Shown here: positions 1 through 64,000 of the stretch, in pieces
Numbering within the stretch: the first letter of the stretch is position 1
Layout: the number at the start of each line of letters is the position of its first letter
Virus record (IMG/VR): IMGVR_UViG_3300039452_000031
From: a virus
Lineage: Duplodnaviria; Heunggongvirae; Uroviricota; Caudoviricetes
Length of the DNA: 64,000 bases
Direction: 5' to 3' (one strand)
Notes under the pieces: generated by a model
Databases searched by the model: none
Told to the model about the DNA's origin: nothing
What the model saw: only the letters and a program-made list of their open reading frames with translations
Made by a program: the position numbers and the translations under genes

Positions 1-201
1 AACAACTTGAATACCCAAGGGCGCCTTACGCATGAGGCATATTCCACTCTGTACTCGTCTGCACTTCAGGTTCTCATGAAGGCCCCGACGATCAACGGCA
101 AGGGATGGCAGCATACTCATCGTCACTTGGCTGGGCAGGTCCAAGACCTCAGGGAACAAATGAAGTCCTGGACCGGGCCAGAGATTACGATGATGCTCTA
201 A
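1..201 (+). CDS. hypothetical protein, C-terminal fragment (gene begins upstream of window)
   Basis: Frame-1 ORF is open from position 1 to the TGA at 199-201. Confidence 0.3.
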   Translation, partial: NNLNTQGRLTHEAYSTLYSSALQVLMKAPTINGKGWQHTHRHLAGQVQDLREQMKSWTGPEITMML

Positions 202-234
202 GTCCTATATCTTCTACCTCAACACTCTCCACCT

Positions 235-250
235 AACCTAGAAAGGTTCC
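235..250 (+). promoter_or_regulatory. hairpin-embedded extended Shine-Dalgarno (AACCTAGAAAGGTTCC) 4 nt before ATG 254
   Basis: AACCT/AGGTT inverted repeat around AGAAAGG. An identical 16-mer sits at 1739..1754. Confidence 0.35.
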
Positions 251-253
251 ATC

Positions 254-763
254 ATGGGCATCCGTAAACAAGCCATCCGTCTCGCCGAGGTCATCAATTC
301 CACTGTGACCCGAGAACACTATCGCCGTGTTGTTACCATCGACCGCTCGTGGTTCGTCACCAATATTTGTGGCTACCTTCTCACGGTGAACTCGAAGCTC
401 TTCGAGCTGCCTAGAACACTGAAGTTCGAAGTTCGCCAGCTTAAGCGTAACAAGTTCGCGGTGGGTATTCAGGGTGACCGTATTCCCTATCAGGTCACCT
501 TGAGTATGACTGACGACGAAGAGACTCCTTGGCAGGTCAAGGTGTACCAACGCTATCCTGCGAATGGTGAAAGGGCTAAAACCTATAAGTTGGCTGACCT
601 TTGGTCAGACTTTACGAACGTCAAGGATGCCTTCGCACACGCGGTCATGATGCTTGCGTGGCTCAAATGGTCTGATAGTGAAGACGAGTTGTCCAAAGAC
701 GATCTTATCAAGGATCCGAATATCACGGCACTCTTCGTCACCAACGGCGGCCAACTCAACTAA
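254..763 (+). CDS. hypothetical protein
   Basis: 169-aa ORF with ATG start preceded by the AGAAAGG SD motif. Confidence 0.5.
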   Translation: MGIRKQAIRLAEVINSTVTREHYRRVVTIDRSWFVTNICGYLLTVNSKLFELPRTLKFEVRQLKRNKFAVGIQGDRIPYQVTLSMTDDEETPWQVKVYQRYPANGERAKTYKLADLWSDFTNVKDAFAHAVMMLAWLKWSDSEDELSKDDLIKDPNITALFVTNGGQLN

Positions 764-785
764 GAACCCATACACAGGAACGTAA

Positions 786-1364
786 ATGAACAAGTTGGAA
801 GTCAAGGCCACTAAACTGGTGCGTGTTCCTAAGGCAGCCCTGCAGACCGAGCTTCAAGTCCTTCCCGTGGTCTTCGCCGAGGAGGCCAGGGAATGCGTCT
901 TTGAGTTCAGAGCCTGGAAGGAGGTAGGGGCCAAGCGTTCGCCCTCCATTCCGACCAGCATGTTCACTGTCAACGTTGTGGGTCAGCGTCATCATGCGCT
1001 GCTGATCGAATACCGTTCCCCGCAACATTGCCTGGACGGCGACAAGTGTTGGCGTGTCGATCATTTGCTGGCTGTGCACGGACGCCCTACGGAAGGCATC
1101 GCGCACGTCTTTCGGCGCCCTATCATCAATTTCTCGTCCGGCCCCTGCTACAAGACGGCTGAAGAATGTTGGAAGGCAGGCTTCATCAATCTCTATCTGG
1201 AGTTCATGTTCGAAAAGACACAACGGGCTCTCAAGGGTTACCTGCTTGGCAAGGAAATCTATCCGCATCTGTGCACCGAAGTGTGGCCGAACGATGTCCA
1301 GAACGCCAAGCTTCGCGCCGTCCTCTTTAATGACGCCCGAGTCATTAACACCCCTACTCTCTAA
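786..1364 (+). CDS. hypothetical protein
   Basis: 192-aa ORF with GGAACG-type RBS, following the previous gene closely. Confidence 0.5.
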   Translation: MNKLEVKATKLVRVPKAALQTELQVLPVVFAEEARECVFEFRAWKEVGAKRSPSIPTSMFTVNVVGQRHHALLIEYRSPQHCLDGDKCWRVDHLLAVHGRPTEGIAHVFRRPIINFSSGPCYKTAEECWKAGFINLYLEFMFEKTQRALKGYLLGKEIYPHLCTEVWPNDVQNAKLRAVLFNDARVINTPTL

Positions 1365-1381
1365 ACTACAAAAGGAACTTC

Positions 1382-1714
1382 ATGCAAAAGAATCAAGGCT
1401 TCGACTCTCAGGATCTGGAGCACACTATCTCTTGGGTTCGTCGTCGAGGCGACGGAGGTTTCTACACAGTGCTGATCTTCACGCTGCTGGTCCTCCTGAT
1501 GGTCATGTACGCTGAATCGGTTACGGTTATCGAGAAGCCGTACCTTGACTGGTACGCGAAGGTCAAGATCGAATGCCTTCGTGAAGGCGGGGAAGTCGTC
1601 ATGGACAATCCTCACTTCTGGGCCCCTCGGCCTAAGGCCTACTGCCAAGTTGGAGGCCTCTCGATCCCCTTCGCCTACTTCGCTCCTGCCCCTGCGTCTG
1701 ACGTTGGGCACTGA
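1382..1714 (+). CDS. hypothetical membrane protein
   Basis: 110-aa ORF with hydrophobic segment FYTVLIFTLLVLLMVMYA and RBS AAAGGAAC. Confidence 0.45.
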   Translation: MQKNQGFDSQDLEHTISWVRRRGDGGFYTVLIFTLLVLLMVMYAESVTVIEKPYLDWYAKVKIECLREGGEVVMDNPHFWAPRPKAYCQVGGLSIPFAYFAPAPASDVGH

Positions 1715-1738
1715 CTCTTTCCCCTCCGTCCGTCAATT

Positions 1739-1754
1739 AACCTAGAAAGGTTCC
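1739..1754 (+). promoter_or_regulatory. hairpin-embedded extended Shine-Dalgarno (AACCTAGAAAGGTTCC) before GTG 1757
   Basis: 16/16 identical to 235..250. Confidence 0.35.
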
Positions 1755-1756
1755 TC

Positions 1757-2260
1757 GTGAAACACTACCGCAAAGAAGCTGTCCTCATGGCCTTCAAGAT
1801 GGCCAAACTCAAGTCCATCGTGGTCCCCGTCAAGAGCCGCATAAACCGTCGCAACTACATCAATCTCGACTACTCCATATCCTTGGAGTTCCGAGCCTTG
1901 GAGGACGGCAGTTACGTCGTGAACGTTGATGGGTACCGAAACGTGGCGCTCCACATTCATCGAAGCCTTGATTACTGGCGGGCGGATACACTTCTGTGGC
2001 ACTCATCCAAGGCATGGCTTGGTGTCGAGGAAGTTGAAGAACGTTATGCTAATGAGCAGGCTCAATCCGCTGAAGAGGCCTACGCGTCCAACGTTCATTG
2101 GCTTCTGCACTCTGCACTGTTCGACGCTGCCCAGGCTGACCTGGAGAGCTATCTGTCGTTGCCTGTGAACGACACGGACGACACGTGGTCTGGCATTACG
2201 TGGTCGCGAACTAAAGAGCCACTTCACTTGGCGATGATGGTCGATGCCAAGGACCTGTGA
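1757..2260 (+). CDS. hypothetical protein (GTG start)
   Basis: 167-aa ORF. GTG start sits at the same spacing from the AGAAAGG motif as ATG 254. Confidence 0.45.
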   Translation: MKHYRKEAVLMAFKMAKLKSIVVPVKSRINRRNYINLDYSISLEFRALEDGSYVVNVDGYRNVALHIHRSLDYWRADTLLWHSSKAWLGVEEVEERYANEQAQSAEEAYASNVHWLLHSALFDAAQADLESYLSLPVNDTDDTWSGITWSRTKEPLHLAMMVDAKDL

Positions 2261-2278
2261 CGACCGTTATAGTAGACC

Positions 2279-2653
2279 ATGACCTATTTCTCGATCAAAC
2301 CGGCCAAGAGCAAGAAGCGTAAGCCTACGGCTAGGGAACGAGAACTGGCCAAGGCGTGGGAGAAGATCAAGGCCTCCCACACCAAGCTCCTAGAGAAGGG
2401 TGCGAAGGCCAACGGGCTGAAGCAAAAGCCCAAGGTAGTGGAGAAGGTGTTGATCAACACTAAGCCCGAAATACCACCGCTTTCCCTGAAGTCCTTCGGC
2501 ACGGCTACAAAGCCTGTGATCGATCCCTTAGCAGGAGCCAAACGTGAGCTTGCCCCTCGCGTTGGCCCTCTGTATAACAAATCGGGCTTGCACTATCTCT
2601 CTGATGTGGAGCTGGCCGACCAGAAGAAGGGCACTCACCGCCGTCGCTCCTAA
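2279..2653 (+). CDS. hypothetical basic (Lys/Arg-rich) protein
   Basis: 124-aa ORF with KSKKRKPTARER N-terminus. Confidence 0.4.
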   Translation: MTYFSIKPAKSKKRKPTARERELAKAWEKIKASHTKLLEKGAKANGLKQKPKVVEKVLINTKPEIPPLSLKSFGTATKPVIDPLAGAKRELAPRVGPLYNKSGLHYLSDVELADQKKGTHRRRS

Positions 2654-2675
2654 CCCTCCTTAGAAAAGGAAGAAA

Positions 2676-3161
2676 ATGAAGACCGCTCAACAAATAGCCG
2701 CCGAAATCAAAGCCCTGCCCAAGTACCCTATGGTACAGGAGCTTCAACAAACGTTCATGTCCCTATCCCTGTTCGAAGCCGCTTACAAGACAGGTGACGC
2801 CTCGGCTGTGAGCTTGGGCCACAACATGCTAGAGATGGACCCCATCTGTCAAATCTTGGTTGGCCGCCTGAAGCCCGTCTTGCCCGACGAATGGATGCCC
2901 AACCCGGCGCCCATTATTCTCGTGTCTGCCTTATCTAAAGGTTCGCCGGGAACGGCTATTCTCTACCTGACGGTTCTCTTCGACTTGGCTCTGAAGCTGA
3001 AGGCCAAGGCCACGATCACCGATTTGGTGGCCACGTACTTCTCCCTGGGCTTCCCGAGTGAGGCCGGCCTGTCCAACGTCTGGCAGGGTCAGAAGTGCGA
3101 CGACACGCCTTCCAACTCTGTGGATCGCGAAGAGGCGTGGATCACTGAGGTAAGTGCATGA
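2676..3161 (+). CDS. hypothetical protein
   Basis: 161-aa ORF with RBS AAAGGAAGAAA before ATG. Confidence 0.45.
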   Translation: MKTAQQIAAEIKALPKYPMVQELQQTFMSLSLFEAAYKTGDASAVSLGHNMLEMDPICQILVGRLKPVLPDEWMPNPAPIILVSALSKGSPGTAILYLTVLFDLALKLKAKATITDLVATYFSLGFPSEAGLSNVWQGQKCDDTPSNSVDREEAWITEVSA

Positions 3162-3484
3162 AGACCTGCTACATAACCCGCCTCGGTGACGCTGACTGCG
3201 CTATCGCAGACCTCACGGGCTACTACAACGATGTAACAGGTGAGTGTTTAGGTCAATTGATTACCCGCATCAACGTGCCGAAGAGGGGCCCTTATCGTGG
3301 CCAAGGTATCGGGACTCAGCTTCTGAAGCGCATTCTGGCTGACGCTGACCAAGAGCAGGTCACTCTCTTCCTTGAAGTCGTGCCTTCCGATGGTCTGGAC
3401 GTCGAGGCCCTAAGTGCCTGGTACGCACGTCATGGCTTCCTCCCGTGGAAGGGTCAAGACTTCCGCATTCGTTATCCCAAATAG
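3158..3484 (+). CDS. GNAT-family N-acetyltransferase (putative)
   Basis: Motif-A-like YRGQGIGTQLLKRIL, and a C-terminal ARHGF motif-B-like. Confidence 0.55.
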   Translation: MKTCYITRLGDADCAIADLTGYYNDVTGECLGQLITRINVPKRGPYRGQGIGTQLLKRILADADQEQVTLFLEVVPSDGLDVEALSAWYARHGFLPWKGQDFRIRYPK

Positions 3485-3493
3485 GACCTGAAC

Positions 3494-4603
3494 ATGAAAT
3501 ACTACATTCTCACCTCACCCAAGGGCAACCTGTCCACAACCCTTATTCAGGTTAGGGCCTGGAACGATTTTCGGGTCCTCACTATTCGTGGCCACGACCT
3601 TCTGGATAACAATACCCAGCAGGCTGTGACGTTGGACTCCTTAGACCCGATCTGGATGAACACGCTAAAGGTTAAAACCGAAGATCGTTTCACTTTACCC
3701 ACGGAACTCCAAACCTGGCCGCTGGTGAAGGCCCCCAAGCAGCGGATCAAGGACATTCAGGCTCGCATTCGCGCCGGTCGAGGGCCTAAGCCGTTGCCTC
3801 TTCCAGAGGACTATCGTTCGCCAACTTCCAAGAACAATGAGAATTACGAAATGATTCTCTCTGAGGTTGGCATAGCGTATCGCGTGCGTGCCCTCAGGGA
3901 TTTTGAGGTCAAAGGTATTCGTGTCTCGGCCGGTGAAGTTGGCGGTCGACTTGAAACTGAGTCGTCGCTTGACTATGAGTCAAACTGCTGGATCGATAAA
4001 AGCAGTTATGTACCCCGCAGCGCGCACATTAGCGGCAACTCTGTGCTACTCCACTCCCAAATTCATGAAGGCAATGAAGGCAACGTCCTGGTCAACATGT
4101 CCAAGTTGAAACGCACCTACCTTGAAGGCGCAGCTGAGATCGTGGAGTCCACGATCACTAACTCGGAGTTGCGGAATGTCGAGGTGCGTAATTCTACCCT
4201 CACTGGAGTTCTAAACAAGGGTTTTACACCGACTGATCTGTCAAGTATCATATATTCAACATTGACGTCCATAGCGTTTACGGGCGACGCCTCCTTTCAC
4301 AACGTGCGGATATCCAACTACGATGAACACTTTCAGATGACGAACCCAAACTTGGACGGTGGTGATGCTGATTACCTAGTCGCAGGGCCACTAGGTAGGG
4401 ATGATGACCTAATGCTGGTCTACCGAAGCAAGGGCAGCGATTATCGGATCTCCACAGGATGCTTTCACGGGACTCTGAAGGAATTCGACGAGGCTTCAAA
4501 GCGTGCTCACTCTGCGCCCCACAAAGAGCATCACCGCAAGGCCTACATGCCCATTCTGCGGGCCGCCATAGCGTACCTCAAGGCCAAGCGCAAGCTGGTC
4601 TAA
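3494..4603 (+). CDS. hypothetical protein
   Basis: 369-aa ORF with no recognised motif. Confidence 0.5.
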   Translation: MKYYILTSPKGNLSTTLIQVRAWNDFRVLTIRGHDLLDNNTQQAVTLDSLDPIWMNTLKVKTEDRFTLPTELQTWPLVKAPKQRIKDIQARIRAGRGPKPLPLPEDYRSPTSKNNENYEMILSEVGIAYRVRALRDFEVKGIRVSAGEVGGRLETESSLDYESNCWIDKSSYVPRSAHISGNSVLLHSQIHEGNEGNVLVNMSKLKRTYLEGAAEIVESTITNSELRNVEVRNSTLTGVLNKGFTPTDLSSIIYSTLTSIAFTGDASFHNVRISNYDEHFQMTNPNLDGGDADYLVAGPLGRDDDLMLVYRSKGSDYRISTGCFHGTLKEFDEASKRAHSAPHKEHHRKAYMPILRAAIAYLKAKRKLV

Positions 4604-4615
4604 AAGTAGCGAAAA

Positions 4616-4652
4616 AGCGTCAAAAATGTGAAAAATGCTCATTTTTGACGCT
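4616..4652. promoter_or_regulatory. 13-bp-arm palindrome AGCGTCAAAAATG(N11)CATTTTTGACGCT (operator or terminator-like)
   Basis: Perfect inverted repeat directly after the stop at 4603, with no U-tail. Confidence 0.4.
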
Positions 4653-4664
4653 CTAAGGCGTTGA

Positions 4665-4708
4665 TTTTGACAATTTTTGACGGATTTTGGTGACTTTTGT
4701 GCTATACT
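4665..4708 (+). promoter_or_regulatory. host-type promoter: phased TTTTG tracts plus extended -10 TGcTATACT
   Basis: TTTTG at 4665, 4675, 4685 and 4695 (10-bp phasing). TG at 4700-01 and TATACT at 4703-08. AGGAG RBS at 4732-36. Confidence 0.45.
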
Positions 4709-4742
4709 GGAGCTGCAAAGACACGCAACCTAGGAGAAGAGC

Positions 4743-5024
4743 ATGAACATCAACGCTAAGACTACCAACGTCGCTCGCATCATTGAGCTTCTGAACGGAC
4801 CTGACTACTACAGTGGTCCCTTCTCAGTTGTGGAAAAGGTATCGACCTTGGCCGACTTTAAGGCCGTGCTGGCTGGTCTGGACCTTATCGAGCGCGCCTA
4901 CGACTTGTTCGAGGAACTGACCTCAGAATCGGTCCGTGACGAGGTCTACGCACTGTCGGCGAACTCAGGCTCCCCTGAGCCTTTCCGGGCTGCTATGGAA
5001 ATCCTCGGCTACCCCAACTACTGA
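4743..5024 (+). CDS. hypothetical protein
   Basis: 93-aa ORF with AGGAG RBS 6 nt upstream. Confidence 0.55.
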   Translation: MNINAKTTNVARIIELLNGPDYYSGPFSVVEKVSTLADFKAVLAGLDLIERAYDLFEELTSESVRDEVYALSANSGSPEPFRAAMEILGYPNY

Positions 5025-5036
5025 AAAGGAAACATC

Positions 5037-5492
5037 ATGAAGGACGTGGTTCTCGATCACTCTCGTCTCACTCTCTCCCAGCGCCGCCGTGGGTTTCTGG
5101 CCCGCAAGAATCAGCTCGGTCAGGGGTATGTATACCCTGAGCACTGGGAGCTTCGGTACACCGTACCTTGCCCTTCCGACAAGCATTTGCCCATCAGCTA
5201 CTTCATTACCGTTCGCCGCTTTCACCGTGGCGACGACGTGGGCCTGAACGATTACCGCTTCTTCGTATCCCGAGAGGACTCGGACAGTACCAAAGAGTTG
5301 GTGACCAGAGCGGTGTTCGACCGCTACGTGAACAACATCCGTGATAACGAAGGTGACGAGGTGGCCATGAAGTGGGTAGCCGAGCAGGATCAAATCGAGG
5401 TCATGCGCAATGCTGAAATGGCGATCTTCAACGGCTTGGCGGCCCGCTTCGAGGCCACCTGCCAACTTATCAACCTTGCCTTCACTTTCTGA
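5037..5492 (+). CDS. hypothetical protein
   Basis: 151-aa ORF with RBS AAAGGAAAC. Confidence 0.5.
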   Translation: MKDVVLDHSRLTLSQRRRGFLARKNQLGQGYVYPEHWELRYTVPCPSDKHLPISYFITVRRFHRGDDVGLNDYRFFVSREDSDSTKELVTRAVFDRYVNNIRDNEGDEVAMKWVAEQDQIEVMRNAEMAIFNGLAARFEATCQLINLAFTF

Positions 5493-5494
5493 TC

Positions 5495-5755
5495 ATGAAA
5501 CTCATCTATCTCTTCGTCTTCATCGCCATCTGGGTCGGCCTCGTGGCCTCCACCATCAGCATCCTGTGGATTTGCTATACCACTATGTGGGAACGTGAGC
5601 GCTGGTGGGATCAACTCAAGCACGCCTGCATCTTCTGTGGGCCTTGCCCTCCTGGGCGCTTATGCGACTCTCTACCCCTTACTTTGCGGAAGGGCACCCG
5701 TGGGAGGGCGCCAAGTTTGGCCTCTATGAATGGGCGACACACCGCACGTCGCTGA
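5495..5755 (+). CDS. hypothetical membrane protein
   Basis: 86-aa ORF; N-terminal TM LIYLFVFIAIWVGLVASTISILWI; TGATCATG coupling to the upstream gene. Confidence 0.4.
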   Translation: MKLIYLFVFIAIWVGLVASTISILWICYTTMWERERWWDQLKHACIFCGPCPPGRLCDSLPLTLRKGTRGRAPSLASMNGRHTARR

Positions 5756-5839
5756 CCGCGCATTTCGACACCGCCATGTGGTTTTGTGCATTCAGCGTCA
5801 CGCTGATCCTGACCCGTATCATCTTCTCCCTCTGAAGGA

Positions 5840-6262
5840 ATGACCATGCGATTCAGCGGCGCGGAAATCAAATGCTCTTTGGCGACCATGAACAGGGTTA
5901 TGGCCCTGACTCGCAACCCGGACGGTCCACCTTGGAGGCCCCTTGGGCCTTTCAAGGAAGTGGAAAGTGTGTGGCTCGCCCGATCTGGTGCGAAGCTGCT
6001 TCGCGTAGGCGAGTCTCAATGGCGTGTGAGCGGCTACGACGCCTCTAGGTGGTGGAAGAACAACCTGCGCCGAGATGAGGTTGCGGCTGTTGATGAGCTT
6101 AAGGCTGCCTATCACGTCTATCGTGCTATTGAACACCTCAAGTACGTGGACGCCACTCTCATGACCTCCTATGAATCCAAGATCAACTGGAAAGGGCTGT
6201 GGGGCGTCTACAACGATGGCACTGTCACGCCCGCAGAGGCCACGCTTACTCGAAGGGGCTGA
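5840..6262 (+). CDS. hypothetical protein
   Basis: 140-aa ORF with RBS GAAGG. Confidence 0.45.
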   Translation: MTMRFSGAEIKCSLATMNRVMALTRNPDGPPWRPLGPFKEVESVWLARSGAKLLRVGESQWRVSGYDASRWWKNNLRRDEVAAVDELKAAYHVYRAIEHLKYVDATLMTSYESKINWKGLWGVYNDGTVTPAEATLTRRG

Positions 6263-6264
6263 GA

Positions 6265-8115
6265 ATGAAACTCTCCACCATGTCTCTGGCCGAGAAGAAG
6301 GCCCTGTACTTGAAAGCCAAGAAGGCTTACTACCTGAGCGAGCCTTTGATGCCCGACTCGGCCTTTGATAAGTTGGAGGACTCGATCATTGCCGCCGATC
6401 CTGACTGGAAGCATCTGGCGAAGACTGGGGTGAAGGTGAAGAATGAGGTACCCCTCTTCGAATTCATGCCTTCCCTGGCCAAGGCCTACCCGCATCAAGC
6501 TGATTCGTGGCTGAAGAACAATCCTTCCCACGAGGGATATCTGGTTATGGACAAGTTGGACGGTACGAGCCTCCAACTTCGCATTGAAGGCGGCAAGGCT
6601 GTGAGTCTTCTGACTCGCGGTGATGGTGAGAACGGCAAGGACGTGACGCACCTCCTCAAGTCGACCACACTGCCCAAGTCGGGCGCGACTCTGAAGAACG
6701 CCACCGTTCGCTGCGAAGCTTTGTTCACCAAAAAGGGCTTCAAGAAGTGGGCGGAGGACTTCGACAACGCTCGAAACGGCGTCAACGGGGTCTTCAATCG
6801 CAAGACTGCCCACGCATGCCTTAAGGACGTCCACATCGTGGCTCTAGGGACCTACGGTTCGGCGCTGCTCACCTCACTCGGCTATGCCGAGCAGTGGGGC
6901 TTGGAAGTTGTGCCCCATAAGGTCTTCAAGACCTTGGATAGCCAGAAACTTACCGACTACCTGGAGGAACGCAAGCGTCTCTCTCCCTACGAGATTGACG
7001 GTCTGGTCATCGCTCCTGTGAGGTTCGCTATGAAGTACAATAACAGCGACAAGCCGAAGGGCATCACAGCCTTCAAGGTCAACAGCGACGATGATGCAGT
7101 TCAAGCGGAAGTCCTGAAGATCATCTATCAGGTGACGGGACGCAGGCGCATCATTCCCAAGATTCTGATCAAGCCTGTTCAGATTGGCGGCGTTGTGGTC
7201 AAGCACGCTACGGTCCACAACGGTCAGTGGATGATTGATCGTCATGTTGGTCCCGGGGCAGTCGTCAAGCTGGTACGTTCCGGTGGTGTAATTCCCAAGA
7301 TTGATGACGTGGTCAAAAAGGGCAAGCTTCAGATGCCGGACATCACCTACAAGATGGAAGGCGTTCACTTTGTGACTGCTAAGGAATCGAGGGCCACCTC
7401 AGATCGAGTGGACGTCCTGAACATTGTGAAGTTTATGAAGACCTTTGGTATTGAGCACGTTGCGGCTCCCACGGCAACCAAGCTTCAGAGCAAGCTGCCC
7501 ACGCCGCTGGCCTATGTTAAGGCCTGGAAGGAGGACAAGCTTCGAAATACCATCACAAGCCTAGGCTTCGGCTACGGTCAGGCCAAGAGGATCAACGATG
7601 AATTCGACCGCGTCTTTTCCCAGAAGGTTAAGGTGCGGACTCTCATGGTAGCCCTTCAGGTCTTTGACGCTGGTATCGGGGACCGCAAACTGAAAGCCAT
7701 CGAAGACCATCCGATTCGTCTCGGCACCTTGCTGAAAACCCGCAAGCTTCGAGAGCTACTTCAAGCTGTTCGAGGCTTCTCAGATAGGAGCATAGACCTG
7801 ATCGAGTCAGGGCTGGACAAGTGGGCAGAGGCCTTCACTAGCTTTAGTGAGTTCCTGACAATCGATGACTCCCTGCCTCAGGCCAACAAAAAGCCTTTGG
7901 TAAAGGGTAAGCTTACCGGCCAATGCGTCTCGTGGACGGGTTATCGTTCGAAAGACGAGGAGACCGCTGTAGAGGCAGCAGGTGGGCTAGTCGTTCCTTT
8001 TGGTAGCAAAACCACATTGCTGCTGTTCAAAGCCGATGGCAAAGCCTCTACAAAGGTCGCCAAGGCGGAAGCCAAGGGTGTCAAAGTCACGGCCTTTTCG
8101 AAACTCAAACTCTAA
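6265..8115 (+). CDS. DNA ligase, NAD-dependent type (LigA-like) with C-terminal BRCT-like region
   Basis: N-terminus KKALYLKAKKAYYLSEPLMPDSAFDKLEDSI resembles LigA domain Ia. KxDG adenylation motif in MDKLDGTSLQL. C-terminus is BRCT-like. Start moved to ATG 6265, three nt after the upstream stop. Confidence 0.7.
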   Translation: MKLSTMSLAEKKALYLKAKKAYYLSEPLMPDSAFDKLEDSIIAADPDWKHLAKTGVKVKNEVPLFEFMPSLAKAYPHQADSWLKNNPSHEGYLVMDKLDGTSLQLRIEGGKAVSLLTRGDGENGKDVTHLLKSTTLPKSGATLKNATVRCEALFTKKGFKKWAEDFDNARNGVNGVFNRKTAHACLKDVHIVALGTYGSALLTSLGYAEQWGLEVVPHKVFKTLDSQKLTDYLEERKRLSPYEIDGLVIAPVRFAMKYNNSDKPKGITAFKVNSDDDAVQAEVLKIIYQVTGRRRIIPKILIKPVQIGGVVVKHATVHNGQWMIDRHVGPGAVVKLVRSGGVIPKIDDVVKKGKLQMPDITYKMEGVHFVTAKESRATSDRVDVLNIVKFMKTFGIEHVAAPTATKLQSKLPTPLAYVKAWKEDKLRNTITSLGFGYGQAKRINDEFDRVFSQKVKVRTLMVALQVFDAGIGDRKLKAIEDHPIRLGTLLKTRKLRELLQAVRGFSDRSIDLIESGLDKWAEAFTSFSEFLTIDDSLPQANKKPLVKGKLTGQCVSWTGYRSKDEETAVEAAGGLVVPFGSKTTLLLFKADGKASTKVAKAEAKGVKVTAFSKLKL

Positions 8116-8125
8116 GGAGTAGGAA

Positions 8126-8608
8126 ATGGAAATTCAAGCACGACAACGGCTTCTGGCCATGTCGATATCCAAGGCCGTCGCAGAGGATCGTGTTGTGTCC
8201 TATACAACTCCCTTGGTGGAGCACATCGTTAAAGTCTTGGCCGTTGATTCGCCTTCACGTGAGCACTGGATTGAAGAGATTCAGAACTTTCTGAAGAAGA
8301 TTTTCAGCGCCGCATCAAATGTGAAGACCAAATCCGGGCTGCTGTCCGACAAATTCCTGATCGAACATTGGGAATCAATCGCAGAGCTGGTAGCCCAAGA
8401 CTGCGAAAGCGAGTTAAATCTGGCTTCGCTTCAACGAGGCTACGGCGTTGGCCTTCTTAGCATTCCCTCAAACCTGGAATCGAGGCTAAAGGCCTTGACC
8501 TCAACTTTCTACGAGCTGGTTGTTCAGGTCCATCAACGTAAGACGACTGATCGTCAAGCAGCACGCGACTTTTCCAAAATCTTGTTCGATAGTCTAGGAG
8601 ATGAATAA
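8126..8608 (+). CDS. hypothetical protein
   Basis: 160-aa ORF with RBS AGGAG. Confidence 0.45.
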   Translation: MEIQARQRLLAMSISKAVAEDRVVSYTTPLVEHIVKVLAVDSPSREHWIEEIQNFLKKIFSAASNVKTKSGLLSDKFLIEHWESIAELVAQDCESELNLASLQRGYGVGLLSIPSNLESRLKALTSTFYELVVQVHQRKTTDRQAARDFSKILFDSLGDE

Positions 8609-9879
8609 TGCAGGTTATCAAAGACAAGGGCTCTGTTCCCATCAAGGCCTGGGTTGGTACGCGGGAAGAAGTCATCAAAGACTCCGAAGATGACGTCCCT
8701 TTCGAGAAGGTGATTACCGTTCCAGACATGGAGGACTCTGCCCTTCAGCAGGCGAAAAATATTGCTCGCTTGCCTTTCATCTTCCCCAAAGGGGTGGCAC
8801 TTATGCCTAACGTTCACTGGGGTATGGGGGCCACCATTGGATCTGTGATCCCTTCGGCCAACGTCGTTATCCCTGCCGCTGTGGGTGTGGACATCGGCTG
8901 TGGCATGAACGCCGTGCGCTTGTCTATCAAGGGCTCTCAGTTGCCTGACAATCTCAAGGAAATCCGGCACCAAATCGAGCGAGATGTACCGGTTGGTACG
9001 GGTCGCAATGGGGACCACAACATTGACTGCATTCGGACCTCAGTCACTAACATCCCCATGTCAGTGCTGTACGCTATGGGCTCAAAGTCTGAGGCGAAGG
9101 CTCAAGATCAAGCCCAATTGAAGGCCTCCACCCAACTCGGGACCTTGGGCTCAGAAAACCATTTCATCGAACTCTGTACCGATGAGAATGACGATGTGTG
9201 GGTCATGCTACACTCAGGCTCCCGCGGGATCGGCAATCTGGTCGGACGATACTACGTAGAGAAGGCAAAGGACTTGATGGCCAAGTTCTTTATCAGCCTT
9301 CCGGATAAGGACCTGGCGTACCTGCCTGACGGAACGCAAGAATTTGCCGACTATGTGGAGGCCGTCGAATGGGCGCAGAACTATGCGTTGGAAAATCGTA
9401 AGGAGATGATGTTCCTTACAGTGGCGGCCATCAAGCATCGCCTACCTGAGCTGACCGTGGAAGTCACATCCGAAGCCGTTAGCTGCCACCACAACTACAT
9501 TGCGCGCGAGCACCACTTTGGTCAGAACTTGTGGATCACTCGAAAGGGCGCGGTCCGCGCTCGTGAAGGCGAGCTGGGTATCATTCCCGGCTCTATGGGT
9601 CAGAAGTCCTACATCGTGCGTGGCAAAGGCAACCCTGACAGCTACTGCTCTTGTTCCCACGGAGCTGGTCGTGCAATGTCTCGGGGCCAGGCCCGAGGTA
9701 TGTTCACCGCCTTGGACCTTGAGCGGCAAACCGAAGGAGTTGAATGCCGCAAAGACTTGGAGGTCGTGGACGAGATTCCCAGCGCCTACAAGGATTTGGA
9801 CATCGTGATGGCCAACCAGACTGAGCTGGTGGAAGTAGTCCACACGTTGAAGGCCGTTCTGTGTGTCAAGGGCTCCTGA
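8608..9879 (+). CDS. rtcB: RNA-splicing ligase RtcB
   Basis: Hallmark RtcB blocks: HNYIAREHHFGQNLWITRKGA, GSMGQKSYIV, SCSHGAGRAMSRGQA and HSGSRGIGN. Confidence 0.85.
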   Translation: MQVIKDKGSVPIKAWVGTREEVIKDSEDDVPFEKVITVPDMEDSALQQAKNIARLPFIFPKGVALMPNVHWGMGATIGSVIPSANVVIPAAVGVDIGCGMNAVRLSIKGSQLPDNLKEIRHQIERDVPVGTGRNGDHNIDCIRTSVTNIPMSVLYAMGSKSEAKAQDQAQLKASTQLGTLGSENHFIELCTDENDDVWVMLHSGSRGIGNLVGRYYVEKAKDLMAKFFISLPDKDLAYLPDGTQEFADYVEAVEWAQNYALENRKEMMFLTVAAIKHRLPELTVEVTSEAVSCHHNYIAREHHFGQNLWITRKGAVRAREGELGIIPGSMGQKSYIVRGKGNPDSYCSCSHGAGRAMSRGQARGMFTALDLERQTEGVECRKDLEVVDEIPSAYKDLDIVMANQTELVEVVHTLKAVLCVKGS

Positions 9880-9883
9880 ACTT

Positions 9884-10156
9884 ATGGCCAGAAAAGCCAA
9901 CTGTCCGCCAGGTGCCAGAGTAGTCGTCTACGAGGTCATGAAGATGATGAACGGCCGCCATAACCAGCGGGTTATCCTTGGCTACACCTTTAACAAGGGT
10001 CTGGCTGATGACCTGGCGGCCGACCAGCATGCACAGGTGACCCGTCGCTTTGCGGTTCATATCGACAATCGCTGGTACCTTCTAAGCTCTGTGTTTCCAA
10101 TCACAGTCATCCCTCATCGAGAGCCTCCCTTCGAGGCTTTCGATCCCTGCATCTAG
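9884..10156 (+). CDS. hypothetical protein
   Basis: 90-aa ORF with first ATG 5 nt after the rtcB stop. Confidence 0.4.
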   Translation: MARKANCPPGARVVVYEVMKMMNGRHNQRVILGYTFNKGLADDLAADQHAQVTRRFAVHIDNRWYLLSSVFPITVIPHREPPFEAFDPCI

Positions 10157-10185
10157 TCCCCAACCGCTCCTAGAAAGGAAGCATC

Positions 10186-10494
10186 ATGTCCCAAGACCAA
10201 CACCTCTCGTTCGCCATCGGTACGGCCGTGGAATTCACCGAGGCCTTCAAGGCCAAGGGTAAGCTTATGCCCAAGCCCAATCACGACTACCAGTGCGAAT
10301 TTCAATGGATCGTATGCGATGTATCGGTGCAAACCGGTGAGCTTAAATACGCGGTAAACGGTATGGCTTGGTTCGCTCATGCGGATCTGAAGTTCGTGGA
10401 CTACGCTACGGAAGCCAGCGTGAACTTCGCCATTGAGGAGATGGGCGAAGAAGAGGAAGAGGAAGATGAAGAGGACCTCGACTGGGAGGAGTGA
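10186..10494 (+). CDS. hypothetical protein with poly-acidic C-tail
   Basis: AGAAAGG SD motif upstream. C-terminus EEMGEEEEEEDEEDLDWEE. Confidence 0.5.
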   Translation: MSQDQHLSFAIGTAVEFTEAFKAKGKLMPKPNHDYQCEFQWIVCDVSVQTGELKYAVNGMAWFAHADLKFVDYATEASVNFAIEEMGEEEEEEDEEDLDWEE

Positions 10495-10805
10495 CCTTCA
10501 TGTCCATCTGGTATCAGGGCCGAATCAAGACCTCCATAGGACCATGGGCTAAAGGTGATCAATGCCTATTCCGCACCACAGGTATCAAACACACCTCGAT
10601 AGGCCTCACCTACTGGGTGTTTGACGGTCACCAGAGGTTCATGCAGCTCACCGTGCCGTTGGTCAAGGAGCACGTTGTGGCCGTTAAGAGGTTTAGCGAC
10701 CAGGATTTGGCAAATCGCAAATTCCAGCCCTTCTTGACCACATATGAACAGGTGCGAAACCACCCTATGGGTAAAAACTATAAAAAACAGGAGAGTGAAC
10801 ATTGA
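10491..10805 (+). CDS. hypothetical protein
   Basis: 104-aa ORF with ATGA overlap to the upstream gene. Confidence 0.4.
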   Translation: MTFMSIWYQGRIKTSIGPWAKGDQCLFRTTGIKHTSIGLTYWVFDGHQRFMQLTVPLVKEHVVAVKRFSDQDLANRKFQPFLTTYEQVRNHPMGKNYKKQESEH

Positions 10806-10814
10806 GGAAGCTCT

Positions 10815-11048
10815 ATGAGCCGTCTACCAGAAGTCAACACCGTTATCCCGTGCCGCAACGAGCACGTAATCACCCTGAAGAACAACAAACCCGCAATCTG
10901 CGCTGAATGGAAGGCTTCTGGTTGGGTTGCGGTTGATCCTTCCGAGCGCAGGGGCCTGATTGTGCTCCTGCAGAACGTGGTCCCCAACATCGAGGGGGCC
11001 CAGGTCGTCAAAAGACACAAAAACAGCGTGGAAGCGGTCGCAGTATGA
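10815..11048 (+). CDS. hypothetical protein
   Basis: 77-aa ORF with RBS GAGGAAG. Confidence 0.4.
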   Translation: MSRLPEVNTVIPCRNEHVITLKNNKPAICAEWKASGWVAVDPSERRGLIVLLQNVVPNIEGAQVVKRHKNSVEAVAV

Positions 11049-11087
11049 GCAGCAGGGCGCTGGTTCCCTACAGTGCGATCCCACATC

Positions 11088-11115
11088 TTGCGCTTCTAAA
11101 AAACTATGCTATACT
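11088..11115 (+). promoter_or_regulatory. host-type promoter TTGCGC-16-TATACT with TGc extension
   Basis: Lies in the 110-nt gap before ATG 11159. Shares the TGCTATACT core with the 4700 and 24476 promoters. Confidence 0.4.
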
Positions 11116-11158
11116 GCTATCACGGCAGGCTGCGAGTGTGTCTAAGCGCTACACAGCA

Positions 11159-11836
11159 ATGTTTGATCGCGCAGAAGCTCTGCTTATGGCCGCCTGCGAG
11201 GCCCATGAGGATCTCATGCAGAAGCTTCACGACCTGAAGCAGGATCTTCATCTGCAAACCAAGGGGGTACCTGCAACCGAAGCCGTGGACGTGCAGGGGC
11301 GTAATAACCTTGCCGCTGTCCACCAAACTCACGAAGCAACCGCTGCCCAGAAGGAGATTATTAAGAAGGCTTTTCGAGAAGCCGTAAAATACGCTCATCC
11401 CGCCAAAGGCGGTTCTGAGGAAGAACTCGCTATGGTGATCGCGGCCTACAAAGCCTACAATTTGACAGCCTTGACCGACTACGTGTTGGCCAAGAACCGG
11501 ACGGTGCTGGAGTCCATCGCGTTCTTCAAGGACGAGGCTCAAAGGCACCCTCTGGCCTGGAAGATGTTTCAGGCGTCCTCGCAGTACCAAGTAGTAAGAA
11601 ACACGGAGATGGGTTTTAAAGATAGGGCCGAAATGTTGGCCCGACTCTACTTAGAATCCCAAATTCGAGAACTGGAACTCGAACTCCTGTCCCAATTCCA
11701 ACGATCTATTTTCCCCACCGAAAGGAGCCATCATGGCCATCCCCAAGAAGACAGTGAAGAAGGTAGCCCCTTCCCAGAAAGCACCAGTGAAGAAGGCGAC
11801 GGTCACCAAGCTGGCACCGAAGCGCACCCGCTCTGA
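11159..11836 (+). CDS. hypothetical protein with J-domain-like segment (HPA instead of HPD)
   Basis: IIKKAFREAVKYAHPAKGGSEEELAMVIAAYKAY resembles J-domain helices II-III. The 3' end overlaps the next gene by 104 nt, so the true end may differ. Confidence 0.35.
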   Translation: MFDRAEALLMAACEAHEDLMQKLHDLKQDLHLQTKGVPATEAVDVQGRNNLAAVHQTHEATAAQKEIIKKAFREAVKYAHPAKGGSEEELAMVIAAYKAYNLTALTDYVLAKNRTVLESIAFFKDEAQRHPLAWKMFQASSQYQVVRNTEMGFKDRAEMLARLYLESQIRELELELLSQFQRSIFPTERSHHGHPQEDSEEGSPFPESTSEEGDGHQAGTEAHPL

Positions 11837-12560
11837 AGACGAGGACACGCCGCCGGCTAAAGCAGGCAAGGTTATCAAGGGCGCCTTCGGCCGCCCGGCA
11901 GGCAAGCGTACGGCAACCAAGCGCAAGCCCATCCCGACCTACAAGGCCCCCGCAGACTTCAAGGCCCACTCGCTGCTGGTACAATTCCGCACCGAGAAGG
12001 ACGGTCTCATCGGCGCCGACATCAAGGCCACCCGTTACCAAGGCCGCTTCGACTTCGACGCCGACGACAAGAAGAAGTCGGACCTCGCAAGCTACGATCC
12101 CCAGACGCTGGCTGGTCTGGCTGCCCGTCTCGGCGCCGTGACCTTCAAGCCCAACGCGGAGCGCCGAATGTCGGTCTCTCCTGCTGACCGCTCAAATGCT
12201 GGCCAAACGAAGTCCAAGGTCGACGGTGAGGTCAAGATCAAGAAGCACTATGCGGTGAACACTGACGGTACCCCGATGTATGGGGCGGCCCGTCTGCCGG
12301 CCAGCGCGGTCTTCCAGGTCCACATCCGCGTCGGCAAGTCGGCCGCCAAGGGTGACATCCTGACCGCAGGGGTGCGTGGCATGTGGCAAATCGTGACCAA
12401 GAAAGACACAGGCCGCCGTATCCGCAAGGAGCTGCCGAAGACTGACGTGGCATTCAAGATGGTTCGCCGAGCTGCTCGTGTGCTGCCGGCTGCTTTTGCC
12501 CAGGTTCAGATGCCCCCGAAGCGTGGTCGCCGTGCCGCTGCTGAAGGCGCTGACGAGTAA
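11733..12560 (+). CDS. basic Lys/Ala/Pro-rich histone H1-like protein
   Basis: Strong RBS AAGGAG. N-terminus PKKTVKKVAPSQKAPVKKATVTKLAPKRTRS. Confidence 0.55.
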   Translation: MAIPKKTVKKVAPSQKAPVKKATVTKLAPKRTRSEDEDTPPAKAGKVIKGAFGRPAGKRTATKRKPIPTYKAPADFKAHSLLVQFRTEKDGLIGADIKATRYQGRFDFDADDKKKSDLASYDPQTLAGLAARLGAVTFKPNAERRMSVSPADRSNAGQTKSKVDGEVKIKKHYAVNTDGTPMYGAARLPASAVFQVHIRVGKSAAKGDILTAGVRGMWQIVTKKDTGRRIRKELPKTDVAFKMVRRAARVLPAAFAQVQMPPKRGRRAAAEGADE

Positions 12561-12605
12561 ACCCGATAACTAAGCCCACACCTTTCATCCCCAACCTTAA
12601 AGGAC

Positions 12606-12971
12606 TTGATCATGACTACACTGATTTCCATTCCCGTGGGCACGGAAGTCACCTTCACGCCGGACGCTGAATCGGAATACGACCTGCCGGGCGACGTGGA
12701 AGGTAAGTTCTACATCACCTCTGCAGTGCTCGTCGAACCTGGATACGTCGAGTACGCGGTGAACGAACAGGACGGCTTCGCGGTCGACGATCTGGACGTC
12801 GTTGCGAGTCCGACCGAAGACTCTCTGAACCTTGATTTCTCTGAACTCGTCACCAATGAAGACGGTGATGACGAGGAGGGTGAGGATGAAGGTGAGGACT
12901 CGGTCTACGGTGAGGAGGACGAGGACGGTGAGGAAGAGGCCGAGGACGAAGAAGGCTCCGAACCGCTCTGA
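12606..12971 (+). CDS. hypothetical protein with poly-acidic C-terminus
   Basis: RBS AAAGGA. C-terminus DGDDEEGEDEGEDSVYGEEDEDGEEEAEDEEGSEPL. Confidence 0.5.
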   Translation: MIMTTLISIPVGTEVTFTPDAESEYDLPGDVEGKFYITSAVLVEPGYVEYAVNEQDGFAVDDLDVVASPTEDSLNLDFSELVTNEDGDDEEGEDEGEDSVYGEEDEDGEEEAEDEEGSEPL

Positions 12972-12998
12972 ACCTCAAAAGCCCTTAAAAACCCATAC

Positions 12999-13010
12999 AA
13001 ACTGTAAACA
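12999..13010 (+). promoter_or_regulatory. conserved 12-mer AAACTGTAAACA (candidate phage-specific promoter), copy 1
   Basis: One of six near-identical copies; 74 nt upstream of ATG 13084 and followed by the hairpin GCAGG(N10)CCTGC. Confidence 0.5.
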
Positions 13011-13083
13011 CGCAGTAGCAGGATGGTGGTGACCTGCACCAATCACCCCAAAGCAAATCGATTTGCAACAAGGAAAATACATC

Positions 13084-13911
13084 ATGGCTCGTACCGCAAA
13101 GACCTCCGCACGCAACACCCGCGCTGTCAAGAAGCCTGCACGTGGCGCCGCAGCGAAGCCGGCTCGCGCTGCTCGTGGCACCCGTACTGCAACCCGTGGC
13201 GCTCGCGCTGAACGCGCACCGAAGGTGACGAAGACCACGCGCGCTACCCGTCAAGCCAAGGCCGCACCGAAGCGTGCGCCGAAGGCTACGAAGGTGAGCA
13301 AGGCCGCAACGGTGAGCGCATCGCTTGGTCTCCAGATCGTGACCTCGATCAGTGGTGAAGTCAAGCTCACGCCGCAGGCTTACATTGTCAATGGTCAAGT
13401 GATTCCTCACGCGCTGGTCGTGGCTGTCGTCGGTGAAACGATCTACTACCGCGCGACCGTCAATCTCGGCACCATCGAGTCGGCCAAGGAAGTCAAGGGC
13501 AAGCAAGTCTTTGCCACCGACGCTGGCAACGTCGTGGTGTTCGACCCCACAGCCTTGAGCATCATCGCCGGTGCAGCCGCTGCTGCTTCGGAAGACGAAG
13601 ACGGTGATGACGAGGAGTCGGAAGACGAAGAAGCCGACGATACCGACGAAGAGGCTGAGGAAGAGGAAGAAGAGGACGAAGAGGAAGAGGAAGAGGAAGA
13701 GGAAGAGGACGAAGAGGAAGAGGAAGAGGAAGAGGAAGAGGACGAAGAGGAAGAGGCTCCCCGTCGTTCGAAGAAGGCTGTGAAGAAGCCGGCCAAGAAG
13801 GTGCCCAAGAAGGCTCGCGACGAAGAAGAGGAAGAAGAGGACGAGGAAGGCGAAGATGAGGACGAAGAATTCAACTTCGACGACGAGGAAGACGAAGGCG
13901 AAGACGAATAA
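13084..13911 (+). CDS. chimeric histone H1-like (N-terminal basic) and poly-Glu/Asp (C-terminal) protein
   Basis: N-terminal ~90 aa is an Arg/Lys/Ala/Thr-rich basic region. The C-terminus has long EEEEEEEEEED runs. ATG 13084 is preferred over the TTG at 13063 given by the ORF track. Confidence 0.6.
   Translation: MARTAKTSARNTRAVKKPARGAAAKPARAARGTRTATRGARAERAPKVTKTTRATRQAKAAPKRAPKATKVSKAATVSASLGLQIVTSISGEVKLTPQAYIVNGQVIPHALVVAVVGETIYYRATVNLGTIESAKEVKGKQVFATDAGNVVVFDPTALSIIAGAAAAASEDEDGDDEESEDEEADDTDEEAEEEEEEDEEEEEEEEEEDEEEEEEEEEEDEEEEAPRRSKKAVKKPAKKVPKKARDEEEEEEDEEGEDEDEEFNFDDEEDEGEDE
13610..13905 (+). repeat. coding GAR-rich (GAG/GAA/GAC) tandem repeats, ~33-nt unit
   Basis: gaggaagaggaagaggaagaggaagaggacgaa repeated about 2.5 times, plus related stretches. 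Confidence 0.6.
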
Positions 13912-13929
13912 GTTCGTGATGGCCTGATC

Positions 13930-13961
13930 AAGGAAGGGGACTGTGTGCCCCTTCCTTTTTT
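13930..13961 (+). terminator. rho-independent terminator
   Basis: AAGGAAGGGG(N8)CCCCTTCCTT followed by TTTT, 19 nt after the stop at 13911. Confidence 0.85.
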
Positions 13962-13973
13962 GCAAGGAGCCCC

Positions 13974-14261
13974 ATGAGCAAAGACGTTCTCGCACTTTAT
14001 AGCCGGAAATGCAAAAGGTGTGGACACTTGGATCCGGAGGAGACCAAGAAGTTCACTAGCTGTCACTACAGCAGAGGGAACATTGAATGTCCCGCACAGG
14101 AGGTGCAGATTGCAGTAGTGGGTGAAGCCAAAAGGTTGGCGGCTTCACTGAAGAAGGCGAAAGCCGAAGACAACCTTAGGCTGGAGATCAGAATCCTTGA
14201 GTACGTGAGGACGAAGACCCAAGCCTTCCAACACCGTTTCAAAGAGTGGACAAAGTCATGA
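13974..14261 (+). CDS. hypothetical Cys-rich (zinc-ribbon-like) protein
   Basis: CKRCGH...CHYSRGNIECP. RBS AAGGAG. Confidence 0.45.
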   Translation: MSKDVLALYSRKCKRCGHLDPEETKKFTSCHYSRGNIECPAQEVQIAVVGEAKRLAASLKKAKAEDNLRLEIRILEYVRTKTQAFQHRFKEWTKS

Positions 14262-14992
14262 GCGAGAGAACGAAGCCCACGACACTCAAGTTGGTCAAGA
14301 ACAAGTCCTGGTACATTCCGGGCGACACCCAGACGTACAAGACGCTGAAGAGCTTGGGCGTCCCACTGGTTAAAATCCACGTGGATATGATCCCCACGCT
14401 CAAGCTCCTTTTCGAGTCCCGTGGCATAGAAGCCCGGGCACAGAATTTCAAGTACCTGCTGGACAAGATGCTCGACAAGGTCGGGAGTCAATGGCAGGCA
14501 AAGCAGGGCCGTACCTGCAGGCTGGCGGAGACCCGCCTTCTTTTCCAAGCCAAGGGTGATCGCCATCGCAAGGCCTTCAACGCCCTTGACGTATACCTTG
14601 CGAAGTTCTTTGCGCGCTGGGGCTACTCGTATTCTGCGGAGTTCTCGGAGACTCCTGGTCGCATGAAGATGGTGGTCGACTATCGCTTCGACCCTGAGCG
14701 CAACCCCATCATCCCTACGGTCGAGGCTCCGGTCAAGACTGTGACTGAGTTCGAGATGGGGTTCACCAAGCTGCGTATCACCTTCAACGACAAGCCTACT
14801 GTTGCGGGAACAACTCGCACCCGCACACTGCCGGCCAATATTCAGGTCGAGGTGTTAGAGAAGGCAGGGTCTGACTGGCGGCCTCGCTACCAGTCTACTT
14901 GTGTGGATGCCCAGCTGGGTGAAGTCACCCAGTTGATGGAGGCTGTGGCCATCATTCATCAGCGCCGCAAGGTGCAAGAGGGCCGAGCATGA
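14246..14992 (+). CDS. hypothetical protein
   Basis: 248-aa ORF. Confidence 0.5.
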   Translation: MDKVMSERTKPTTLKLVKNKSWYIPGDTQTYKTLKSLGVPLVKIHVDMIPTLKLLFESRGIEARAQNFKYLLDKMLDKVGSQWQAKQGRTCRLAETRLLFQAKGDRHRKAFNALDVYLAKFFARWGYSYSAEFSETPGRMKMVVDYRFDPERNPIIPTVEAPVKTVTEFEMGFTKLRITFNDKPTVAGTTRTRTLPANIQVEVLEKAGSDWRPRYQSTCVDAQLGEVTQLMEAVAIIHQRRKVQEGRA

Positions 14993-15423
14993 ACTATCCG
15001 AAGAGCGATGTCATAGTCCACATGGACATCCAGCTCAAGGAACTGGAGGCTCGACGGGAAGCCGTCATCAAGTCCGTGCAGCTGGGCTGCAACCACGAAG
15101 AACTAGGTGAGTGCGACTATCTGAATCAGGACTGGCTTGGCTCGATGCCTCCAATGCGTATCTGTCTGCATTGCGGCATGTCTGAGGATGGCTGGTCCTG
15201 GTATGTGCTTCACGGTGAGGCCAATAAAGTTGGTCGTCTAAATTACGATCAGAAGATTCCGATTCGTAAGATGGATCGTGACGACCTATATCGCGCTCGC
15301 CGGGGTCTATCGATTCGGGACGCTCACAAGGGACCAATCGCTCGACGTGAGGTCACGCTCGCCCAATTGATTGAGGCCGATGGTGACCTCAAGAAGCTGG
15401 GCATCGAAGAGGAAAAAGATTGA
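14989..15423 (+). CDS. hypothetical Cys-rich protein
   Basis: Contains CNHEELGECDY...ICLHCGM. ATGA overlap with the upstream gene. Confidence 0.45.
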   Translation: MNYPKSDVIVHMDIQLKELEARREAVIKSVQLGCNHEELGECDYLNQDWLGSMPPMRICLHCGMSEDGWSWYVLHGEANKVGRLNYDQKIPIRKMDRDDLYRARRGLSIRDAHKGPIARREVTLAQLIEADGDLKKLGIEEEKD

Positions 15424-15425
15424 TC

Positions 15426-15557
15426 ATGGAGACCCTAATGCCTATCGAGGATGAGGATCAGGTTCGTGCGCGGCGACGTCAGGAGTACGTATCGCCATGG
15501 GCTTGGCGTTCCAAGAAGCATGAAGGTCTTAGATTCATCATCGGCAAGCAAGCATGA
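15426..15557 (+). CDS. small ORF (43 aa), translationally coupled to topo II
   Basis: ATG 2 nt after the upstream stop. Its TGA overlaps ATG 15554 (ATGA). Below the 60-aa cutoff of the ORF track. Confidence 0.25.
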   Translation: METLMPIEDEDQVRARRRQEYVSPWAWRSKKHEGLRFIIGKQA

Positions 15558-17458
15558 CCAAATACACATCAGACTCAATTGAGACCCTAAGATTTCCGGA
15601 TTCGATTAGACGTAATCCCAGCATGTACGTGGGTGGCACTGACGCACATGGTCTGTTCGTGATCTTGCGGGAGCCTTCAGACAACGCGGTTGACGAGCAT
15701 CTGGCTGGACGCAACGATTCGGTGTCGATCAAGGTCGACACCGATGGCTCTTATTGGGTGCAAGACTCTGGTGCTGGCATCCCTCAGGGCATCAAGAAGA
15801 TCGTCATCAACGTCAATGGCAAGGAGATCAAATCCTCCATGCCAACCCTCCAAGCCGTCGTAGGGGAACTTCACACTTCGGGTAAATTCCACTCAGAGGC
15901 CTACAAAGTCTCTATGGGAACCCACGGTATAGGTATCAAGGGGACTAATGCCCTGTCCGAGTTCTTCACCGTCCACACTTGCTACAAAGGCGAGTGGTTC
16001 GAAATCGGGTTCAAGAAAGGCAAGCTCGTTACCCCTGTAAAGTCTTCTAAGGCTCCCATAAGCCCGTTCACTGGCAAGCGGGTAGTCAAAGGCACCTTGA
16101 TTCACTTTCAACCAGATGCTTCTGTTTTCTCGGTCAAGAGTTTCCCGCCGGCGATGCTTCTTGAGTGGGCTGAAATTCAAGCCTACTTGAATCCCGGCCT
16201 CAAGGTTACCGTGGACGTTAAGGGGAAGACCAAAACCTTCTTCTCCAAGAAGGGGGCGTCAGAGCTGATTCACAAGTGGCTGGCTAAGGAGCAGGATGTA
16301 GCGGTTGAAGCCGATGCCTTCATCTTCAATAACGAGCTGGCTCATTCAACCGTCATGTTTTCTAACGTCGATGGTTTCAAAGTCAAAGGCTACGTTAACG
16401 GTCTTGGCAACTCTCAGGGTGGCAAGCACGTGGACTCTGTCGCCCGTGCCCTGTATGAAGCCATCAAGCCCTACATGACGGGCATCAAAAAGGTCGAGGG
16501 CAAGCCCAAGTACCCGTTCGGCATCGATGACTTCAAAGACGGCATGATCGGGGTTGTGAACGCCAAGCTGCACAAGGCCGCATTCTCTTCTCAAGATAAG
16601 GCGAAGCTTACCGATGATCGCATGGGTAAGGATTTCGAAGCCCTAGTCCTTCCGGAAGCCAAGAAGTTCTTCGCCGCCAACAAGGCTATGGCTAAGCGCC
16701 TGTGTGATCGGGCAACCAAGATCACGGAACTGAAAGGCAAGTTCAAGGCCTCCAAGGCCGTGGCGACGGCTCTGAATAAGATGAAGCGTTCCGGCTTGCC
16801 TCCCAAGTACGCCCCGCCGTCTAGATCCGTACCTCCTGCGCAGCGTGAGATTTTCATCGTCGAGGGCGATTCGGCTGCCGGCGGCATTCGCAAAGTTCGT
16901 CTCCCTCACCAAGGGCTTCTACCCCTTAAGGGTAAGATGATGAACGCCTGGAGGGCTAAGGGCGACAAAGCTCTGGCCTCCTTTGCGACCATGAGCTTGC
17001 TGGCGGCTATGGGCTTCGATCCCCGCCACGAGGACCCCCTGAAGAAACTGCAAGTAGGCGCAGTGATTCTCTTGGCCGACGCGGACGCCGACGGGGAACA
17101 CATCAACTGTCTGCTGAATGCCTTGTTCTCCAAGTACCTGCCTGGGATGTATGAGGCGGGAATGATCTACGTTGGGGACATGCCGGAGTTCTATGCTATC
17201 AAGGGTGACCAGCTGTTCACCGGCGACACCTTGAGTAGCATTCAAAAGAAGCTCAAGGCTGCGGGCGTGAAGGCTGAGGTTAAGCATGCCAAGGGCTGGG
17301 GCGAAGTTGACCATCAGGTGCTGAAGATTTTGGCTGTTGACGCCGAGACGCGGAAGCTGATTCGAATCAAGCCCTTGTCTAAGAAAGACTTGAGTGACTT
17401 CTCGGCCTTGATGGGTAAGTCTGACCCAGGAGAAGCCAATCAACAGGAGAAAGAATGA
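15554..17458 (+). CDS. type II DNA topoisomerase, ATPase/TOPRIM subunit (GyrB/T4 gp39-like)
   Basis: GHKL ATPase motifs SDNAVDEHLAG, DSGAGIP, HTSGKF and HGIGIKG. TOPRIM motifs EIFIVEGDSAAG, PLKGKMMNAW and LADADADGEHI. Confidence 0.85.
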   Translation: MTKYTSDSIETLRFPDSIRRNPSMYVGGTDAHGLFVILREPSDNAVDEHLAGRNDSVSIKVDTDGSYWVQDSGAGIPQGIKKIVINVNGKEIKSSMPTLQAVVGELHTSGKFHSEAYKVSMGTHGIGIKGTNALSEFFTVHTCYKGEWFEIGFKKGKLVTPVKSSKAPISPFTGKRVVKGTLIHFQPDASVFSVKSFPPAMLLEWAEIQAYLNPGLKVTVDVKGKTKTFFSKKGASELIHKWLAKEQDVAVEADAFIFNNELAHSTVMFSNVDGFKVKGYVNGLGNSQGGKHVDSVARALYEAIKPYMTGIKKVEGKPKYPFGIDDFKDGMIGVVNAKLHKAAFSSQDKAKLTDDRMGKDFEALVLPEAKKFFAANKAMAKRLCDRATKITELKGKFKASKAVATALNKMKRSGLPPKYAPPSRSVPPAQREIFIVEGDSAAGGIRKVRLPHQGLLPLKGKMMNAWRAKGDKALASFATMSLLAAMGFDPRHEDPLKKLQVGAVILLADADADGEHINCLLNALFSKYLPGMYEAGMIYVGDMPEFYAIKGDQLFTGDTLSSIQKKLKAAGVKAEVKHAKGWGEVDHQVLKILAVDAETRKLIRIKPLSKKDLSDFSALMGKSDPGEANQQEKE

Positions 17459-18948
17459 AGGTCCGTTCTAAACGGCTCGGCTCTGGTGAGCGGGGCCTGA
17501 TCACCGAAGAGTCTCTAGCAGACTTCGGGACCCGCGGCATGGGCGTCTATGCCGACGAGGTTAATCTAGCTCGGGCAGTGCCAGACATCATGGATGGGCT
17601 GAAACCTGTGCAGCGCCGCATCCTGTGGGCCGCTTCAAAGCTAGGCAAGGATATGGTGAAGACGGCTCGGGTCGTGGGTGAGACCGTGGGTAAGTACCAT
17701 CCACACTCAGATGCTTCTGTGTCGGACTCGATCACGGTCCTAGTGAACTCTAACGTACCTACCTTTCGGGGCGAAGGGAATTGGGGCTCGCTGATCGATC
17801 CGGCAGGTGCTATTCGATACACGAACTGCACTCTCTCGGCCTACGGGTGGGCTGGATTCTTTGACCCCAACTACATCAGCAAAGAAGTAACACCGTTCGT
17901 TCCCAACTACGACGACAAGACGGTAGAGCCGGTTACGCTTCCTGCGCTTCTGCCCAACGTTATTCTGAATGGCTCATCTGGTATCGGTGTTGGGACGACA
18001 ACCAATCTCCCCTCCTTTACCCCTGAGTCGGTGGTCTTGATTCTCAAGCGGTTGCTGGCAGGCGAGCGCCTAGCCCCCTTGGACTTTGCCAAGACTCTCA
18101 AGTACCAGTACAAGTACGGCGGCAGACCAGTCAAGTCCAAAGAGAACGCCCAAGGATGGATGGAGCTCTTCAAGGCCCCCTCAGCCCGAGTCGTGTTCGA
18201 GGCTTCCCTTGTTATCGACAAGGACCATAAGGCAATCGAAATCGATGACTGGCCTTATGGTTTGGACCCCGTGAAGTTCATCACCAAGGTCCGAACCTTT
18301 CCTGAAGTCGACCAGGCTTACAACAACAAGGGCGCTACTGGCTTCAGGATCGAGATGCGTAGGGACCACAACTATGCACAATTTGATAAGCTGGTAGAGA
18401 AGGTCCAGAAGGCAACGCAGGTAGCCCGATCATTCAAGATCAACGTCACGCATCGGAAATCTTCGGTCGTTGACGGTGTGGTATCGATGACGACGGAGTA
18501 CCTGAACCTGACGGTACCAAAGCTGATCGTCACCTGGCTTCGACATCGCGTCGAGCTGGAGAAGGCGAGTCTCCAGAATCGAATCCTCAACCAGCAGTCA
18601 GCTATCGACTACTCGGAGCTCTTGATCTTTGTAGCCAAGAACGCGGACGCCCTCATCAAGGTCATCCGAACTTCAACGGATCCGGAAGCGGACCTGATGA
18701 AGGTCTTCAAACTGTCCGAACTGCAGGCGAAGCAAGTCTTGGATCTCCAGTTGAGGAAAATCAGCAAGCTGGACCAGACAAAGGTGCTGGAGGCTCTGAA
18801 AGAGCAGCGAGCTGATCTTAAGCAGCTGGAGTTGTGGCTCAAGAAGCCCAAGCAGAAGGTCATGGATGACTGTGATCAGGTCCTGAAAGCAATCGAGGCG
18901 GATCGCAAGTTCGAGGCCGCCAAGGATAGGAAGATGAAGGTCAAGTAA
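17455..18948 (+). CDS. type II DNA topoisomerase, breakage-reunion subunit (GyrA/ParC/T4 gp52-like)
   Basis: YADEVNLARAVPDIMDGLKPVQRRILWAA. Candidate active-site Tyr in AIRYTNCTLS. ATGA overlap with the B subunit. Confidence 0.8.
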   Translation: MKVRSKRLGSGERGLITEESLADFGTRGMGVYADEVNLARAVPDIMDGLKPVQRRILWAASKLGKDMVKTARVVGETVGKYHPHSDASVSDSITVLVNSNVPTFRGEGNWGSLIDPAGAIRYTNCTLSAYGWAGFFDPNYISKEVTPFVPNYDDKTVEPVTLPALLPNVILNGSSGIGVGTTTNLPSFTPESVVLILKRLLAGERLAPLDFAKTLKYQYKYGGRPVKSKENAQGWMELFKAPSARVVFEASLVIDKDHKAIEIDDWPYGLDPVKFITKVRTFPEVDQAYNNKGATGFRIEMRRDHNYAQFDKLVEKVQKATQVARSFKINVTHRKSSVVDGVVSMTTEYLNLTVPKLIVTWLRHRVELEKASLQNRILNQQSAIDYSELLIFVAKNADALIKVIRTSTDPEADLMKVFKLSELQAKQVLDLQLRKISKLDQTKVLEALKEQRADLKQLELWLKKPKQKVMDDCDQVLKAIEADRKFEAAKDRKMKVK

Positions 18949-18962
18949 CAGGCTCCGCAAGG

Positions 18963-18974
18963 AAACTGTAAACA
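18963..18974 (+). promoter_or_regulatory. AAACTGTAAACA motif copy 2
   Basis: 15 nt after the GyrA-like stop, 71 nt before ATG 19045. Followed by hairpins CTGGGA(ATTC)TCCCAG and CGGGCAG(N11)CTGCCCG. Confidence 0.5.
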
Positions 18975-19044
18975 AATCTGGGAATTCTCCCAGGTCGGGC
19001 AGATAACAAAATCCTGCCCGTTCAATCAGAGAAGGAAATCTAAA

Positions 19045-19407
19045 ATGGCAACCACTCAACGCGCCGCTAGCGTCGCCAAGCAAGTCTCGGCCCTGGAGCG
19101 TAACAACAACCAACTGACCCGCCAGAACACCCGTCTGGAAGCCCTGGTCGAGAAGCTGAAGGCTCAGGCTGCCGGCGCCAAGGCCAAGCGTGCTGGTGCA
19201 GCCACCAAGGCTGAGAAGCCAGCTCGGGGTACCAAGGTCGCGAAGGCGGCCAAGGCCGAGCGCGTCGTTAAGGGCAAGAAGGTCCGTGCTGAAAAGCCGA
19301 CCAAGGCCGTTAAGGGCGAGCGTATCGCCAAGGCTGGTAAGGCAGCGAAGGCCGCCAAGCCGACCAAGACCGCGAAGAAGAGCAAGAACGACAGCGTTCT
19401 GCTCTGA
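19045..19407 (+). CDS. histone H1/Hc1-like protein (coiled-coil N-terminus, KAAK repeats)
   Basis: AKAAKAERVVKGKKVRAEKPTKAVKGERIAKAGKAAKAAKPTKTAKK. RBS GAGAAGGAAA. Confidence 0.55.
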   Translation: MATTQRAASVAKQVSALERNNNQLTRQNTRLEALVEKLKAQAAGAKAKRAGAATKAEKPARGTKVAKAAKAERVVKGKKVRAEKPTKAVKGERIAKAGKAAKAAKPTKTAKKSKNDSVLL

Positions 19408-19413
19408 TCGCCT

Positions 19414-19471
19414 AGGCCACCGGAGGCCTTTGCTTGAGAGGTTTGGGCGGCTTAGTCTACCCAAACCTCTC
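19414..19471 (+). terminator. two tandem stem-loops after the stop (terminator-like, weak U-tail)
   Basis: AGGCC(N6)GGCCTTT, then GAGAGGTTTGGG(N12)CCCAAACCTCTC. Confidence 0.4.
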
Positions 19472-19499
19472 GTTCCCTATCTACACCAAAGGAAACCAC

Positions 19500-20480
19500 G
19501 TGAAGGTTCATGATCAGGATGAAGCTCAGTTGCGGATCGCCACACTGCGAGCCCGTCTAGCCAAGATGGACAAAGTTGAGGTGATGCTGGCCAAGCTGAA
19601 AGCCGGTATGGCCTCCATTGCTGTTTCTTCAACCCGCGGACGGCAGCTAGGGCTCATCACGGCCTCCGTCAAGTACGTGGACAAGATCAAAGAAGTTGGT
19701 CTTCAAGGCCTGGGCCCTGATTTGAGGATCATCGCCAACGAACTTCAGTCCCTTCGGGAAGGCATCACCACACGTGCTGTCGCCCAAGAGGACCTGTACC
19801 TAAATTCCCCTGCCAAGGCGCTCAAGCAGCTCGCGACCTTGAAAACCGCCACCAAGGATCGCATCAGTCACTTGGCTATCGCTGCCGGTGAGACTCCTGA
19901 GGGCGAAGAACTGAGCGACGAAGAGAAGACGCTGGTCCGGACTACGAAGATGCGGGAAACTATCCCACCGTTCGGTGACAAGGAGTTCCTCGTCGCACGG
20001 GCCCCCGTGTCTTTCACCTTCGTTGGCAAGGACGCCAAACACTCATCGGTTGGCTACGTCGATAGCGACCGCCTAGGTCGTGCAGGCTTCAAGGTCGAAA
20101 ATCTTGGTGGCTATACGATCATCCACAACCAGCTGGTTATCGGCATCCACAGCCATGCATACACTACGGCTCCCAAGGAGGCTGGTCAAGCCCGAGAGCC
20201 CCAGCGTGTTAGTGAGAGGGTTGTGACTTACAAGGCAGGCAAGCCTACCCACGTCATCAAGCGCCGAGACAAGGCTCCCTTGGATGTCGCCAAGGAGGTA
20301 ATGAAGTTGATGAGCAAGAAGACGGGGCAGGAGTACAGCCTGGTATCCGAGAAATCGACCTCGTACAACAAAGGCTCTTGGTTCTGGGTCATGTCTGCCA
20401 GGGACGTGCGCCAACTGGCTAAGGTCTTCCCTGGTGGGCACCTAAAAGTGAACAACTGGGGCTTTGCCTTCCGGACCTGA
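19500..20480 (+). CDS. hypothetical protein (GTG start)
   Basis: ORF track begins at 19434 inside the terminator hairpin. GTG 19500 has AAGGAAA 6 nt upstream. Confidence 0.45.
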   Translation: MKVHDQDEAQLRIATLRARLAKMDKVEVMLAKLKAGMASIAVSSTRGRQLGLITASVKYVDKIKEVGLQGLGPDLRIIANELQSLREGITTRAVAQEDLYLNSPAKALKQLATLKTATKDRISHLAIAAGETPEGEELSDEEKTLVRTTKMRETIPPFGDKEFLVARAPVSFTFVGKDAKHSSVGYVDSDRLGRAGFKVENLGGYTIIHNQLVIGIHSHAYTTAPKEAGQAREPQRVSERVVTYKAGKPTHVIKRRDKAPLDVAKEVMKLMSKKTGQEYSLVSEKSTSYNKGSWFWVMSARDVRQLAKVFPGGHLKVNNWGFAFRT

Positions 20481-20482
20481 TC

Positions 20483-21010
20483 ATGATCTACAAGCTGATT
20501 ACCTTGCCGACGCCGGAGACCCTGGGGTTGCTATCCCGTATGTTCGCAGGCACGTCAATGCACGTGGACTGGGATGCGGTGAGCCTTACCCTTGCCTCTG
20601 ATGTGGAGCCCATTCTTCCTGCTGAAGACGGTTTGTACCGAGCACTGCCGGGCTCGATGGACCTTTGGTATGACACGGCGCAGAACCGATCATTCTTGGT
20701 CCTGCCTCTGGTTCCCTCACCTGAGATGGCGAAGCGCCATGAAGAGGCTGGTGGGGACGCATGGGGTCGTAAGTTCGTACCCTTCTTGAACCTAGGTACG
20801 CCCGGTACGAACCGCCGTCGGCATTCGGCTCAGTGGAAATCGATTGCCACGGGCTTGATTGATCGGCAACCGATCTTGACTTTCCATGGTGAGTTGGTTT
20901 TGGCCACCGATGGCACAGTCCCAGAGCTGAACGACTTCTATACCGACTACTTGCGTAGAGGTTCGGTATCGAATGAGGTTCTCTTCAAGGAAGACGAAGG
21001 TACAGAATGA
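20483..21010 (+). CDS. hypothetical protein
   Basis: 175-aa ORF with TGATCATG coupling. Confidence 0.45.
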   Translation: MIYKLITLPTPETLGLLSRMFAGTSMHVDWDAVSLTLASDVEPILPAEDGLYRALPGSMDLWYDTAQNRSFLVLPLVPSPEMAKRHEEAGGDAWGRKFVPFLNLGTPGTNRRRHSAQWKSIATGLIDRQPILTFHGELVLATDGTVPELNDFYTDYLRRGSVSNEVLFKEDEGTE

Positions 21011-21462
21011 AGCTCGACCGCACCACTCTAATGTTCGACTACTGTTGGGTGTGCGGTGAGAGATTCAAGACCTCAACTCCTCCAGGTATTGCGAATAGGG
21101 AGGACCATCATATTTTCCCGCGCAATGCTGGTGGTGAGGACGGGCCAATAACTTCCCTTTGCGATTCCCATCATGGGACGATTCACAAGATTGCCAACCG
21201 CATACACTCGGGAAAGGACCTTAAAGACTTGTTGATAGGAGAAGGAGTCGAGCAGAGCAAAAAGCTATGCTGGCTCGCGGCCATGATCGTCAAGGCCGAA
21301 CGGGAATACGATGCTGACCCAAACAAGAAACGCATCCAATCCTTCAAGCTCTCTGCCGCTGAGACCTTGATGGTGGAGAGGCTACAGAAGCACTTCCAGA
21401 AGAGTCGTCAGGACATCTTCAGAGCTTCCCTAGTAGCCTTATACAAAGCAACCTTCGGCTAG
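21007..21462 (+). CDS. HNH endonuclease
   Basis: CWVCGERF...EDHHIFPRNAGGEDGPITSLCDSHHGTIH, i.e. the CxxC-HH-N-CxxH(H) HNH core. Confidence 0.65.
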   Translation: MKLDRTTLMFDYCWVCGERFKTSTPPGIANREDHHIFPRNAGGEDGPITSLCDSHHGTIHKIANRIHSGKDLKDLLIGEGVEQSKKLCWLAAMIVKAEREYDADPNKKRIQSFKLSAAETLMVERLQKHFQKSRQDIFRASLVALYKATFG

Positions 21463-21540
21463 GCCGAAAACAACTGAAAAGGGGTTTGTGATTCTTGACC
21501 GGGATTACGAGCCCTTTTGTCGTTTAGCCACACAACAACT

Positions 21541-21858
21541 ATGAAGACCTACCTTGTAGCTCACCTTTTAAGCGGCCAGACTGTTATCGGTCTGTGGAAT
21601 GAGAACACAAAGCTCTTGGAGTCTCCGATGGAGATCATGGTCACGCCCCACCAAGACCGCCCCGGTGCGAGTGTGTTCCTCATCCCCTACGGTAGCCTCT
21701 ACGGTACACACCCTGACCTGACGTTGGCATCCCTGGCCTTGTCGCCCAGCAATACGTATGGGACCAAGGAGGTGCGTGGAGATTCCCCTCTGGGAACCAA
21801 GTACACGGAGACCTTGACACGTATCGCATCGGAGGCTGCATGTTCACCCTCTACCTGA
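21541..21858 (+). CDS. hypothetical protein
   Basis: 105-aa ORF with no clear RBS. Follows a weak hairpin and U-tract at about 21471-21530. Confidence 0.3.
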   Translation: MKTYLVAHLLSGQTVIGLWNENTKLLESPMEIMVTPHQDRPGASVFLIPYGSLYGTHPDLTLASLALSPSNTYGTKEVRGDSPLGTKYTETLTRIASEAACSPST

Positions 21859-22061
21859 TCAAGAAAGAGGGCGGTCTGCATTTCTTGCAGAAGGCATCCG
21901 ATCCGGTGTCACTCAAAGTCAGAAACAACCAGTTGGCACATTGGGTGGCGCAGATGAGCCTCACCTTGGAGAAGGGAGACATGCTGATGATCAAGGCTTC
22001 AAATGACGCAACTTGGGCAACCGCTAACGCGCAGGGTCGGATCCTGTGGAAAAGTGCGTAA
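21840..22061 (+). CDS. hypothetical protein
   Basis: 73-aa ORF with GGAGG RBS 6 nt upstream. Confidence 0.4.
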   Translation: MFTLYLIKKEGGLHFLQKASDPVSLKVRNNQLAHWVAQMSLTLEKGDMLMIKASNDATWATANAQGRILWKSA

Positions 22062-22071
22062 AAGCGGGTGC

Positions 22072-22101
22072 TTGACAGCCCTCAGAAGGCTGTGCTACAA
22101 T
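22072..22101 (+). promoter_or_regulatory. sigma70-type promoter TTGACA-18-TACAAT with TGc extension
   Basis: Near-consensus -35, and a -10 that overlaps the ORF-track start codon at 22100. Confidence 0.5.
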
Positions 22102-22159
22102 GAACGACGGGCCAGCGCGAGGAAGTCCTGGCCCGACAACAAAACAAATTGAGGTTCTA

Positions 22160-22849
22160 ATGGCTATCAAGAAAGACGGTCTAGCTAAACCAACAAAAGC
22201 TTCCTCCGAGGATCGCATGCGGTGTGGGGAATGTCTCCACCACAAGCAATCTCGTCACCGACAATTCGATAAACCGTGCAGCGAGTTGGGCGTCAAGACC
22301 TTCGCTATCGCCCCCGTGTGCTTCACCCCTGACTACACGAAGGTCATCCACAACGTTGACGAGTTCGTGGCCTTGTCAGCCTTGATCGCGTCCAAGACAC
22401 CGCAACAACGCAAGATCCTGAAAGCTATCCTGACCCTGAAGCCGACAGGCCGGAAGCTCAAGATGGGGACCAAGTTCTACATCAACATCCGGGGCCCTGA
22501 ATACGTCAGCAACTACCTGTGCGGCTACGTGGTTGGCTATACGTCTGCTGGCGAAATCGTTCTCACAGGCAGCCCTAGCCGTGAGGCGGCCGGCAAGTCG
22601 TTCTTTGCTTACCTGCCCTCCGACCAGAGCCTACTGTCGATCAAGGAGTGGAAAGTCAAGCACGCGGCTTTGAAAGCCAAGGGCCGCATCGTCGACCCCA
22701 AGGTCAAGACATCCCGAGACATTGCAGCCAAGATGGCTGACGACACTTATGAGGTGCCGACCATCGACAACGCGCCGAAGGACACGCTCAAAAAGACCAA
22801 GAAGATGAATATGCGGACCACCTCGTTGGTTCAGATTCTCAGCTTCTGA
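22160..22849 (+). CDS. hypothetical protein
   Basis: ORF track starts at 22100, but the -10 overlaps it. The in-frame ATG 22160 has a GAGG RBS 5 nt upstream. Confidence 0.45.
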   Translation: MAIKKDGLAKPTKASSEDRMRCGECLHHKQSRHRQFDKPCSELGVKTFAIAPVCFTPDYTKVIHNVDEFVALSALIASKTPQQRKILKAILTLKPTGRKLKMGTKFYINIRGPEYVSNYLCGYVVGYTSAGEIVLTGSPSREAAGKSFFAYLPSDQSLLSIKEWKVKHAALKAKGRIVDPKVKTSRDIAAKMADDTYEVPTIDNAPKDTLKKTKKMNMRTTSLVQILSF

Positions 22850-22864
22850 GCCAAAGGGCGGAAC

Positions 22865-23797
22865 ATGCTAAAAGACATCCTACAAGTGGAGGACCACAAT
22901 CGTGTGGTTGGCATTCTGTTCGCCTGCCTGTTCGGGGCCATCGGCAAGTACGAGTACCGAAAACTAATAGGAGACAAAGAGACACAAGAACGGGTGTGGG
23001 CCGCGACCGAGTCCAATGGCTACATTCTTCTGAACTGCAAGCTCTACGCCTACGCATACTACGTCAATCGAAAACTTGGAATCCCTACTTCACCAGCAAA
23101 GTTCGGCATCTTCCCTGAGGACGTGGGCGTCTTACGTCGCCTCAATCTGTCCCACCTTGACCCTAGGGTGTTCGGTGCCTACACGGTTTCCGAGTTCCGG
23201 GCTATGGAGTCCACAATCTTCACCCAGGACCTAATGAACTACATTGGGCGCTTCGTGACCAAGAAGCTACGGTTCCTGGAATCCTACGGCCTGACGAGGG
23301 ACGGCATGCGTGATCACCTGGTTGAGCACGCTGTTCGTGCCCTTCGTCGTCAATACCCGAGGTTCAAGTCGGAGCTTCACGCCCTGAACGTATGCAAGCG
23401 CACGATTCACAACGCGGGCATGGGGCTCATTGAGTATTGGACTCGGGACAAGCGGCAGGCTCTGCATAGGGAAACTGACGGTACCTTTACGGCCGTCAAC
23501 GTACCCCTTGAAAGTGTGCAGATAGCCGTCCAACCGGAACACGAAGATCGGTTGCGCATGGACCTCCAAGGACTGGCGGCTCTTGAGCACCGCATGAGTC
23601 CCAAGCTCCGGACCTACATCCAGATAGCAGCCGGTCATTCTCATCCAGGCTTCTCGGCCTTCATTGGGACTGACAACTCGGAGGCAGCAGCCAGCTGGGA
23701 TTACCCGAAATACATCAACAAGCTTCAGACCTACCTGAACGTGACTCCGGATCGCGCTGCCGAGGTCATGGGTAAGCTTCGTCGAGCCCTTTCCTAA
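22865..23797 (+). CDS. hypothetical protein
   Basis: 310-aa ORF with RBS AGGGCGGAAC. Confidence 0.5.
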   Translation: MLKDILQVEDHNRVVGILFACLFGAIGKYEYRKLIGDKETQERVWAATESNGYILLNCKLYAYAYYVNRKLGIPTSPAKFGIFPEDVGVLRRLNLSHLDPRVFGAYTVSEFRAMESTIFTQDLMNYIGRFVTKKLRFLESYGLTRDGMRDHLVEHAVRALRRQYPRFKSELHALNVCKRTIHNAGMGLIEYWTRDKRQALHRETDGTFTAVNVPLESVQIAVQPEHEDRLRMDLQGLAALEHRMSPKLRTYIQIAAGHSHPGFSAFIGTDNSEAAASWDYPKYINKLQTYLNVTPDRAAEVMGKLRRALS

Positions 23798-23812
23798 CCC
23801 AACACCAAGGAA

Positions 23813-24016
23813 ATGATCATGCTTTTCATGTTTGAAGTCGATGGCAAGGTCCATCTCTCAGCCCTAGATCCTGAGGACAAGACCCACGATTACGATCATG
23901 TTCTGGACTACTCTATCGTGGCCGATCCGAATCGAAGCGTTGGCACCGTGAGCACAGCCATGACCATCATCGGCAACGTGCTGAACAAGGCTGGCGTCCC
24001 CTTCACCCAACGCTAG
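23813..24016 (+). CDS. hypothetical protein
   Basis: 67-aa ORF with RBS AAGGAAATGATCATG. Confidence 0.4.
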   Translation: MIMLFMFEVDGKVHLSALDPEDKTHDYDHVLDYSIVADPNRSVGTVSTAMTIIGNVLNKAGVPFTQR

Positions 24017-24022
24017 GTCACC

Positions 24023-24316
24023 ATGGCACAAAAAGAATTCCAAGACAGCAACCTGTCTGAGGGAGGCAAGGAGCGGGTATCGAACGTCCCGCCCTCGCTG
24101 TATGTGAAGGCCGTGGGTACTGAGCTGTCCATCCTGCGGGCGGACAGCGATGAGGACGCCAAGAAGATCCTCCAGCGGCAGGTGCGGTCAGGTCAGACAC
24201 CTCTGGCCTGCGTCTACAAGCTGATGTTCGCGGAGGCCTTCGACCCTTCGTCGGTCAGTCTCACGCCTGAGCAGGTGTTGGAGCGATTCAACAAGACTGC
24301 TGAGGATCAAATCTAG
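24023..24316 (+). CDS. hypothetical protein
   Basis: 97-aa ORF. Confidence 0.45.
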   Translation: MAQKEFQDSNLSEGGKERVSNVPPSLYVKAVGTELSILRADSDEDAKKILQRQVRSGQTPLACVYKLMFAEAFDPSSVSLTPEQVLERFNKTAEDQI

Positions 24317-24348
24317 TCTCCGCCGCTGATTCCTGACGATTCCAGCTC

Positions 24349-24403
24349 AAAACCACGTGCTCGACTGCTTTTTGACAGCTGGGCGCGTGGTTTTTGTCGT
24401 TTT
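24349..24403 (+). terminator. rho-independent terminator (long loop)
   Basis: AAAACCACGTGC(N22)GCGCGTGGTTTT followed by TGTCGTTTT. Confidence 0.5.
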
Positions 24404-24422
24404 CCTGCTCAAAAAACGTGCG

Positions 24423-24481
24423 AAAAATCACGATTTTTAGCCTTAAAAGAGGTTTACGGGCGATTCCTGCTGCTGTATACT
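24423..24481 (+). promoter_or_regulatory. host-type promoter TTTACG-17-TATACT with upstream palindrome AAAAATC-AC-GATTTTT
   Basis: -35 at 24453-58 and -10 at 24476-81. Palindrome at 24423-38. Direct repeats CC(A/T)GCTCAAAA(C/A)C(A/-)CGTGC at 24342 and 24404. Confidence 0.5.
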
Positions 24482-24557
24482 GAAAGTGAGGAAGCATGAA
24501 CGCGACCTCATCATCAACCCCGCGTCAGAAGACGCAGTATCTAGAAAGGTATTCATC

Positions 24558-24827
24558 ATGGCTAAGCAAGCTCAAATCGTCGGCGTCGTCAAGCAAATGG
24601 TCCGCTTCGGCAAGGACGACAACCGTCTGGTCAAGTTCCGCAAGTCGGCCCTGGCCTCCAAGGACAAGGTTCTGATCCGCTGCAAGGGTCTGCCGCGCAT
24701 CACGGTGGTCAGCTTCGAGGACGGTGTGGAAGCGTCCATCAAGACCGCGAAGGGCCCGAAGGTCATCCACGCCAAGACGCCCTACAAGGCCTACCTGAAG
24801 GCTGTGCATCAGTTCTGGATGCACTGA
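24558..24827 (+). CDS. hypothetical small basic protein
   Basis: AGAAAGG SD motif. The ORF-track GTG 24486 is 5 nt after the -10 and so was rejected. Confidence 0.5.
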   Translation: MAKQAQIVGVVKQMVRFGKDDNRLVKFRKSALASKDKVLIRCKGLPRITVVSFEDGVEASIKTAKGPKVIHAKTPYKAYLKAVHQFWMH

Positions 24828-24862
24828 TCCCCGGCCCTACGGGAGGTCAAAAATGAAGATCA

Positions 24863-24893
24863 CGAGGTGGTGCGTAGGGCCCACCTCGCTTTG
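24863..24893 (+). terminator. hairpin CGAGGTGG(N10)CCACCTCG plus CTTTG (weak terminator)
   Basis: Perfect 8-bp stem 36 nt after the stop. Confidence 0.35.
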
Positions 24894-24922
24894 ATCCCTA
24901 TTCAACGTCTAGAAAGACAATC

Positions 24923-25276
24923 ATGATCCAAATGACTCCTAAGCTGCGGGCCTCTCTGGAGACCTTTCTTCGCACTTGCGGTGCTGACGCGGTCGTAGCG
25001 ACCAAGCTGGTTGACGGGGGTTTCTACAACAAGCGACGCGACGCCGAATACTTTGTCGGCGAATATGTCGAGGTCGGCAACTTCAAGTTCTCGCAGGACC
25101 TCGCGCGTGACTTCGCGCATTCGTTTGGTACGAAGATTACCTTCGACAACAGCGATCCTGAATTTCATCGATGGGCCGTGGGTCTGCGTGGAAAGCGCAG
25201 CGGCGTCTTCACGATCAGGGTGAAGCCGACGGGTGCTATGAGTGTTGATCTCATGCACTTCACTGGTCTGAACTGA
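24923..25276 (+). CDS. hypothetical protein
   Basis: 117-aa ORF with TAGAAAGACAATCATG initiation context. Confidence 0.5.
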   Translation: MIQMTPKLRASLETFLRTCGADAVVATKLVDGGFYNKRRDAEYFVGEYVEVGNFKFSQDLARDFAHSFGTKITFDNSDPEFHRWAVGLRGKRSGVFTIRVKPTGAMSVDLMHFTGLN

Positions 25277-25292
25277 TAGACGAGAGACAATC

Positions 25293-25511
25293 ATGCAACG
25301 CAATCAACGCGTGACCCACAACAGCGTCCCGGACCTGAAGGGCGTGGTCACCAAAATCTCGTCCGCCACTGTTGCGGGCGTTCGTACCCAAATCTACGAC
25401 GTTAGTTGGTACAACAGCTCGGAGCCCAAGCTTGGCGAACCCCTGCGCGTTCGCTGCGAGGTCAAGTCTTCCGTTCGAGGCTACCTAGGATCGGATCTGA
25501 CCGCCCTTTGA
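25293..25511 (+). CDS. hypothetical protein
   Basis: 72-aa ORF with GAGAGACAATCATG context, like the previous gene. Confidence 0.4.
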   Translation: MQRNQRVTHNSVPDLKGVVTKISSATVAGVRTQIYDVSWYNSSEPKLGEPLRVRCEVKSSVRGYLGSDLTAL

Positions 25512-25528
25512 CTCGCAAGAGGTACAAG

Positions 25529-25975
25529 ATGAAAATCGAAGCCATGCCGCTAAAGCGCAAAGACGCCATGGATCGTCTGATGTCGCTGGGCCCGAACATC
25601 GTAGAGCACTCAATAAAGGTGACTCTCAATCCGAGTCATCAGGCAGCCAAGCACTGGTGTTTGGAAATCATTGCCTGGGTAGATCAGGCTCACGATGCTA
25701 CCTTTCTCAAGGGTGGCAAGCGAGTGGCAGCCTCCGACGCTGACGATGCCCTGTTTCATAGCTTTCGTGAAGCGAGGGTTCATTTCATAGTCTCTGAGTG
25801 TGTTCGCTTCGGCCTAGTGTCTCCTGCGTTTTCTCACGCCTCAGACATCGAGCGCCTAACCAAGACTCTAATGTCTGGGCTGCCTGCAAAATTCGACCGC
25901 ATGCTTGAGTTGGTGATGTCCAAGACGCCTACTCGCTTGAACGAAGTTCTTTCACCCGAATTCTTCGCCCTCTGA
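25529..25975 (+). CDS. hypothetical protein, paralog A
   Basis: WCLEIIAWVDQAHDATFLKGGKRVAASDADDALF aligns with WLRECAAWADDAHSYATICKGGKIRANDWDETFF in the 26616 gene. RBS AAGAGG. Confidence 0.5.
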   Translation: MKIEAMPLKRKDAMDRLMSLGPNIVEHSIKVTLNPSHQAAKHWCLEIIAWVDQAHDATFLKGGKRVAASDADDALFHSFREARVHFIVSECVRFGLVSPAFSHASDIERLTKTLMSGLPAKFDRMLELVMSKTPTRLNEVLSPEFFAL

Positions 25976-25996
25976 TTCCCTAGTCTGGAGACGATC

Positions 25997-26605
25997 ATGC
26001 GCACCTACAATCCTACGAACATCGCCCACGCCTTCAGGGTCTCTCACGGTCAGGTAGTGGCCTGGGTCGAGAAGACGGACACCAACTTTGCCCTCTCCCT
26101 GAGGGCTCAGCTCAAGGCCTACGGCCGTCTGAGCGAACGGCAGTGCAGCGCCGTCATGGACATCGTGGAGCGTGATCGGGCTCGCCAGGCCAACCAGCAG
26201 AAGGTGTTGGACATCTCGCCCAAGGTCGAGGCCGCCCTTGTGGAAACCCTGTACGCGGCTTTTGCTACCGCCATGGAAAATGGCATCAAGCGTCCGCGCG
26301 TCACCATGGACGATATGGTGATCAAGCCTGCCCCGGTGACGGGCAACAACCCGGGCGCTTTGTACGTCACGGGCGTTGGTGGTCAGTATCTGGGCAAGGT
26401 CGTCAAGAACCACTTCGTCAAAGTTCCTTCCTGTACGGAAGAGGACGAGAAGCAGGTGCTGGCCCTTCTCTCAAATCCGCTGGAGGCCATGAAGGCCTAC
26501 GGCCAACGCACTGGTCGGTGCTGTATCTGTAGCAAGACTCTGACCAATGGGGAAAGCATTGAGGCCGGCATTGGTCCCATATGCGCTTCCAAGTTCGGCT
26601 TCTAG
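25997..26605 (+). CDS. hypothetical protein with C-terminal Cys cluster
   Basis: C-terminus GRCCICSKTL...GPICASKFGF. Confidence 0.5.
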   Translation: MRTYNPTNIAHAFRVSHGQVVAWVEKTDTNFALSLRAQLKAYGRLSERQCSAVMDIVERDRARQANQQKVLDISPKVEAALVETLYAAFATAMENGIKRPRVTMDDMVIKPAPVTGNNPGALYVTGVGGQYLGKVVKNHFVKVPSCTEEDEKQVLALLSNPLEAMKAYGQRTGRCCICSKTLTNGESIEAGIGPICASKFGF

Positions 26606-26615
26606 GGATAAGACT

Positions 26616-27137
26616 ATGAAAATCAAAGCCTTAGCTCGACTCCTCGCCTCTTGCAGGGATGCTACAGAAAATCTTCTCCTGTCTATGGCCAACGATCGGG
26701 CTTTCACTCGCAATGCGATGAGAGGCAACGCCCAACAGTTCGCGCTTCATGTAGTAAAACTGGGTCTGATCAAATTCGTACCCAGTCTTCAGCAATACCA
26801 GAACGGTTGGCTACGAGAATGCGCTGCCTGGGCTGACGATGCTCATAGCTATGCCACAATCTGTAAAGGTGGCAAAATCAGGGCCAACGATTGGGACGAA
26901 ACCTTCTTTGGGTGGTTCGCTGAGCCAGGGGTCGTCAAATTCATTTCCAGAAATCGAGACCTTCTACTACCTTCGCAGCAGAGTGCTAGTGTTCGTCAGG
27001 AACTCGCAACTGATGTATGGGGTCGTATGGAAATCCTGCAGAGGCGCCTTCAAGAATGGTTCTTGGCAAACAAGGATTTTGAACGGGACGACTTCTACTC
27101 GATCATGAAGAACGCCCTTGAACTTGGTGAGAACTGA
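26616..27137 (+). CDS. hypothetical protein, paralog B of the 25529 gene
   Basis: Shares the W..E...W.D.AH....KGGK....D..FF block. RBS TAGGGATAAG. Confidence 0.5.
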   Translation: MKIKALARLLASCRDATENLLLSMANDRAFTRNAMRGNAQQFALHVVKLGLIKFVPSLQQYQNGWLRECAAWADDAHSYATICKGGKIRANDWDETFFGWFAEPGVVKFISRNRDLLLPSQQSASVRQELATDVWGRMEILQRRLQEWFLANKDFERDDFYSIMKNALELGEN

Positions 27138-27140
27138 GCA

Positions 27141-27524
27141 ATGCGTAAACCCCTCTTCCCTTTCGATCTACCTGCGTATGTTGCCCTACAGCTGGTCGAG
27201 GCCTCCGAAGATTATCGTCAGACCTACGAAAAGCGTGTCGGCTACTCCCGCGTCGATCAGTTGTCTATTACAGGCACGGTCAATGAGGATCGAACTCTTG
27301 ACCTTGTTGCTTACATCGGAACCTTCGACGGCTTCGTGCACAGTGCGAACACCTTCTGGAAGAAGACGGTCAAGGTACCAGAGGCAACATTCAGTCGCTA
27401 TGTTGGTGCCGAGTTTGAAAGGCGCGCAACGGTAGAACTTAACGCCGAAGCTGAGGCCGAATGGAAGGCCAAGGTTCGGACACGCATTCAAGACCTTCAA
27501 GCAGAATTCAACATCAAGGAATAA
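27141..27524 (+). CDS. hypothetical protein
   Basis: 127-aa ORF. Confidence 0.45.
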   Translation: MRKPLFPFDLPAYVALQLVEASEDYRQTYEKRVGYSRVDQLSITGTVNEDRTLDLVAYIGTFDGFVHSANTFWKKTVKVPEATFSRYVGAEFERRATVELNAEAEAEWKAKVRTRIQDLQAEFNIKE

Positions 27525-27526
27525 CC

Positions 27527-28087
27527 ATGGCCAAGCCTTTCTACTCCTCTACTCATCAATTTCGTTTCGAGATGTCCTTGACCCAGACACGCTACTGCGT
27601 GGACGCCGTGATCCAATACGTGTTGGAAACCCATGCTGATCGGGAAAAGGTAGAACCTTTTGTGCGTGCATTGTCGAATGCACCCTACACTTCGATAGCT
27701 AAACTACTGTTACCAGATGAACTTAAGACTATCGTGGCCTTGACGACCCCTAGCAAGGTCATGACCCTAAACGAGGTTAACTCGTTTCTGAAAACTCAAA
27801 TGGATTATGAGTTCTATGGGGCGTCAAAGATGTCTGTGGCCAAAATTCTGGCCATGTTGAAAGCCAATCCGAAGATCAGTGCCTACGTAGCCAAGCAGTC
27901 TGAGCTTCAAAAGGCGGCTGCGCAAAAGAAGGCCGAAGAACGGGAGCACCATAAGGCCAAGAACGAGGCTGCTGAGGCAAATCGTGCTGTGGCCTATCTT
28001 CGTGGGTTGGGTCTTGAGATCGAAGCCGAAGCCTTCAAGGCTCTGGTGGCCAAGAAGGCTAAGGTGACAAAGAAGAGTCGGAAATAA
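27527..28087 (+). CDS. hypothetical protein with Lys-rich coiled-coil C-terminus
   Basis: ATG 3 nt after the upstream stop. Confidence 0.5.
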   Translation: MAKPFYSSTHQFRFEMSLTQTRYCVDAVIQYVLETHADREKVEPFVRALSNAPYTSIAKLLLPDELKTIVALTTPSKVMTLNEVNSFLKTQMDYEFYGASKMSVAKILAMLKANPKISAYVAKQSELQKAAAQKKAEEREHHKAKNEAAEANRAVAYLRGLGLEIEAEAFKALVAKKAKVTKKSRK

Positions 28088-28284
28088 TGTACACGCTCAT
28101 TCTGTCAATAGTCGCCTACCCAGGCTACCATGTCTATCACGTTCCGGGCTTCGATAGTCATGAAGCGGCTAAGCAAGCAGGAGACCTTTGGGTCCAGTCC
28201 ACTGGATTGATTAGTTCCTCAGCCAAGTTCGTTGTCGTTCCCATGTCTCTGACTGCATATGGGAGCACCGATGCTAAAGCTTGA
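28087..28284 (+). CDS. hypothetical small protein
   Basis: 65-aa ORF with ATAATG stop-start overlap. Confidence 0.35.
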   Translation: MYTLILSIVAYPGYHVYHVPGFDSHEAAKQAGDLWVQSTGLISSSAKFVVVPMSLTAYGSTDAKA

Positions 28285-28489
28285 AGACTGGGATTGGTTT
28301 CGAGACGAGAGTGGGGAACTGATTCAAAATCCAGACCTTCTCCATCCGGAGATCAAAATTCCTGAGGTGGTGAATACCGTTCAGGTTGCCTACGACGGCG
28401 GACGCATATACATCAAGGTCAACGATCAGATCCTGTACGAGAACCTTGACGCAGGCCGTGACTTCACGATCACCATAGATAAGGAGTAA
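28259..28489 (+). CDS. hypothetical small protein
   Basis: 76-aa ORF; the start is ambiguous (ATG 28259 or 28271). Confidence 0.35.
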   Translation: MGAPMLKLEDWDWFRDESGELIQNPDLLHPEIKIPEVVNTVQVAYDGGRIYIKVNDQILYENLDAGRDFTITIDKE

Positions 28490-28608
28490 GTATGCCCAAG
28501 GCTTTTGCCTCATCTCTATTCACGAAGTCCCTATTCGGTCTTTAAGTTCCCTAACCCGATCGTCGCCGTATTAAGGACGGTCGTTTTCAACCTCCATAGG
28601 AGATTCAA

Positions 28609-29337
28609 ATGTCCAAGCCTTCCCCTAAGCAACTCACCCTTCACATCCTCTCCCAATCGTTTCAAGCCGGCAATCGTATGCTGGCTACCCGAGCCAGTCG
28701 TCTTGAGGAATCCGAGAAGGGTTCATGGCCGTATGCCTTCCAAAGCGTCATGTTGGCTCAGCAAATTCGCATCGAGACCCTGGAACGCATCGTTGATGCT
28801 CTGCTCACGCACGCGAACCTCCCCGTGGACACCAACCACCAGCTGCCTATCTTTGGCGAGGAGGAAATTGATGTCGGCGAAGAGGACGTAGACGAAATGT
28901 TCGCCGACATGGATGGTGACGACATCAAGAGCCTGGCCTTGTCGGCCGACAGCCCTTACATGGAGACTCGTCGTCCGCTGGATGGTCAGAAGGTGACGGT
29001 AAGGTTGCAAGTCACCGACGTGTTTGCCTTTCATACGGCTCTATTCAACCACAAGGTATGCGCTCGAACTATGGACCGCGCAGCCTTCAACATCGGCACC
29101 ACTAAGGTGTTGGTCCTGGAATTTCTCAATCTTCTGACTAAGACCAACGTTGGGGTTTTCGATAAAGGTGTGGCGCTGTCCATGAATCTTGATGGCCGTC
29201 TTTCTGACGAGGACATCGATAAGCTGATGGACATCTTTCACGGAAAAATCTGGTGTTCGGATGAGCACTCCAAGCAGCAGGTGATGTCGGCCATCATGAA
29301 TATTCTTTTGGCCTTCACCGAACTGGTCGTCGTCTAA
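28609..29337 (+). CDS. hypothetical protein
   Basis: 242-aa ORF with RBS GGAGATTCAA. Confidence 0.5.
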   Translation: MSKPSPKQLTLHILSQSFQAGNRMLATRASRLEESEKGSWPYAFQSVMLAQQIRIETLERIVDALLTHANLPVDTNHQLPIFGEEEIDVGEEDVDEMFADMDGDDIKSLALSADSPYMETRRPLDGQKVTVRLQVTDVFAFHTALFNHKVCARTMDRAAFNIGTTKVLVLEFLNLLTKTNVGVFDKGVALSMNLDGRLSDEDIDKLMDIFHGKIWCSDEHSKQQVMSAIMNILLAFTELVVV

Positions 29338-29353
29338 TCCAAGGGAGCAGAAC

Positions 29354-29755
29354 ATGAATATCGAATACGTAGGCCGAGGTACGGTTTTCCTCATCGGCAA
29401 TCAGGACCACAATCTGTGGGCCTACTTTGTCGAAGGTGAGGACATTACTGTCACCGAACGCTTCACCAAAGCCTCGTTCTTTCCTTCCCTGAAGGAAGCT
29501 CGTGCCGCCCTTAACTATTGCCAAGAAAGTATTGAACGCCAAGACTTTCCACGTGGCGCGACTGGAACCAAGCTGTTCAACTTCTGGCAGGAGGCCAAGG
29601 TCTGGGTCGTGCCTTTCAAGATTCGTGACGTGGTGAACAAGGCTAAGATCACAAGGGCACCTCGAACGACTCGCAAGCCTGCGGCAAAGACCTCAGCGCG
29701 ACGCCCTGCAACTAAGGCAGCTCGTGTTCGTGAAGCGCGAGCATCTAAGACTTAA
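29354..29755 (+). CDS. hypothetical protein with basic C-tail
   Basis: RBS AAGGGAGCAGAAC. Confidence 0.5.
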   Translation: MNIEYVGRGTVFLIGNQDHNLWAYFVEGEDITVTERFTKASFFPSLKEARAALNYCQESIERQDFPRGATGTKLFNFWQEAKVWVVPFKIRDVVNKAKITRAPRTTRKPAAKTSARRPATKAARVREARASKT

Positions 29756-29767
29756 AGGCGGTAGAAA

Positions 29768-30406
29768 ATGCTCAACTCGCAAGTTATTCGTGGTCGCCAA
29801 GTTCCGTTCCCTGCCTTTGCGGCTGAACGTGTCTACATGAAGCCCTTCTTCCAAGCCCAAGGCTTAGGTAAGGAGCTTGCACACTGGCAGCCCACCGTGG
29901 ACGCAATGTTGACCAACATCAAGACCGACAAACCGATCTATTTGATGATCGACCAGCGGGAAGTTTCCCGAGGCGAAATTCATCGTCGTCCTGGGGCCCA
30001 CACTGACGGCAACTGGATTGCGAATATCAGTACCCATGGAAGTCCGGGCCACAGTCAGGGTGGTGGCGGTCGACATGGAGGAGGCAGACATGGAGGAGGC
30101 AGACATATCAATGCCTCGGGCTATCACGATGGTCACAGCATTCGACGTGATGAAGGTTTCCGTGCCAAAGGTGATCTGCTTCTGTTGGCCTCCGACGTTA
30201 TGGGCTGCGAAGCCCTTGTCGGTAAGATCAATGGCTATCCTGACGAGCAGGGATCAGTAGATCATCTGGACCTCTCAGGTCTTCGTGCCGTTCCGATGAC
30301 CCAGGGCTACGTCTGGTACGGTGACGCCTTGCAGTTGGTGCATCGCTCCCTTCCACAGCGCTTCAGCGGTCCTCGCACCGTCGTCCGTCTCAACGTTACC
30401 CAATAA
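29768..30406 (+). CDS. hypothetical protein with (G)GGRH x3 repeat
   Basis: GGGGRHGGGRHGGGRH, encoded by a 15-nt DNA tandem repeat at about 30058-30105. Confidence 0.5.
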   Translation: MLNSQVIRGRQVPFPAFAAERVYMKPFFQAQGLGKELAHWQPTVDAMLTNIKTDKPIYLMIDQREVSRGEIHRRPGAHTDGNWIANISTHGSPGHSQGGGGRHGGGRHGGGRHINASGYHDGHSIRRDEGFRAKGDLLLLASDVMGCEALVGKINGYPDEQGSVDHLDLSGLRAVPMTQGYVWYGDALQLVHRSLPQRFSGPRTVVRLNVTQ

Positions 30407-30417
30407 ATAGGAACAGT

Positions 30418-30939
30418 ATGTCATTCGATCTCGATACCTTCTTGGCAAAGCTAGTGGCCTACAATTCAGATCGCGTCCGCGATTCCTTCATTGAGGACAC
30501 GATCAAGGAACTGGAGGCCTCCATTGGCGATGACGAAGAGGAGGCCGTGACTGATTTGGAGGTGGTCAATAAGTTCTATAATCTGGGACTCGACGAGGTC
30601 CAGATCATGGCCTACACGGCTATCGCGCATCGAGCCTTTCAGCGTGCGGTCAACATCGTTGATTCCCTTCAGCGGAAAGCCAGACCTCTCTCCAAAATCG
30701 CTGACGAATTCGTCTACACCGAGCAACTTCGGGCCCGAAACGAAATTAACAAGATTGCGGTCTTCGTGGCCGACGGTGCGTCGTCACTCGACAAGGTTTC
30801 CATCGAGGCCAAGGAGATGATTCGGCAGGGCACCCCTCGCTTTGAGGTCGTGAAGTTCCTTCGAGACCGTCTGGCTCTCTCCCTAAGAGAGTCACTGGAT
30901 CTTCAAGAGCGTCTGGTTCTTGAGGTTCGCCTACCGTGA
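30418..30939 (+). CDS. hypothetical protein
   Basis: 173-aa ORF. Confidence 0.5.
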   Translation: MSFDLDTFLAKLVAYNSDRVRDSFIEDTIKELEASIGDDEEEAVTDLEVVNKFYNLGLDEVQIMAYTAIAHRAFQRAVNIVDSLQRKARPLSKIADEFVYTEQLRARNEINKIAVFVADGASSLDKVSIEAKEMIRQGTPRFEVVKFLRDRLALSLRESLDLQERLVLEVRLP

Positions 30940-31247
30940 AGTCCAAGCGACAGAAGCAACTGGAAGCCCAGTACCGTCTGCTGACTTCCTCCATGCGGCT
31001 TCTCCAGACCCAACTCGAACAGGCAGGAAGAAGCGAGTTCGACAACTATAAATCCTTCAAAGAGGCCCGCAATAGCCTGCAGGTCGATTTGGCGGAGAAG
31101 AGGGCCTTACGCGATAGGATTGACTTCATTCTCCGAGCCGAGGGCTTCTGGTACACTGAAGGACGCATCCGAACCTTCCTTTTCAACAAGGACGAGCACG
31201 AACACCTAATGGTGGAACAATCCGCTCCACATAACAAACTTCCTTAG
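30936..31247 (+). CDS. hypothetical coiled-coil protein
   Basis: GTGA overlap with the upstream gene. Confidence 0.45.
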   Translation: MKSKRQKQLEAQYRLLTSSMRLLQTQLEQAGRSEFDNYKSFKEARNSLQVDLAEKRALRDRIDFILRAEGFWYTEGRIRTFLFNKDEHEHLMVEQSAPHNKLP

Positions 31248-31280
31248 GACTTCTGGTCCTCATAACTCTGAAAGGCAATC

Positions 31281-31547
31281 ATGAAGATTAAGACCCGAAT
31301 CCTCATCTCCCTGGCCGTAACCATTGTGTTGGTCCTCATTCATCGTCTACTTGCGCCTGCTACACAACTGGCAGGTGAGCAGGTGACAGTGAACCAGATG
31401 AACAATACCGACTCACCGGCCATCACGGCCATGGCGGTCGGTAACGGCGTGGGCATCCTAGACTGGCTTCTACTCCTAGTCTGGGTCATCGGCATGCTCT
31501 TCATCTGGAAGTCGATTCGTAACCAAAAGCAAGACAAGAAAGACTGA
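31281..31547 (+). CDS. small membrane protein (two predicted TM helices)
   Basis: ILISLAVTIVLVLI... and WLLLLVWVIGMLFIW. Confidence 0.5.
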   Translation: MKIKTRILISLAVTIVLVLIHRLLAPATQLAGEQVTVNQMNNTDSPAITAMAVGNGVGILDWLLLLVWVIGMLFIWKSIRNQKQDKKD

Positions 31548-31549
31548 AC

Positions 31550-32482
31550 ATGAAACTCACCGCACTTTTTCTGGCCTCCATTCTGACTCTCCTCACCGGC
31601 TGCTCCCCCAGGGCGCCCAAGAACGAATACGCGGAAGTGGCTCCCAACGAGACTGCCTTCCTTATCGCTCTAGATGGCAACACGAAGGATAAGCAACAGA
31701 AGCTGGATTCTGTAGCCTATTTGGAGAGCAACAAGGTGCAGGCCAAGCGGGTTATGATTACCCACATCAACATCAACAAGTGTCCGGACGCCATGCTTGG
31801 TTGCTGGGATGACGTGCCAAGCGTCAAGCTGCTGAAGATTTCCCGGACCCCGGTCTCCAGGGAATGGACATCGAGCACTACAACCGGCACTTCTGCCGCT
31901 GACGAGTCGTTCCATGTGGGCTCGCTGGATTCCATCGCCTTCTCTTACGGGGCAACGATCACTGCACATATCGACGAGGCCAACACGGCGCAGTTCCTGT
32001 ACTCGTTTGCCGGTACGCAGCTGTCGGCCATCATGGACTCCACGATTCGCTCCTACATCGGCAGTGCTTTGTCTCACGAGTTCGCAGACTTGACGGTTGC
32101 CCAAGGCGCAGCTCAGAAGGTGAAAATCTTCTCCAAAGTCTTTGCGGACGCCAAGCAACACTTTGCAGCCCAAGGCATCACAATCGACAACTTTGGATTC
32201 CTGGACGTCATGCACTATGACGATGAGGCCATTCAGCAGGCAATCAACAAGAAGTTCGAAGCCGACATGCAGATCCAGATCGCTGATGCCCAAGTGATGG
32301 CGGCCCAAAAGTTTGCGGCCGCCAAGGACTCAATCATGCAGATGCAGGCCGTGGAGAATGCCAAGAAGTTGACTGATGCCCAGGCTCACATGATGCTTTC
32401 CTGGGATGGTCACTCTATGCCTCAGTACCTGAACGGCAGCGACTCCATGTTCTCGCCTATGTTCTACGCACCGAAGAAGTAA
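31550..32482 (+). CDS. lipoprotein (lipobox LLTGC)
   Basis: N-terminus MKLTALFLASILTLLTGCSP has signal peptide plus lipobox. ATG 3 nt after the upstream stop. Confidence 0.55.
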   Translation: MKLTALFLASILTLLTGCSPRAPKNEYAEVAPNETAFLIALDGNTKDKQQKLDSVAYLESNKVQAKRVMITHININKCPDAMLGCWDDVPSVKLLKISRTPVSREWTSSTTTGTSAADESFHVGSLDSIAFSYGATITAHIDEANTAQFLYSFAGTQLSAIMDSTIRSYIGSALSHEFADLTVAQGAAQKVKIFSKVFADAKQHFAAQGITIDNFGFLDVMHYDDEAIQQAINKKFEADMQIQIADAQVMAAQKFAAAKDSIMQMQAVENAKKLTDAQAHMMLSWDGHSMPQYLNGSDSMFSPMFYAPKK

Positions 32483-32794
32483 GGCCTGATAGGGGAGTCC
32501 AAGCGGCTCCTCTTTCCACATCCAACCTAGGGAGACGACAATGACTACCGGATTTCGTTGGGGCCCTGACCATGGCGTCTGATGCGCCTAGGCGTTGTGG
32601 GCGACCGAGACAAATCGGCTTCAAGCATGTTATAGATGCTATAGAAGCCAAGCCTCCTGGCCCAGCACGCAATGTCCACATCATCAGTACCCTAGGTCGG
32701 CTCAACCGTCACCTAACGCAAGCCCAGCTGGTCAAGTGGCCTAGGCTGGAAGCCTCGTTCGAGGCCGACATCAAACGTCTTGAAAGCCTACTTC

Positions 32795-33352
32795 ATGGAC
32801 CTCTTAAGAGAACAAGACATTCAGATTCCGAATCTTGAGGAAGTGATTCGTTTCACGGCCTCAGCCCATGCAGGTCAGGTACGCAAGTACACAGGCGAGG
32901 CCTACATTGTGCATCCGGCTGAAGTTGCAGGTTGGACAGCGTCGGCCTTCGTCAACGACCCGCTCCCTCAGGTTCCTGCTGCCTTGGCTATCGCTGTCGC
33001 ATGGGGTCACGACCTCATTGAGGACACGATGAAGCACCTGACGGTTAAGCAGCGTGAGGCTCTCCTGACAGCCAAGTTTGGTCCTCACTTTGCCTACGGC
33101 GTGATGAGCCTATCCGACCTTGAGGAAGGTAACCGTGCTGCACGCAAAGCTGCAGGCGTGGGGCGGCTGGCCTCCTTGCCCGGTTGGCTTCAGACCATCA
33201 AGTGTGCGGATTCGATCTCCAACACGCGAAGCATTCGTCACCATGACCCCAAGTTCTGGCCTACTTATAGGGACGAGAAGCTGGCACTCATTCCCAGGCT
33301 TACGAAGGCCGATCCCTTTCTCCACGCACTGGCACTCTCACTTCTGGAGTAA
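32795..33352 (+). CDS. HD-domain (p)ppGpp hydrolase, SpoT/Rel/Mesh1 hydrolase-domain-like
   Basis: FTASAHAGQVRKYTGEAYIVHPAEVA ... AVAWGHDLIEDT ... IKCADSISNTRSI matches the Rel/SpoT HD signature (H...HD...ED...D). The ORF track gives a TTG at 32780; ATG 32795 is preferred. Confidence 0.6.
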   Translation: MDLLREQDIQIPNLEEVIRFTASAHAGQVRKYTGEAYIVHPAEVAGWTASAFVNDPLPQVPAALAIAVAWGHDLIEDTMKHLTVKQREALLTAKFGPHFAYGVMSLSDLEEGNRAARKAAGVGRLASLPGWLQTIKCADSISNTRSIRHHDPKFWPTYRDEKLALIPRLTKADPFLHALALSLLE

Positions 33353-33355
33353 GGT

Positions 33356-33766
33356 ATGGAATGCAATCTGACCCAAGAACGAATTCGGAGCGTCTTTCTC
33401 GCTCACGGCTTCACGATCAAAGAAGGCCATGCCGATCTGAAGCCTTACGTGTATGAGGCAGCCAAGGCCTTGATCGAGGCCTCACTAGCGGACTATGTGT
33501 TGACCAAGAAACCTGAGGTCACGGCCTTGATGCAGATGGCCCGAGCCATGCGCCTTGCCACGCCTGACTTCTACGATACGGCCTACAAGACATTGCAGAC
33601 CGCCCTCTACGGTTTCCTGACCCAGATTCCCAAAGAGGAGGACCTTCGTCAGGTCGGAATCTTGCACGTTGACGATCAAGTTGGCAGACAAGTTAGGTGG
33701 CTGATTCACGATATGCCTGATGACTCTCCGCTGTTTGCCCACAAGATTCACAAGGTTCACAAATGA
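33356..33766 (+). CDS. hypothetical protein
   Basis: 136-aa ORF. Confidence 0.45.
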   Translation: MECNLTQERIRSVFLAHGFTIKEGHADLKPYVYEAAKALIEASLADYVLTKKPEVTALMQMARAMRLATPDFYDTAYKTLQTALYGFLTQIPKEEDLRQVGILHVDDQVGRQVRWLIHDMPDDSPLFAHKIHKVHK

Positions 33767-35052
33767 CGGCCGACACCAACACTGCCTTAAGGCGGGCTCC
33801 CCACAAGAGCCATTGGATGCTCTACCAGACCTACGGCTCGCATCTCTACGGCATGCAATCGGCCGCCAGCGACTGGGATCGCAAGATCATCTACGTCCCG
33901 CAGGAGAGGGACGTGCTGCTTGGTCATCGCCTCTTGACCATCAGGCATCGTTACGATGCAGAAGGCAACCGCATTCACGATCAGGATCCCGTTCCGCCCG
34001 GAGGAGAGGAGCTGGAGTTCATCCCAGTCCAGAAGTTCGTCTTCGACTTTCTGGAAGGCTCCACATACGCCGTGGAGATGGTGCAAGCCTTCAAGGCCTC
34101 TGAGGCCAAGGTCTCTGGCGACCCGCATCTCATTTATCAGACCTTGGCCCTTATGTCAGCGCTGACGGGTATGCGTCACCAGCACGTCAAGAGCATGGTT
34201 GAGTTTGCATCCAAGCAGGTCTACGACTATGTGCATCGTGGTCAGCGCATGGCCTTGGCTGAGAAGGTGCTGTGGGCTGTAAACACAATCGATGCCCTGC
34301 ACGCACAGACTGACTCTGACGTTCGACCCGTGCGCTTGAAGTCTGCCTGGGAGGAAACAACCGTTCTCGATTTTCTGGCCGAGAAGTACGGATTGAAGAT
34401 CGGCCAGACGGAGAACAACGGGCAGCCGTTTCGAACCCTAGTCGTCAACGATAGGGATTATGTGGAAACTGTACCGCTCTACGACCTCGTCGACTCCCTG
34501 ACTAGGATGATCAAGTCCTACGGCAAGCGCTCGTCGGAGGCAGCCAAGGAAGAAGTGGACTGGAAGTCTTTGGCTCACGCTGTTCGGGTCTATGAGCAGG
34601 TCGAGCAGTATCTGTGCCAAGGCCAGATCACCTTTCCGAGGCCTAACGCCGAATGGCTTAGGGACATCAAGTTGGGTCTTATCCCCGTAGAAGAGGTGAA
34701 GGCCCACCTAGTGAACATGGAGAATCGGGTCAAGGCCTTGATAGAGTCCCCGAAGTACCAGTTCTTCGATACCCGTAGTCGAGCTGATCTTCAGCTATGG
34801 GGCGAGCGCATTCTTTTCCTCTTCCTGAAGAGTTTCTACTTCGGTAAGCCGTCTGAGTCTAAGTCGAATGTCTTTGGTGCATTTCGAATTCCGGAGACGA
34901 GCTATAAGACAGTTCAGGTTGTGGAACGCGCGATCTACGTCTGTCCAGACAGGGACATCGAGTGTGGCCCATATGCAGCGAACTGGTGTACTGGCTGCCC
35001 TCATTGGCTTCGAACCTTGCCAGAGGATGACGGATCATCTGCTCTAGACTAG
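33763..35052 (+). CDS. predicted nucleotidyltransferase (RNA-repair-pathway Pol-beta superfamily-like)
   Basis: N-terminus MLYQTYGSHLYGMQSAASDWDRKIIYV fits the GSxxYG...SDxD signature. C-terminal Cys cluster CGPYAANWCTGCPHW. Confidence 0.45.
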   Translation: MTADTNTALRRAPHKSHWMLYQTYGSHLYGMQSAASDWDRKIIYVPQERDVLLGHRLLTIRHRYDAEGNRIHDQDPVPPGGEELEFIPVQKFVFDFLEGSTYAVEMVQAFKASEAKVSGDPHLIYQTLALMSALTGMRHQHVKSMVEFASKQVYDYVHRGQRMALAEKVLWAVNTIDALHAQTDSDVRPVRLKSAWEETTVLDFLAEKYGLKIGQTENNGQPFRTLVVNDRDYVETVPLYDLVDSLTRMIKSYGKRSSEAAKEEVDWKSLAHAVRVYEQVEQYLCQGQITFPRPNAEWLRDIKLGLIPVEEVKAHLVNMENRVKALIESPKYQFFDTRSRADLQLWGERILFLFLKSFYFGKPSESKSNVFGAFRIPETSYKTVQVVERAIYVCPDRDIECGPYAANWCTGCPHWLRTLPEDDGSSALD

Positions 35053-35061
35053 GAGGTTTAG

Positions 35062-36474
35062 ATGCCTAATATCAATGTGACAAAGGTGAAGACTGACTTT
35101 GGTTTTGACCCCAACGGGCCTGACGTTCAGGTCATTGGAGGTAAGACCTACAAACGAGTTCAGGCCGAAGATCAGGTGAACCTTAAGGGCGGTGAGAAGT
35201 TTCTGGTAGTCGAACCTGAAACAACCGACAAGCCACTTGGTGAGGCCGAGCTTGTGGAAATCATGAAAGAGCGTGGGGGCCCAGAGAAGAAGTACGACCC
35301 TCTAGCAGCCTCGATCATGCACGGAGAAATGGCAATCGATATGCCTGAGGGGCATGTCTTTGGCTCCCCTAGGAAGGTCGCTTCACCTTTGTTTGAAGCT
35401 GCAAAGACTGCGGTTCTGGACGCCGCCAAATCCCCTACGCCAAATTTTCGTGAGGAAGAGCCATACAAGAAAAGCAAGGACAACGACATTCATGTTCGGG
35501 TGGTAACCCACAGCAAGGACGCGTTGGCCAAGAAGGGGCTCCATAAGGCTTTCGACCTCATCTCGGATTCTGTTCGTCAGCAGATGGTTCGGTTGAAGGC
35601 TGCAATAGAACTCGGCATTGACGTGGACCTTAACAAAAAGACTCTGCAAGGTCTTTTGAAGGAAGTTCACCCTGATGCGGACGACATTGAATTTGGCACA
35701 GACTTGATCGGTAACGACCTTGCTGAACTTCTGAAGGTAGGTCTTGAAGACCAATCTAACTCATCGATAGTGGTCGAGAAGCTGGTTGAGGTTGAAGCCG
35801 CACCTCTCCTGCAGAGCCTAAAGTTGCAGCGCAACGACTGCAGCCGTCTCCACAAGCTTTTGGAGGCAATGAGTGAGAAGGCGCTTCAGGCCTCACTACT
35901 GGAATTGCTGAAGATGGCTACACCAGTGGTAGTCCAACATGACTGGCTCTCGGTCATGAGTCCCATGCTTGTCGACTCCTCGGAGGTCTTGCTGCCTGCC
36001 GATCTATGCGTGTTCGAGTTCAAAATCAACGGCCACCTCCTGTTCATGCTCTTGAGTCAAGACAATCTTGATACCCGCCCTATTCTGGTCGAGGCTGGGG
36101 ACAACTGGGTGACTGTACCTCTGAACGAAAAGTTCCAGCACCTACACGACTTCTGCTGGGCACAGGTGCACGCAATCTGTGCCATGCTGTCGGCCAAGGT
36201 CGCGGAGACCACGACGGTAGTCGCACCCAAGAAGTTGAACGACAAGCGGGTCAAGCTGGGCAAGGTTCCACTGTTTGACTACCATATCGTGGACCTCAGC
36301 CGCCGTCACAAGACCAGGCGTTCAGAGGGGGCCAAGGAGTACCAAGGGGTCGTGAAGTTACACCTACGTCGTCCCCATCTTCGACACTACGAGAACGGTG
36401 TGGTCAAGAAGATTGACTGGATGCTGGTTGGCAATCCTGATCTGGGCTTCGTGGACAAGCACTACCGTCTGTAG
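35062..36474 (+). CDS. hypothetical protein
   Basis: 470-aa ORF with RBS AGGAGG. Confidence 0.5.
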   Translation: MPNINVTKVKTDFGFDPNGPDVQVIGGKTYKRVQAEDQVNLKGGEKFLVVEPETTDKPLGEAELVEIMKERGGPEKKYDPLAASIMHGEMAIDMPEGHVFGSPRKVASPLFEAAKTAVLDAAKSPTPNFREEEPYKKSKDNDIHVRVVTHSKDALAKKGLHKAFDLISDSVRQQMVRLKAAIELGIDVDLNKKTLQGLLKEVHPDADDIEFGTDLIGNDLAELLKVGLEDQSNSSIVVEKLVEVEAAPLLQSLKLQRNDCSRLHKLLEAMSEKALQASLLELLKMATPVVVQHDWLSVMSPMLVDSSEVLLPADLCVFEFKINGHLLFMLLSQDNLDTRPILVEAGDNWVTVPLNEKFQHLHDFCWAQVHAICAMLSAKVAETTTVVAPKKLNDKRVKLGKVPLFDYHIVDLSRRHKTRRSEGAKEYQGVVKLHLRRPHLRHYENGVVKKIDWMLVGNPDLGFVDKHYRL

Positions 36475-36518
36475 ACCCCATGCTCATGCGCTTCCCAGCG
36501 CGTTGTTTTTCTACTACA

Positions 36519-36553
36519 CAGGGCGGGGGCCGCAGTCCGCCCTGTGCTATAAT
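36519..36553 (+). promoter_or_regulatory. extended -10 promoter TGcTATAAT abutted by inverted repeat CAGGGCGG(N10)CCGCCCTG
   Basis: -10 at 36548-53. The palindrome CGGGAA-TG-TTCCCG lies at 36561-74, around the expected transcription start. Confidence 0.45.
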
Positions 36554-36594
36554 CAATCTGCGGGAATGTTCCCGATCAACGAAAGGAAGAGAAA

Positions 36595-36885
36595 ATGTCT
36601 AAGGCAAAGATGGCATCGAAGTCTGCAACGGCCGCAGTCGTGGAAGTCACGCAGGAAGCAGCGACCCAGATCACGCATCAGAATCAAGAGTCCTTGACCT
36701 CCATGCTCAAGTCCCATTCCAAGATCAGCGTTGAGCTGGCGCTGGCGAAGAAGCAGGCCAAGGTCAAGAAGAGCAAGAAGACGGCTGGCATTGTTCAGTC
36801 GCTCAAGATCGAGCGCACTGAAATGCGTACCCGAATCGCAGCCCTGCTGTTGCCGACGACGGTGATCGCCCAGCCGCAAGCCTGA
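36595..36885 (+). CDS. hypothetical small basic protein
   Basis: RBS AAAGGAAGAGAAA. Confidence 0.45.
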   Translation: MSKAKMASKSATAAVVEVTQEAATQITHQNQESLTSMLKSHSKISVELALAKKQAKVKKSKKTAGIVQSLKIERTEMRTRIAALLLPTTVIAQPQA

Positions 36886-36900
36886 TCACCGCCACTAAGA

Positions 36901-36930
36901 AAAGGGAGCTTCGGCTCCCTTTCGTCGTTT
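36901..36930 (+). terminator. rho-independent terminator
   Basis: AAAGGGAGC(TTCG)GCTCCCTTT followed by CGTCGTTT. Confidence 0.8.
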
Positions 36931-36939
36931 GAGGTTCAT

Positions 36940-37125
36940 ATGTTCAATCTCTTCGTTCTCTTCGTTCTCGCCTTCTTCTTCATCGGTTTCGTGATCGAGA
37001 CCTTAAGGTCTAAGAGGGAGTCACGTCTCTACGGCTTTTATTGGGTACAGCTGGTATTCCCAGTAGCTTACGGGCTGGCAGCCTTAGGTATGGTCTTGCT
37101 TATCCTCTTTGGACCTCGCGTATGA
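36940..37125 (+). CDS. small membrane protein
   Basis: Two hydrophobic helices. Confidence 0.4.
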   Translation: MFNLFVLFVLAFFFIGFVIETLRSKRESRLYGFYWVQLVFPVAYGLAALGMVLLILFGPRV

Positions 37126-37583
37126 CTCCGTTGATGAGCACTCGGTACGTCACTGTTGAGCCAAGCACACTGACGCCCGTAGATACATTTGGTCTCCCCA
37201 TCGCCCACCCTCTTCGGGTTGCTGCCAATGTCCAAACCTATGAGCGCCGTCGCGCAGAAGCTATGGGCTTTGAGTTCAGCCCTGTTGACGTGCTTTGGGT
37301 GGGCAATGGTTATCAGGTGAGTGGGTCCTTCATTTGCATTTGCGGTCGTCAGGAGTGCTACACCTTCCGCGTCTCTGAGATAGAAGTCACGTTAGCACTC
37401 GCCGATCCTGTAGAGGTCATCAATCCCGCTCGACGCCTTGCTGAGGGAGGATCCTTTTCCCGTGAGCATCTGCTTGCCGACGGCTACGACGAAGAAACGG
37501 TGGACTACATTTTGGCCAAGGGCGAGGAGTTCGATGCCGAAAACCCGAAGGCATATTCGTACACCCAACCTACTAGCTGGTGA
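37122..37583 (+). CDS. hypothetical protein
   Basis: ATGA overlap with the upstream gene. The ORF-track start 37041 lies inside that gene. Confidence 0.45.
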   Translation: MTPLMSTRYVTVEPSTLTPVDTFGLPIAHPLRVAANVQTYERRRAEAMGFEFSPVDVLWVGNGYQVSGSFICICGRQECYTFRVSEIEVTLALADPVEVINPARRLAEGGSFSREHLLADGYDEETVDYILAKGEEFDAENPKAYSYTQPTSW

Positions 37584-37864
37584 TGAAAACCCTACGAATT
37601 GTGGCCGCAGCCAACAGGTGGCCTGATGGTGTTATTGTGGTTGGTGTTCGGCATGCTGACCGTATCATGGCCTCTGTTGCCAGAATTGCTCCACATCGAA
37701 GCCTGCACCACACCGAAGAGGGCTTTGTGGACTCGCGTGGTGATTTCCATAGCCGGGAAGCCGCATGGGTGATTGCCTACGCCGCGAATCAGATCCTTCA
37801 CCGCTTGCCAGCCGATACCAAAACGGACGGCACTCATGTCCTTTGGTCCGAAAATCTGTATTGA
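37580..37864 (+). CDS. hypothetical protein
   Basis: GTGATGA coupling. Confidence 0.4.
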   Translation: MMKTLRIVAAANRWPDGVIVVGVRHADRIMASVARIAPHRSLHHTEEGFVDSRGDFHSREAAWVIAYAANQILHRLPADTKTDGTHVLWSENLY

Positions 37865-37932
37865 TATCCTCCTCTTAATTTCATCCAATACTAAGAAAGT
37901 TTTCGGCCCCGTCTAAGTCATAGGAGGACACA

Positions 37933-39573
37933 GTGACTGGCGCAGCACCAAGTTACATTGATTACCTAACGGACCTGATTTGCAGGGTCTCGAACGACCA
38001 TCACATAACATTTCTCTCTGAATCCGGCACTCGCTGGATTGATAACGAGCAATTGCTCTGCTTTGTGGAATATCTGCACGAGGCGGATCGGCAACAGTAC
38101 CTGCATGCGGTTGCCAACCTTGATGGTCACGCCTTCTCCCGCATCAACGCCCGTCTGAAGACCAAGGGCGGTAGCTATGTGTGGATGGAATTCACTTTGA
38201 TTGCCATGTCGGCGGGCAATCAGATCGCCATCTGTGGTCGAGACATCTCCCACTGGAAGACGATTGAAGCCCGCCTTGAGCAGGCTGCCATGTACGACCC
38301 CCTGACTGGTCTCGGCAACCGTTCCCTTCTGGCGAAGGCCATTGATGACTACATCGCGGTCGCTAAACACAACACTTCTGGCTTTGCCCTCTTAGTATTG
38401 GACCTCGACGGCTTCAAGAAGGTCAATGACTCCCTAGGCCATCTGGCGGGGGACGAGATTCTGGTCGAAGCTTCCCGTCGTCTGAAGGGGGTTCTACGCG
38501 AGCAGGATTTAGCAATCCGCATGGGTGGCGATGAGTTCGTCATCATCCTTCCTGGGGCGCGAACCCCGGCTGCCGTCGAAACGGTCTGCATCAAAATCTT
38601 GCGAGCCATTGAGAAGCCGTTCCTCACCGACTCTGGAAACCTGGTTCATCTTTCGACCTCCATCGGTACATCGTTCTACCCTACTCATGCCCATGAGCTT
38701 CAGTCTCTTCTGCAATGCGCAGACTCTGCCATGTATGCGGCAAAGAAGCAGGGAAAGAATTGCTCCAAGGTCTACGATCCCTCTTCTGAGGGTCGTCACA
38801 ACATTGTGACCATGGAGAGTGCAATGTATGCTGGCATCCAGCAAGGCGAATTCTACTTGGAGTTCCAACCCCTGTTCGATCCTTCCGGGGACCGAATGCT
38901 AGGGGCCGAGACCTTGATGCGCTGGCGTTCGGAAACCTTCGGCTCTGTGTCACCAGCGACCTTCATTCAAGTGGCCGAGACCTCTGGGCTTATTGAATAC
39001 CTAGGTGACTGGTGCCTGCGGGCCTCCTGTCACTTCTTGAAGCGCATCAACCTACAGAACCCGGAGTTCAAAATCTCGGTCAACGTATCGTCCCGGCAGT
39101 TCCAGATGCCGTCCTTCAGGTCTTCACTTCAGCGGGCGGTTGCTGAGATTGAGATCAATCCTCATAACCTCATCTTGGAGATCACTGAGAACTCGCTTAT
39201 GAAGGACACGATGGAGGTCATCAACACTCTGGACGAGATTGACGCCCTTGGCGTGTGCGTGGTCCTCGATGACTTTGGCACCGGCTACTCTTCGTTGGCA
39301 TACCTGAGTCGTTTCCGTCTCAAGGCCCTAAAGGTCGACAAGTCTTTCGTGGACAAGATTGGGGTCTCCAAGTCGGATGAAACGATTTGCAGCGCCATCA
39401 TTTCCCTGGCGCATGCTCTAGGTATGTATTGTGTGGCCGAAGGCGTGGAGACCAAGGAGCAGCTGGACTTCGTGGCCTCCTTGGGTTGCAACATGATTCA
39501 AGGCTACTTGTTCGGGAAGCCGTTGGCAGCTAACGCGCTACTCGATCTAATCTTCCAGAAGGCTGTGGCATGA
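37933..39573 (+). CDS. PAS-GGDEF-EAL protein (putative diguanylate cyclase / c-di-GMP phosphodiesterase)
   Basis: AGGAGG RBS 5 nt before GTG. GGDEF domain: LVLDLDGFKKVNDSLGHLAGDEIL ... RMGGDEFVII. EAL domain: ETLMRW, NVS, EITEN, DDFGTGYSS, KVDKSF, AEGVE, QGY. PAS-like N-terminus. Confidence 0.8.
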   Translation: MTGAAPSYIDYLTDLICRVSNDHHITFLSESGTRWIDNEQLLCFVEYLHEADRQQYLHAVANLDGHAFSRINARLKTKGGSYVWMEFTLIAMSAGNQIAICGRDISHWKTIEARLEQAAMYDPLTGLGNRSLLAKAIDDYIAVAKHNTSGFALLVLDLDGFKKVNDSLGHLAGDEILVEASRRLKGVLREQDLAIRMGGDEFVIILPGARTPAAVETVCIKILRAIEKPFLTDSGNLVHLSTSIGTSFYPTHAHELQSLLQCADSAMYAAKKQGKNCSKVYDPSSEGRHNIVTMESAMYAGIQQGEFYLEFQPLFDPSGDRMLGAETLMRWRSETFGSVSPATFIQVAETSGLIEYLGDWCLRASCHFLKRINLQNPEFKISVNVSSRQFQMPSFRSSLQRAVAEIEINPHNLILEITENSLMKDTMEVINTLDEIDALGVCVVLDDFGTGYSSLAYLSRFRLKALKVDKSFVDKIGVSKSDETICSAIISLAHALGMYCVAEGVETKEQLDFVASLGCNMIQGYLFGKPLAANALLDLIFQKAVA

Positions 39574-40928
39574 ACCCGATTTCAAAAGACATCTTGGAAA
39601 AGATGAAGGGGCGTACGGACTTCCCGTCCCTTGCGTCCACAATCTCCCTGCTGCTGGACGAGCTTCGGAAGGTGAACTCTAGCACCTCATCTGCGGAACT
39701 GAATCGCTTGATCTCCACAGACCCTGCGTTGACAAAGAAGGTGCTTCGTCTTTGCAACTCGCCCATGTACGCACAATTCGGTGGGCAGGTGGCTAGCGTT
39801 GAGGAGGCAGTGCGCATTCTAGGCACGCAAGCCATCAACTACTTGGCTCTCAACGTATCGGTTTTGAACTCCTTCACGGACGATAAAGAAGCTGAGGATT
39901 CGAACGCCAAGCTCTCGCTCTCCATTATGGCCGCCAATATGGCGCACGACATTGATGTCGGTGACGATCCTCCGAGCATCAGACCCCTGAACGTCACGAT
40001 TGCCAACTTCGCTCGCCTCTCTGTGGCTTTCTTTCTGCCTGAGCGTTGGGCTAAGGTAGAGGAGGAGATGGCCAAAGGGCAAGATCAAGACCTTGCCTGT
40101 CTTGGGGTGCTTGGCTGCCCGTTGGGTGACGTAGCTAGGGACATTCTCTCCTCATGGCGGTTTCCGGAGTCCCTTATCTCTGTCGCCACCGGGGAAGATC
40201 AACGACCTTACGTGGACTTCTTCAACGCCGCCTCTGAGGAACTAACTCAGGAGGTCCCGAACATGGAGGCTCTGATCGATCGGTTCCCGGCCTTGGTAAC
40301 GCCTACCATTCGGCGTCAGGTGCTGGACTCCTTGGCCGTGGAACAGCAAAAGTTCATGGGTGAGGACACGTTGAGGGCCATCTTTGATAACCGTCGAAAG
40401 AAGTTCAGCGTCGCCTCTGCGTTGGAAGGCATCGACGGCTCTAGGGAAAGCCTGGCCACTTCTCTGCCAAAGCTCATGAAGTGCCTCTTGACTTTTGGAC
40501 CAGATCGGGTAGTTGTGGCCTCCCGAAACATCCTTGGGCCTGATAAGTTCCGCATCCTGTACTTTTACGATAAAGACTCGGGCATGGAGTCCGTTCTTCC
40601 AGAGGACCGTCGCGGCTTCCTCTTGGAGGAGGTGCCCATGATCTCCATCTGCCTGGCCAAGCAAATGGACGTCAACGTGCGAGACGTTCAGGCTCTCAAG
40701 GCGGGATCGAATGTGGCATCCGCACGTCTGGATCTATTTCCGTCTTACATGCGCAGTCTGTGCCTCCTTCCACTGGAGTTCCCGAACCGCTCGCAGAGTG
40801 TTGTCTACTTGGCCTGGAGGGGGCCCAATGCTTTGGACACCAAGGCAATGAATGAGATCCTGAACTTTAAGGCCGCGGTCATCAACGCCGTGTCCTCTTA
40901 CGAGGGCCCTGTGCTAGCCGACGCTTAA
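39570..40928 (+). CDS. HDOD-domain protein (putative c-di-GMP/signal-transduction accessory)
   Basis: KVLRLCNSPMYAQFGGQVASVEEAVRILGTQAI matches the HDOD core pattern. ATGA overlap with the GGDEF-EAL gene. Confidence 0.55.
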   Translation: MNPISKDILEKMKGRTDFPSLASTISLLLDELRKVNSSTSSAELNRLISTDPALTKKVLRLCNSPMYAQFGGQVASVEEAVRILGTQAINYLALNVSVLNSFTDDKEAEDSNAKLSLSIMAANMAHDIDVGDDPPSIRPLNVTIANFARLSVAFFLPERWAKVEEEMAKGQDQDLACLGVLGCPLGDVARDILSSWRFPESLISVATGEDQRPYVDFFNAASEELTQEVPNMEALIDRFPALVTPTIRRQVLDSLAVEQQKFMGEDTLRAIFDNRRKKFSVASALEGIDGSRESLATSLPKLMKCLLTFGPDRVVVASRNILGPDKFRILYFYDKDSGMESVLPEDRRGFLLEEVPMISICLAKQMDVNVRDVQALKAGSNVASARLDLFPSYMRSLCLLPLEFPNRSQSVVYLAWRGPNALDTKAMNEILNFKAAVINAVSSYEGPVLADA

Positions 40929-40948
40929 TCAAAACAGGGAGAGGGTGT

Positions 40949-41206
40949 ATGAACTGGCTTGAGAGATTCCGAATCCGTAGACGGATCAAGGCCTTGAAGG
41001 TCGAGGCTTGGATTCATGCACGCGAGGCACTGGCTAAGAAGCTGATCGCCCCAGGGGCGTCTGACTACAATAGCCGGCTCTCGTTGTCTTACCTTAAACA
41101 GGCCCAAGCTTTGGAGGACGTCCTTGAGCGTCACCGTCTGGGTCTGCCCGAAACGTCTGAGTCCACTTTCGCTGAATTTGAGGACTCCCAGAAAGGAAGG
41201 CTATGA
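40949..41206 (+). CDS. hypothetical protein
   Basis: 85-aa ORF with RBS AGGGAGAGGG. Confidence 0.4.
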   Translation: MNWLERFRIRRRIKALKVEAWIHAREALAKKLIAPGASDYNSRLSLSYLKQAQALEDVLERHRLGLPETSESTFAEFEDSQKGRL

Positions 41207-41730
41207 AACTTTGGCAAATCATGTTGGTTGGCACCCTTGGTGCTGGTCTCTTTGGCTTCCTAAAGCCTTACTCCTTGAGAATTCAACCATCAGCGGGAAT
41301 CATGACCGTCATCCATCCTGCGGAGTTCCACTCCGTAGGTGATGTGGTCCAAATTCGTCCTCAAGATCAGGCTCTGGACTCAGATTCGGGAGTAAGCCAC
41401 GGATTTCAAGTCTACGCGCAAGGTCGCGATCCTCTGGCTGAGACCGCGATTGGTGAGATTGCGCCCTTGGCTCGAAAGGATGGTCGACAGTGGGTACGAT
41501 TCTATTTGGCATCGGTCAAGACCTCGAAAGTCATTGCCGGTCCCTTCATGTACGACTGCTCCACCCTGCCCGCTGGGGACGATGGCTACTACAGGATGAT
41601 CAACGGGGTTTGGGTCAAGCTCATGGACTCCAAGCTGGCTCCCATTCCAGGGCACTTTGGACCTGTTCCTGACTATGGGGCAGTTCCTGGGCAGTTCGCT
41701 TGTGAACTTGCCTATGAGGCTAGGCAATGA
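41203..41730 (+). CDS. hypothetical protein with N-terminal TM/signal anchor
   Basis: Hydrophobic N-terminus LWQIMLVGTLGAGLFGFL. ATGA overlap with the upstream gene. Confidence 0.45.
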   Translation: MKLWQIMLVGTLGAGLFGFLKPYSLRIQPSAGIMTVIHPAEFHSVGDVVQIRPQDQALDSDSGVSHGFQVYAQGRDPLAETAIGEIAPLARKDGRQWVRFYLASVKTSKVIAGPFMYDCSTLPAGDDGYYRMINGVWVKLMDSKLAPIPGHFGPVPDYGAVPGQFACELAYEARQ

Positions 41731-42026
41731 ACACGCCGTCCACGCCCTCTCTGACCTTCATGCTGGCCCTAACCATTGGCTTTGCTTTAGGTCTCCTGTT
41801 CGCTTACGTTGTTAACCACTTTCTCTCCAGGGACACGCGCAACGAAGGGGAACCTGAGGCATCGAAACCTATTGCGTTTCCGATGGCATCCTGCCCACGT
41901 GGCAAGGCAGTGCAGTTGTTGAACCCTGGAGGCGTGTGGACCCAAGGAAAGTGGGATGGGGTTGATAACCAATGGCAGGGTTGGTACCCGTTGCCTCCAG
42001 TCCAGGACAGCAAACCTAGACTGTAA
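41727..42026 (+). CDS. hypothetical membrane-anchored protein
   Basis: TM segment LTFMLALTIGFALGLLFAYVV. ATGA overlap with the upstream gene. Confidence 0.4.
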   Translation: MNTPSTPSLTFMLALTIGFALGLLFAYVVNHFLSRDTRNEGEPEASKPIAFPMASCPRGKAVQLLNPGGVWTQGKWDGVDNQWQGWYPLPPVQDSKPRL

Positions 42027-42036
42027 ATAGTAATAC

Positions 42037-42126
42037 GGAACCGTGGCAGAGCGATTTATTGCAGCGGCCTTGAAAGCCGCCGATGGGGAAGCCTATCCGT
42101 GGGTTTGAATCCCACCGGTTCCGCCA
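42037..42126 (+). tRNA. tRNA-Ser (anticodon TGA)
   Basis: Perfect 7-bp acceptor GGAACCG/CGGTTCC. Anticodon loop CTTGAAA. Long variable arm. T-loop TTTGAAT. Encoded GCCA 3' end. Confidence 0.9.
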
Positions 42127-42141
42127 TACATGGAATAGTGC

Positions 42142-42711
42142 ATGAAGATCCAAGCTAAAATGCGATTGACCGACTCCTTAGTGCTGGGTGCCCACCGCAC
42201 TATCGAGCAAGCTATTCTGGTACCTGAGGTTGCCAAGGCGGTCAAGGACTTTGTCAAGTCATATGGGAAGTCGTTGCTCCTCATAGGTGGCATTGCGGTC
42301 TCTTACTACACCAGACCAAGGGCTACCACTGACGCAGATTTTCTGTTCTCGTCGTCAGAAGCGGCTCCAGATCGAGTTGAAGGCTTCAAGCGAATTCGTG
42401 CTCATGCCTTTCTTCACCTTGAAACGCATGTTGAACTGGAAATCCTAGACCCTGACTTCTTGGGCATAAGTGAAACCTTATACGCTCAGGTGGAGACCTC
42501 GGCTGTACGAGTAGCTGAGCACTTATCGTTGCCGTCCATCGCTGGGCTTATAGCTCTAAAGACTTGTCGATTGAGTTTTCAAGACAAGGCGGATATCGAC
42601 AACCTGCTTAGGGTTCTTGAACAGCGCGGCAAGGAGTTCTCTATACCCGAATGGGACGTACCGCATGAAAAGGTAGAGGCATTCAATGCCTTTTTGAAAG
42701 AACGATGCTAG
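42142..42711 (+). CDS. nucleotidyltransferase-fold protein (AbiEii/minimal NTase-like motif)
   Basis: LLLIGGIAVSYYTRPRATTDADFLF fits the GG...(R)xT/S-DxD NTase signature. Confidence 0.4.
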   Translation: MKIQAKMRLTDSLVLGAHRTIEQAILVPEVAKAVKDFVKSYGKSLLLIGGIAVSYYTRPRATTDADFLFSSSEAAPDRVEGFKRIRAHAFLHLETHVELEILDPDFLGISETLYAQVETSAVRVAEHLSLPSIAGLIALKTCRLSFQDKADIDNLLRVLEQRGKEFSIPEWDVPHEKVEAFNAFLKERC

Positions 42712-42971
42712 GAGACTTGATGAACAATATGGAGCGTAGGGTGTTATATGTTGTGGCCAACACCATTGGTAGGGACCTCAAGGAGATGAATTTGGACATG
42801 ACCTTGGAGGAGTTGGAAATCGACTCCCTAGACAACGCGGAGATCATGCTCGAACTGGAAGAGGAATTCGAAATTCAGATTCCAGACAATGTGTGGCGCC
42901 CGCCTCCGCAGACCATCAACGCATATGTCAATAGGGTTGAGGCCTATCTATCGACTTTCAAGTCTGACTAA
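42705..42971 (+). CDS. acyl carrier protein-like
   Basis: LEELEIDSLDNAEIMLELEEEFEIQIPD has a DSL phosphopantetheine-attachment-type motif in ACP helix-II context. 88 aa. Confidence 0.55.
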   Translation: MLGDLMNNMERRVLYVVANTIGRDLKEMNLDMTLEELEIDSLDNAEIMLELEEEFEIQIPDNVWRPPPQTINAYVNRVEAYLSTFKSD

Positions 42972-43023
42972 GGACTCGAATTCTGACCAAGCCCTAGAAG
43001 AAAGGGCCTGACTGAGAGTTCAA

Positions 43024-43100
43024 GGGCCGGTAGCTTAGCGCTCCAAAGCGACGTTCTCATAAAGCGTTGATCGCGGGTTGGAATCCCGCCCGGCCTACCA
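43024..43100 (+). tRNA. tRNA-Met/Ile2-type (anticodon CAT), atypical D-loop
   Basis: Acceptor GGGCCGG/CCGGCCT (G1:U72). Anticodon loop CTCATAA. T-arm GCGGG-TTGGAAT-CCCGC. D-loop AGCGCTCCA lacks GG. Confidence 0.7.
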
Positions 43101-43127
43101 CAAATAAGTCTTGACCAAGCGTACCAG

Positions 43128-43550
43128 ATGTTGGATCAAAACTACGTAGTGCTTGGCAAGCACGATGACCGCGAGATACGAAGATATCATAGCGCCGTGG
43201 CGTCCTATTGGGTGCTAGTTGGTCAAGAATCGGATCCGGCCTACATTGTTCGGGTAGGCAGCGATCAGAGATTGTTACCCAACGGTCTTAGGGCCTACCC
43301 TGTCAAGACTTGGAAAATTGTTGACCGAACAAGTAGCTTTGTACAGACCGTACTGTTCAGTCACATCCTTCCAGAGTACAAGAGTCTGATTGTCGAAGAT
43401 GACCGACAGCATATGTGGATGAATGCGGTCGTTCATGCACTAGCTTGCGGCCTAGTGGTTCAAGCATTTGACACCAAAGCGCTTGTTCCCGTAACCGGCG
43501 TAGGCTCTTTTCCTCCAAATTCTTGGCCTGTAATTTCTTCCCTTTCCTAG
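43128..43550 (+). CDS. hypothetical protein
   Basis: 140-aa ORF. Confidence 0.4.
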   Translation: MLDQNYVVLGKHDDREIRRYHSAVASYWVLVGQESDPAYIVRVGSDQRLLPNGLRAYPVKTWKIVDRTSSFVQTVLFSHILPEYKSLIVEDDRQHMWMNAVVHALACGLVVQAFDTKALVPVTGVGSFPPNSWPVISSLS

Positions 43551-43558
43551 GAAAGATC

Positions 43559-44251
43559 ATGAAGATCATCTCCACATTCAAAGACTGCTACGACTTCATT
43601 CAGGCCCAGGGTCACGACGACGGTCTCCTATACATCAGGAAGACGCAGGTCTGGTCTCGATCTAATCCAAAGGATGAGAGTCCCTATCCTAACCTTGCGG
43701 CCTATCTTCATGATCATGCTTGTGGGGAACTGTTGCAGGAATCGGAACTAAAAGAGCTTCTTCCAAAAGACAGGGACTCGGTAGGCCAGCTTTATTCAAA
43801 TTGGTCTAGTGGGACCCTTTTCTTTTGTGGGCATAAGTATCCGATCCTATACACACCATCTCCTAACACGATGGACTTCAAACCCTCCATCCTTAGCATG
43901 CCCCAGCTCCAAAAGGTTTCGGGCCTAAAGTTTGACGACATACCTCGCATGTGTAGGAAGAGCCTCGAGCCCCTACCTATATCAGAGTCTCTTAAGGAGA
44001 TGATGATTGCCTCACGAGTGCCTGCAATGTTCGTCACCCGCTATCAGATATTTTTCAATCCCTCCCTTAGGAATCTGGGCTTCGATACCCTGATGGCTCC
44101 TTCCCAGATCGGTCAGGAGCTGATGATGTTCTTTGGAAACATTGCGTCTCCAGATGACACGCCGATCAAAATCGCCGATAAGGATCGAATCGCTCAGCAT
44201 GGCTTCGACAAGTGGAGCTTTAGAAAACAATCACCTGATGTGAAGGCCTGA
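43559..44251 (+). CDS. hypothetical protein
   Basis: RBS GGAAAG. The ORF-track start 43523 overlaps the upstream gene. Confidence 0.45.
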   Translation: MKIISTFKDCYDFIQAQGHDDGLLYIRKTQVWSRSNPKDESPYPNLAAYLHDHACGELLQESELKELLPKDRDSVGQLYSNWSSGTLFFCGHKYPILYTPSPNTMDFKPSILSMPQLQKVSGLKFDDIPRMCRKSLEPLPISESLKEMMIASRVPAMFVTRYQIFFNPSLRNLGFDTLMAPSQIGQELMMFFGNIASPDDTPIKIADKDRIAQHGFDKWSFRKQSPDVKA

Positions 44252-44253
44252 TC

Positions 44254-44658
44254 ATGACCTTACCACCAAAGCCTTACGAAGATCAGCCTTACTCAAATCC
44301 GATCTGTAATCCAAAGGGTGTTATTCTTCCCATGGCGTACGGATCTTGCACTTGTGATTGTCACCGAATTGAGGGTGTATATCACGTCATGCCGTGTTGT
44401 GGAATAGGTGTTGCATCCCTCCTTCCAGGGACGCGAATGAGCAGTCTACCATTTGTAGATGGCTTTGAATTTCGCGCATTGGAAGACATTCCAGCAGGGT
44501 TTGTAACCCCAGATCAGGTCAAGAACCGCATCTCCAGACCGACAACTGCCGAACCTGTGGAGATCAACTACGTGCAGTTCGATGACGCACCTCAGACTAT
44601 GAAGTCCCATCTTGAGGAAAAGCAAGAGGCCTTAAGGCAGCGGAAATGGCATCCCTAG
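44254..44658 (+). CDS. hypothetical Cys-rich protein
   Basis: CTCDCHRIEGVYHVMPCCG. TGATCATG coupling. Confidence 0.45.
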   Translation: MTLPPKPYEDQPYSNPICNPKGVILPMAYGSCTCDCHRIEGVYHVMPCCGIGVASLLPGTRMSSLPFVDGFEFRALEDIPAGFVTPDQVKNRISRPTTAEPVEINYVQFDDAPQTMKSHLEEKQEALRQRKWHP

Positions 44659-44682
44659 ACGGCTTCTTTCTCCCTAATTGAG

Positions 44683-44694
44683 AAACTGTAAACA
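44683..44694 (+). promoter_or_regulatory. AAACTGTAAACA motif copy 3
   Basis: Followed by the 11-bp inverted repeat CTGGTGACGAC(N52)GTCGTCACCAG, then a ~490-nt non-coding stretch before ATG 45185. Confidence 0.5.
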
Positions 44695-45184
44695 AGAAGA
44701 CTGGTGACGACTTCCCTTGGACCTCTGCTCTGGACCTATCCTAGCCATGGGTCTGCAACTAAGGTCGTCACCAGCTAGGCGGGTAGGTTGATGCTAGACC
44801 CTCCGCTGAATAACTGGTGCCTGAGGACCTGAGGAAGAGGATCGCATAGAAGGGCCGCGACGCGTAAGCACCAAGGCCTGGAGCGGTCGACAAACTCTGA
44901 CACAGGACAGTCAGGACCAGAAGAGCCGATCGGAGACCATAGGGAGACCTAGGGCTCTGAAGCATCTAGACGATGGGATGGGCATGAATCTCATTCGAGA
45001 CCGGATTTTAGAACGTGCGTGTCCACGGGTATGCCTACCAACAGGCTTTGGTCTACGTGTGCCAGACGTTGATCGAGACCTTAGAAAAGCCTGCTTGGCA
45101 ACAGGATGCGAAACCCGAGGGATGGGTTATGGCCTCCCAAAGTCCCTCCCCGTCCTTCGGGCGTAACATAGGTAAGGATTCATC

Positions 45185-45769
45185 ATGACCGGAATTGTTT
45201 GCTCCTGCTCTAACCCAGACTGCATGGTCAATGGATGCCGGCGAATGCGCGAGCTTCGTAAGGAGCATCCTAATGTTCTTCAGCCTGATCTGGTTCAGCA
45301 GGTTCCTAAGGACAAGTCCTACAACGACCTTGAAGAGCCTATGCGCAAGCAGCAGGAGTTCGAGGCCCTGAAGGCAAAGTTCCCTCCCATCGTGCCTGCC
45401 CGATATGAGAATTTGGGAATGCGTCGAACTGGGAGGACTACACGAATGCTAGCCTTGGCGGCTGAGAAGGCTCAGCAAGGTTATGCCATCTACGTGCTGT
45501 GCCTAAACAAGAGCAAGAAGTTCTTGGAGACCCAGTTTGCTACCCAGTACCCAAATGTTACGGGCGTCAAGTTCGATACCCGTAAGAGTCTTGTCTATGC
45601 GTTTGATGACCAAAGGCTATGCCTGAGGACTTCCATGCCTAAATCGCAATTGCTGATCGATCACGCCTACATTGAGTCCCGCTACTCTGTGGTCCTAGAT
45701 CATTTGCATGCCTTCGATGAGGTAAAGGAAGAAAAGGAAGAAAAGGAAGGGGAGAAAAAAAATGAGTGA
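45185..45769 (+). CDS. hypothetical protein (N-terminal Cys cluster, degenerate P-loop-like GMRRTGRTT)
   Basis: RBS GGTAAGGA. KEEKEEKEGEKK C-tail. Confidence 0.45.
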   Translation: MTGIVCSCSNPDCMVNGCRRMRELRKEHPNVLQPDLVQQVPKDKSYNDLEEPMRKQQEFEALKAKFPPIVPARYENLGMRRTGRTTRMLALAAEKAQQGYAIYVLCLNKSKKFLETQFATQYPNVTGVKFDTRKSLVYAFDDQRLCLRTSMPKSQLLIDHAYIESRYSVVLDHLHAFDEVKEEKEEKEGEKKNE

Positions 45770-46046
45770 CGTGAAAATTGGAGCCAAGACCTTGTTGGTC
45801 TTTGACGAGAATCCGGAGAAGATTAGCTTCTTCGTTATCGACTCGGCAAGCCCTATTGCGCAGCAGGCTCGTCTAGTGGCCGGCAAGTACATGAACAGTG
45901 ACGAGTTGACAAAGAAGGAAGAGAAGGCCCCCACCGCGGTATCCGAATGGATGGTTTCCACGGAAGGCAAGGCTGCTCGTCTGGACAACAAGAAGGTCAT
46001 GGAAGTTCGCGTTCAGGAAGTCATTCATTTCGGCTTTGCCTTGTGA
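45762..46046 (+). CDS. hypothetical protein
   Basis: 94-aa ORF. Confidence 0.4.
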   Translation: MSDVKIGAKTLLVFDENPEKISFFVIDSASPIAQQARLVAGKYMNSDELTKKEEKAPTAVSEWMVSTEGKAARLDNKKVMEVRVQEVIHFGFAL

Positions 46047-46055
46047 GGTAGGCCA

Positions 46056-46763
46056 ATGACTACCATTGCATGGGATGGCGAACAACTTGTAGCCGACAAG
46101 GCTGTGGTCATGAGCGGGCATCGTGCTCTGACCTGTAAGGCGCGAAAGCTCGCATCTGGTTTTCTTGTGGCTGGAACTGGTAGCGGGCCCTACGTCGAGG
46201 AAATGATTGCCTGGTTCTCTGACGGTGCAGACCCTTCCAAATTCCCAACTCATCAACGTGACCTCGAAAAGTGCGCCATGTTGATCGTCGTGTCCGAGGC
46301 AAAGGTCGTCAAGCTCTACGATGGCAGTCCGTACCCAATTCTGATCGAGGATCAGCAGTACGCTATCGGCTCCGGTAGCCACTACGCCCTGGCTGCCATG
46401 CACCTTGGAAAGAACGCGATTGCTGCCATCGAGGTTGCTGCTCATTTCGATCCCAACACCTCAGCAGAATACGATGCGCTAGGTTTTGAGCCCCAGACTG
46501 CCACCGTAGACAAATCCCAGCTTCTTGAGGAGTCGTACACAGAGATCATGGATCTTGTTCATGCTCTTGAGGACACGGCGTTCAGGCATGGTTGGAGCTT
46601 CGGACAAGAAGATCCAACCATGCCAGGAGACTCTGAGGAGCAGAAAGATCTAGATGATCTTAAGACCGACATAGAGAACAAGCTAAGTCGTCTTAGGGCC
46701 TCAACGCTTCCTTGTGAGGGCGGGAAAGATAAATTACCGAAGATGCGTAGGAGAAGGTCATGA
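46056..46763 (+). CDS. HslV/20S-proteasome-beta-like Ntn-hydrolase peptidase
   Basis: MTTIAWDG... has Thr immediately after Met. CKARKL, LVAGTGSG and QQYAIGSGSHYALAAMHLG parallel the HslV blocks TTIV..., AGFAGG and AIGSGGNYALSAARAL. Confidence 0.6.
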   Translation: MTTIAWDGEQLVADKAVVMSGHRALTCKARKLASGFLVAGTGSGPYVEEMIAWFSDGADPSKFPTHQRDLEKCAMLIVVSEAKVVKLYDGSPYPILIEDQQYAIGSGSHYALAAMHLGKNAIAAIEVAAHFDPNTSAEYDALGFEPQTATVDKSQLLEESYTEIMDLVHALEDTAFRHGWSFGQEDPTMPGDSEEQKDLDDLKTDIENKLSRLRASTLPCEGGKDKLPKMRRRRS

Positions 46764-47365
46764 ACTTGGATCTAAACATTACGTTTGAGCCCTTTCCTGA
46801 ACCTGTCTTGGAATTCGAATTCGCAGGACTTAAGTGTTACAACCATACCAAGGTTCTTCTGAACGGCGATTGGTGTCTGACAATAAATAAGTACCAGGAT
46901 CTTGATGTCCAAGTTCCGGTTATGGATGAGTGGGGCGATGAGGTAGAGGAAGACGATGAGCCCAAGGAAGTCGTGTCCTACGCGGTGAAGGCCAGATGGG
47001 ACATGCTGAAGGTCAATCACGACCCAATTGGGGCAGTGACAGAGGAAGACAAGAAGATTCCCACAATAGAATTGGCTCGAATTCACGCTGCTGCGGCTGC
47101 AGGTCAGGTCGCCAACTTCCTTCGGGAGAAGATGCGACTCTTTGGAAACGGGTCTGAAGCAAAGGCCTCGAAAGCCACAAGGTACAGATTCCAGTATGGC
47201 GACAAGGCTAATCAGACGGTCACTGTATATGCCACATCTCTTGAGGAAGCTCGTATCAAGGCCGTTTCGGAAATGAATCACAGGCTCCTGCTCAAGGGCA
47301 AGGTTCCACCAACCATCTGGGCTCTGGACCTCGTACCCTGGGTCACTGGCGGCAAATCAATTTAA
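46760..47365 (+). CDS. hypothetical protein
   Basis: ATGA overlap with the upstream gene. Confidence 0.45.
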   Translation: MNLDLNITFEPFPEPVLEFEFAGLKCYNHTKVLLNGDWCLTINKYQDLDVQVPVMDEWGDEVEEDDEPKEVVSYAVKARWDMLKVNHDPIGAVTEEDKKIPTIELARIHAAAAAGQVANFLREKMRLFGNGSEAKASKATRYRFQYGDKANQTVTVYATSLEEARIKAVSEMNHRLLLKGKVPPTIWALDLVPWVTGGKSI

Positions 47366-47387
47366 CTCGTAGGCAAAGGAAAAGAAA

Positions 47388-47699
47388 ATGCGAATCCAAC
47401 CCCGCAACGAATACGTGGTCCTCAAGGTCATTGAAGCTAAGAAGCACGGTGGCATTATTGTCCCGGGTCAAGAGACGGAACGCAATCTCCTCACCGTGGT
47501 CTCCGTTGGCCAAGGCGGATTGACTGTCGATGGCCGCCGTATGCCCATTGAGGTTTCCGATGGTGTGCCCCTCAAGTCCGGGGATGTGGTGTTTCTGAAA
47601 CAAGGTGAGTACGAGACTTTCGAGCACCAAAAGGTTCAGCACCTGATTGTTCCCCAATCGGCTTTGATTGGCATCGAACTGCCTCAAGTCAACGACTAA
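47388..47699 (+). CDS. GroES/T4 gp31-like co-chaperonin
   Basis: IQPRNEYVVLKVIEAKKHGGIIVP...VVSVGQG...GDVVFLKQGEYETFEHQKVQHLIVPQSALIGIE parallels GroES (RPL.DRV.VKR.E.E.KS.GGIV...EV.AVG.G...GD.V.F..Y...E.....EE.LI..E.DILA..E). RBS AAAGGAAAAGAAA. Confidence 0.5.
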   Translation: MRIQPRNEYVVLKVIEAKKHGGIIVPGQETERNLLTVVSVGQGGLTVDGRRMPIEVSDGVPLKSGDVVFLKQGEYETFEHQKVQHLIVPQSALIGIELPQVND

Positions 47700-47929
47700 A
47701 GTCCATACTGGGGACCTATACTCCTAACCAAACACGCGGCGAGTGTGAAGTAGAGTCCACACGCAGTTGCGACCCGGGGCGACCAGCGGTGCTGGAAGGC
47801 AATCAATGAGGTCCTGAACGGCAGGGCAACCCAACAGCGCAAGATCGTATCGATAAGTCGTTTTACGAAAGCCTGATTCAAGACCTCACCATTTGTAGTC
47901 CGTGAGATACACAGAATAAAGCATGTGAG

Positions 47930-48008
47930 TGGTCGGTGAAAACTAGGACCACGGAAAGCAGACGTTGATGGGTGCAAGACCCGGGTTCGATTCCCGGCAG
48001 CTCCACCA
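47930..48008 (+). ncRNA. ssrA: tmRNA (ssrA), acceptor piece of a circularly permuted two-piece tmRNA; 5' boundary approximate
   Basis: 3' end AAGACCCGGGTTCGATTCCCGGCAGCTCCACCA parallels the E. coli tmRNA 3' end (...GGACGCGGGUUCAACUCCCGCCAGCUCCACCA). T-arm CCGGG-TTCGATT-CCCGG. Acceptor 3' strand CAGCTCC, discriminator A, encoded CCA. Confidence 0.75.
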
Positions 48009-48080
48009 CTAGGTTCTTACAAGGGCCTAGTAGTGCGTTCTGAACATTGCTCGATGAGTTCAGAGTAGGGCCCTAGTGAT

Positions 48081-48300
48081 GGGGCTGAACTGGTTTCGAT
48101 TGCGTTGCTGAGACTGAAGCTACATGCCGAGGTAGTATGGATCCTCGTTAAAAGCCTATGCAACAAAAGTAACTGCAGCCAATGACAGCAGCTTCGATCA
48201 GCGCCTCGCGGCCTGATCGACAAAGCTCTGCCGGGTTCTACCTAGCTTAGGTTAGGTGTGTACGGCGGAGGGCCCGGGCACCTGATAATGACGGTGTCTT
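48081..48300 (+). ncRNA. ssrA: tmRNA (ssrA), coding piece: acceptor 5' strand, PK1 and tag ORF AANDSSFDQRLAA; 3' boundary approximate
   Basis: GGGGCTGAACTGGTTTCGATTGCG parallels GGGGCUGAUUCUGGAUUCGACGGG. It pairs with CAGCTCC, giving a G3:U70 pair. PK1 reads CATGCCGAGG...CCTCGTTAAAAGCC, as in E. coli CAUGCCGAGG...CCUCGUAAAAAGCC. Resume codon GCA at 48175 and TGA at 48214-16. Confidence 0.8.
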
Positions 48301-48512
48301 TGACAGAGCGCAAGCTCAATGAACCCGGGCCACCTTTCTCTTTGCAAGGCGATTGTGAAGCCCATTCCGACCAGATGGCCATCTGGGTAGCTCGATTCTT
48401 GAGTGTCGGTTATACGCCACATTCTCGTCCTGATGTTTTGCTAGGACAGCCACTACCTGTCTTAGGAAAGCATGAGTGGGTTTCACAATCTCTTTATTTC
48501 CTGGAGATGAAC

Positions 48513-48683
48513 ATGACTGATCCTCAATACAAGGTCATCAATCTAGTGACACTAACCGATCAGGAACGTAGGGCAATAGAGGCCTTCCTAGACGAACACT
48601 GGGAGCGTTTCTGTGCCGTGGCCGAGCATTATCTCACTGACGAAGAGATTGACGAGCTGGGCGACAAACTGGAACAGGAGTAG
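48513..48683 (+). CDS. hypothetical small acidic protein
   Basis: GGAG RBS 6 nt before ATG 48513. The ORF-track GTG 48258 extension lies inside the tmRNA coding-piece region and has no RBS. Confidence 0.35.
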   Translation: MTDPQYKVINLVTLTDQERRAIEAFLDEHWERFCAVAEHYLTDEEIDELGDKLEQE

Positions 48684-48686
48684 GCT

Positions 48687-49070
48687 ATGCAAAGACGTTC
48701 CTTCTTGGCTGCCATTCTCGCAGCCTCCGCGGCTCCGGCAATCGTGAGCGCCAAAAGTCTCATGCCTTTGCGGGTAGTTAAGCCCAAAAGCTTTTGGGTA
48801 TTCGAAGGCGAGCTAGACCTCACGCTCGCGGACAAGCTCAACGCCCTAGGTATTAGTAAAGATTTCCTGTACTCGCCATCTTTGTCGGAAATGAATTCCC
48901 TGTCTGAAACTTCGCTGCGAGCGCATTATCAGAGGATAAAAGAGCACCGAGAGCTTTACCAGGATTGTTTGAATCCTGAGTTTGGAAAGGTCTTCAAAGG
49001 GGCAATAATCAATGAGTGGGACGCGTTGGCGCTAAAGCAACGCCAGCGGCGTCAAGCTTACGGTTTTTAG
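48687..49070 (+). CDS. Tat-signal secreted protein (putative)
   Basis: N-terminus MQRRSFLAAILAASAAPAIVSA has twin-arginine RRSFLA plus an AxA site. RBS GGAGTAGG. Confidence 0.5.
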   Translation: MQRRSFLAAILAASAAPAIVSAKSLMPLRVVKPKSFWVFEGELDLTLADKLNALGISKDFLYSPSLSEMNSLSETSLRAHYQRIKEHRELYQDCLNPEFGKVFKGAIINEWDALALKQRQRRQAYGF

Positions 49071-49316
49071 TGGAAGGTATCCCATTATGGCCCTCCTAAT
49101 GTGCCTGTTGGTTGGTCTATTCCTGACGTTTCAATTGGGGCCTCTCAGACCGTCGACCAACCACGGCACTGACCAACTTGGGCCCCAGAGGCCCGAAGAG
49201 CGATGGCGATTGTGACCATCGGGCTAGGGGCCGCGCTCGAAGGGAACGTGCGCATCGGTAACCCGCCCAAAAGGTAGCCGATAAGGTCTCATGGTTTCGA
49301 CCAATGCAACTGAGGA

Positions 49317-49345
49317 AGGCGTGGATGCTTTGTCTACGCCTTTTT
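49317..49345 (+). terminator. rho-independent terminator
   Basis: AGGCGTGGA(N7)TCTACGCCT followed by TTTT. Confidence 0.75.
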
Positions 49346-49358
49346 CCTTGTCTCCTTA

Positions 49359-49370
49359 GAACTGTAAACA
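49359..49370 (+). promoter_or_regulatory. GAACTGTAAACA motif copy 4 (variant first base)
   Basis: 50 nt before ATG 49420. Followed by the hairpin AGGTC(ACGTA)GACCT. Confidence 0.45.
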
Positions 49371-49419
49371 CTCTGGCACAGGTCACGTAGACCTCTAACC
49401 CAAACCTAAGGTACCGATC

Positions 49420-49647
49420 ATGGAACGCTACTACGTTTTCAATCAGGACATGAAGATCCTCGACACCATCGAGGCCCCGAACGTTGAGAAGGCGTTGGAG
49501 AAGGCGAAGAAGAACCTAGCCTTTCGTTGCCTGAACCCAATCGTTGGCAAGGCTAATGAGCATGACGCGATTCTTGAGCGTATGGAGCGTGACGAACCGC
49601 GTCAGCACCGCGGTCACTACACCCAACGTCGCCATCAGCAGCATTGA
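49420..49647 (+). CDS. hypothetical protein
   Basis: 75-aa ORF. Confidence 0.4.
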   Translation: MERYYVFNQDMKILDTIEAPNVEKALEKAKKNLAFRCLNPIVGKANEHDAILERMERDEPRQHRGHYTQRRHQQH

Positions 49648-49656
49648 GGTCTGACC

Positions 49657-49812
49657 ATGACAACAGCAGCCCCAACCAAGACGATGACCAAGCTCCCTCC
49701 GCCTAAGAAGGCGTGCGAGTGCCCAAAATGCAGCCGTGAAGGCTATCGAGTCTCCAGTCCTGGGTGTAGGCCGCTGTACCACTGCGCATACTGCCGAATG
49801 CAGTTCTCCTAA
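49657..49812 (+). CDS. small zinc-ribbon protein (51 aa; not in the ORF track)
   Basis: MTTAAPTKTMTKLPPPKKACECPKCSREGYRVSSPGCRPLYHCAYCRMQFS. ATG 10 nt after the upstream stop, with GAGG nearby. Confidence 0.3.
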   Translation: MTTAAPTKTMTKLPPPKKACECPKCSREGYRVSSPGCRPLYHCAYCRMQFS

Positions 49813-49935
49813 CCTTCTGGAGATGATGAATGACACCCACGGTGCCCTAACAGTTCAGTTTCAAAGCCCAGAGTGGTTTCAGGCCACGCGCATTGGCTAT
49901 ATCAATCTTCATCAACATCCACTGTAGAGACCATC

Positions 49936-50244
49936 ATGGACATTCAAGTTCAAATCGACAAGAAGGCTGTAGAGGCCCAAATCGTTCAGGCCGTCATGGC
50001 CTCTGCACTTGGTGAGCATGTTGATAAGGCGGTTAAGAAGGCCTTTGAAGCCCCAGGTTTTAGTCGTTCTTCTTTTGTTGAGACCGCAATTCAACAGGCT
50101 TTATACGACTGCATCCGAAGTATTGCGGTTCAGGAAGTGGATAAGTTTAAAGACCTTATCAAGGCCAAGGTTTCCGAAAAGTTGACTGATGATGTCGTGG
50201 ACTCTTTTGTTTCCAAGGCTTGGGAAAGATTCACTAAGGATTGA
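49936..50244 (+). CDS. hypothetical protein
   Basis: RBS GAGACCATC before ATG. The ORF-track start 49873 has no RBS. Confidence 0.4.
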   Translation: MDIQVQIDKKAVEAQIVQAVMASALGEHVDKAVKKAFEAPGFSRSSFVETAIQQALYDCIRSIAVQEVDKFKDLIKAKVSEKLTDDVVDSFVSKAWERFTKD

Positions 50245-50304
50245 GTATGAATGACAACCAGTTCCAGAGTATAGGCAACATCGCCTAGCTTCCTGGAGGG
50301 CCAA

Positions 50305-50496
50305 ATGGCCAACACGTTGATTCCCGAACGCATCAATTTCTTGAACATCAGTGCCATCTCGTTGGCGAAGTTGATCAGGACCGAGATCAAGACCTACAAC
50401 GGTCGTGATCCGGACCTCATGACCTGCCTGACCTTGGCTCGTCTCATGAAGGAGGCCCATCGTCAGGGTGAGATCCGTGGCAGGGCTTTGAAGTAA
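50305..50496 (+). CDS. hypothetical small protein
   Basis: 63-aa ORF with GGAGGG upstream. Confidence 0.35.
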   Translation: MANTLIPERINFLNISAISLAKLIRTEIKTYNGRDPDLMTCLTLARLMKEAHRQGEIRGRALK

Positions 50497-50508
50497 AGTG
50501 AATAATGT

Positions 50509-50585
50509 CGGAGAGTAGCTCAGTTGAATAGAGCAGCGGTCTTCTAAACCGCAGGTCAGGGGTTTGAATCCCCTCTCTTCGACCA
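50509..50585 (+). tRNA. tRNA-Arg (anticodon TCT)
   Basis: Acceptor CGGAGAG/CTCTTCG. D-arm GCTC-AGTTGAATA-GAGC. Anticodon loop CTTCTAA. T-arm AGGGG-TTTGAAT-CCCCT. ACCA 3' end. Confidence 0.9.
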
Positions 50586-50589
50586 AATA

Positions 50590-50673
50590 GCGCGGGTGGC
50601 GAAATTGGTAGACGCACTTGGTTTAGGTCCAAGCGTCTTTGACGTGCAGGTTCGAGTCCTGTCCCGCGCACCA
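50590..50673 (+). tRNA. tRNA-Leu (anticodon TAG)
   Basis: Acceptor GCGCGGG/CCCGCGC. Anticodon loop TTTAGGT. Long variable arm CGTCTTTGACGT. T-loop TTCGAGT. ACCA 3' end. Confidence 0.9.
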
Positions 50674-50681
50674 CCTATTAA

Positions 50682-50755
50682 GCGGGTGTAGCTCAATGGT
50701 AGAGCAAATGCCTTCCAAGCATAAGACGAGGGCTCGATCCCCTTCACCCGCTCCA
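50682..50755 (+). tRNA. tRNA-Gly (anticodon TCC)
   Basis: Acceptor GCGGGTG/CACCCGC. D-arm GCTC-AATGGTA-GAGC. Anticodon loop CTTCCAA. T-loop CTCGATC (C at position 54). TCCA 3' end. Confidence 0.8.
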
Positions 50756-50772
50756 AATTTAAAGCCGTGTCT

Positions 50773-51171
50773 ATGCATTCAAAACTTCTTAGCACCAAAA
50801 CTTCAGTTCCCACAGGTCATGACATTGTTGATCTTGTGGCCTATCTAAAGCACGTTAGGACCTACTACAAGGATGGTATCGCTAGTCGTGCATCAGAGAT
50901 TGTGGCCCACATTGAACAGCTTACGGCCTGGATCGATCTCTTGGAAAACTCAGGCAAGGTAGATATCCCTAGAAGTCGGTTGGCTCGGGTTCATCTACTT
51001 ATTGGACAAGGTCTTGAGGCCTCAACAGTTGGCGGCAAGCACGAAGCTTTGGAACGACTTGGTCATAACATCGGGCCGTGGATTTGTGCTTCGTGCTCTA
51101 CTTCATTCCCAATGCGACCTGAGAAATGCCCTGTCAATGGCTGCAATGAACTTCTAGACAAAGGCTTTTAA
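50773..51171 (+). CDS. hypothetical protein with C-terminal zinc-finger-like Cys cluster
   Basis: CASCSTSFPMRPEKCPVNGC. The ORF-track GTG 50767 lies 12 nt after tRNA-Gly; ATG 50773 is preferred. Confidence 0.45.
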   Translation: MHSKLLSTKTSVPTGHDIVDLVAYLKHVRTYYKDGIASRASEIVAHIEQLTAWIDLLENSGKVDIPRSRLARVHLLIGQGLEASTVGGKHEALERLGHNIGPWICASCSTSFPMRPEKCPVNGCNELLDKGF

Positions 51172-51172
51172 C

Positions 51173-51772
51173 ATGAGTACCAAAGTCGATAAGCTCCACA
51201 TTCTATCGTGGCTAAGTGCGCGCTTCCGCAAGGCTAGAAAGGAACGTGAAGACTCTCCACACGATCTAGGAGCGGTGCTAAGTCAGCAAAATGCGTCTGC
51301 TGTGCTTGCGGATTTCGTTGCCGACTTTAATGTCGCTGACTCAGGTCCCTCTGCTAAAGAAATTGCTGCCACTCTAGCAAAGCCAAAGAACTGGGCTCTC
51401 TCGCCTCCTGATAAGCGGCATGAGATGGAGATGTGCGAAGTGATCACCGAACGAGACCGTCGTGAAGAGGTCATCAACCAGATTCTGGATCTCGTCCTCG
51501 GGAAAGATCGACCAGAGTGGTCAAGTGCCTATAATTTTGAGGACGCCATTCGTGATGTGCAAGCGCGCTGTTTAGACGGTGAAGCCATGTACGGACCCCC
51601 GCTGGCTTGGGTACTCTACACAGCCACACCGGCGCTTACACCCTACGGTAGTCCTTACTCTTCCAAAGAGGAGGCGTTTGCTAGCGCATTTCGCATTCCG
51701 GCTACAATAGCGTGGGAAGTTCGCCCCCTGTATGACATCCTAAGAAAAGGAGAGCAAGATGCCGCAAGCTAG
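51173..51772 (+). CDS. hypothetical protein
   Basis: 199-aa ORF. Confidence 0.45.
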   Translation: MSTKVDKLHILSWLSARFRKARKEREDSPHDLGAVLSQQNASAVLADFVADFNVADSGPSAKEIAATLAKPKNWALSPPDKRHEMEMCEVITERDRREEVINQILDLVLGKDRPEWSSAYNFEDAIRDVQARCLDGEAMYGPPLAWVLYTATPALTPYGSPYSSKEEAFASAFRIPATIAWEVRPLYDILRKGEQDAAS

Positions 51773-51965
51773 TGCAGAGACCCTGAAGGCTTGGCCTCAC
51801 GACGACCGAAAAGCCTACACGCTCCTCGAAGAGAATTTCGGAGAGAAGGGCGGCTGGTACTATCCGAAGGTTGTTGGGTATCAGCCTACTGCTGAGGAGC
51901 AGGCGGCTATCAACTATCTGGTAGAGGAGTGGGACTATGGGTACACCGCAGTTGATCCCAGTTGA
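51759..51965 (+). CDS. hypothetical small protein
   Basis: RBS AAAAGGAGAGCAAG. Confidence 0.4.
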   Translation: MPQASAETLKAWPHDDRKAYTLLEENFGEKGGWYYPKVVGYQPTAEEQAAINYLVEEWDYGYTAVDPS

Positions 51966-52836
51966 GGCTCAGATTGATGCGGCAGAGAAGTACGCTGAGG
52001 ACTACGATGAGGACCCTAGTCCCGGCATTAAGTCCGCAGTCCTGAATGCCTTCTACGCAGGTATCAAGTTCGGGTCCATCGAGACACAGGCACTGGTATC
52101 CGCAGGAATCGAGGCCGTCATAGAGGTCTTGAAGCCTATCTCCCATAACAGCAGTCTGGATTACCGTGGTGACGCTGATGAGGCTCTGGACCTCTTGAAC
52201 ACCTTGGTCGTGGCCAGGGAGATCGAGAACCAAGGCACTTGGTGCGGCTACGTTGCGGGCATGATTGCCACCTACCTGAGAATGGGCACTGATGACCAGC
52301 GCATCAAGGCCATGGCCAGCATCATTGAGCGTCGTCTATGGGCTCTGAAGCCTTCAGAGAATTCGCCCATAGTACCTTCCGGTTGGCAGCTTGTTCCCGT
52401 TCGATGCACTGACGAGATGGGTCAAGCTGCTTATGAAGAGGCAGGCTGCCCGACCGATGGCTGGCATGGCTTTGAAGAGCTTTGGGCTGCAGCTCTTAAA
52501 GCCGCACCCAAACCTGAGGAAGAGAAGCCTATCCACTTCTACGATGACTGGCGACCAATCAGGGCCGCGCTGGATGCAGCCTATGAGAAGCTGGGTCGCA
52601 AGTTCACGAAGGGCGGAGGTTGCTCGACTGCGGATTGGAATCTGGCAGTTCTAATCTACAAAGCTGTGGAGGAAAAGAACGCGAAAGAAACCTGCGTTCA
52701 CTGCCAGAAGTCGTACCTCAGGTACCAGACCTACAGGTGCTTCGACTGCAAGGCCACGCTGTGTGAGTATTGCGCCCCCGAACACTTTGGTCCCAAGCAC
52801 CAGGGGCGGGCTGAGGTCGCCCATCCGAAACTGTAA
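51937..52836 (+). CDS. hypothetical protein with C-terminal B-box-like zinc finger
   Basis: CVHCQKSYLRYQTYRCFDCKATLCEYCAPEH. RBS GGAGTGGGACT. Confidence 0.45.
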   Translation: MGTPQLIPVEAQIDAAEKYAEDYDEDPSPGIKSAVLNAFYAGIKFGSIETQALVSAGIEAVIEVLKPISHNSSLDYRGDADEALDLLNTLVVAREIENQGTWCGYVAGMIATYLRMGTDDQRIKAMASIIERRLWALKPSENSPIVPSGWQLVPVRCTDEMGQAAYEEAGCPTDGWHGFEELWAAALKAAPKPEEEKPIHFYDDWRPIRAALDAAYEKLGRKFTKGGGCSTADWNLAVLIYKAVEEKNAKETCVHCQKSYLRYQTYRCFDCKATLCEYCAPEHFGPKHQGRAEVAHPKL

Positions 52837-52839
52837 ACA
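52828..52839 (+). promoter_or_regulatory. AAACTGTAAACA motif copy 5 (overlaps the stop codon of the upstream gene)
   Basis: The TAA stop at 52834-36 lies within the motif. 145 nt before ATG 52984. Confidence 0.45.
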
Positions 52840-52983
52840 ATAAAACTCGAATGTCAACAAGAGGCGTTGATGTAGAAAGACCGGCATGACCGTCTACCGG
52901 ACTGTGACCGCGAAAGCGAGCTTGTAGGTCGGTCATCGGGTACCCAATCCCGATCTCTCTACCATAAACGAAGGAGTTGACTC

Positions 52984-53274
52984 ATGGAAAACGTTCAGAA
53001 GCCTGTGCATCGTACCAACCTGCGTGGCCTGCTGGCCTCCCTGGGCGGTAAGGTCTTCAGTCTTGACTTTATCAAGGCTGATGGTTCGCCTCGTACTATG
53101 ACTGGTCGTCTGGGAGTGGGCAAGCACTCCAAGGGCGGCCCGAACAAGGTCGAGGCCACGGATCGTCCGTACCTGACGGTATACGATTTCCAGCACAAGG
53201 GGTATCGAACTGTGAACCTTGCAACTGTGGGGCGCGTTAGGGCTCACAACCTTGATGCGTCTGTGATCGGTTGA
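52984..53274 (+). CDS. hypothetical protein
   Basis: RBS AAGGAG. Confidence 0.5.
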   Translation: MENVQKPVHRTNLRGLLASLGGKVFSLDFIKADGSPRTMTGRLGVGKHSKGGPNKVEATDRPYLTVYDFQHKGYRTVNLATVGRVRAHNLDASVIG

Positions 53275-53329
53275 TCGAGTAATACCCTCAGCCCACTGTG
53301 TTTAGCCACGGATAAGGGCGCGTGAGGGC

Positions 53330-53365
53330 GTGGCGGCTGTACACGGAGGCCGCCATCTCTATTTC
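53330..53365 (+). terminator. terminator-like hairpin GGCGGC(N11)GCCGCC plus ATCTCTATTTC
   Basis: GC-rich 6-8 bp stem followed by a pyrimidine/U-rich tail. Confidence 0.4.
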
Positions 53366-53376
53366 AAGGACCTGCC

Positions 53377-53790
53377 ATGGACATCCATATCCTCAAGTGC
53401 GACATCAAGACCTCCAATGGCCACGTTTATCCGAAAGAGGACGTGCAGAAAGCCATCGATCTTCTTGGGGACACACCAGTCCAAGGCAATTACAACTTTT
53501 CCCTTAATAACCTCTCGGAGAAGTCTTCCTACGAGGTTCACAACCTGCACCTCGAGGGCGATAACCTGGTCGGCACGCTAAAGATTCATGAGTCCGAAAA
53601 GAGCAAGGCTCTTCGTCATCTGCTAGAGTCGGATCGAATTGGGTCCGTGACCTTTGGAGCCAGCGGCTACGGAGACGTCCTGCCTGATGGTACGGTCGTC
53701 AACTACCGCATCGTAAGTATAGACTGCGTGGACCGAACAAAAGAAGTGCCTGAATACGGTGACTGGTTAGTAGGTTCAGGCGAAGGGTAA
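53377..53790 (+). CDS. hypothetical protein
   Basis: 137-aa ORF. Confidence 0.45.
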   Translation: MDIHILKCDIKTSNGHVYPKEDVQKAIDLLGDTPVQGNYNFSLNNLSEKSSYEVHNLHLEGDNLVGTLKIHESEKSKALRHLLESDRIGSVTFGASGYGDVLPDGTVVNYRIVSIDCVDRTKEVPEYGDWLVGSGEG

Positions 53791-53796
53791 GACAAC

Positions 53797-53871
53797 GCGA
53801 CCGTAGTTCAATGGATAGAACGGAACCCTCCTAAGGTTCAGATATGGGTTCGATTCCCGTCGGTCGTACCA
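53797..53871 (+). tRNA. tRNA-Arg (anticodon CCT)
   Basis: Acceptor GCGACCG/CGGTCGT. D-arm GTTC-AATGGATA-GAAC. Anticodon loop CTCCTAA. T-arm ATGGG-TTCGATT-CCCGT. ACCA 3' end. Confidence 0.9.
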
Positions 53872-53905
53872 GCTTAATTTCATGGGGTAGTCAACGAGGT
53901 CGGTA

Positions 53906-54217
53906 ATGATACCCTACAAGGAAGAAGCGGATCACGCAGAGGTGGCTAAGCAAGTTCAATATCTATTGGACGCACCACAGACTCACGTACCGTACGCAAC
54001 GAAATGCAAGATCAAGGACTGGGACAAGCCAGTGCCTGCAGCCTATCAGGTGTACGTCCTTACCAGACAAAACTTATGGCTGTCGCAGACCGCCAAGCGA
54101 CTTCTCAATGCCCTTCTGCTGGCCACAGTCGCTTTGGAGAAAACAACAGAGAAGGACTTACAGGTGAGGTATGAACAAAGACGAGACACACTGCCTAAGG
54201 GTGTTAACGCTGCCTAG
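53906..54217 (+). CDS. hypothetical protein
   Basis: RBS GAGGTCGG. Confidence 0.45.
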   Translation: MIPYKEEADHAEVAKQVQYLLDAPQTHVPYATKCKIKDWDKPVPAAYQVYVLTRQNLWLSQTAKRLLNALLLATVALEKTTEKDLQVRYEQRRDTLPKGVNAA

Positions 54218-54578
54218 GCCTGCCCCTGACGTTGACCTCCGCACCCTTCTTGAGGACGGTAGCGAGGTGTTGGATTGGGTGACAGAGAACGAGGTACCAC
54301 AGACGGCGACGTTGATAACCTTCATGATTCTTGTGGCATCAATCGTGGGCGCGTACTACGTTGATATGGCTCATGTAGCCTACGCTATGGCGGTCTTCAC
54401 CGTAGGCTTCTGGGTTCACATGGCCAACGACTTCAAGACCCAGAAGTCGTGGGCTGTGGCAATCAAGAGCATCGTGCAGCCTCTCCTCAACCTTGAACCT
54501 TCCCGCTATGGAGATGAGCACCTAAAGGTGCTGCATGACCTGCACTACTTTAAGCGAGCCCATCTATGTCAGGACTGA
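54171..54578 (+). CDS. hypothetical membrane protein
   Basis: TM segments LITFMILVASIVGAYYV and AMAVFTVGFWV. RBS GTGAGGT. Confidence 0.4.
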   Translation: MNKDETHCLRVLTLPRPAPDVDLRTLLEDGSEVLDWVTENEVPQTATLITFMILVASIVGAYYVDMAHVAYAMAVFTVGFWVHMANDFKTQKSWAVAIKSIVQPLLNLEPSRYGDEHLKVLHDLHYFKRAHLCQD

Positions 54579-54760
54579 CGATACGGGAAGCTCTCATCTC
54601 CTGCAGTCCCAGCTTGGAGATCCATCGTGGGGCACAGTCTCTAATCGCCGAGCTTGACGCCCAGATAAGGGAGCTTAAGGTCTCACTTGAGACCCGGGAT
54701 CGGCGCATTGCTGATCTTGAAGCTCTGGTGTCAGAACGCGAAGACCAAACACAAGGCTGA
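54566..54760 (+). CDS. hypothetical small coiled-coil protein
   Basis: 64-aa ORF. Confidence 0.35.
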   Translation: MSGLTIREALISCSPSLEIHRGAQSLIAELDAQIRELKVSLETRDRRIADLEALVSEREDQTQG

Positions 54761-54789
54761 TCGCTAACGCGGTCGGCCTTTTCCTTTTG
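54755..54789 (+). terminator. rho-independent terminator (stem with two G:U pairs)
   Basis: GGCTGATCG(N6)CGGTCGGCC followed by TTTTCCTTTTG. Confidence 0.5.
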
Positions 54790-54832
54790 TCCTCCAACTT
54801 TAGCCACTAGGCATCTACGCGCCCTAAAACAG

Positions 54833-54844
54833 AAACTGTAAACA
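54833..54844 (+). promoter_or_regulatory. AAACTGTAAACA motif copy 6
   Basis: 62 nt before ATG 54906. Followed by the palindrome ACTAAACGTTTAGT. Confidence 0.5.
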
Positions 54845-54905
54845 ATGGATGAGGGAAGCCTCACTAAACGTTTAGTCTTTTCCGAATAACACCCAACGAG
54901 GTCCT

Positions 54906-55817
54906 ATGGATACCGCAACACTCACCAATCTGCAACCCGGTACGATCTGGAAGCGCGAGCGCGAAGTCAACGGCGAAGTCGTGGAAACCTTCACCACGGT
55001 TCTCTTCATCACCAATCAGACACTGAAGACCGAGAAGGCTCGGACTGCCAATCCTCCCCAGGTGGTGTTCCGAACCCACCCGAGCCCAGACTCTGATAAG
55101 GCTCCTGAAGTCCTCAGCATGGGCATCGAGTCCTTCCTGAAGAACCGTACGTTCCACGATGTGGACGAAGGTGCGGAAGCAATGCTGAACGCCTTGATGG
55201 CTCCGGCTGACGAGGAAGAAGAAATCGACCTTGACGACCTGGAGATTGAAGAAGACGGGGAAGAGGCCCAACTCGGCCAAGAGCCTGGGCTGGACCTGCC
55301 TGAAGAAGCTTCACCGATTGCTGCGGTTACGGCTCGCAAGCATTTCCAAGGCCCGAGCATTGATCTGCCTGAACAGCATGTTGGTCTGGTCAAGGCGTTC
55401 ACTGGGTACAGTGAAGCCATGTTCAATGGCGATACGCTGCATATCCTTAAGTTCACTCTCTCGGACGCAGTCACGCTGGATATCCTGCGCGAGGCTTTCA
55501 ACGTCTCGAAGCCGAACTCGGTGCAGAAGTTGTCTGTCACTTCGTGCTCAGGCAACCTGACGACCACGATTGACGTGGATGGTTTCCTGGAAGTCTTCCT
55601 CGAATCTGGCCCGCAAGGCGACGTCGGTCTGGTCCACGTTACCAGCCTGGGTGATATCCGCGAATCTTCGGCCACCCCCTCGGATCAACAAGTCGAGGAT
55701 GCAATCGTGGTCAAGGAACCCAACGAGGGTGCGCAATCGGCTGGTACGGAATCGGTGACCAGCGCAGCACCTGAAGTTCAGCCGCAGTCTGGTGACATCC
55801 AGATCATGGTCGGCTAA
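54906..55817 (+). CDS. hypothetical acidic protein
   Basis: Central run ADEEEEIDLDDLEIEEDGEEAQLGQEPGLDLPEE. 303 aa. Confidence 0.5.
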   Translation: MDTATLTNLQPGTIWKREREVNGEVVETFTTVLFITNQTLKTEKARTANPPQVVFRTHPSPDSDKAPEVLSMGIESFLKNRTFHDVDEGAEAMLNALMAPADEEEEIDLDDLEIEEDGEEAQLGQEPGLDLPEEASPIAAVTARKHFQGPSIDLPEQHVGLVKAFTGYSEAMFNGDTLHILKFTLSDAVTLDILREAFNVSKPNSVQKLSVTSCSGNLTTTIDVDGFLEVFLESGPQGDVGLVHVTSLGDIRESSATPSDQQVEDAIVVKEPNEGAQSAGTESVTSAAPEVQPQSGDIQIMVG

Positions 55818-55847
55818 GCCTCAACACAACTTCGAGACCAACCCAAC

Positions 55848-55885
55848 AAGGGCTGCTCCTTCGCTGGGGCAGCCCTTTTCTATTT
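55848..55885 (+). terminator. rho-independent terminator
   Basis: AAGGGCTGC(N12)GCAGCCCTT followed by TTCTATTTC. Confidence 0.75.
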
Positions 55886-55899
55886 CATCGGAGACCTAA

Positions 55900-56454
55900 A
55901 TGTCTAACGAGATTACAATCAATACCACAGACTTCAAGCAGCGCGTAAAGGACCATGTGATCAACACCTTCGGCTCTCTCATTCCTGAAGATCAGATGGT
56001 GAAGATGATCGACGCCGAGATGATGGACTTCTTCAACACTCCTACTCAGATAAAGTTTCAGGTTTCCAATTTAGGCTATAACCGTCAAGAAGTCAGTCTC
56101 GAACTTCCCTCCACGCCATTCAAGCAATTGGTGTGGACGACTTTGGTACCAATGGTTCAACAACGTCTCCGCACCTACTTCACCGCCAATGCCAAGCACC
56201 TGGATGAGCTACTAACGGAACTCATCGCTCCCCTTGACGGCGACCCTGAGCTGGGAAAGGTTCACCACGCAAAGTTGGACTCCATTCTTCAACAAATGAC
56301 TAGGACCCTATTCAGGGACATGATTGAAGGAGCGATTAGGGAAACTAAACGTTCCATTGCTAACAATCTGAATGCCAATGACATGCCAGGAGTTGCCGAG
56401 GCCGTCATGGACGTAAGCAACCGCCTGAACAACGGCTACGGTCGGAGGTTCTGA
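55900..56454 (+). CDS. hypothetical protein
   Basis: RBS GGAGACCTAA. Confidence 0.5.
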   Translation: MSNEITINTTDFKQRVKDHVINTFGSLIPEDQMVKMIDAEMMDFFNTPTQIKFQVSNLGYNRQEVSLELPSTPFKQLVWTTLVPMVQQRLRTYFTANAKHLDELLTELIAPLDGDPELGKVHHAKLDSILQQMTRTLFRDMIEGAIRETKRSIANNLNANDMPGVAEAVMDVSNRLNNGYGRRF

Positions 56455-56456
56455 CC

Positions 56457-56726
56457 ATGCCTAGCTCAATACAACACGAGGTGTGGGTCGAAGAAGGTCG
56501 TAAGGTTTGTATGGCCAACAACGATGACCAACACTACACACAGGAATTCGAATCTCATGATGAGGTTGAGGAACTGGTTACCAAATTAAGACTAGCTGCC
56601 TATGAAGCCTTCGGACCGTCGCCTAAGGTTGAGGCCCTGAGACTAGCGCTCGATAGGAGTCGAATTCAAGTTCATGACGACGGCCAGATCTCCATTGGAT
56701 CAAACGAATCGGAAGGTAGGAAATGA
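56457..56726 (+). CDS. hypothetical protein
   Basis: 89-aa ORF. Confidence 0.4.
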   Translation: MPSSIQHEVWVEEGRKVCMANNDDQHYTQEFESHDEVEELVTKLRLAAYEAFGPSPKVEALRLALDRSRIQVHDDGQISIGSNESEGRK

Positions 56727-57739
56727 ATAAGGGTTCGTATATCATCGCCAAGCAGCGCACGGGGGAAGACGGCTTCCGACTCTTCCTAGGCAAAGTGCAG
56801 GGTCAGAGCGGTAACATTCTTGAGGGCTACTACGAGAAGGACTGCCACATCAAGACCGCACGAAAGCTGTTTGAAATTCCTAAGAAGGATGTGGTGTGCG
56901 ATCTTGGACCTTCTCCTCATCCTGGCAAAGTGCATGGTCAGAATGTGGCTCTCCTGTACCAAGGTCGCAAAACCGAGCACGATTTCTTCGGTACCATCTA
57001 CCTCTTCTACGCCATTGACAAGGAGACTCGTCAGCGCGTTATGACGGCCTTCGACAGGGCCGCCAAGATCCTGACCAAGTGGGGTCTTCAATCTGTGGAG
57101 AATGGCATCTGGGAAATACAACCCAAGGAAGCAGGCGGTAAGTGGGCTGGCTACTACCAGCACTCACGTAACCCCGATAAGATGCCCCATCGCTTCGCTT
57201 TCAAGCCAGCCCATGGAACTGACGATCAGTACACCTACTTGGTGCTGCATGAGTTTGCGCACTACATGCATGCCAATTTCCTGACCCAGCCTCGTGTGAA
57301 TGCGGCCTGGATCAAGGCCTTCAACACGTCCATCAAGCCTAAGACCGTTAGGAAGGAAGAATCGCTTCAGCTCCTAGACCTTTTGCTGGAAGGCCAAACG
57401 CCTCCATCGGCTTTCAAGTCTGAACTTGGGGAAGAGAATCGTTTGTCCTACAACTGGGTGTTGAAAGACATCAAGGATCAGCACGCAATTTCGGTCAAGG
57501 AGCTGGACATCCTATTCGAGGCCGGAGACGTGGATGAGATTCGCTCCCTATGGCCGGCGAGAACAATTCACAAGAAGGACTTGAAGCCCATCGTCTCCGA
57601 ATACGCTACGAAGTCGTTCAAGGAGCTTCTAGCTGAGAGCTTTGCCTTCCATCTGACGGGCATCAAACTTCCGACCAACATCGTGAAGTTGCTGGAGAAG
57701 AGTATCCAGATGGCGAAGAGCCAACAGGAGAAGTCGTGA
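56723..57739 (+). CDS. hypothetical protein with HExxH motif (possible zinc metallopeptidase)
   Basis: VLHEFAHYMH. ATGA overlap with the upstream gene. Confidence 0.4.
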   Translation: MNKGSYIIAKQRTGEDGFRLFLGKVQGQSGNILEGYYEKDCHIKTARKLFEIPKKDVVCDLGPSPHPGKVHGQNVALLYQGRKTEHDFFGTIYLFYAIDKETRQRVMTAFDRAAKILTKWGLQSVENGIWEIQPKEAGGKWAGYYQHSRNPDKMPHRFAFKPAHGTDDQYTYLVLHEFAHYMHANFLTQPRVNAAWIKAFNTSIKPKTVRKEESLQLLDLLLEGQTPPSAFKSELGEENRLSYNWVLKDIKDQHAISVKELDILFEAGDVDEIRSLWPARTIHKKDLKPIVSEYATKSFKELLAESFAFHLTGIKLPTNIVKLLEKSIQMAKSQQEKS

Positions 57740-58317
57740 CCTCAAGTATCAAGGACCACGTCATCGAACCTCAGATTAGGTACGAGACTCAATACGCTTG
57801 CCCTGACTGCGGGCACCTAAAGACCGTTGGTGATCTAAAAGACGGATCTGCCTTTGGACCATGGTATTGTGATGGCTGTGGTCAGGGTTTCATGGGCGTG
57901 TTCGCTTACCAAGGTCGGGTAATGCTGCGCCGCCACACTGACCGACTGGTCAAGACCTTGGTTTTGTTAGAACTCTACAAGACACTTGAGGGCGGTGAGC
58001 GAGTCTTCCTTGTTGTCGAGGGCATGCTTTTCCATAAGGAAGGCGAGAAGTTGGAGATCAGGGACCAGAGCTACTTCTACAACCAGCACACCTGCCCGAC
58101 GAATTTTATGGGCGTGGAAGCCTTGATTGCCTTTGACCATCGTGGCGGTGATGACGATCCTCATGGCATGTGGCAGTGGCGGGAGACCATCGTTAAGCCT
58201 AAGGATTACGATTCGTGTGATGTCCATAATCTGGGCTTCGATGCCGGATGGGGATCCATGTTCGCCTACCTAAAGGGCATTGAGCGCCCCATGATCAACG
58301 TAACGAGGACAGAATGA
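57736..58317 (+). CDS. hypothetical protein with N-terminal zinc-ribbon-like Cys pairs
   Basis: CPDCGH...WYCDGCGQGF. Confidence 0.45.
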   Translation: MTSSIKDHVIEPQIRYETQYACPDCGHLKTVGDLKDGSAFGPWYCDGCGQGFMGVFAYQGRVMLRRHTDRLVKTLVLLELYKTLEGGERVFLVVEGMLFHKEGEKLEIRDQSYFYNQHTCPTNFMGVEALIAFDHRGGDDDPHGMWQWRETIVKPKDYDSCDVHNLGFDAGWGSMFAYLKGIERPMINVTRTE

Positions 58318-58544
58318 CTGCGGAAATCCTTACCTTCCCAACACTCAAGACTCAGGATCCGGAACTCGAATTCAAGGTCTCTGAGACCGTGCCTCAGCCG
58401 ATTCTCAACGTTACGGTCGATGGCGTTTTCGAGTGGGCACCTGACGCTGATCAACAGATTGCGAATATGGAGCCTGAGAAAGGTGCCATGAAGGCCATTC
58501 TCCTGCGGCTTCGCGCCTACGAGACACGCTCATGGACATTGTGA
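58314..58544 (+). CDS. hypothetical small protein
   Basis: 76-aa ORF with ATGA overlap. Confidence 0.35.
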   Translation: MTAEILTFPTLKTQDPELEFKVSETVPQPILNVTVDGVFEWAPDADQQIANMEPEKGAMKAILLRLRAYETRSWTL

Positions 58545-58948
58545 TCTTCCTCATCGCCCTCGCCATGTTCGTTGTGGCCCTCGTTGGACTGCTGTATTGC
58601 GCCAAGCCTGGTCCACGACCTTATCAGGCTCTGGAGCAACTACGCCACGGTCGTAAATCTCTAGGCGTGCTTCGGATCTACAAGCGCACACCAGACGGGG
58701 AAAGTTTCGAGCTGGTGAACATTATTGGTCGTCCCTCCCTACGGTCCCGTTTCAAGGACTACGTCAATGCGAGTCGCAACGACCGTGGTTTCTTTACCGT
58801 CATGGCCTTTATGTGTGTTGGCCCTCTCCTGGGAGGCATCAGTGTATTCTTGCCTCTACCTGATGGGCTTATGGCGGCCTACACCAATGCAGTCTACCTG
58901 CTGTCGACCACAATCGTCCTCCTATTCCTCATCACAGGTGATAAATGA
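58532..58948 (+). CDS. hypothetical membrane protein
   Basis: TM segments IVIFLIALAMFVVALVGLLY, and MAFMCVGPLLGGISVFL...LLSTTIVLLFLI. Confidence 0.45.
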   Translation: MDIVIFLIALAMFVVALVGLLYCAKPGPRPYQALEQLRHGRKSLGVLRIYKRTPDGESFELVNIIGRPSLRSRFKDYVNASRNDRGFFTVMAFMCVGPLLGGISVFLPLPDGLMAAYTNAVYLLSTTIVLLFLITGDK

Positions 58949-59397
58949 AACTCGCACTCATGGACATCGATGGTTGCCTAAGTAGCTGCGATCATCGAAT
59001 CGATCACCTCCTTAAGGACGGTGACTACGAAAAGTACCTCAGCCTAAGCCATCTGGATACGCCTATTCCCCAGGGTGTCTACTTCTATCGCCTTCTCTTC
59101 GAGGACCCGAATGTCCTCCCCGTGTTTATTACCGCCAGAGGCGAAGACCAAAGGGAGATGACGGTCAGTCAGATTCAGAAGTTTGTCTTCCCGCATCTGG
59201 TGGACGGCAAGGACTTCGAGCTGTGGATGCGCCCAGTGGGAGATAAGCGCCACGACTACGACCTGAAGATTTGGCATCTGGAGTCCAGAAACCTTACCCC
59301 CGAAAACATTTTCATTGCTTTCGATGACCGCCAAGTCATCTGTGAGGCTTATCGCAAATTTGGTATCGTGGCGTACCAAACCGCGACCGGATACTGA
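58945..59397 (+). CDS. HAD-superfamily phosphatase-like protein
   Basis: Motif I LMDIDGCL (DxDG). Motif IV-like AFDDRQ. Confidence 0.4.
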   Translation: MKLALMDIDGCLSSCDHRIDHLLKDGDYEKYLSLSHLDTPIPQGVYFYRLLFEDPNVLPVFITARGEDQREMTVSQIQKFVFPHLVDGKDFELWMRPVGDKRHDYDLKIWHLESRNLTPENIFIAFDDRQVICEAYRKFGIVAYQTATGY

Positions 59398-59399
59398 TC

Positions 59400-59696
59400 A
59401 TGAATGCCATTAGGATCGCCTTGGACTACGATGGAACCTACACTGCTGATCCAGACCTGTGGTTGAGCTTCGTGACCAAGGCGATCAATCGAGGTCATGA
59501 GGTTCTGATAGTGACCATGCGTTTTCCAGAAGAGTTGGCTGATATAGATCCCAATCTCTTAGACTTGGGTGTGGAAGTCATTCCAACCTCACGTAAGGCC
59601 AAGCGCCAATTTCTGATCGACAATCGCGGTGGGCTGCAAATGCCTAATATCTGGATCGACGACAATCCACTTTGGATCTATGAGGACGCGCTATGA
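59400..59696 (+). CDS. HAD-superfamily phosphatase-like protein (second, adjacent)
   Basis: Motif I ALDYDGTYT. Thr in LIVTMR. Motif IV WIDDNP. Confidence 0.4.
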   Translation: MNAIRIALDYDGTYTADPDLWLSFVTKAINRGHEVLIVTMRFPEELADIDPNLLDLGVEVIPTSRKAKRQFLIDNRGGLQMPNIWIDDNPLWIYEDAL

Positions 59697-60106
59697 AACT
59701 CGCCAAGCTGATGAACTCCTCGGACAAGATGAGGAAGATCAACTCCCGTTTTGTCAAGGTTGTGCAGTTCAAGATCGGTAAGGACCGCTATGGCTTACCT
59801 ACTGCCGTTGCCAAGACCTACACACCAATCGAGTACACAGTGACCCGAAGGCTGCAGCCTGCCCGTGACCAGAACCGCTACGTGTCGTCCATAAAGTTCC
59901 TAGACCGTGCTCTAAACGTCAAGGTCTCTTGTTCGTGCCCAGATTACTGTTTCCGTTTTGAGGTCGCGAATCACGAAGCCGGTGCGTCAGACATCAAATA
60001 CAGCAACGGAGAGATGCCAACCACGACCAACGCGGATATGCAGCCCGGCCTCTGCAAGCATCTTATTGCTCTCCGCAAGATCGTCAAAGATAAGTACAAC
60101 GTATAA
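59693..60106 (+). CDS. SWIM-zinc-finger-like protein
   Basis: CSCPDYCFRF...GLCKHLIAL fits CxCx(n)CxH. Confidence 0.35.
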   Translation: MKLAKLMNSSDKMRKINSRFVKVVQFKIGKDRYGLPTAVAKTYTPIEYTVTRRLQPARDQNRYVSSIKFLDRALNVKVSCSCPDYCFRFEVANHEAGASDIKYSNGEMPTTTNADMQPGLCKHLIALRKIVKDKYNV

Positions 60107-60116
60107 AGGACCTGAC

Positions 60117-60482
60117 ATGGAACTCACCACCGAACAACTGGCTACCCAGAGCCTAGGGCAACTTAAAGAACCTCTGGAGCACTGTGCCGCCCATCACCAG
60201 CAGGTTATCTCCAAGGCTTTCGATGCCTTGCGGAAGAAGTACGAGGCGGGGCTACAACCTTTCAAGGCGTATGAATATGTGCGCCTTGGCTCAGGCGGTA
60301 TTTGGGCGGCTGATAATCGAATTACTTGGTCCCAGTTCAATATCGGATCCAAGGCTGTCCTCACCCTAAACGCAAATGGGGAGATTGAGACCTTTGATCT
60401 TCCGTTCCTGATCTGGGTCTGGCTCCGTAAGACCTGGCCGTTCCGATTCGCCAAAGCCTTCTGGTATGGATGGGCGGCATGA
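60117..60482 (+). CDS. hypothetical protein
   Basis: ATG 11 nt after the upstream stop. The ORF-track start 59958 lies inside the upstream gene. Confidence 0.45.
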   Translation: MELTTEQLATQSLGQLKEPLEHCAAHHQQVISKAFDALRKKYEAGLQPFKAYEYVRLGSGGIWAADNRITWSQFNIGSKAVLTLNANGEIETFDLPFLIWVWLRKTWPFRFAKAFWYGWAA

Positions 60483-61429
60483 GTGCTTCAGCCTACCAGC
60501 ATTCAGAGGTTTTCGCCCAACTGAAGAATGTCAAGGAAGTCATTCAAGGTAACCTCACAACTCACCAGTACCTTGCAACCTTGGATTACTTCCTGGACAA
60601 CGCGGTCGCGCCAATCTTGACGGCTTATCCTGGTCTGGTCGACAACTACATGGCAAAGATTGTGGCTTGGCAGTCGCATCGACCACAAGTCAAGTTCTCG
60701 CGTGAGGACAAGGCTCATTTATCAGTTCACCTATTCAACGCCTTGACCACGTCAGGTAAGGTGAAGCGCGAGCACTTCCGAGTCATGATGTTTAATCGCG
60801 GCATCCTGTTTGGGCTCCTATCTGTTTTTCAACGGCAGGTCGCTGAGTACAAGAAACTTCATGACCCTTTGCTGAAGATCAAGAACCGCAGGCGCCGTCT
60901 TCTCCTCCGCAAGGCAGAACTTCGCACAGGTTCGGCCTACCTATACGCTGCGATATCGGAGAGCGAATACTGGGCATCCAAAGCCTACCGCTTCAAGGAA
61001 CTTATCATCCAGAAGTACACGCGGACTACTCTCATGAATGCCAAGTCGGCCTATGAAGAAGTTGGTTACGCGGTACCCCTGAACGATGTGATCCAAATCT
61101 ACTTGACCTTTCTGGTCAAGGCGATTGACAGGTGTCACTCACAGAAGGGAGTGCTCACCACCTTCGTCCAGAACTGGTTCTATTCTGCTAAGGCGGCTGT
61201 TATGAAAGCTGCCGTGGAGGAAAGAACTGTAAATGGAGGAGACGAACTGCTAGAGACCGTTGAGCACGCTATCGGACCCTCAACTGAGTATGAGGCCGTG
61301 CAGTATCTGTGCGCTACTGCAAAGCGTTTGGACCCCGAAGGTACCCTTCGGTTCGGTCTCGGCATCCCTGAGCACTTCTCGTCCTCCGATCTTAGAAAGA
61401 TCGCAATGTTCATAACCCCGGAGAAATAA
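60470..61429 (+). CDS. sigma-70 region-2-like protein (candidate phage sigma factor)
   Basis: KELIIQKYTRTTLMNAKSAYEEVGYAVPLNDVIQIYLTFLVKAIDRCHSQKGVLTTFVQNWFYSAKAAVMKA aligns in pattern with sigma region 2.1-2.3 (ELI..NLRLVv.IAKrY...g....DLIQEGN.GLmkAV.KFd..rG.kFSTYA.WWIRQAI). The start may be ATG 60479 (ATGA overlap). Confidence 0.4.
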   Translation: MGGMSASAYQHSEVFAQLKNVKEVIQGNLTTHQYLATLDYFLDNAVAPILTAYPGLVDNYMAKIVAWQSHRPQVKFSREDKAHLSVHLFNALTTSGKVKREHFRVMMFNRGILFGLLSVFQRQVAEYKKLHDPLLKIKNRRRRLLLRKAELRTGSAYLYAAISESEYWASKAYRFKELIIQKYTRTTLMNAKSAYEEVGYAVPLNDVIQIYLTFLVKAIDRCHSQKGVLTTFVQNWFYSAKAAVMKAAVEERTVNGGDELLETVEHAIGPSTEYEAVQYLCATAKRLDPEGTLRFGLGIPEHFSSSDLRKIAMFITPEK

Positions 61430-61430
61430 G

Positions 61431-62996
61431 ATGGATGATTTGGATAGCGTGCGTGCAGGCGGACGCAAAGAACGGGAGCCGGACATCGGGTCCCTCACCG
61501 ACGTATACAAGTTCCCTGAAGGTAAGTGGGTAACTCTCCGACTTCTCCCTGGCGTGGTCTCCAACGCCGGCTATTGGGTCTCGACCAAGAAGAAGGACGG
61601 CGGTAAAACCAAGTTCAGGACGAACTGCCCTTCCTACGATCCTGCCACTCAGGAACGTGACAGTACCAAGTACGACCCGTGGCGAGACCTTCAGGCCAAG
61701 GAATCCCAAGCCGTCAAGGACGGGGACTTGGATGTGAAGGCGACTCATGTTCAGTATGAGCAGAAGTATTTCATGAACGCCATCATCCGGGCTTTGGTCA
61801 AGGACGAGCCGGCGCGCAAACCCAAGCACACGGCCAATGAGCGTAAGGCCGGTTTCAAGGAAAAGGACAGCGACAGCTGGACGCCAATCAAGGTCGTTCG
61901 CCTTGGCCGAAGCCTGGTCAACAAGATCAAGGACTTGAAGGGCCTCAACATCGTTGAGGGTTCCAAGGGTGCCAAAGCCTTCCCGGTGACGGACGCAAAG
62001 TATGGCCGAGACATTCGAGTCATGTTTGACAGCTCGAAGGCTCCGGCAGAGCAGTATCAGGTGCAGCTGGGAGACAAGCGCTCCCCGCTGACTGAAGAGG
62101 AACTCGAATATCTCAAGTGGGATATCGAGACCGCAAACACCCAAAAGGAAATGTCGGAGGACGAGGTTCGTGCCGACTTTACCAGCTGGGCAACCCGCAA
62201 CAACGTGAAGGTGGCTATGAACAAGAAGGGCAAGGGTCGTACCGAAGAGGACGAGGACGAGGACTTCGACGACGAAGACGAAGACGAGGCTCCCAAGAAG
62301 AAAAAGGCACCGGCCAAGAAGACGGCAGTGAAGTCGAAGAAGTTCAAGGATGAGGACGAGGACGACGAAAATTTCGATGACGAGGACGAAGAGGACGAAG
62401 AGGAAGCTCCTAAGAAGTCCAAGAAGCCTGCGCCTAAGAAGGCCGCCCCCAAGTCCAAGAAGTCGCGTGATGAGGACGAGGAGGATGAAGAAGACGAGGA
62501 TGAGGATTTCGATGACGAGGATGAAGAAGACGAGGATAAGGCTCCCCGTAAGAAGTCCAAGAAGCCTGTAAAGAAGGCTCCGGCCAAGAAGCGTCGTCCG
62601 TCCGATGATGAAGAGGAAGACGACGAGGACGAAGAAGAGGACGATGAGCCTCCGAAGAAGTCCAAGAAGACGCCGGTGAAGAAGGTTACCTCCAAGTCGA
62701 AGTCCGATGACGAAGATGAGGAAGACGACTTCGACGATGAGGATGAAGAAGACGAGGACGAGGCTCCCCGTAAGAAGTCGGCCTCTAAATCCAAGAAGGC
62801 GCCGGCGAAGAAGTCCAAGTCGGATGACGACGATGAAGATGACTTCGACGACGAGGACGAAGAGGAAGACGAAGAGGACGATGAGCCTCCGAAGAAGTCG
62901 ACCAAGAAGCCTGTCAAGAAGGCCCCGGCCAAGAAGAGTAGCAAGCGCTCTAAGGACGAGGACGACGAGGACGACTTCGATGATGAAGACGACTGA
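61431..62996 (+). CDS. repeat protein: globular N-domain plus about 9 tandem acidic(D/E)-basic(KKSKKPxKKAPAKK) units
   Basis: Units such as EDEDEDFDDEDEEDEEEAPKKSKKPAPKKAAPKSKKS recur from about residue 270 to the end. Confidence 0.6.
   Translation: MDDLDSVRAGGRKEREPDIGSLTDVYKFPEGKWVTLRLLPGVVSNAGYWVSTKKKDGGKTKFRTNCPSYDPATQERDSTKYDPWRDLQAKESQAVKDGDLDVKATHVQYEQKYFMNAIIRALVKDEPARKPKHTANERKAGFKEKDSDSWTPIKVVRLGRSLVNKIKDLKGLNIVEGSKGAKAFPVTDAKYGRDIRVMFDSSKAPAEQYQVQLGDKRSPLTEEELEYLKWDIETANTQKEMSEDEVRADFTSWATRNNVKVAMNKKGKGRTEEDEDEDFDDEDEDEAPKKKKAPAKKTAVKSKKFKDEDEDDENFDDEDEEDEEEAPKKSKKPAPKKAAPKSKKSRDEDEEDEEDEDEDFDDEDEEDEDKAPRKKSKKPVKKAPAKKRRPSDDEEEDDEDEEEDDEPPKKSKKTPVKKVTSKSKSDDEDEEDDFDDEDEEDEDEAPRKKSASKSKKAPAKKSKSDDDDEDDFDDEDEEEDEEDDEPPKKSTKKPVKKAPAKKSSKRSKDEDDEDDFDDEDD
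62200..62990 (+). repeat. coding tandem repeats (~120-nt units of GAR-rich acidic block plus AAG-rich basic block)
   Basis: Repeated gaggacga/gaagaggaag blocks alternate with aagaagtccaagaagcc blocks. Confidence 0.55.
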
Positions 62997-63015
62997 CCGC
63001 TAGTCGTGCCTTAAC

Positions 63016-63057
63016 AGGGGCCAGATGGGTTCGCGCCCTCTGGCCCCTTTTCGTTTT
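63016..63057 (+). terminator. rho-independent terminator
   Basis: AGGGGCCAGA(N13)TCTGGCCCCT followed by TTTCGTTTT. Confidence 0.8.
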
Positions 63058-63074
63058 CGACCAGGAATTAAACA

Positions 63075-64000
63075 ATGGTAACCAAAGCAACAAAGAAGGC
63101 TCCAGCTCCGAAGGCTGTGTCTACCCGGAGAGCTAAATCCCGTGATGGTGCTGTCGAAATTTTCGACCATCAAAGCCTTTTGGATGACTCGCTGGACGAA
63201 ATCTCTCGGCGTCAGGGCGTTGATACCGACGTCATGGACGTATTCAAGGCACTGAGCACCGGGTTGCTTGCGCTTGATATCCTAACCGGTGGCATCAAGC
63301 CTGCAATGTACACCTCAGCAGGCTTCGAACAAGGTGGTAAGACCACTGGTGCCCTTGCCCTTATGGCCGCCGCAGTGGTGCAGGATGTGCCCATGATTGC
63401 CTTTTTCGACTATGAAGGCAGTACGGCCAACTCCCTTGGATATGTGGCCAATGTCTTGCGAACCTTCGGTGTCAAGATCCCTCCCAAGGATTTGTTTGGT
63501 CGTAAAGATCCCTCCACGGGTAAGTGGATTGTCAAGCCTCGCGTTCGATATGTGCCTGAAACTCGTGGTGAGAAGTTCTACGACTGGTTGTCAGCAGTTC
63601 TGCGAGACATGCCGGACAAGAAGTACGTGGCCGGCAACTGGTGGCTGGTCTACGACGAGGGCAACAAGCGCCATAAGGCTGCGGTCGGCGAGTTCGCTGA
63701 TCGGGAAATGGCTCGCAAGTACGGCAAGGGGCTTTGGATTAGGGCTAAGAACGGTGGCCTAGAAGGCCTGGTTTTGGTTGATTCCTATCCGGCAATGAAC
63801 CCTGAAGCCAACGATGATGAGGAAGCCAATAACAGCCTGGGCCTGCATGCCCGATTCTTTGCCAAGCATCTGCCTCGGGTGAAGGGCCGCCTAGCTCAGA
63901 AGATGGTGGCAATCGTGGGCGTCAATCAGTTGCGCGAAGTTCCGATGGCCATGTACGGTCCTAAGGAGAAGGAAGCGTGCGGTCAGGCACTCCGTTTCAA
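63075..64000 (+). CDS. RecA/UvsX-family recombinase (3'-truncated by window end)
   Basis: Walker A AGFEQGGKTTGALALMAAA. LVLVDSYPAM parallels RecA LIVVDSVAAL. GVNQLRE..MAMYGPKE.EACGQALRF parallels RecA FINQIR...GVMFGNPETTTGGNALKF. The ORF is open to position 64000. Confidence 0.65.
   Translation, partial: MVTKATKKAPAPKAVSTRRAKSRDGAVEIFDHQSLLDDSLDEISRRQGVDTDVMDVFKALSTGLLALDILTGGIKPAMYTSAGFEQGGKTTGALALMAAAVVQDVPMIAFFDYEGSTANSLGYVANVLRTFGVKIPPKDLFGRKDPSTGKWIVKPRVRYVPETRGEKFYDWLSAVLRDMPDKKYVAGNWWLVYDEGNKRHKAAVGEFADREMARKYGKGLWIRAKNGGLEGLVLVDSYPAMNPEANDDEEANNSLGLHARFFAKHLPRVKGRLAQKMVAIVGVNQLREVPMAMYGPKEKEACGQALRF

Follow-up and report, generated by a model that had tools for sequence, protein, structure and literature searches.

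A 64,000-nt stretch of jumbo phage DNA (hereafter, the window) carries two overlapping genes encoding a PAS-GGDEF-EAL enzyme (protein A) and an HDOD-GAF protein (protein B), homologous to the CdpA/I2285 pair of Burkholderia. As judged by comparative sequence analysis, this gene pair is not a phage invention but a two-gene unit of the CdpA/I2285 type, strictly conserved in betaproteobacteria, that was captured by a phage. On balance, we favor a reading in which the two proteins form a phage-resident signalling pair whose net effect would be c-di-GMP degradation, leaving the infected cell motile and low in matrix.

Domains and active sites of the two proteins

The two genes and their features are located in the window as follows.

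37922..37927, + strand: Shine-Dalgarno sequence AGGAGG, 5 nt before the GTG start of gene A (read from sequence)
37933..39573, + strand: gene A (ORF, GTG start at 37933), encoding the 546-aa PAS-GGDEF-EAL protein, a CdpA-like c-di-GMP enzyme
37954..38244, + strand: PAS-like sensor domain, residues 8-104 (model topology, Foldseek, Pfam matches of homologues)
38287..38760, + strand: GGDEF domain, residues 119-276 (Pfam and alignment)
38833..39522, + strand: EAL domain, residues 301-530 (Pfam and alignment)
39570..39573, + strand: ATGA overlap, start of gene B over stop of gene A (read from sequence)
39570..40928, + strand: gene B (ORF), encoding the 452-aa HDOD-GAF protein, an I2285-like partner
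39624..40187, + strand: HDOD domain, residues 19-206 (Pfam)
40452..40904, + strand: divergent GAF-like domain, residues ~295-445

The original prediction, made from the DNA letters, had proposed a PAS-GGDEF-EAL protein coupled to an HDOD protein through an ATGA overlap, with a domain HMM search as a check. The overlap is real, and Pfam recovered GGDEF (1.6e-45; 155.2 bits against a gathering cut-off of 23.8) and EAL (1.9e-68; 230.8 bits against 31.3) in protein A and HDOD (2.4e-21, residues 19-206) in protein B, all far beyond chance. The GGDEF domain is intact (DLDGFKKVND, GHLAGD, GGDEF), as is the I-site, REQD (RxxD), which lies five residues ahead of GGDEF (REQD-LAIRM-GGDEF). The EAL set is complete, with ETLMR, NVS, EITEN, DDFGTGYSS (loop 6), KVDKS, AEGVE and QGY. 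The closest solved relative by sequence is MorA (4RNH, 8e-92), in which the motifs align identically; every GGDEF and EAL hallmark quoted in the original prediction is present, and none is degenerate.

The proposed PAS domain did not reach Pfam cut-offs in protein A (PAS_3, 16.9 versus 25.6 bits; PAS_9, 15.3 versus 27), but the modelled fold is that of PAS. In the AlphaFold model (overall pLDDT 89.2), residues 8-104 show the PAS-type beta2-alpha-beta3 topology at pLDDT ~81-96, and Foldseek aligned the model over ~555 columns with the PAS-GGDEF-EAL structure of RbdA (5XGB) and, also at full length, with DosP. Close homologues of protein A match Pfam PAS_4, PAS_9 or PAS, and structural matches to EAL domains gave TM-scores of 0.85-0.95 (target-length-normalised). 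RbdA (PA0861) and MorA of Pseudomonas aeruginosa provide its best sequence and structure matches; they share the three-domain architecture and, like protein A, have intact GGDEF and EAL motifs. However, they are only 26-38% identical to protein A, are membrane-anchored multi-PAS proteins, and have no known HDOD-GAF partner gene.

For protein B, the predicted HDOD domain stands, with an all-helical HDOD fold in addition to the Pfam match, but a C-terminal GAF domain had been overlooked, so the partner is an HDOD-GAF protein. Pfam GAF did not match the window protein itself but did match 10 of the 36 relatives in the alignment, and the C-terminal region of protein B has the GAF fold. The whole protein contains a single His (H126), and the His/Asp metal set of HD-superfamily phosphohydrolases is absent. 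The di-iron site of 3HC1, by comparison, comprises five His and one Asp (PMC12075610), and on this evidence the HDOD domain of protein B is non-catalytic. SadB of P. aeruginosa and GsmR of X. campestris similarly lack the full set of metal-binding His residues, and these HDOD adaptors control motility and biofilm without catalysis (PMC12075610, PMC9040570). They differ in layout: a YbaK-like domain forms the N terminus of SadB, and GsmR contains a receiver domain, whereas protein B is an N-terminal HDOD fused to GAF.

W196 of protein B is invariant (81/81 sequences) and aligns with W206 of the Burkholderia HDOD protein P0283. Several other family-conserved residues are changed in the phage protein (H91Y, E137I, H359S and P383A), and it may function otherwise than I2285. 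An exhaustive HMMER search with protein B found 3887 relatives, the best of which (P0124) matched over the full length at 5e-49. A word-index protein search returned only protein B itself and two weak matches, and its exact sequence is not on record.

The bacterial gene pair and the direction of signalling

We scanned genomes for HDOD-GAF loci with a 9-sequence alignment. An enzyme homologue lies directly upstream, on the same strand, in every assessable bacterial or metagenomic locus with an HDOD-GAF relative (158/158, comprising 80/80 reference-genome and 78/78 assessable metagenome loci). From the enzyme side, the partner is present beside three of the five nearest homologues checked. In 29 bacterial loci, as well as in L003 and L170, the two genes overlap by the same 4 nt, and in NJ trees the L003 pair is the sister of both phage genes. 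Identity of any relative to the phage pair is below 50% for the enzyme and ~30% for the partner. A metagenome scan with the single protein gave no match, while a scan with the alignment gave bacterial-type relatives only, at ~30% identity; an apparent 56% metagenome match was a 48-residue fragment. Save for one or two, the near relatives lie in bacterial chromosomes. It should also be noted that on a phage-like contig (L002), which may encode FliM/FliN homologues, the gene after P0005 is not HDOD.

The characterised pair of this type consists of Burkholderia CdpA, a c-di-GMP phosphodiesterase (Bp1026b_I2284 / BCAL1069), and the adjacent HDOD protein I2285 / BCAL1068, which act in one pathway promoting swimming (PMC9040570). 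Deletion of cdpA or I2285 reduces swimming, with no additive effect, over-expression of either gene increases it, and c-di-GMP is raised in the cdpA mutant (PMC9040570, PMC5835511). Published residues of I2285 are H179, Y194 and W205, of which W205 is required for function (PMC9040570). The pair was reported not to be co-transcribed in planktonic culture of B. pseudomallei, and a B. cenocepacia BCAL1068 insertion mutant swims normally (PMC9040570, PMC5835511), suggesting that the role of the HDOD partner is not uniform.

The phage pair has the same gene order and strand as the Burkholderia pair and the same layout, in which a cytoplasmic PAS-GGDEF-EAL enzyme precedes an HDOD protein extended by a C-terminal domain, and its partner protein keeps the invariant Trp that I2285 function requires. 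At the Burkholderia locus that we compared (L168), P0283 comes after a PAS-GGDEF(ASDKF)-EAL gene, and its residues at the published I2285 sites are H179 and F195/W206. Protein A shares 35% identity with Burkholderia CdpA across residues 14-536 (E 2e-97), and protein B shares 28% with P0283 across residues 11-200, the HDOD domain only (E 9e-22). The two pairs also differ in several ways. The phage copy sits in a jumbo phage, its enzyme is shorter (546 versus 611 aa), its genes overlap by 4 nt where L168 has a 34-nt gap, and its HDOD-GAF protein is highly divergent, lacking the His91 and His359 conserved in the family of the Burkholderia pair. Furthermore, GGDEF and I-site are intact in the phage enzyme, in contrast to the ASDKF of Burkholderia CdpA, whose GGDEF motif was described as degenerate (PMC9040570). 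As GGDEF is kept in 63 of 79 family members, as in the window, the degenerate motif appears to be Burkholderia-specific and not family-defining. The literature consulted describes these two Burkholderia genes only as adjacent. Strict co-occurrence in every locus examined and joint capture by a phage provide strong comparative evidence that the two proteins function together as one unit.

The family also informs the direction of signalling. Of the 79 members of this HDOD-linked family, essentially every one keeps the EAL motifs unchanged, whereas the GGDEF signature is degenerate in 16. This family-level pattern suggests that cyclase activity may be dispensable, and the repeated decay of GGDEF beside an invariant EAL makes net c-di-GMP degradation the most likely outcome. 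The original prediction had regarded the enzyme as competent in both activities. That holds at the level of motifs, but the family pattern and the characterised orthologues favor phosphodiesterase as the core activity.

An alternative is that the enzyme is mainly a diguanylate cyclase, or switchable, and raises c-di-GMP, stopping motility, adding matrix and perhaps excluding superinfecting phages (cf. YIP/YfiN). We regard this as unlikely, although several observations speak for it. Protein A retains GGDEF, the metal- and GTP-binding residues (including the substrate-binding Asp/Asn/Asp) and the RxxD I-site, and its 46 closest homologues show little or no variation at these sites (GGDEF and D192 invariant, R189 at least 90% conserved), so a cyclase or switchable bifunctional enzyme is possible. 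MorA, the nearest solved relative, is described as a tandem diguanylate cyclase-phosphodiesterase, and there is phage precedent for raised c-di-GMP (PMC8085984). On the other hand, GGDEF decays among the HDOD-linked members and EAL never does, and c-di-GMP goes up when the characterised orthologues, which are phosphodiesterases, are lost (PMC5835511, PMC9040570). The sister locus L003 itself has a degenerate GGDEF (GEDAF) with an intact EAL. In RbdA-type enzymes an intact GGDEF is a GTP-binding activator of EAL.

Residence in a jumbo phage

The window comes from a jumbo phage that is distant kin of Ralstonia phiRSL1 and Burkholderia BcepSauron; with phiRSL1 and BcepSauron/Saruman, the nearest phages, it shares ~50% aa identity. 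It encodes NAD ligase, RtcB, both topoisomerase II subunits and a gp32-like SSB, together with six tRNAs and a tmRNA, and this content and kinship bear out the phage setting that had been proposed. The tRNAs and tmRNA were the only Rfam matches in the window, with no c-di-GMP riboswitch among them. Phage-family genes lie within a few hundred bases on both sides of the module, and three small ORFs follow it.

37580-37864: phrog_839 gene (phage family), upstream flank
40949-41206, 41203-41730 and 41727-42026, + strand: three small ORFs (85, 175 and 99 aa) with mutual 4-nt overlaps
42037: tRNA, downstream flank
42705: ACP-like phrog_5934 gene, downstream flank

All genes around the module are on the same strand, and GC is even (0.52-0.55). 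GC, GC3 and codon usage of the module are those of 15 phage core ORFs, with codon usage indistinguishable, and its composition is unlike that of the bacterial loci of the family, which average ~62% GC. This suggests that the gene pair is long-resident in the phage. A promoter and terminator scan found fewer sites than in shuffled controls, with no conspicuous signal.

The original prediction had extended the operon into the three small ORFs, two of them described as membrane-anchored. The ORFs are present; a hydrophobic helix is clear in the 99-aa product (Kyte-Doolittle 19-residue mean 2.36), marginal in the 175-aa product (1.39) and absent from the 85-aa product. However, none of the products matched a Pfam or PHROG family significantly, and tblastn found no counterparts in the related loci L001-L087. 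With nothing tying them to the module, we rejected the small ORFs as members.

Such genes had been predicted to be uncommon in phages, and the IMG/VR and GenBank phage comparisons agree. In IMG/VR, neither of the two proteins nor the HDOD-GAF alignment drew a match, so no HDOD-GAF relative and hence no second copy of the pair turned up there. GenBank phages gave three weak partial HDOD matches and no further HDOD-GAF relative, and no megablast match to the 20 kb around the module. The module is absent from the closest known phages. Protein A matches phrog_11823 at 7.7e-139, and other phage GGDEF/EAL genes are annotated in Bacillus jumbo phage SP-15, Acetobacter phiAX1, Pseudomonas Y1, a cyanophage AS-1 fragment and PHROG 11823. 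These are mostly GGDEF-only, none exceeds 38% identity to protein A, and none has an HDOD-GAF partner, unlike the window. Most 'phage' matches to the enzyme are unannotated fragments or bacterial contigs. Our literature search found no paper on phage GGDEF auxiliary metabolic genes.

The absence of the pair from other IMG/VR phages and from the closest known phages, and the three weak partial HDOD matches in GenBank phages, would fit a neutral host-derived passenger with no role in infection. This seems improbable, since both ORFs are intact, the catalytic residues and invariant Trp are kept at identities below 50% (enzyme) and ~30% (partner), the composition is fully phage-adapted, the ribosome-binding site is strong, and the two genes are coupled where they meet.

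Even more doubtful is an anti-defence device that degrades CBASS-type cyclic-dinucleotide signals or senses them through GAF, a role related to the cyclic-nucleotide defence option of the original prediction. Phosphodiesterases of several families that act against nucleotide signals have been predicted in jumbo phages (PMC7824862), and the RtcB, tRNAs and tmRNA of the window are RNA-repair genes typical of conflict systems. However, the families listed in that review are HD-GYP, DHH, calcineurin-like and 2H, and not EAL (PMC7824862), and the partners and phenotypes of the present family belong to c-di-GMP and motility signalling (PMC9040570). The EAL barrel is ordinary, and neither A, B nor their neighbours matched PADLOC, which holds no phage counter-defence enzymes; the defence option is thus unsupported. 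The EAL fold is not known to be related to the anti-CBASS or anti-Pycsar nucleases described so far.

That bacterial genes acquired a phage setting through mis-assembly or a prophage flank, as the bacterial-chromosomal location of nearly all near relatives might suggest, is very improbable given phage-family genes close on both sides (phrog_839, the tRNA at 42037, phrog_5934), a single strand throughout, uniform GC and codon usage indistinguishable from that of phage core genes.

Proposed role during infection

In the phosphodiesterase reading that we favor, A and B would both be translated from one message in the infected cell, and the EAL domain would hydrolyze host c-di-GMP. The intact GGDEF may serve as a regulatory site that binds GTP or c-di-GMP, and could perhaps also work as a cyclase under some conditions. 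An adaptor or regulatory role in the same pathway would fall to the HDOD-GAF protein, much like that of I2285 beside CdpA, with physical or functional coupling between the two proteins. As c-di-GMP falls, the infected cell would become motile and low in matrix, and the phage may gain from the spread of infected cells and progeny, or from altered receptor surface structures. By analogy with the characterised systems, the phage probably resets the motile-versus-biofilm switch of its host during infection.

Lytic phages are already known to meddle with host c-di-GMP, motility and biofilm. The YIPs of PB1-like Pseudomonas phages are small peptides that activate the host cyclase YfiN, so that c-di-GMP rises (PMC8085984). 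In contrast, the phage described here brings its own enzyme and partner and, from the sequence comparisons, would most likely lower c-di-GMP.

We tentatively raise a further possibility, that the pair is a rewired host CdpA/HDOD-GAF pair acting as a takeover device, which would keep the infected cell permanently motile at low c-di-GMP, or change its flagellar or pilus receptors. Given the divergence of the sensor pockets (a weak PAS, and a partner without His91 and His359), the pair might ignore host signals. HDOD-GAF would then be an obligate physical partner of CdpA-type phosphodiesterases, as the strict 158/158 linkage and the joint capture of both genes may indicate. If so, the long-uncharacterised HDOD domain would gain a defined role, and the pair offers a concrete, testable handle on its function.

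If the module is active, a lytic-type jumbo phage carries a complete host second-messenger module, comprising an enzyme and its dedicated partner. Viruses would then directly steer the motile-versus-sessile decision of their hosts, where other phages aim a small peptide at a host enzyme.

Two overlapping genes and their products

The pair in the window is a genuine copy, carried by a phage, of the c-di-GMP module known from Burkholderia, where it consists of the phosphodiesterase CdpA and the HDOD protein I2285. As the original prediction had it, a gene for a PAS-GGDEF-EAL enzyme (gene A) and a gene for an HDOD protein (gene B) lie on the same strand and share ATGA, such that gene B begins within the stop codon of gene A. 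Pfam searches recovered the GGDEF, EAL and HDOD domains at significant E-values.

Features of the module and its surroundings
6199–9879 and 33763–35052: NAD-dependent DNA ligase, RtcB RNA ligase and phrog_388 nucleotidyltransferase; repair set typical of large phages
37580–37864: phrog_839 gene (phage family), flanking the module
5 nt upstream of the gene A GTG, + strand: AGGAGG box, read from the sequence
37933–39573, + strand: gene A, PAS-GGDEF-EAL enzyme; ORF of 546 aa, GTG start
Protein A residues 8–104: PAS-type domain (beta2-alpha-beta3 unit in the AlphaFold model)
Protein A residues 119–276: GGDEF domain (Pfam, 1.6e-45)
Protein A residues 301–530: EAL domain (Pfam, 1.9e-68)
39570–40928, + strand: gene B, HDOD protein; ORF of 452 aa
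Protein B residues 19–206: HDOD domain (Pfam, 2.4e-21)
42142–42711: 189-aa ORF between tRNA-Ser and tRNA-Met; weak match to an AbiEii-type nucleotidyltransferase (E 0.0034, under the cut-off)
42705–42971: 88-aa acyl-carrier-protein-like gene between the same tRNAs (phrog_5934, 9e-13)
Between 42037 and 53871: six tRNAs (Ser-TGA, Met-CAT, Arg-TCT, Leu-TAG, Gly-TCC, Arg-CCT)
47916–48307: permuted tmRNA (two-piece type), tag peptide AANDSSFDQRLAA; Rfam match 47952–48216

The PAS domain of protein A is supported by fold but not by Pfam, whose PAS models scored under their cut-offs. Foldseek matched the RbdA PAS-GGDEF-EAL structure and DosP to the whole AlphaFold model (pLDDT 89.2; 46 homologues as input), residues 8–104 included. 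The GGDEF and EAL motifs align residue for residue with those of MorA (4RNH), a solved Pseudomonas relative, and none of the hallmark catalytic residues is degenerate. An inactive MorA mutant (4RNF) differs from 4RNH by a DDFG to NNFG change; the same site is intact in protein A.

Three small ORFs follow the pair as predicted, but only the 99-aa product, rather than two of the three, has a clear membrane helix. None of the three has a family (Pfam, PHROG) or a homologue in related loci L001–L087. In the window, Rfam found no c-di-GMP riboswitch, PADLOC defence models gave no match for A, B or their neighbours, and there was no convincing promoter or terminator.

The pair as a conserved bacterial unit

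While a word-index search returned next to no relatives of protein B, an exhaustive HMMER search returned 3887. Many of the best are 430–500 aa long with an N-terminal HDOD domain, and several match over the full length. Since Pfam GAF or GAF_2 is found in the C-terminal half of 10 of 36 aligned relatives, and the conserved C-terminal block of that alignment is present in protein B too, protein B is an HDOD-GAF protein.

A GGDEF-EAL gene precedes the HDOD-GAF gene in each of the three nearest relatives. A genome scan (one genome per species, 9-sequence HDOD-GAF alignment as query) returned 80 loci, nearly all from Betaproteobacteria, including Pandoraea, Massilia, Noviherbaspirillum, Oxalicibacterium, Janthinobacterium, Variovorax, Rhodoferax, Nitrosomonadales, Thiobacillus and Gallionellaceae. 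All 80 have a same-strand homologue of protein A (36–47% identity) that ends directly ahead of the HDOD gene, and 29 show the 4-nt overlap seen in the window. A metagenome scan added 80 loci, with the enzyme-then-HDOD arrangement in 78/78 that had sufficient upstream sequence. From the enzyme side, five of the nearest homologues were examined: P0006, P0008 and P0014 are followed by a partner, and no downstream HDOD partner was found for the other two (P0004 and P0005).

P0004, the single closest enzyme homologue (49% identity; L001 8319–11638, ENA ERZ25039527 contig_134508), lies in an ordinary bacterial chromosome. It adjoins an IS110-family transposase and lacks the HDOD partner, suggesting that solo enzyme copies move around. 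The betaproteobacterial-type pair also appears in MAGs labelled Bradyrhizobium (L059), Candidatus Paceibacteria (L062) and Rhodospirillaceae (L081); as these loci are almost identical to Oxalobacteraceae loci, binning contamination is suggested.

Locus L079, from a Burkholderia MAG, encodes an HDOD protein that matches HDOD proteins of Burkholderia species at 53–57% identity over the full length. One of these, P0283, is encoded 34 nt downstream of the gene for a 611-aa PAS-GGDEF-EAL protein with an ASDKF motif, and has H179, F195 and W206, within one residue of the published I2285 numbering. The window enzyme is 35% identical to the Burkholderia partner-linked enzyme (E 2e-97), and protein B is 28% identical to P0283 in the HDOD domain only (E 9e-22). 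The B. pseudomallei gene cdpA (I2284) specifies a PAS-GGDEF*-EAL phosphodiesterase and lies next to I2285, the gene for an HDOD protein; deletion of either reduces swimming, the double mutant is no worse, overexpression of either increases swimming, and I2285 function requires W205 with Y194 (PMC9040570). Loss of cdpA in B. cenocepacia raises c-di-GMP and reduces swimming (PMC5835511).

Phage setting and rarity among phages

All sizeable ORFs of the window are on one strand. Encoded type II topoisomerase (both subunits) and gp32-like single-strand-binding protein are closest to those of jumbo phages (Ralstonia phiRSL1, Burkholderia BcepSauron/Saruman; ~45–52% identity), and no GenBank phage matches the window at the nucleotide level. 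In composition, genes A and B (GC 0.541 and 0.553; GC3 0.67 and 0.68; codon-usage cosine 0.94 and 0.92) match 15 phage core ORFs (GC 0.542 ± 0.015; leave-one-out cosine mean 0.919) and differ from the related bacterial loci (mean GC 0.617). Given the flanking phage-family genes and the phage-like GC, GC3 and codon usage, the pair has long resided in a jumbo phage of betaproteobacterial type. The same flanks and composition make an assembly artefact very unlikely as its origin.

The module was expected to be uncommon in phages, and this is borne out. Searching IMG/VR with protein A, protein B and the HDOD-GAF alignment gave no relative. The best GenBank phage matches to protein A reach at most 38% identity and are mostly faecal fragments lacking annotation or bacterial contigs catalogued as phage; the matches from isolated phages were only genes with GGDEF alone (Bacillus SP-15, Acetobacter phiAX1, Pseudomonas Y1, a Klebsiella prophage) and, in cyanophage AS-1, a GGDEF-EAL fragment. 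Protein B has three weak partial matches only. Among the PHROGs are GGDEF-EAL families whose function is unknown. YIP peptides are a known case of phages interfering with c-di-GMP (PMC8085984), mucR- or yhjH-like genes are listed in virome surveys (PMC11295528), and EAL proteins are not covered in a review on jumbo-phage counter-nucleotide enzymes.

One other phage-like contig (L002 1–11857; Logan SRR13608703_125736, 40.4 kb, 35.5% GC over the locus) encodes a GGDEF-EAL enzyme 47% identical to that of the window, with no HDOD partner after it. In its phage-like block, unrelated to the window, are NAMPT, NMNAT-NUDIX, ~20 small ORFs on the same strand and several PHROGs. If this contig does belong to a virus, the FliM- and FliN-like genes at the locus start would be consistent with a motility theme. 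A short contig from the same sample, which may be either viral or bacterial (L003 1–7832; Logan SRR13608703_1940503, 41% GC) has a pair with the window's 4-nt overlap and, upstream, a divergently transcribed membrane GGDEF (GGEEF) gene.

Activity of the enzyme and its partner

Comparison of 79 HDOD-linked family enzymes shows virtually no variation in the EAL motifs. The GGDEF signature is degenerate in 16 of them and preserved in the other 63, and the RxxD site is variable. The L003 pair, which both gene trees place as sister of the window pair, combines an intact EAL with a GGDEF that has degenerated to GEDAF. This pattern of conservation and decay points to phosphodiesterase as the family's conserved activity. 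The window enzyme retains GGDEF, substrate residues and I-site, and these are invariant or nearly so among its 46 closest homologues, indicating selection on the site there. In RbdA-type enzymes, the GGDEF site serves as a GTP or c-di-GMP sensor. The window site could be such a sensor, or a true cyclase.

Protein B contains a single histidine. Since the metal site of the structure 3HC1 consists of five His and one Asp (PMC12075610), protein B is unable to form such a site. Its most plausible role is that of an adaptor or sensor without catalytic activity. W196, invariant in 81 of 81 family members, aligns with W206 of P0283. Protein B departs from residues at least 90% conserved among these members (H91 to Y, E137 to I, H359 to S, P383 to A), and the His-to-Ser change in the GAF 'FH.AL' motif is shared with L003, which suggests a change in ligand or partner recognition in the window/L003 clade.

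Most likely, the module lowers host c-di-GMP, with the partner acting in the same pathway. A useful by-product of this analysis is the strict enzyme-partner linkage. This type of module is already known; the unusual point is that a jumbo phage carries it.

Follow-up and report, generated by a model that had tools for sequence, protein, structure and literature searches.

The question raised by this locus is whether a phage genome encodes a tmRNA in two pieces, with the 3′ end of the molecule lying upstream of its 5′ end, and whether such a gene is the phage's own. An earlier note on the window (the whole analyzed stretch of 64,000 nucleotides) had read positions 47930 to 48300 as a circularly permuted tmRNA gene with its tag, had called its presence in a phage unusual, and had taken it as a pointer to the host lineage. 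We consider it very likely that this is an intact, genuine ssrA gene in the circularly permuted, two-piece form, and that it is carried by a large uncultured phage of lytic type, a distant relative of Ralstonia phage phiRSL1 and Burkholderia phage BcepSauron. Judged by its sequence features, the gene is probably functional, and its distinctive trait is divergence. It is a divergent new example of a kind already documented in many phages.

Detection was straightforward with two tools, the same kind of search that the earlier note had proposed as a check. ARAGORN flagged a permuted tmRNA (tmRNA*) in the window at 47916-48307 with the tag AANDSSFDQRLAA, and in an Rfam search of the whole window the family tmRNA_permuted (RF04321) matched 47952-48216 over its full model (positions 1-213) with 75.5 bits (E = 1.2e-12), well above the gathering score of 47. 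Besides this score, the permuted order, the tRNA-Ala-like domain, and the tag frame place the gene in RF04321. A 31-nt core pattern describing the tRNA-like 3′ half occurred once in the window versus 0.00 times expected from 100 shuffles, which excludes chance. No standard one-piece tmRNA was called in the window by either ARAGORN or Rfam, nor was a second T-arm/CCA found downstream of the coding piece, even in the permissive Rfam search, as the first reading had maintained when it set aside a standard tmRNA. Every coordinate in its statements about the sequence agreed with the window.

The gene is laid out on the + strand as an acceptor piece, a linker of 72 nt, and a coding piece. The core of the acceptor piece (47952..48008), delimited by the RF04321 alignment, ARAGORN, the sequence itself, and an in-register comparison with 28 other cores, begins with the 5′ strands of P2 (47952-47956, 47965-47968, and 47971-47977); the ARAGORN gene start lies farther upstream, at 47916, while the RF04321 match starts at 47952. 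A GAC connector (47978-47980) leads into the T-arm, with CCGGG at 47981-47985, the loop UUCGAUU at 47986-47992, and CCCGG at 47993-47997 (stem 5/5 paired), followed by the 3′ acceptor strand CAGCUCC (47998-48004), the discriminator A48005, and an encoded CCA (48006-48008). The linker (48009..48080) separates this CCA from G1 of the coding piece at 48081, and its last base, U48080, is position −1 for RNase P. It could form a hairpin of −23.2 kcal/mol, which is not significant (z = −1.6), and the linkers of related genes measure 56 to 80 nt. The 5′ part of the coding piece (48081..48129), located by the Rfam alignment and backed by the family covariation, opens with the 5′ acceptor strand GGGGCUG (48081-48087), which pairs with the upstream 3′ strand in 7/7 positions and includes G48083:U48002, the G3:U70 alanine-identity pair recognized before. 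The D-loop analogue of 12 nt, AACUGGUUUCGA (48088-48099), is followed by the P2a 3′ strand UUGCGUU (48100-48106), again 7/7 paired, and by the distal P2 3′ strands (48115-48118 and 48125-48129), where the Rfam alignment contains two mismatched pairs.

Pseudoknot 1 is a plausible, hand-drawn candidate (48128..48161, + strand). Its hairpin, CGAGG/CCUCG (48128-48132 with 48143-48147), fits the position of the Rfam consensus hairpin, and the second stem, 6 bp with two G-U pairs (48135-48140 with 48156-48161), was read by eye. A spacer of 13 nt ending in UAACU, with U at −5 and A at −4, precedes the resume codon, and this context (UAACU-GCA, 48170-48177) aligns with the RF04321 consensus UAAaU-GCa. 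The tag frame (48175..48216, + strand) runs from the resume codon GCA at 48175 through 13 codons, translated as AANDSSFDQRLAA, to the stop TGA at 48214-48216; ARAGORN agreed with the first reading on both the tag and its coding coordinates. Its C-terminus is LAA. Tags of similar appearance that end in RLAA (ANEDSFVAERLAA, ANDAFFGAERLAA, and ANDAFYGEDRLAA) were found in phage-borne relatives, and this “...RLAA” class was seen mainly on phage-like contigs. Compared with the betaproteobacterial ANDERFALAA style, the AND-type start is common to both, while the window tag exceeds it in length and has QRLAA rather than FALAA at its end.

Downstream of the tag, a fold of 48217-48350 reached −55.8 kcal/mol (z = −3.27; 0/200 shuffles equally stable) and outlined a 3′ domain of the coding piece (48226..48345, + strand), in which a long interrupted hairpin (48226-48270) comes first, then a branched domain that the 8-bp stem GGCCCGGG/CCCGGGCC (48271-48278 with 48324-48331) closes, and finally the tail ACCUUUCUCUUUGC (48332-48345). 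Stem and tail in this model are probably the terminator and the 3′ end. A simple terminator scan gave nothing convincing on either flank of the gene; it misses the 3′ domain because of the large loop. A minimum-free-energy cofold of the two pieces paired the acceptor piece with the tag region instead of forming the canonical P2; since tmRNAs fold with pseudoknots and bound protein, this model was rejected as a guide to the structure.

Related genes covary in a way that supports the predicted tRNA-like fold. Among 29 distinct in-register permuted tmRNA cores (the window and 28 others), 99.5% of the cells were paired in the shared fold versus 42 to 55% with slid partners, and compensatory changes affected 11 of the 19 pairs. 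The covariation score was 0.505 versus 0.03 to 0.07 in the slid controls, and 0/500 shuffles reached that value. A single diverged relative of the locus itself was found (L090/L091), in which a Cpn10 homologue (P0003, 54% identity to the one beside the window gene) is followed by GGGGG-UUCGAUU-CCCCC CGGCUCC A CCA. The order of Cpn10 and then acceptor piece is thus kept, and the T-stem has changed in a compensatory manner from CCGGG/CCCGG to GGGGG/CCCCC; the relative's sequence stops 22 nt past the CCA, short of the coding piece. Neither the gene's 24-mer nor a shared-motif pattern matched anything in IMG/VR. A first pattern search of metagenomes gave no matches and also missed the window's own contig. 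Three neighboring proteins are orphans or nearly so, and no tmRNA was present near the weakly homologous counterpart of the downstream gene (L156).

These comparisons bear on whether the element might be a decaying or nonfunctional bacterial ssrA copy that the phage acquired, for example through recombination or imprecise excision, or what remains of a tmRNA-based attachment site. tmRNA genes are common prophage integration sites, ssrA fragments do occur in phage genomes (attR and integrase features lay under blastn matches), and the gene diverges from all lineage models. Against such an origin, the gene is complete in both halves and in its tag frame, the tRNA-like helices are perfectly paired, and the element is retained, still behind Cpn10, at 54% protein identity with compensatory T-stem changes. 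Furthermore, no integrase was detected in 80 kb of the contig, and the bacterial genomes and metagenome contigs searched held no close copy that could be the source of a recent capture. We regard decay as very improbable and retain the reading of an intact gene.

The carrier is a metagenome contig of 131.6 kb, probably an incomplete phage genome, with the gene content of a phage. The large terminase subunit (E = 6e-196) and the portal (E = 1e-159) are located 1 to 8 kb past the window end on the same contig, the window itself contains a UvsX-like recombinase, a phage sigma factor, a phage-type SSB, and a split T4-type topoisomerase II, and NAD ligase and RtcB are also present on the contig. 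The best protein relatives were those of phiRSL1, BcepSauron, and Motura at about 45 to 52% amino acid identity; the nearest cultured relatives are Ralstonia phiRSL1 and Burkholderia BcepSauron (about 50%). Being a metagenome assembly with no isolate, and having GGDEF-EAL and HDOD signaling genes of cellular appearance, the contig could in principle be bacterial, a megaplasmid, or a chimera, with the tmRNA as a host gene. We give this hardly any credence, given the terminase, portal, UvsX, SSB, topoisomerase II, and sigma factor on the same contig, the location of almost all genes on one strand, and the predominance of orphans. The tmRNA has phage genes on either side, and in an independent Logan assembly (SRR7091409, L089) the orphan gene, Cpn10, and the beginning of the tmRNA are connected in the same way, so that the junction between tmRNA and phage is not an assembly chimera. 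A complete gene among phage genes on one contig identifies the tmRNA as phage encoded, as opposed to a host gene or one at a prophage border.

Immediately upstream of the tmRNA there is a gene for a GroES/Cpn10 cochaperonin homologue of 103 amino acids (47388..47699, + strand; PF00166 Cpn10, phrog_3188), and two genes upstream of the tmRNA lies one for an HslV-family peptidase homologue of 235 amino acids (46056..46763, + strand; phrog_1040, E = 2.7e-29). Together with the tmRNA they form a possible protein quality control cluster. HslV-family peptidase homologues are widespread in phages with no tmRNA linkage there: the homologues of this neighbor occupied 80 IMG/VR loci (identity of 45% or less), and ARAGORN detected a tmRNA in 0 of the 54 that were scanned (L008-L061). 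Six tRNAs, called by both ARAGORN and Rfam (52.7 to 68 bits) and all on the + strand, are scattered around the tmRNA: Ser-tga (42037-42126), Met-cat (43024-43100), Arg-tct (50509-50585), Leu-tag (50590-50673), Gly-tcc (50682-50755), and Arg-cct (53797-53871). The interval 42037..53871 makes up the phage's translation-RNA region. The leader of the tmRNA (47700-47951) appeared unstructured (z = −0.16) and gave no Rfam hit, riboswitches included, and nothing convincing as a sigma-70-like promoter was seen in its 250 nt. As a separate observation, RAACTGTAAACA is a candidate for a promoter used with the phage sigma factor (60470-61429), and its copy at 44684 might drive a transcript that extends from HslV via GroES into the tmRNA.

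No Pfam hit to SmpB or to an integrase was obtained across contig positions 48,716 to 128,218 (ca. 80 kb). A tblastn search for SmpB, a weak test with approximate E. coli and Thermus queries and without a positive control, gave nothing better than E = 0.1, and the Pfam tables are the better evidence. With no phage SmpB in those 80 kb, activity would depend on the host SmpB accepting a divergent tRNA-like domain.

The lineage-specific models were less receptive than the merged one. The betaproteobacterial model (RF01850, beta_tmRNA) fell short of its gathering score of 84, with a local match of 49.9 bits that was confined to model positions 78 to 165, the tRNA-like domain, leaving distal P2, pseudoknot 1, the post-tag hairpin, and the terminal hairpin of the window gene unaligned. 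The same model gave 85 to 152 bits for phage-borne relatives and about 160 for bacterial members. The alphaproteobacterial (RF01849) and cyanobacterial (RF01851) models were not listed at the gathering threshold and in the permissive search were weaker than beta_tmRNA, being suppressed as lower-scoring clan members. The window gene therefore fails all three, with the betaproteobacterial one as the best partial match. With the betaproteobacterial two-piece tmRNA (the “third lineage” that PMC9004378 cites from Sharkady and Williams 2004), it shares the permuted order with the acceptor piece first, a similar linker length, and the spacing of the tRNA-like domain (7-bp P2a, GAC connector, and a 12-nt D-loop analogue ending in UUCGA). 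The chromosomal examples from Burkholderiaceae (Robbsia and Chitinasiproducens) have the canonical version of the T-loop in common with it. The alphaproteobacterial two-piece tmRNA of Caulobacter has the same gene order, and the alpha_tmRNA score was below that of beta_tmRNA.

How far the gene points to the host lineage, as had been claimed, is a matter of degree. The best partial match being betaproteobacterial fits, weakly, with protein relatives that infect Burkholderiales, but no lineage model was passed, and the phage Melnitz illustrates that the ssrA type of a phage can disagree with that of its host (PMC9004378). Only a trivial tRNA-Leu match of 39 nt, to Rhizobium phages, hinted at an alphaproteobacterial host. 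A bolder reading, to which we assign a low probability, is that the window gene and the partial copy in L090/L091 represent a separate, phage-specific lineage of permuted tmRNA outside the three bacterial two-piece lineages, inherited vertically in the phiRSL1/BcepSauron-like group within a proteostasis operon (HslV-like peptidase, orphan gene, GroES, and tmRNA), the “...RLAA” tag of which could be read by phage-encoded instead of host proteolysis. If true, this would be a phage-run module of protein quality control and not a borrowed host spare part.

The claim that a permuted tmRNA in a phage is unusual was overstated. tmRNA genes were reported in 402 of 18,146 phage genomes (Buchholz et al. 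2022, PMC9004378), and 53 of the 133 unique phage tmRNA forms were two-piece by ARAGORN (PMC9004378). Table S1 of that study includes, as two-piece, the OM43 phage Melnitz, Pelagibacter phage HTVC008M, the Caulobacter jumbo phages CcrSC, CcrBL9, CcrSwift, and CcrKarma, Synechococcus phages S-CBWM1 and S-CAM1, and Stenotrophomonas phages Mendera and Moby; it lists no Ralstonia or Burkholderia phages (PMC9004378). tmRNAs and SmpB have also been reported in huge phages (Al-Shayeb et al. 2020, PMC7162821). Like the cultured examples, the window gene is a complete permuted ssrA in a large phage of lytic type, near tRNAs as they usually are and with no integrase, and the role proposed for them, sustaining or manipulating host translation, is shared (PMC9004378). 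It differs from them in lacking sequence similarity past the universal tRNA-like core, in belonging to another phage lineage (phiRSL1/BcepSauron-like), and in its GroES/HslV neighborhood, which is unreported in PMC9004378; unlike Melnitz, it has no glutamine riboswitch detectable by Rfam. In searches of cultured phages for a beta-type permuted tmRNA or for the window's Cpn10, blastn and tblastn gave either no match or short pieces of the tRNA-like domain, and among GenBank phages no blastn match extended beyond a 42-nt T-arm/acceptor stretch. This stretch is 90.5% identical in the Wildcat group, one of the mycobacteriophage sources of one-piece tmRNAs (Bxz1, Wildcat, Cosmo, and others), which along with Bacillus phage G also encode ssrA (Hudson et al. 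2014, PMC4131195), although in unpermuted order and with hosts and tags unrelated to those of the window gene.

Dozens of further examples came from phage-like metagenome contigs. Permuted tmRNAs in the style of the window were found on 58 metagenome contigs versus 3 of 185,579 species-representative genomes. Many of these contigs carried them in tRNA arrays or beside phage genes, and all 10 of the permuted-tmRNA contigs scanned with PHROGs had phage protein family matches. The uncultured phage contigs (L092-L149 and L001-L007) share with the window the architecture, the UUCGAUU T-loop, and the GGGGCNG acceptor, often with the gene in tRNA arrays beside portal, rIIA/rIIB, ligase, or helicase, and several have tags of 12 to 13 residues ending in RLAA, as in the window. 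However, all those tested pass RF01850 (85 to 152 bits), which the window gene does not, and none resembles it outside the tRNA-like domain. The list of phage ribosome rescue RNAs thereby gains a well-supported and unusually divergent member and is extended to a jumbo phage lineage related to phages of Burkholderiales, where we found no documented tmRNA; likewise, we found no literature tying a tmRNA to phiRSL1 or BcepSauron.

As for what the RNA would do, we infer every step past the DNA sequence from the Caulobacter two-piece paradigm. In Caulobacter crescentus and other Alphaproteobacteria, one precursor is made and the linker is removed by tRNA-processing enzymes, giving two RNAs that are joined through the acceptor stem and P2 and are active in tagging (Keiler, Shapiro and Williams 2000, as cited in PMC9004378). 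By analogy, the phage gene would be transcribed into a single precursor, possibly together with the genes for the HslV-like peptidase and GroES farther upstream, that probably ends at the GC stem and U-tail near 48345. RNase P would cut before G48081, tRNA 3′-end processing would trim the acceptor piece to the CCA at 48008 with release of the linker, and the two RNAs would be held together via the acceptor stem and P2. The host AlaRS would charge the molecule, host SmpB and EF-Tu would deliver it to stalled ribosomes, and the nascent chain would gain (A)AANDSSFDQRLAA, whose LAA end would direct it to host proteases of the ClpXP type. The likely benefit for the phage would be that ribosomes are kept free and truncated proteins cleared while host mRNA is degraded during infection.

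A different use of the same RNA also has to be weighed: it could be made and processed and still serve mainly to redirect or hijack host trans-translation, by outcompeting the host tmRNA with a tag of the phage's choice (possibly via the HslV-like peptidase), by titrating SmpB, or by sensing the load of stalled ribosomes. Alternative roles for phage tmRNAs have been proposed (PMC9004378 and PMC7162821), and the tmRNA of phage DS6A, reduced to the tRNA-like domain, reportedly resembles a tmRNA-inhibiting molecule. The window gene, unlike a decoy of the DS6A type, has a full tag frame and a conserved resume context. Its tag departs from the typical ANDERFALAA and belongs to a class found mainly on phage-like contigs, but it keeps the canonical LAA C-terminus, which by established knowledge points to ordinary targeting of the ClpXP type. 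The absence of a phage SmpB in 80 kb means that the host pool must be drawn on, and a phage HslV-like peptidase and GroES lie in a cluster with the gene; this clustering may be coincidental, since many phages that lack a tmRNA encode HslV-family peptidases. Taken together, we consider hijacking unlikely as the main role and favor ordinary ribosome rescue for the benefit of the phage.

The gene leaves the knowledge of how tmRNA works unchanged, and the leads that it offers on trans-translation in phage infection are the distribution over the 58 contigs and the conserved order from GroES to tmRNA. It is also of use for annotation: the older lineage-specific Rfam models miss it, only the merged tmRNA_permuted model and ARAGORN detect it, and a gene caller had placed an ORF of 141 amino acids over the 3′ domain of the tmRNA.

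The window carries an intact permuted tmRNA gene with every sequence determinant of a tmRNA. Its order is T-arm (CCGGG at 47981-47985, loop UUCGAUU at 47986-47992, and CCCGG at 47993-47997), 3' acceptor strand CAGCUCC (47998-48004) with discriminator A48005 and an encoded CCA (48006-48008), a linker spanning 72 nt (48009-48080), GGGGCUG (48081-48087) as the 5' acceptor strand with AACUGGUUUCGA after it, and a tag reading frame from GCA 48175 to TGA 48214-48216 that encodes AANDSSFDQRLAA. The T-arm, acceptor strands, CCA, start at 48081, and tag frame all lie in the sequence where an earlier note had placed them, and the G3:U70 alanine identity pair that it had claimed is formed by G48083:U48002 within an acceptor stem paired at seven of seven positions. 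Rfam and ARAGORN both recovered the proposed permuted layout: the permuted tmRNA model (RF04321) aligned over its full length to 47952-48216 with 75.5 bits (gathering score, 47; E = 1.2e-12 across all 64 kb), and ARAGORN called a permuted tmRNA at 47916-48307 with a tag identical to AANDSSFDQRLAA. A single copy of the 31-nt core of the 3' half is present in the window (0.00 expected by chance). In agreement with the note, neither program called a one-piece tmRNA or a second 3' end in the window.

Based on the Rfam alignment, the tRNA-like domain is complete. Helix P2a comprises GGUGCAA (47971-47977) and UUGCGUU (48100-48106), giving 7 bp with three G-U pairs, while the distal P2 segments (47965-47968/48115-48118 and 47952-47956/48125-48129) have one mismatch each in that alignment. 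A hairpin at 48128-48147 occupies the position of the consensus pseudoknot 1 hairpin, and a candidate second stem, read by eye, could form between the hairpin loop (48135-48140) and 48156-48161. Directly 5' of the tag frame lies UAACU, which shares U(-5) and A(-4) with the consensus UAAaU, and for this reason GCA 48175 was favored as the resume codon over the following GCC; the frame is the same with either. The RNA after the stop codon shows strong structure (-55.8 kcal/mol; z = -3.27), with a long hairpin (48226-48270), a branched domain that has GGCCCGGG/CCCGGGCC (48271-48278 with 48324-48331) as its closing stem, and then ACCUUUCUCUUU, a putative terminator. A hairpin is possible in the linker, with a nonsignificant fold (z = -1.6), and the 250-nt upstream leader showed no structure (z = -0.16) and no Rfam match. 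The metagenome gene caller had placed a 141-aa GTG-start ORF at 48258-48683, overlapping the structured 3' domain and the putative terminator. The true gene probably starts at ATG 48513 (56 aa), which has GGAG 7 nt upstream; the PHROG match of the ORF falls within this shorter part.

To collect related genes, we used a pattern requiring a canonical T-loop, CNGCUCCACCA, a 50- to 80-nt linker, and GGGGCNGANNNGGNUUCGA. It matched 58 metagenome contigs, versus three hits among genomes of 185,579 species (one genome per species), all with T-loop UUCGAUU, acceptor GGGGCNG, and a linker of 50 to 80 nt; of these, 57 contigs and all three genome hits received a permuted tmRNA call from ARAGORN. About half of the contigs had the tmRNA within or next to an array of tRNA genes (as many as 18 in 9.5 kb). 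When, for ten contigs, one or two of the longest ORFs per contig were scanned against PHROGs, all ten contigs matched phage protein families, among them portal, rIIA/rIIB, phage NAD ligase, and DnaB-like helicase. Two of the three genome hits were chromosomal genes of Burkholderiaceae, in Robbsia (beside gyrA) and Chitinasiproducens. All 12 related loci tested in Rfam fit the betaproteobacterial model RF01850, the two chromosomal genes at ca. 160 bits and the other ten at 85 to 152. Together, these results suggest a canonical-T-loop flavor of the beta-type two-piece tmRNA borne mostly by uncultured phages. The ARAGORN tags of four contigs (L136, L137, L143, and L146) begin upstream of the conserved AND motif (e.g., VKSKQPINANDNSYALAA or DDCKSSKPRK...) and look like mis-set resume codons rather than real long tags.

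Covariation supports the claimed pairing at the level of this family. We cut 64 nt in register (core spacing fixed) from each gene, obtaining 29 distinct cores including that of the window, and scored the acceptor, T, and P2a helices jointly. Paired cells reached 99.5%, versus 42 to 55% when partners were slid by one to three columns, and both sides had changed in 11 of 19 pairs. The covariation score was 0.505, versus 0.03 to 0.07 in the slid controls, and none of 500 shuffles reached the values observed. Since the retrieval pattern fixes much of the core, only its free positions count as evidence, namely, acceptor pair 6:67 (U-A, C-G, A-U, and G-C), three T-stem pairs, and all seven of P2a. 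Outside the tRNA-like domain, the window and the related genes did not align.

The window's gene scored below the gathering score of the alpha, beta, and cyano lineage models. Beta was the best, matching locally over model positions 78-165 (49.9 bits; gathering score, 84), and alpha and cyano scored lower. Our best guess is that the gene is of diverged beta-type descent and that the host is a betaproteobacterium, because the phage's relatives infect betaproteobacteria, Burkholderiaceae carry beta-type genes, and many phage copies grade away from the bacterial consensus. The suggestion that the tmRNA points to the host lineage stands as a guess; phage Melnitz carries an alpha-type ssrA mismatched to its own host (Buchholz et al. 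2022, PMC9004378).

The window lies in a metagenome contig of 131,559 bp (ENA ERZ27313792:k141_1575514), its position 1 being contig position 55,223. It encodes a split T4-type topoisomerase II, NAD-dependent ligase, RtcB, a jumbo-phage-type SSB, a phage sigma factor, a peptidase, six tRNAs (ARAGORN), and the start of a UvsX-like recombinase that continues beyond its end; the large terminase (E = 6e-196) and portal protein (E = 1e-159) lie 1 to 8 kb past its 3' end on the same contig. Nearly all contig genes are on one strand, and the majority have no Pfam family. The best protein matches (45 to 52% identity) were to Ralstonia phage phiRSL1, Burkholderia phages BcepSauron, BcepSaruman, and BCSR5, and Achromobacter phage Motura, and no GenBank phage matched at the DNA level. 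A mis-assembly joining a tmRNA to phage DNA was ruled out because an independent Logan assembly (SRR7091409, contig L089) has the orphan gene, Cpn10, and tmRNA start linked in the same way. No integrase or SmpB family was recorded in contig positions 48,716-128,218 (ca. 80 kb of a genome probably >200 kb). With no integrase there and a complete ssrA, we rejected an attachment-site remnant; this is a complete ssrA internal to a large lytic-type phage genome.

The tmRNA is preceded by a homologue of HslV-family peptidases (46056-46763), then by an orphan gene (46760-47365), and, immediately adjacent, by a GroES/Cpn10 homologue (47388-47699). The last had a single homologue among 5.8 billion proteins (P0003, 54% identical), and ca. 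170 nt downstream of it, in contigs L090 and L091, is the tRNA-like 3' end GGGGG-UUCGAUU-CCCCC, CGGCUCC, A, CCA. The Cpn10-then-acceptor-piece order has therefore survived substantial divergence, and the compensatory T-stem substitutions point to selection acting on the RNA. L090 and L091 both end before the coding piece. We saw no description of this conserved order. The peptidase and GroES adjacency fits a proteostasis role and proves nothing, since HslV-like peptidases are common in phages without a tmRNA. The independent Logan contigs L089 (end 1313, ...GCTCCACC) and L090 (end 2620, ...GGCTCC) both stop within the tmRNA 3' acceptor strand, possibly at an assembly-graph branch where tRNA-like sequence is shared with another tmRNA of the same sample, possibly the host's. 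An 11-mer, AACTGTAAACA (12-mer, RAACTGTAAACA), has six exact copies on the + strand (13000, 18964, 44684, 49360, 52829, and 54834), all intergenic, on the coding strand, and with unconserved flanks (ca. 0.8 expected; 0 of 100 shuffles reached six). A role as a phage promoter or regulatory site is possible, perhaps together with the phage sigma factor at 60470-61429; the 44684 copy stands at the start of the run of genes ending in HslV, GroES, and tmRNA.

By analogy with the two-piece tmRNA of Caulobacter and with what is known of tmRNAs in general, the permuted gene would be transcribed as a single precursor, cut by RNase P before G48081 (U at -1) and trimmed from the 3' side as far as the encoded CCA (ending at 48008), so that the linker would be lost. 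Pairing in the acceptor stem and P2 would hold the two RNAs together, host AlaRS would charge the tmRNA, and host SmpB and EF-Tu would deliver it, so that stalled chains would receive (A)AANDSSFDQRLAA and be degraded via the LAA end. Proposed benefits of a phage tmRNA are that hijacked ribosomes are kept available or that proteins are recycled or retargeted (PMC9004378, PMC7162821).

The first known phage tmRNAs were those of mycobacteriophages and Bacillus phage G (PMC4131195), huge phages encode tmRNA and SmpB (PMC7162821), and a 2025 tmRNA database holds 79 bacteriophage sequences. The earlier note had called a permuted tmRNA in a phage unusual; it is uncommon but already established, as 53 of 133 unique phage tmRNAs are two-piece, including those of Caulobacter jumbo phages, Synechococcus phages, Pelagibacter phage HTVC008M, and Stenotrophomonas phages (Buchholz et al. 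2022, PMC9004378). Table S1 of that study contains no Ralstonia or Burkholderia phage, whereas the window's phage is related to the phiRSL1/BcepSauron group, and its gene is a new, divergent member from a phage lineage absent from that list.

Other cargo includes a GGDEF-EAL protein (37933-39573) with diguanylate cyclase and phosphodiesterase domains (E = 1e-45 and 2e-68), directly followed by an HDOD-domain protein (39570-40928), apparently a cyclic-di-GMP signaling pair and unusual for a phage. An RNA-repair-like set of NAD-dependent ligase, RtcB RNA ligase, RlaP-like nucleotidyltransferase, and HAD_PNKP-domain protein (6199-8115, 8608-9879, 33763-35052, and 58945-59397) shares the genome region with the tRNAs and tmRNA, which suggests defense of translation RNAs from host anticodon nucleases. 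A small acyl-carrier-like PP-binding protein (42705-42971) lies between tRNA-Ser and tRNA-Met, and just upstream of the window (contig 48716-51891, L153:1-3176) the contig encodes an intein-containing helicase as well as a protein bearing an Acb2/Tad1 anti-defense hairpin domain.
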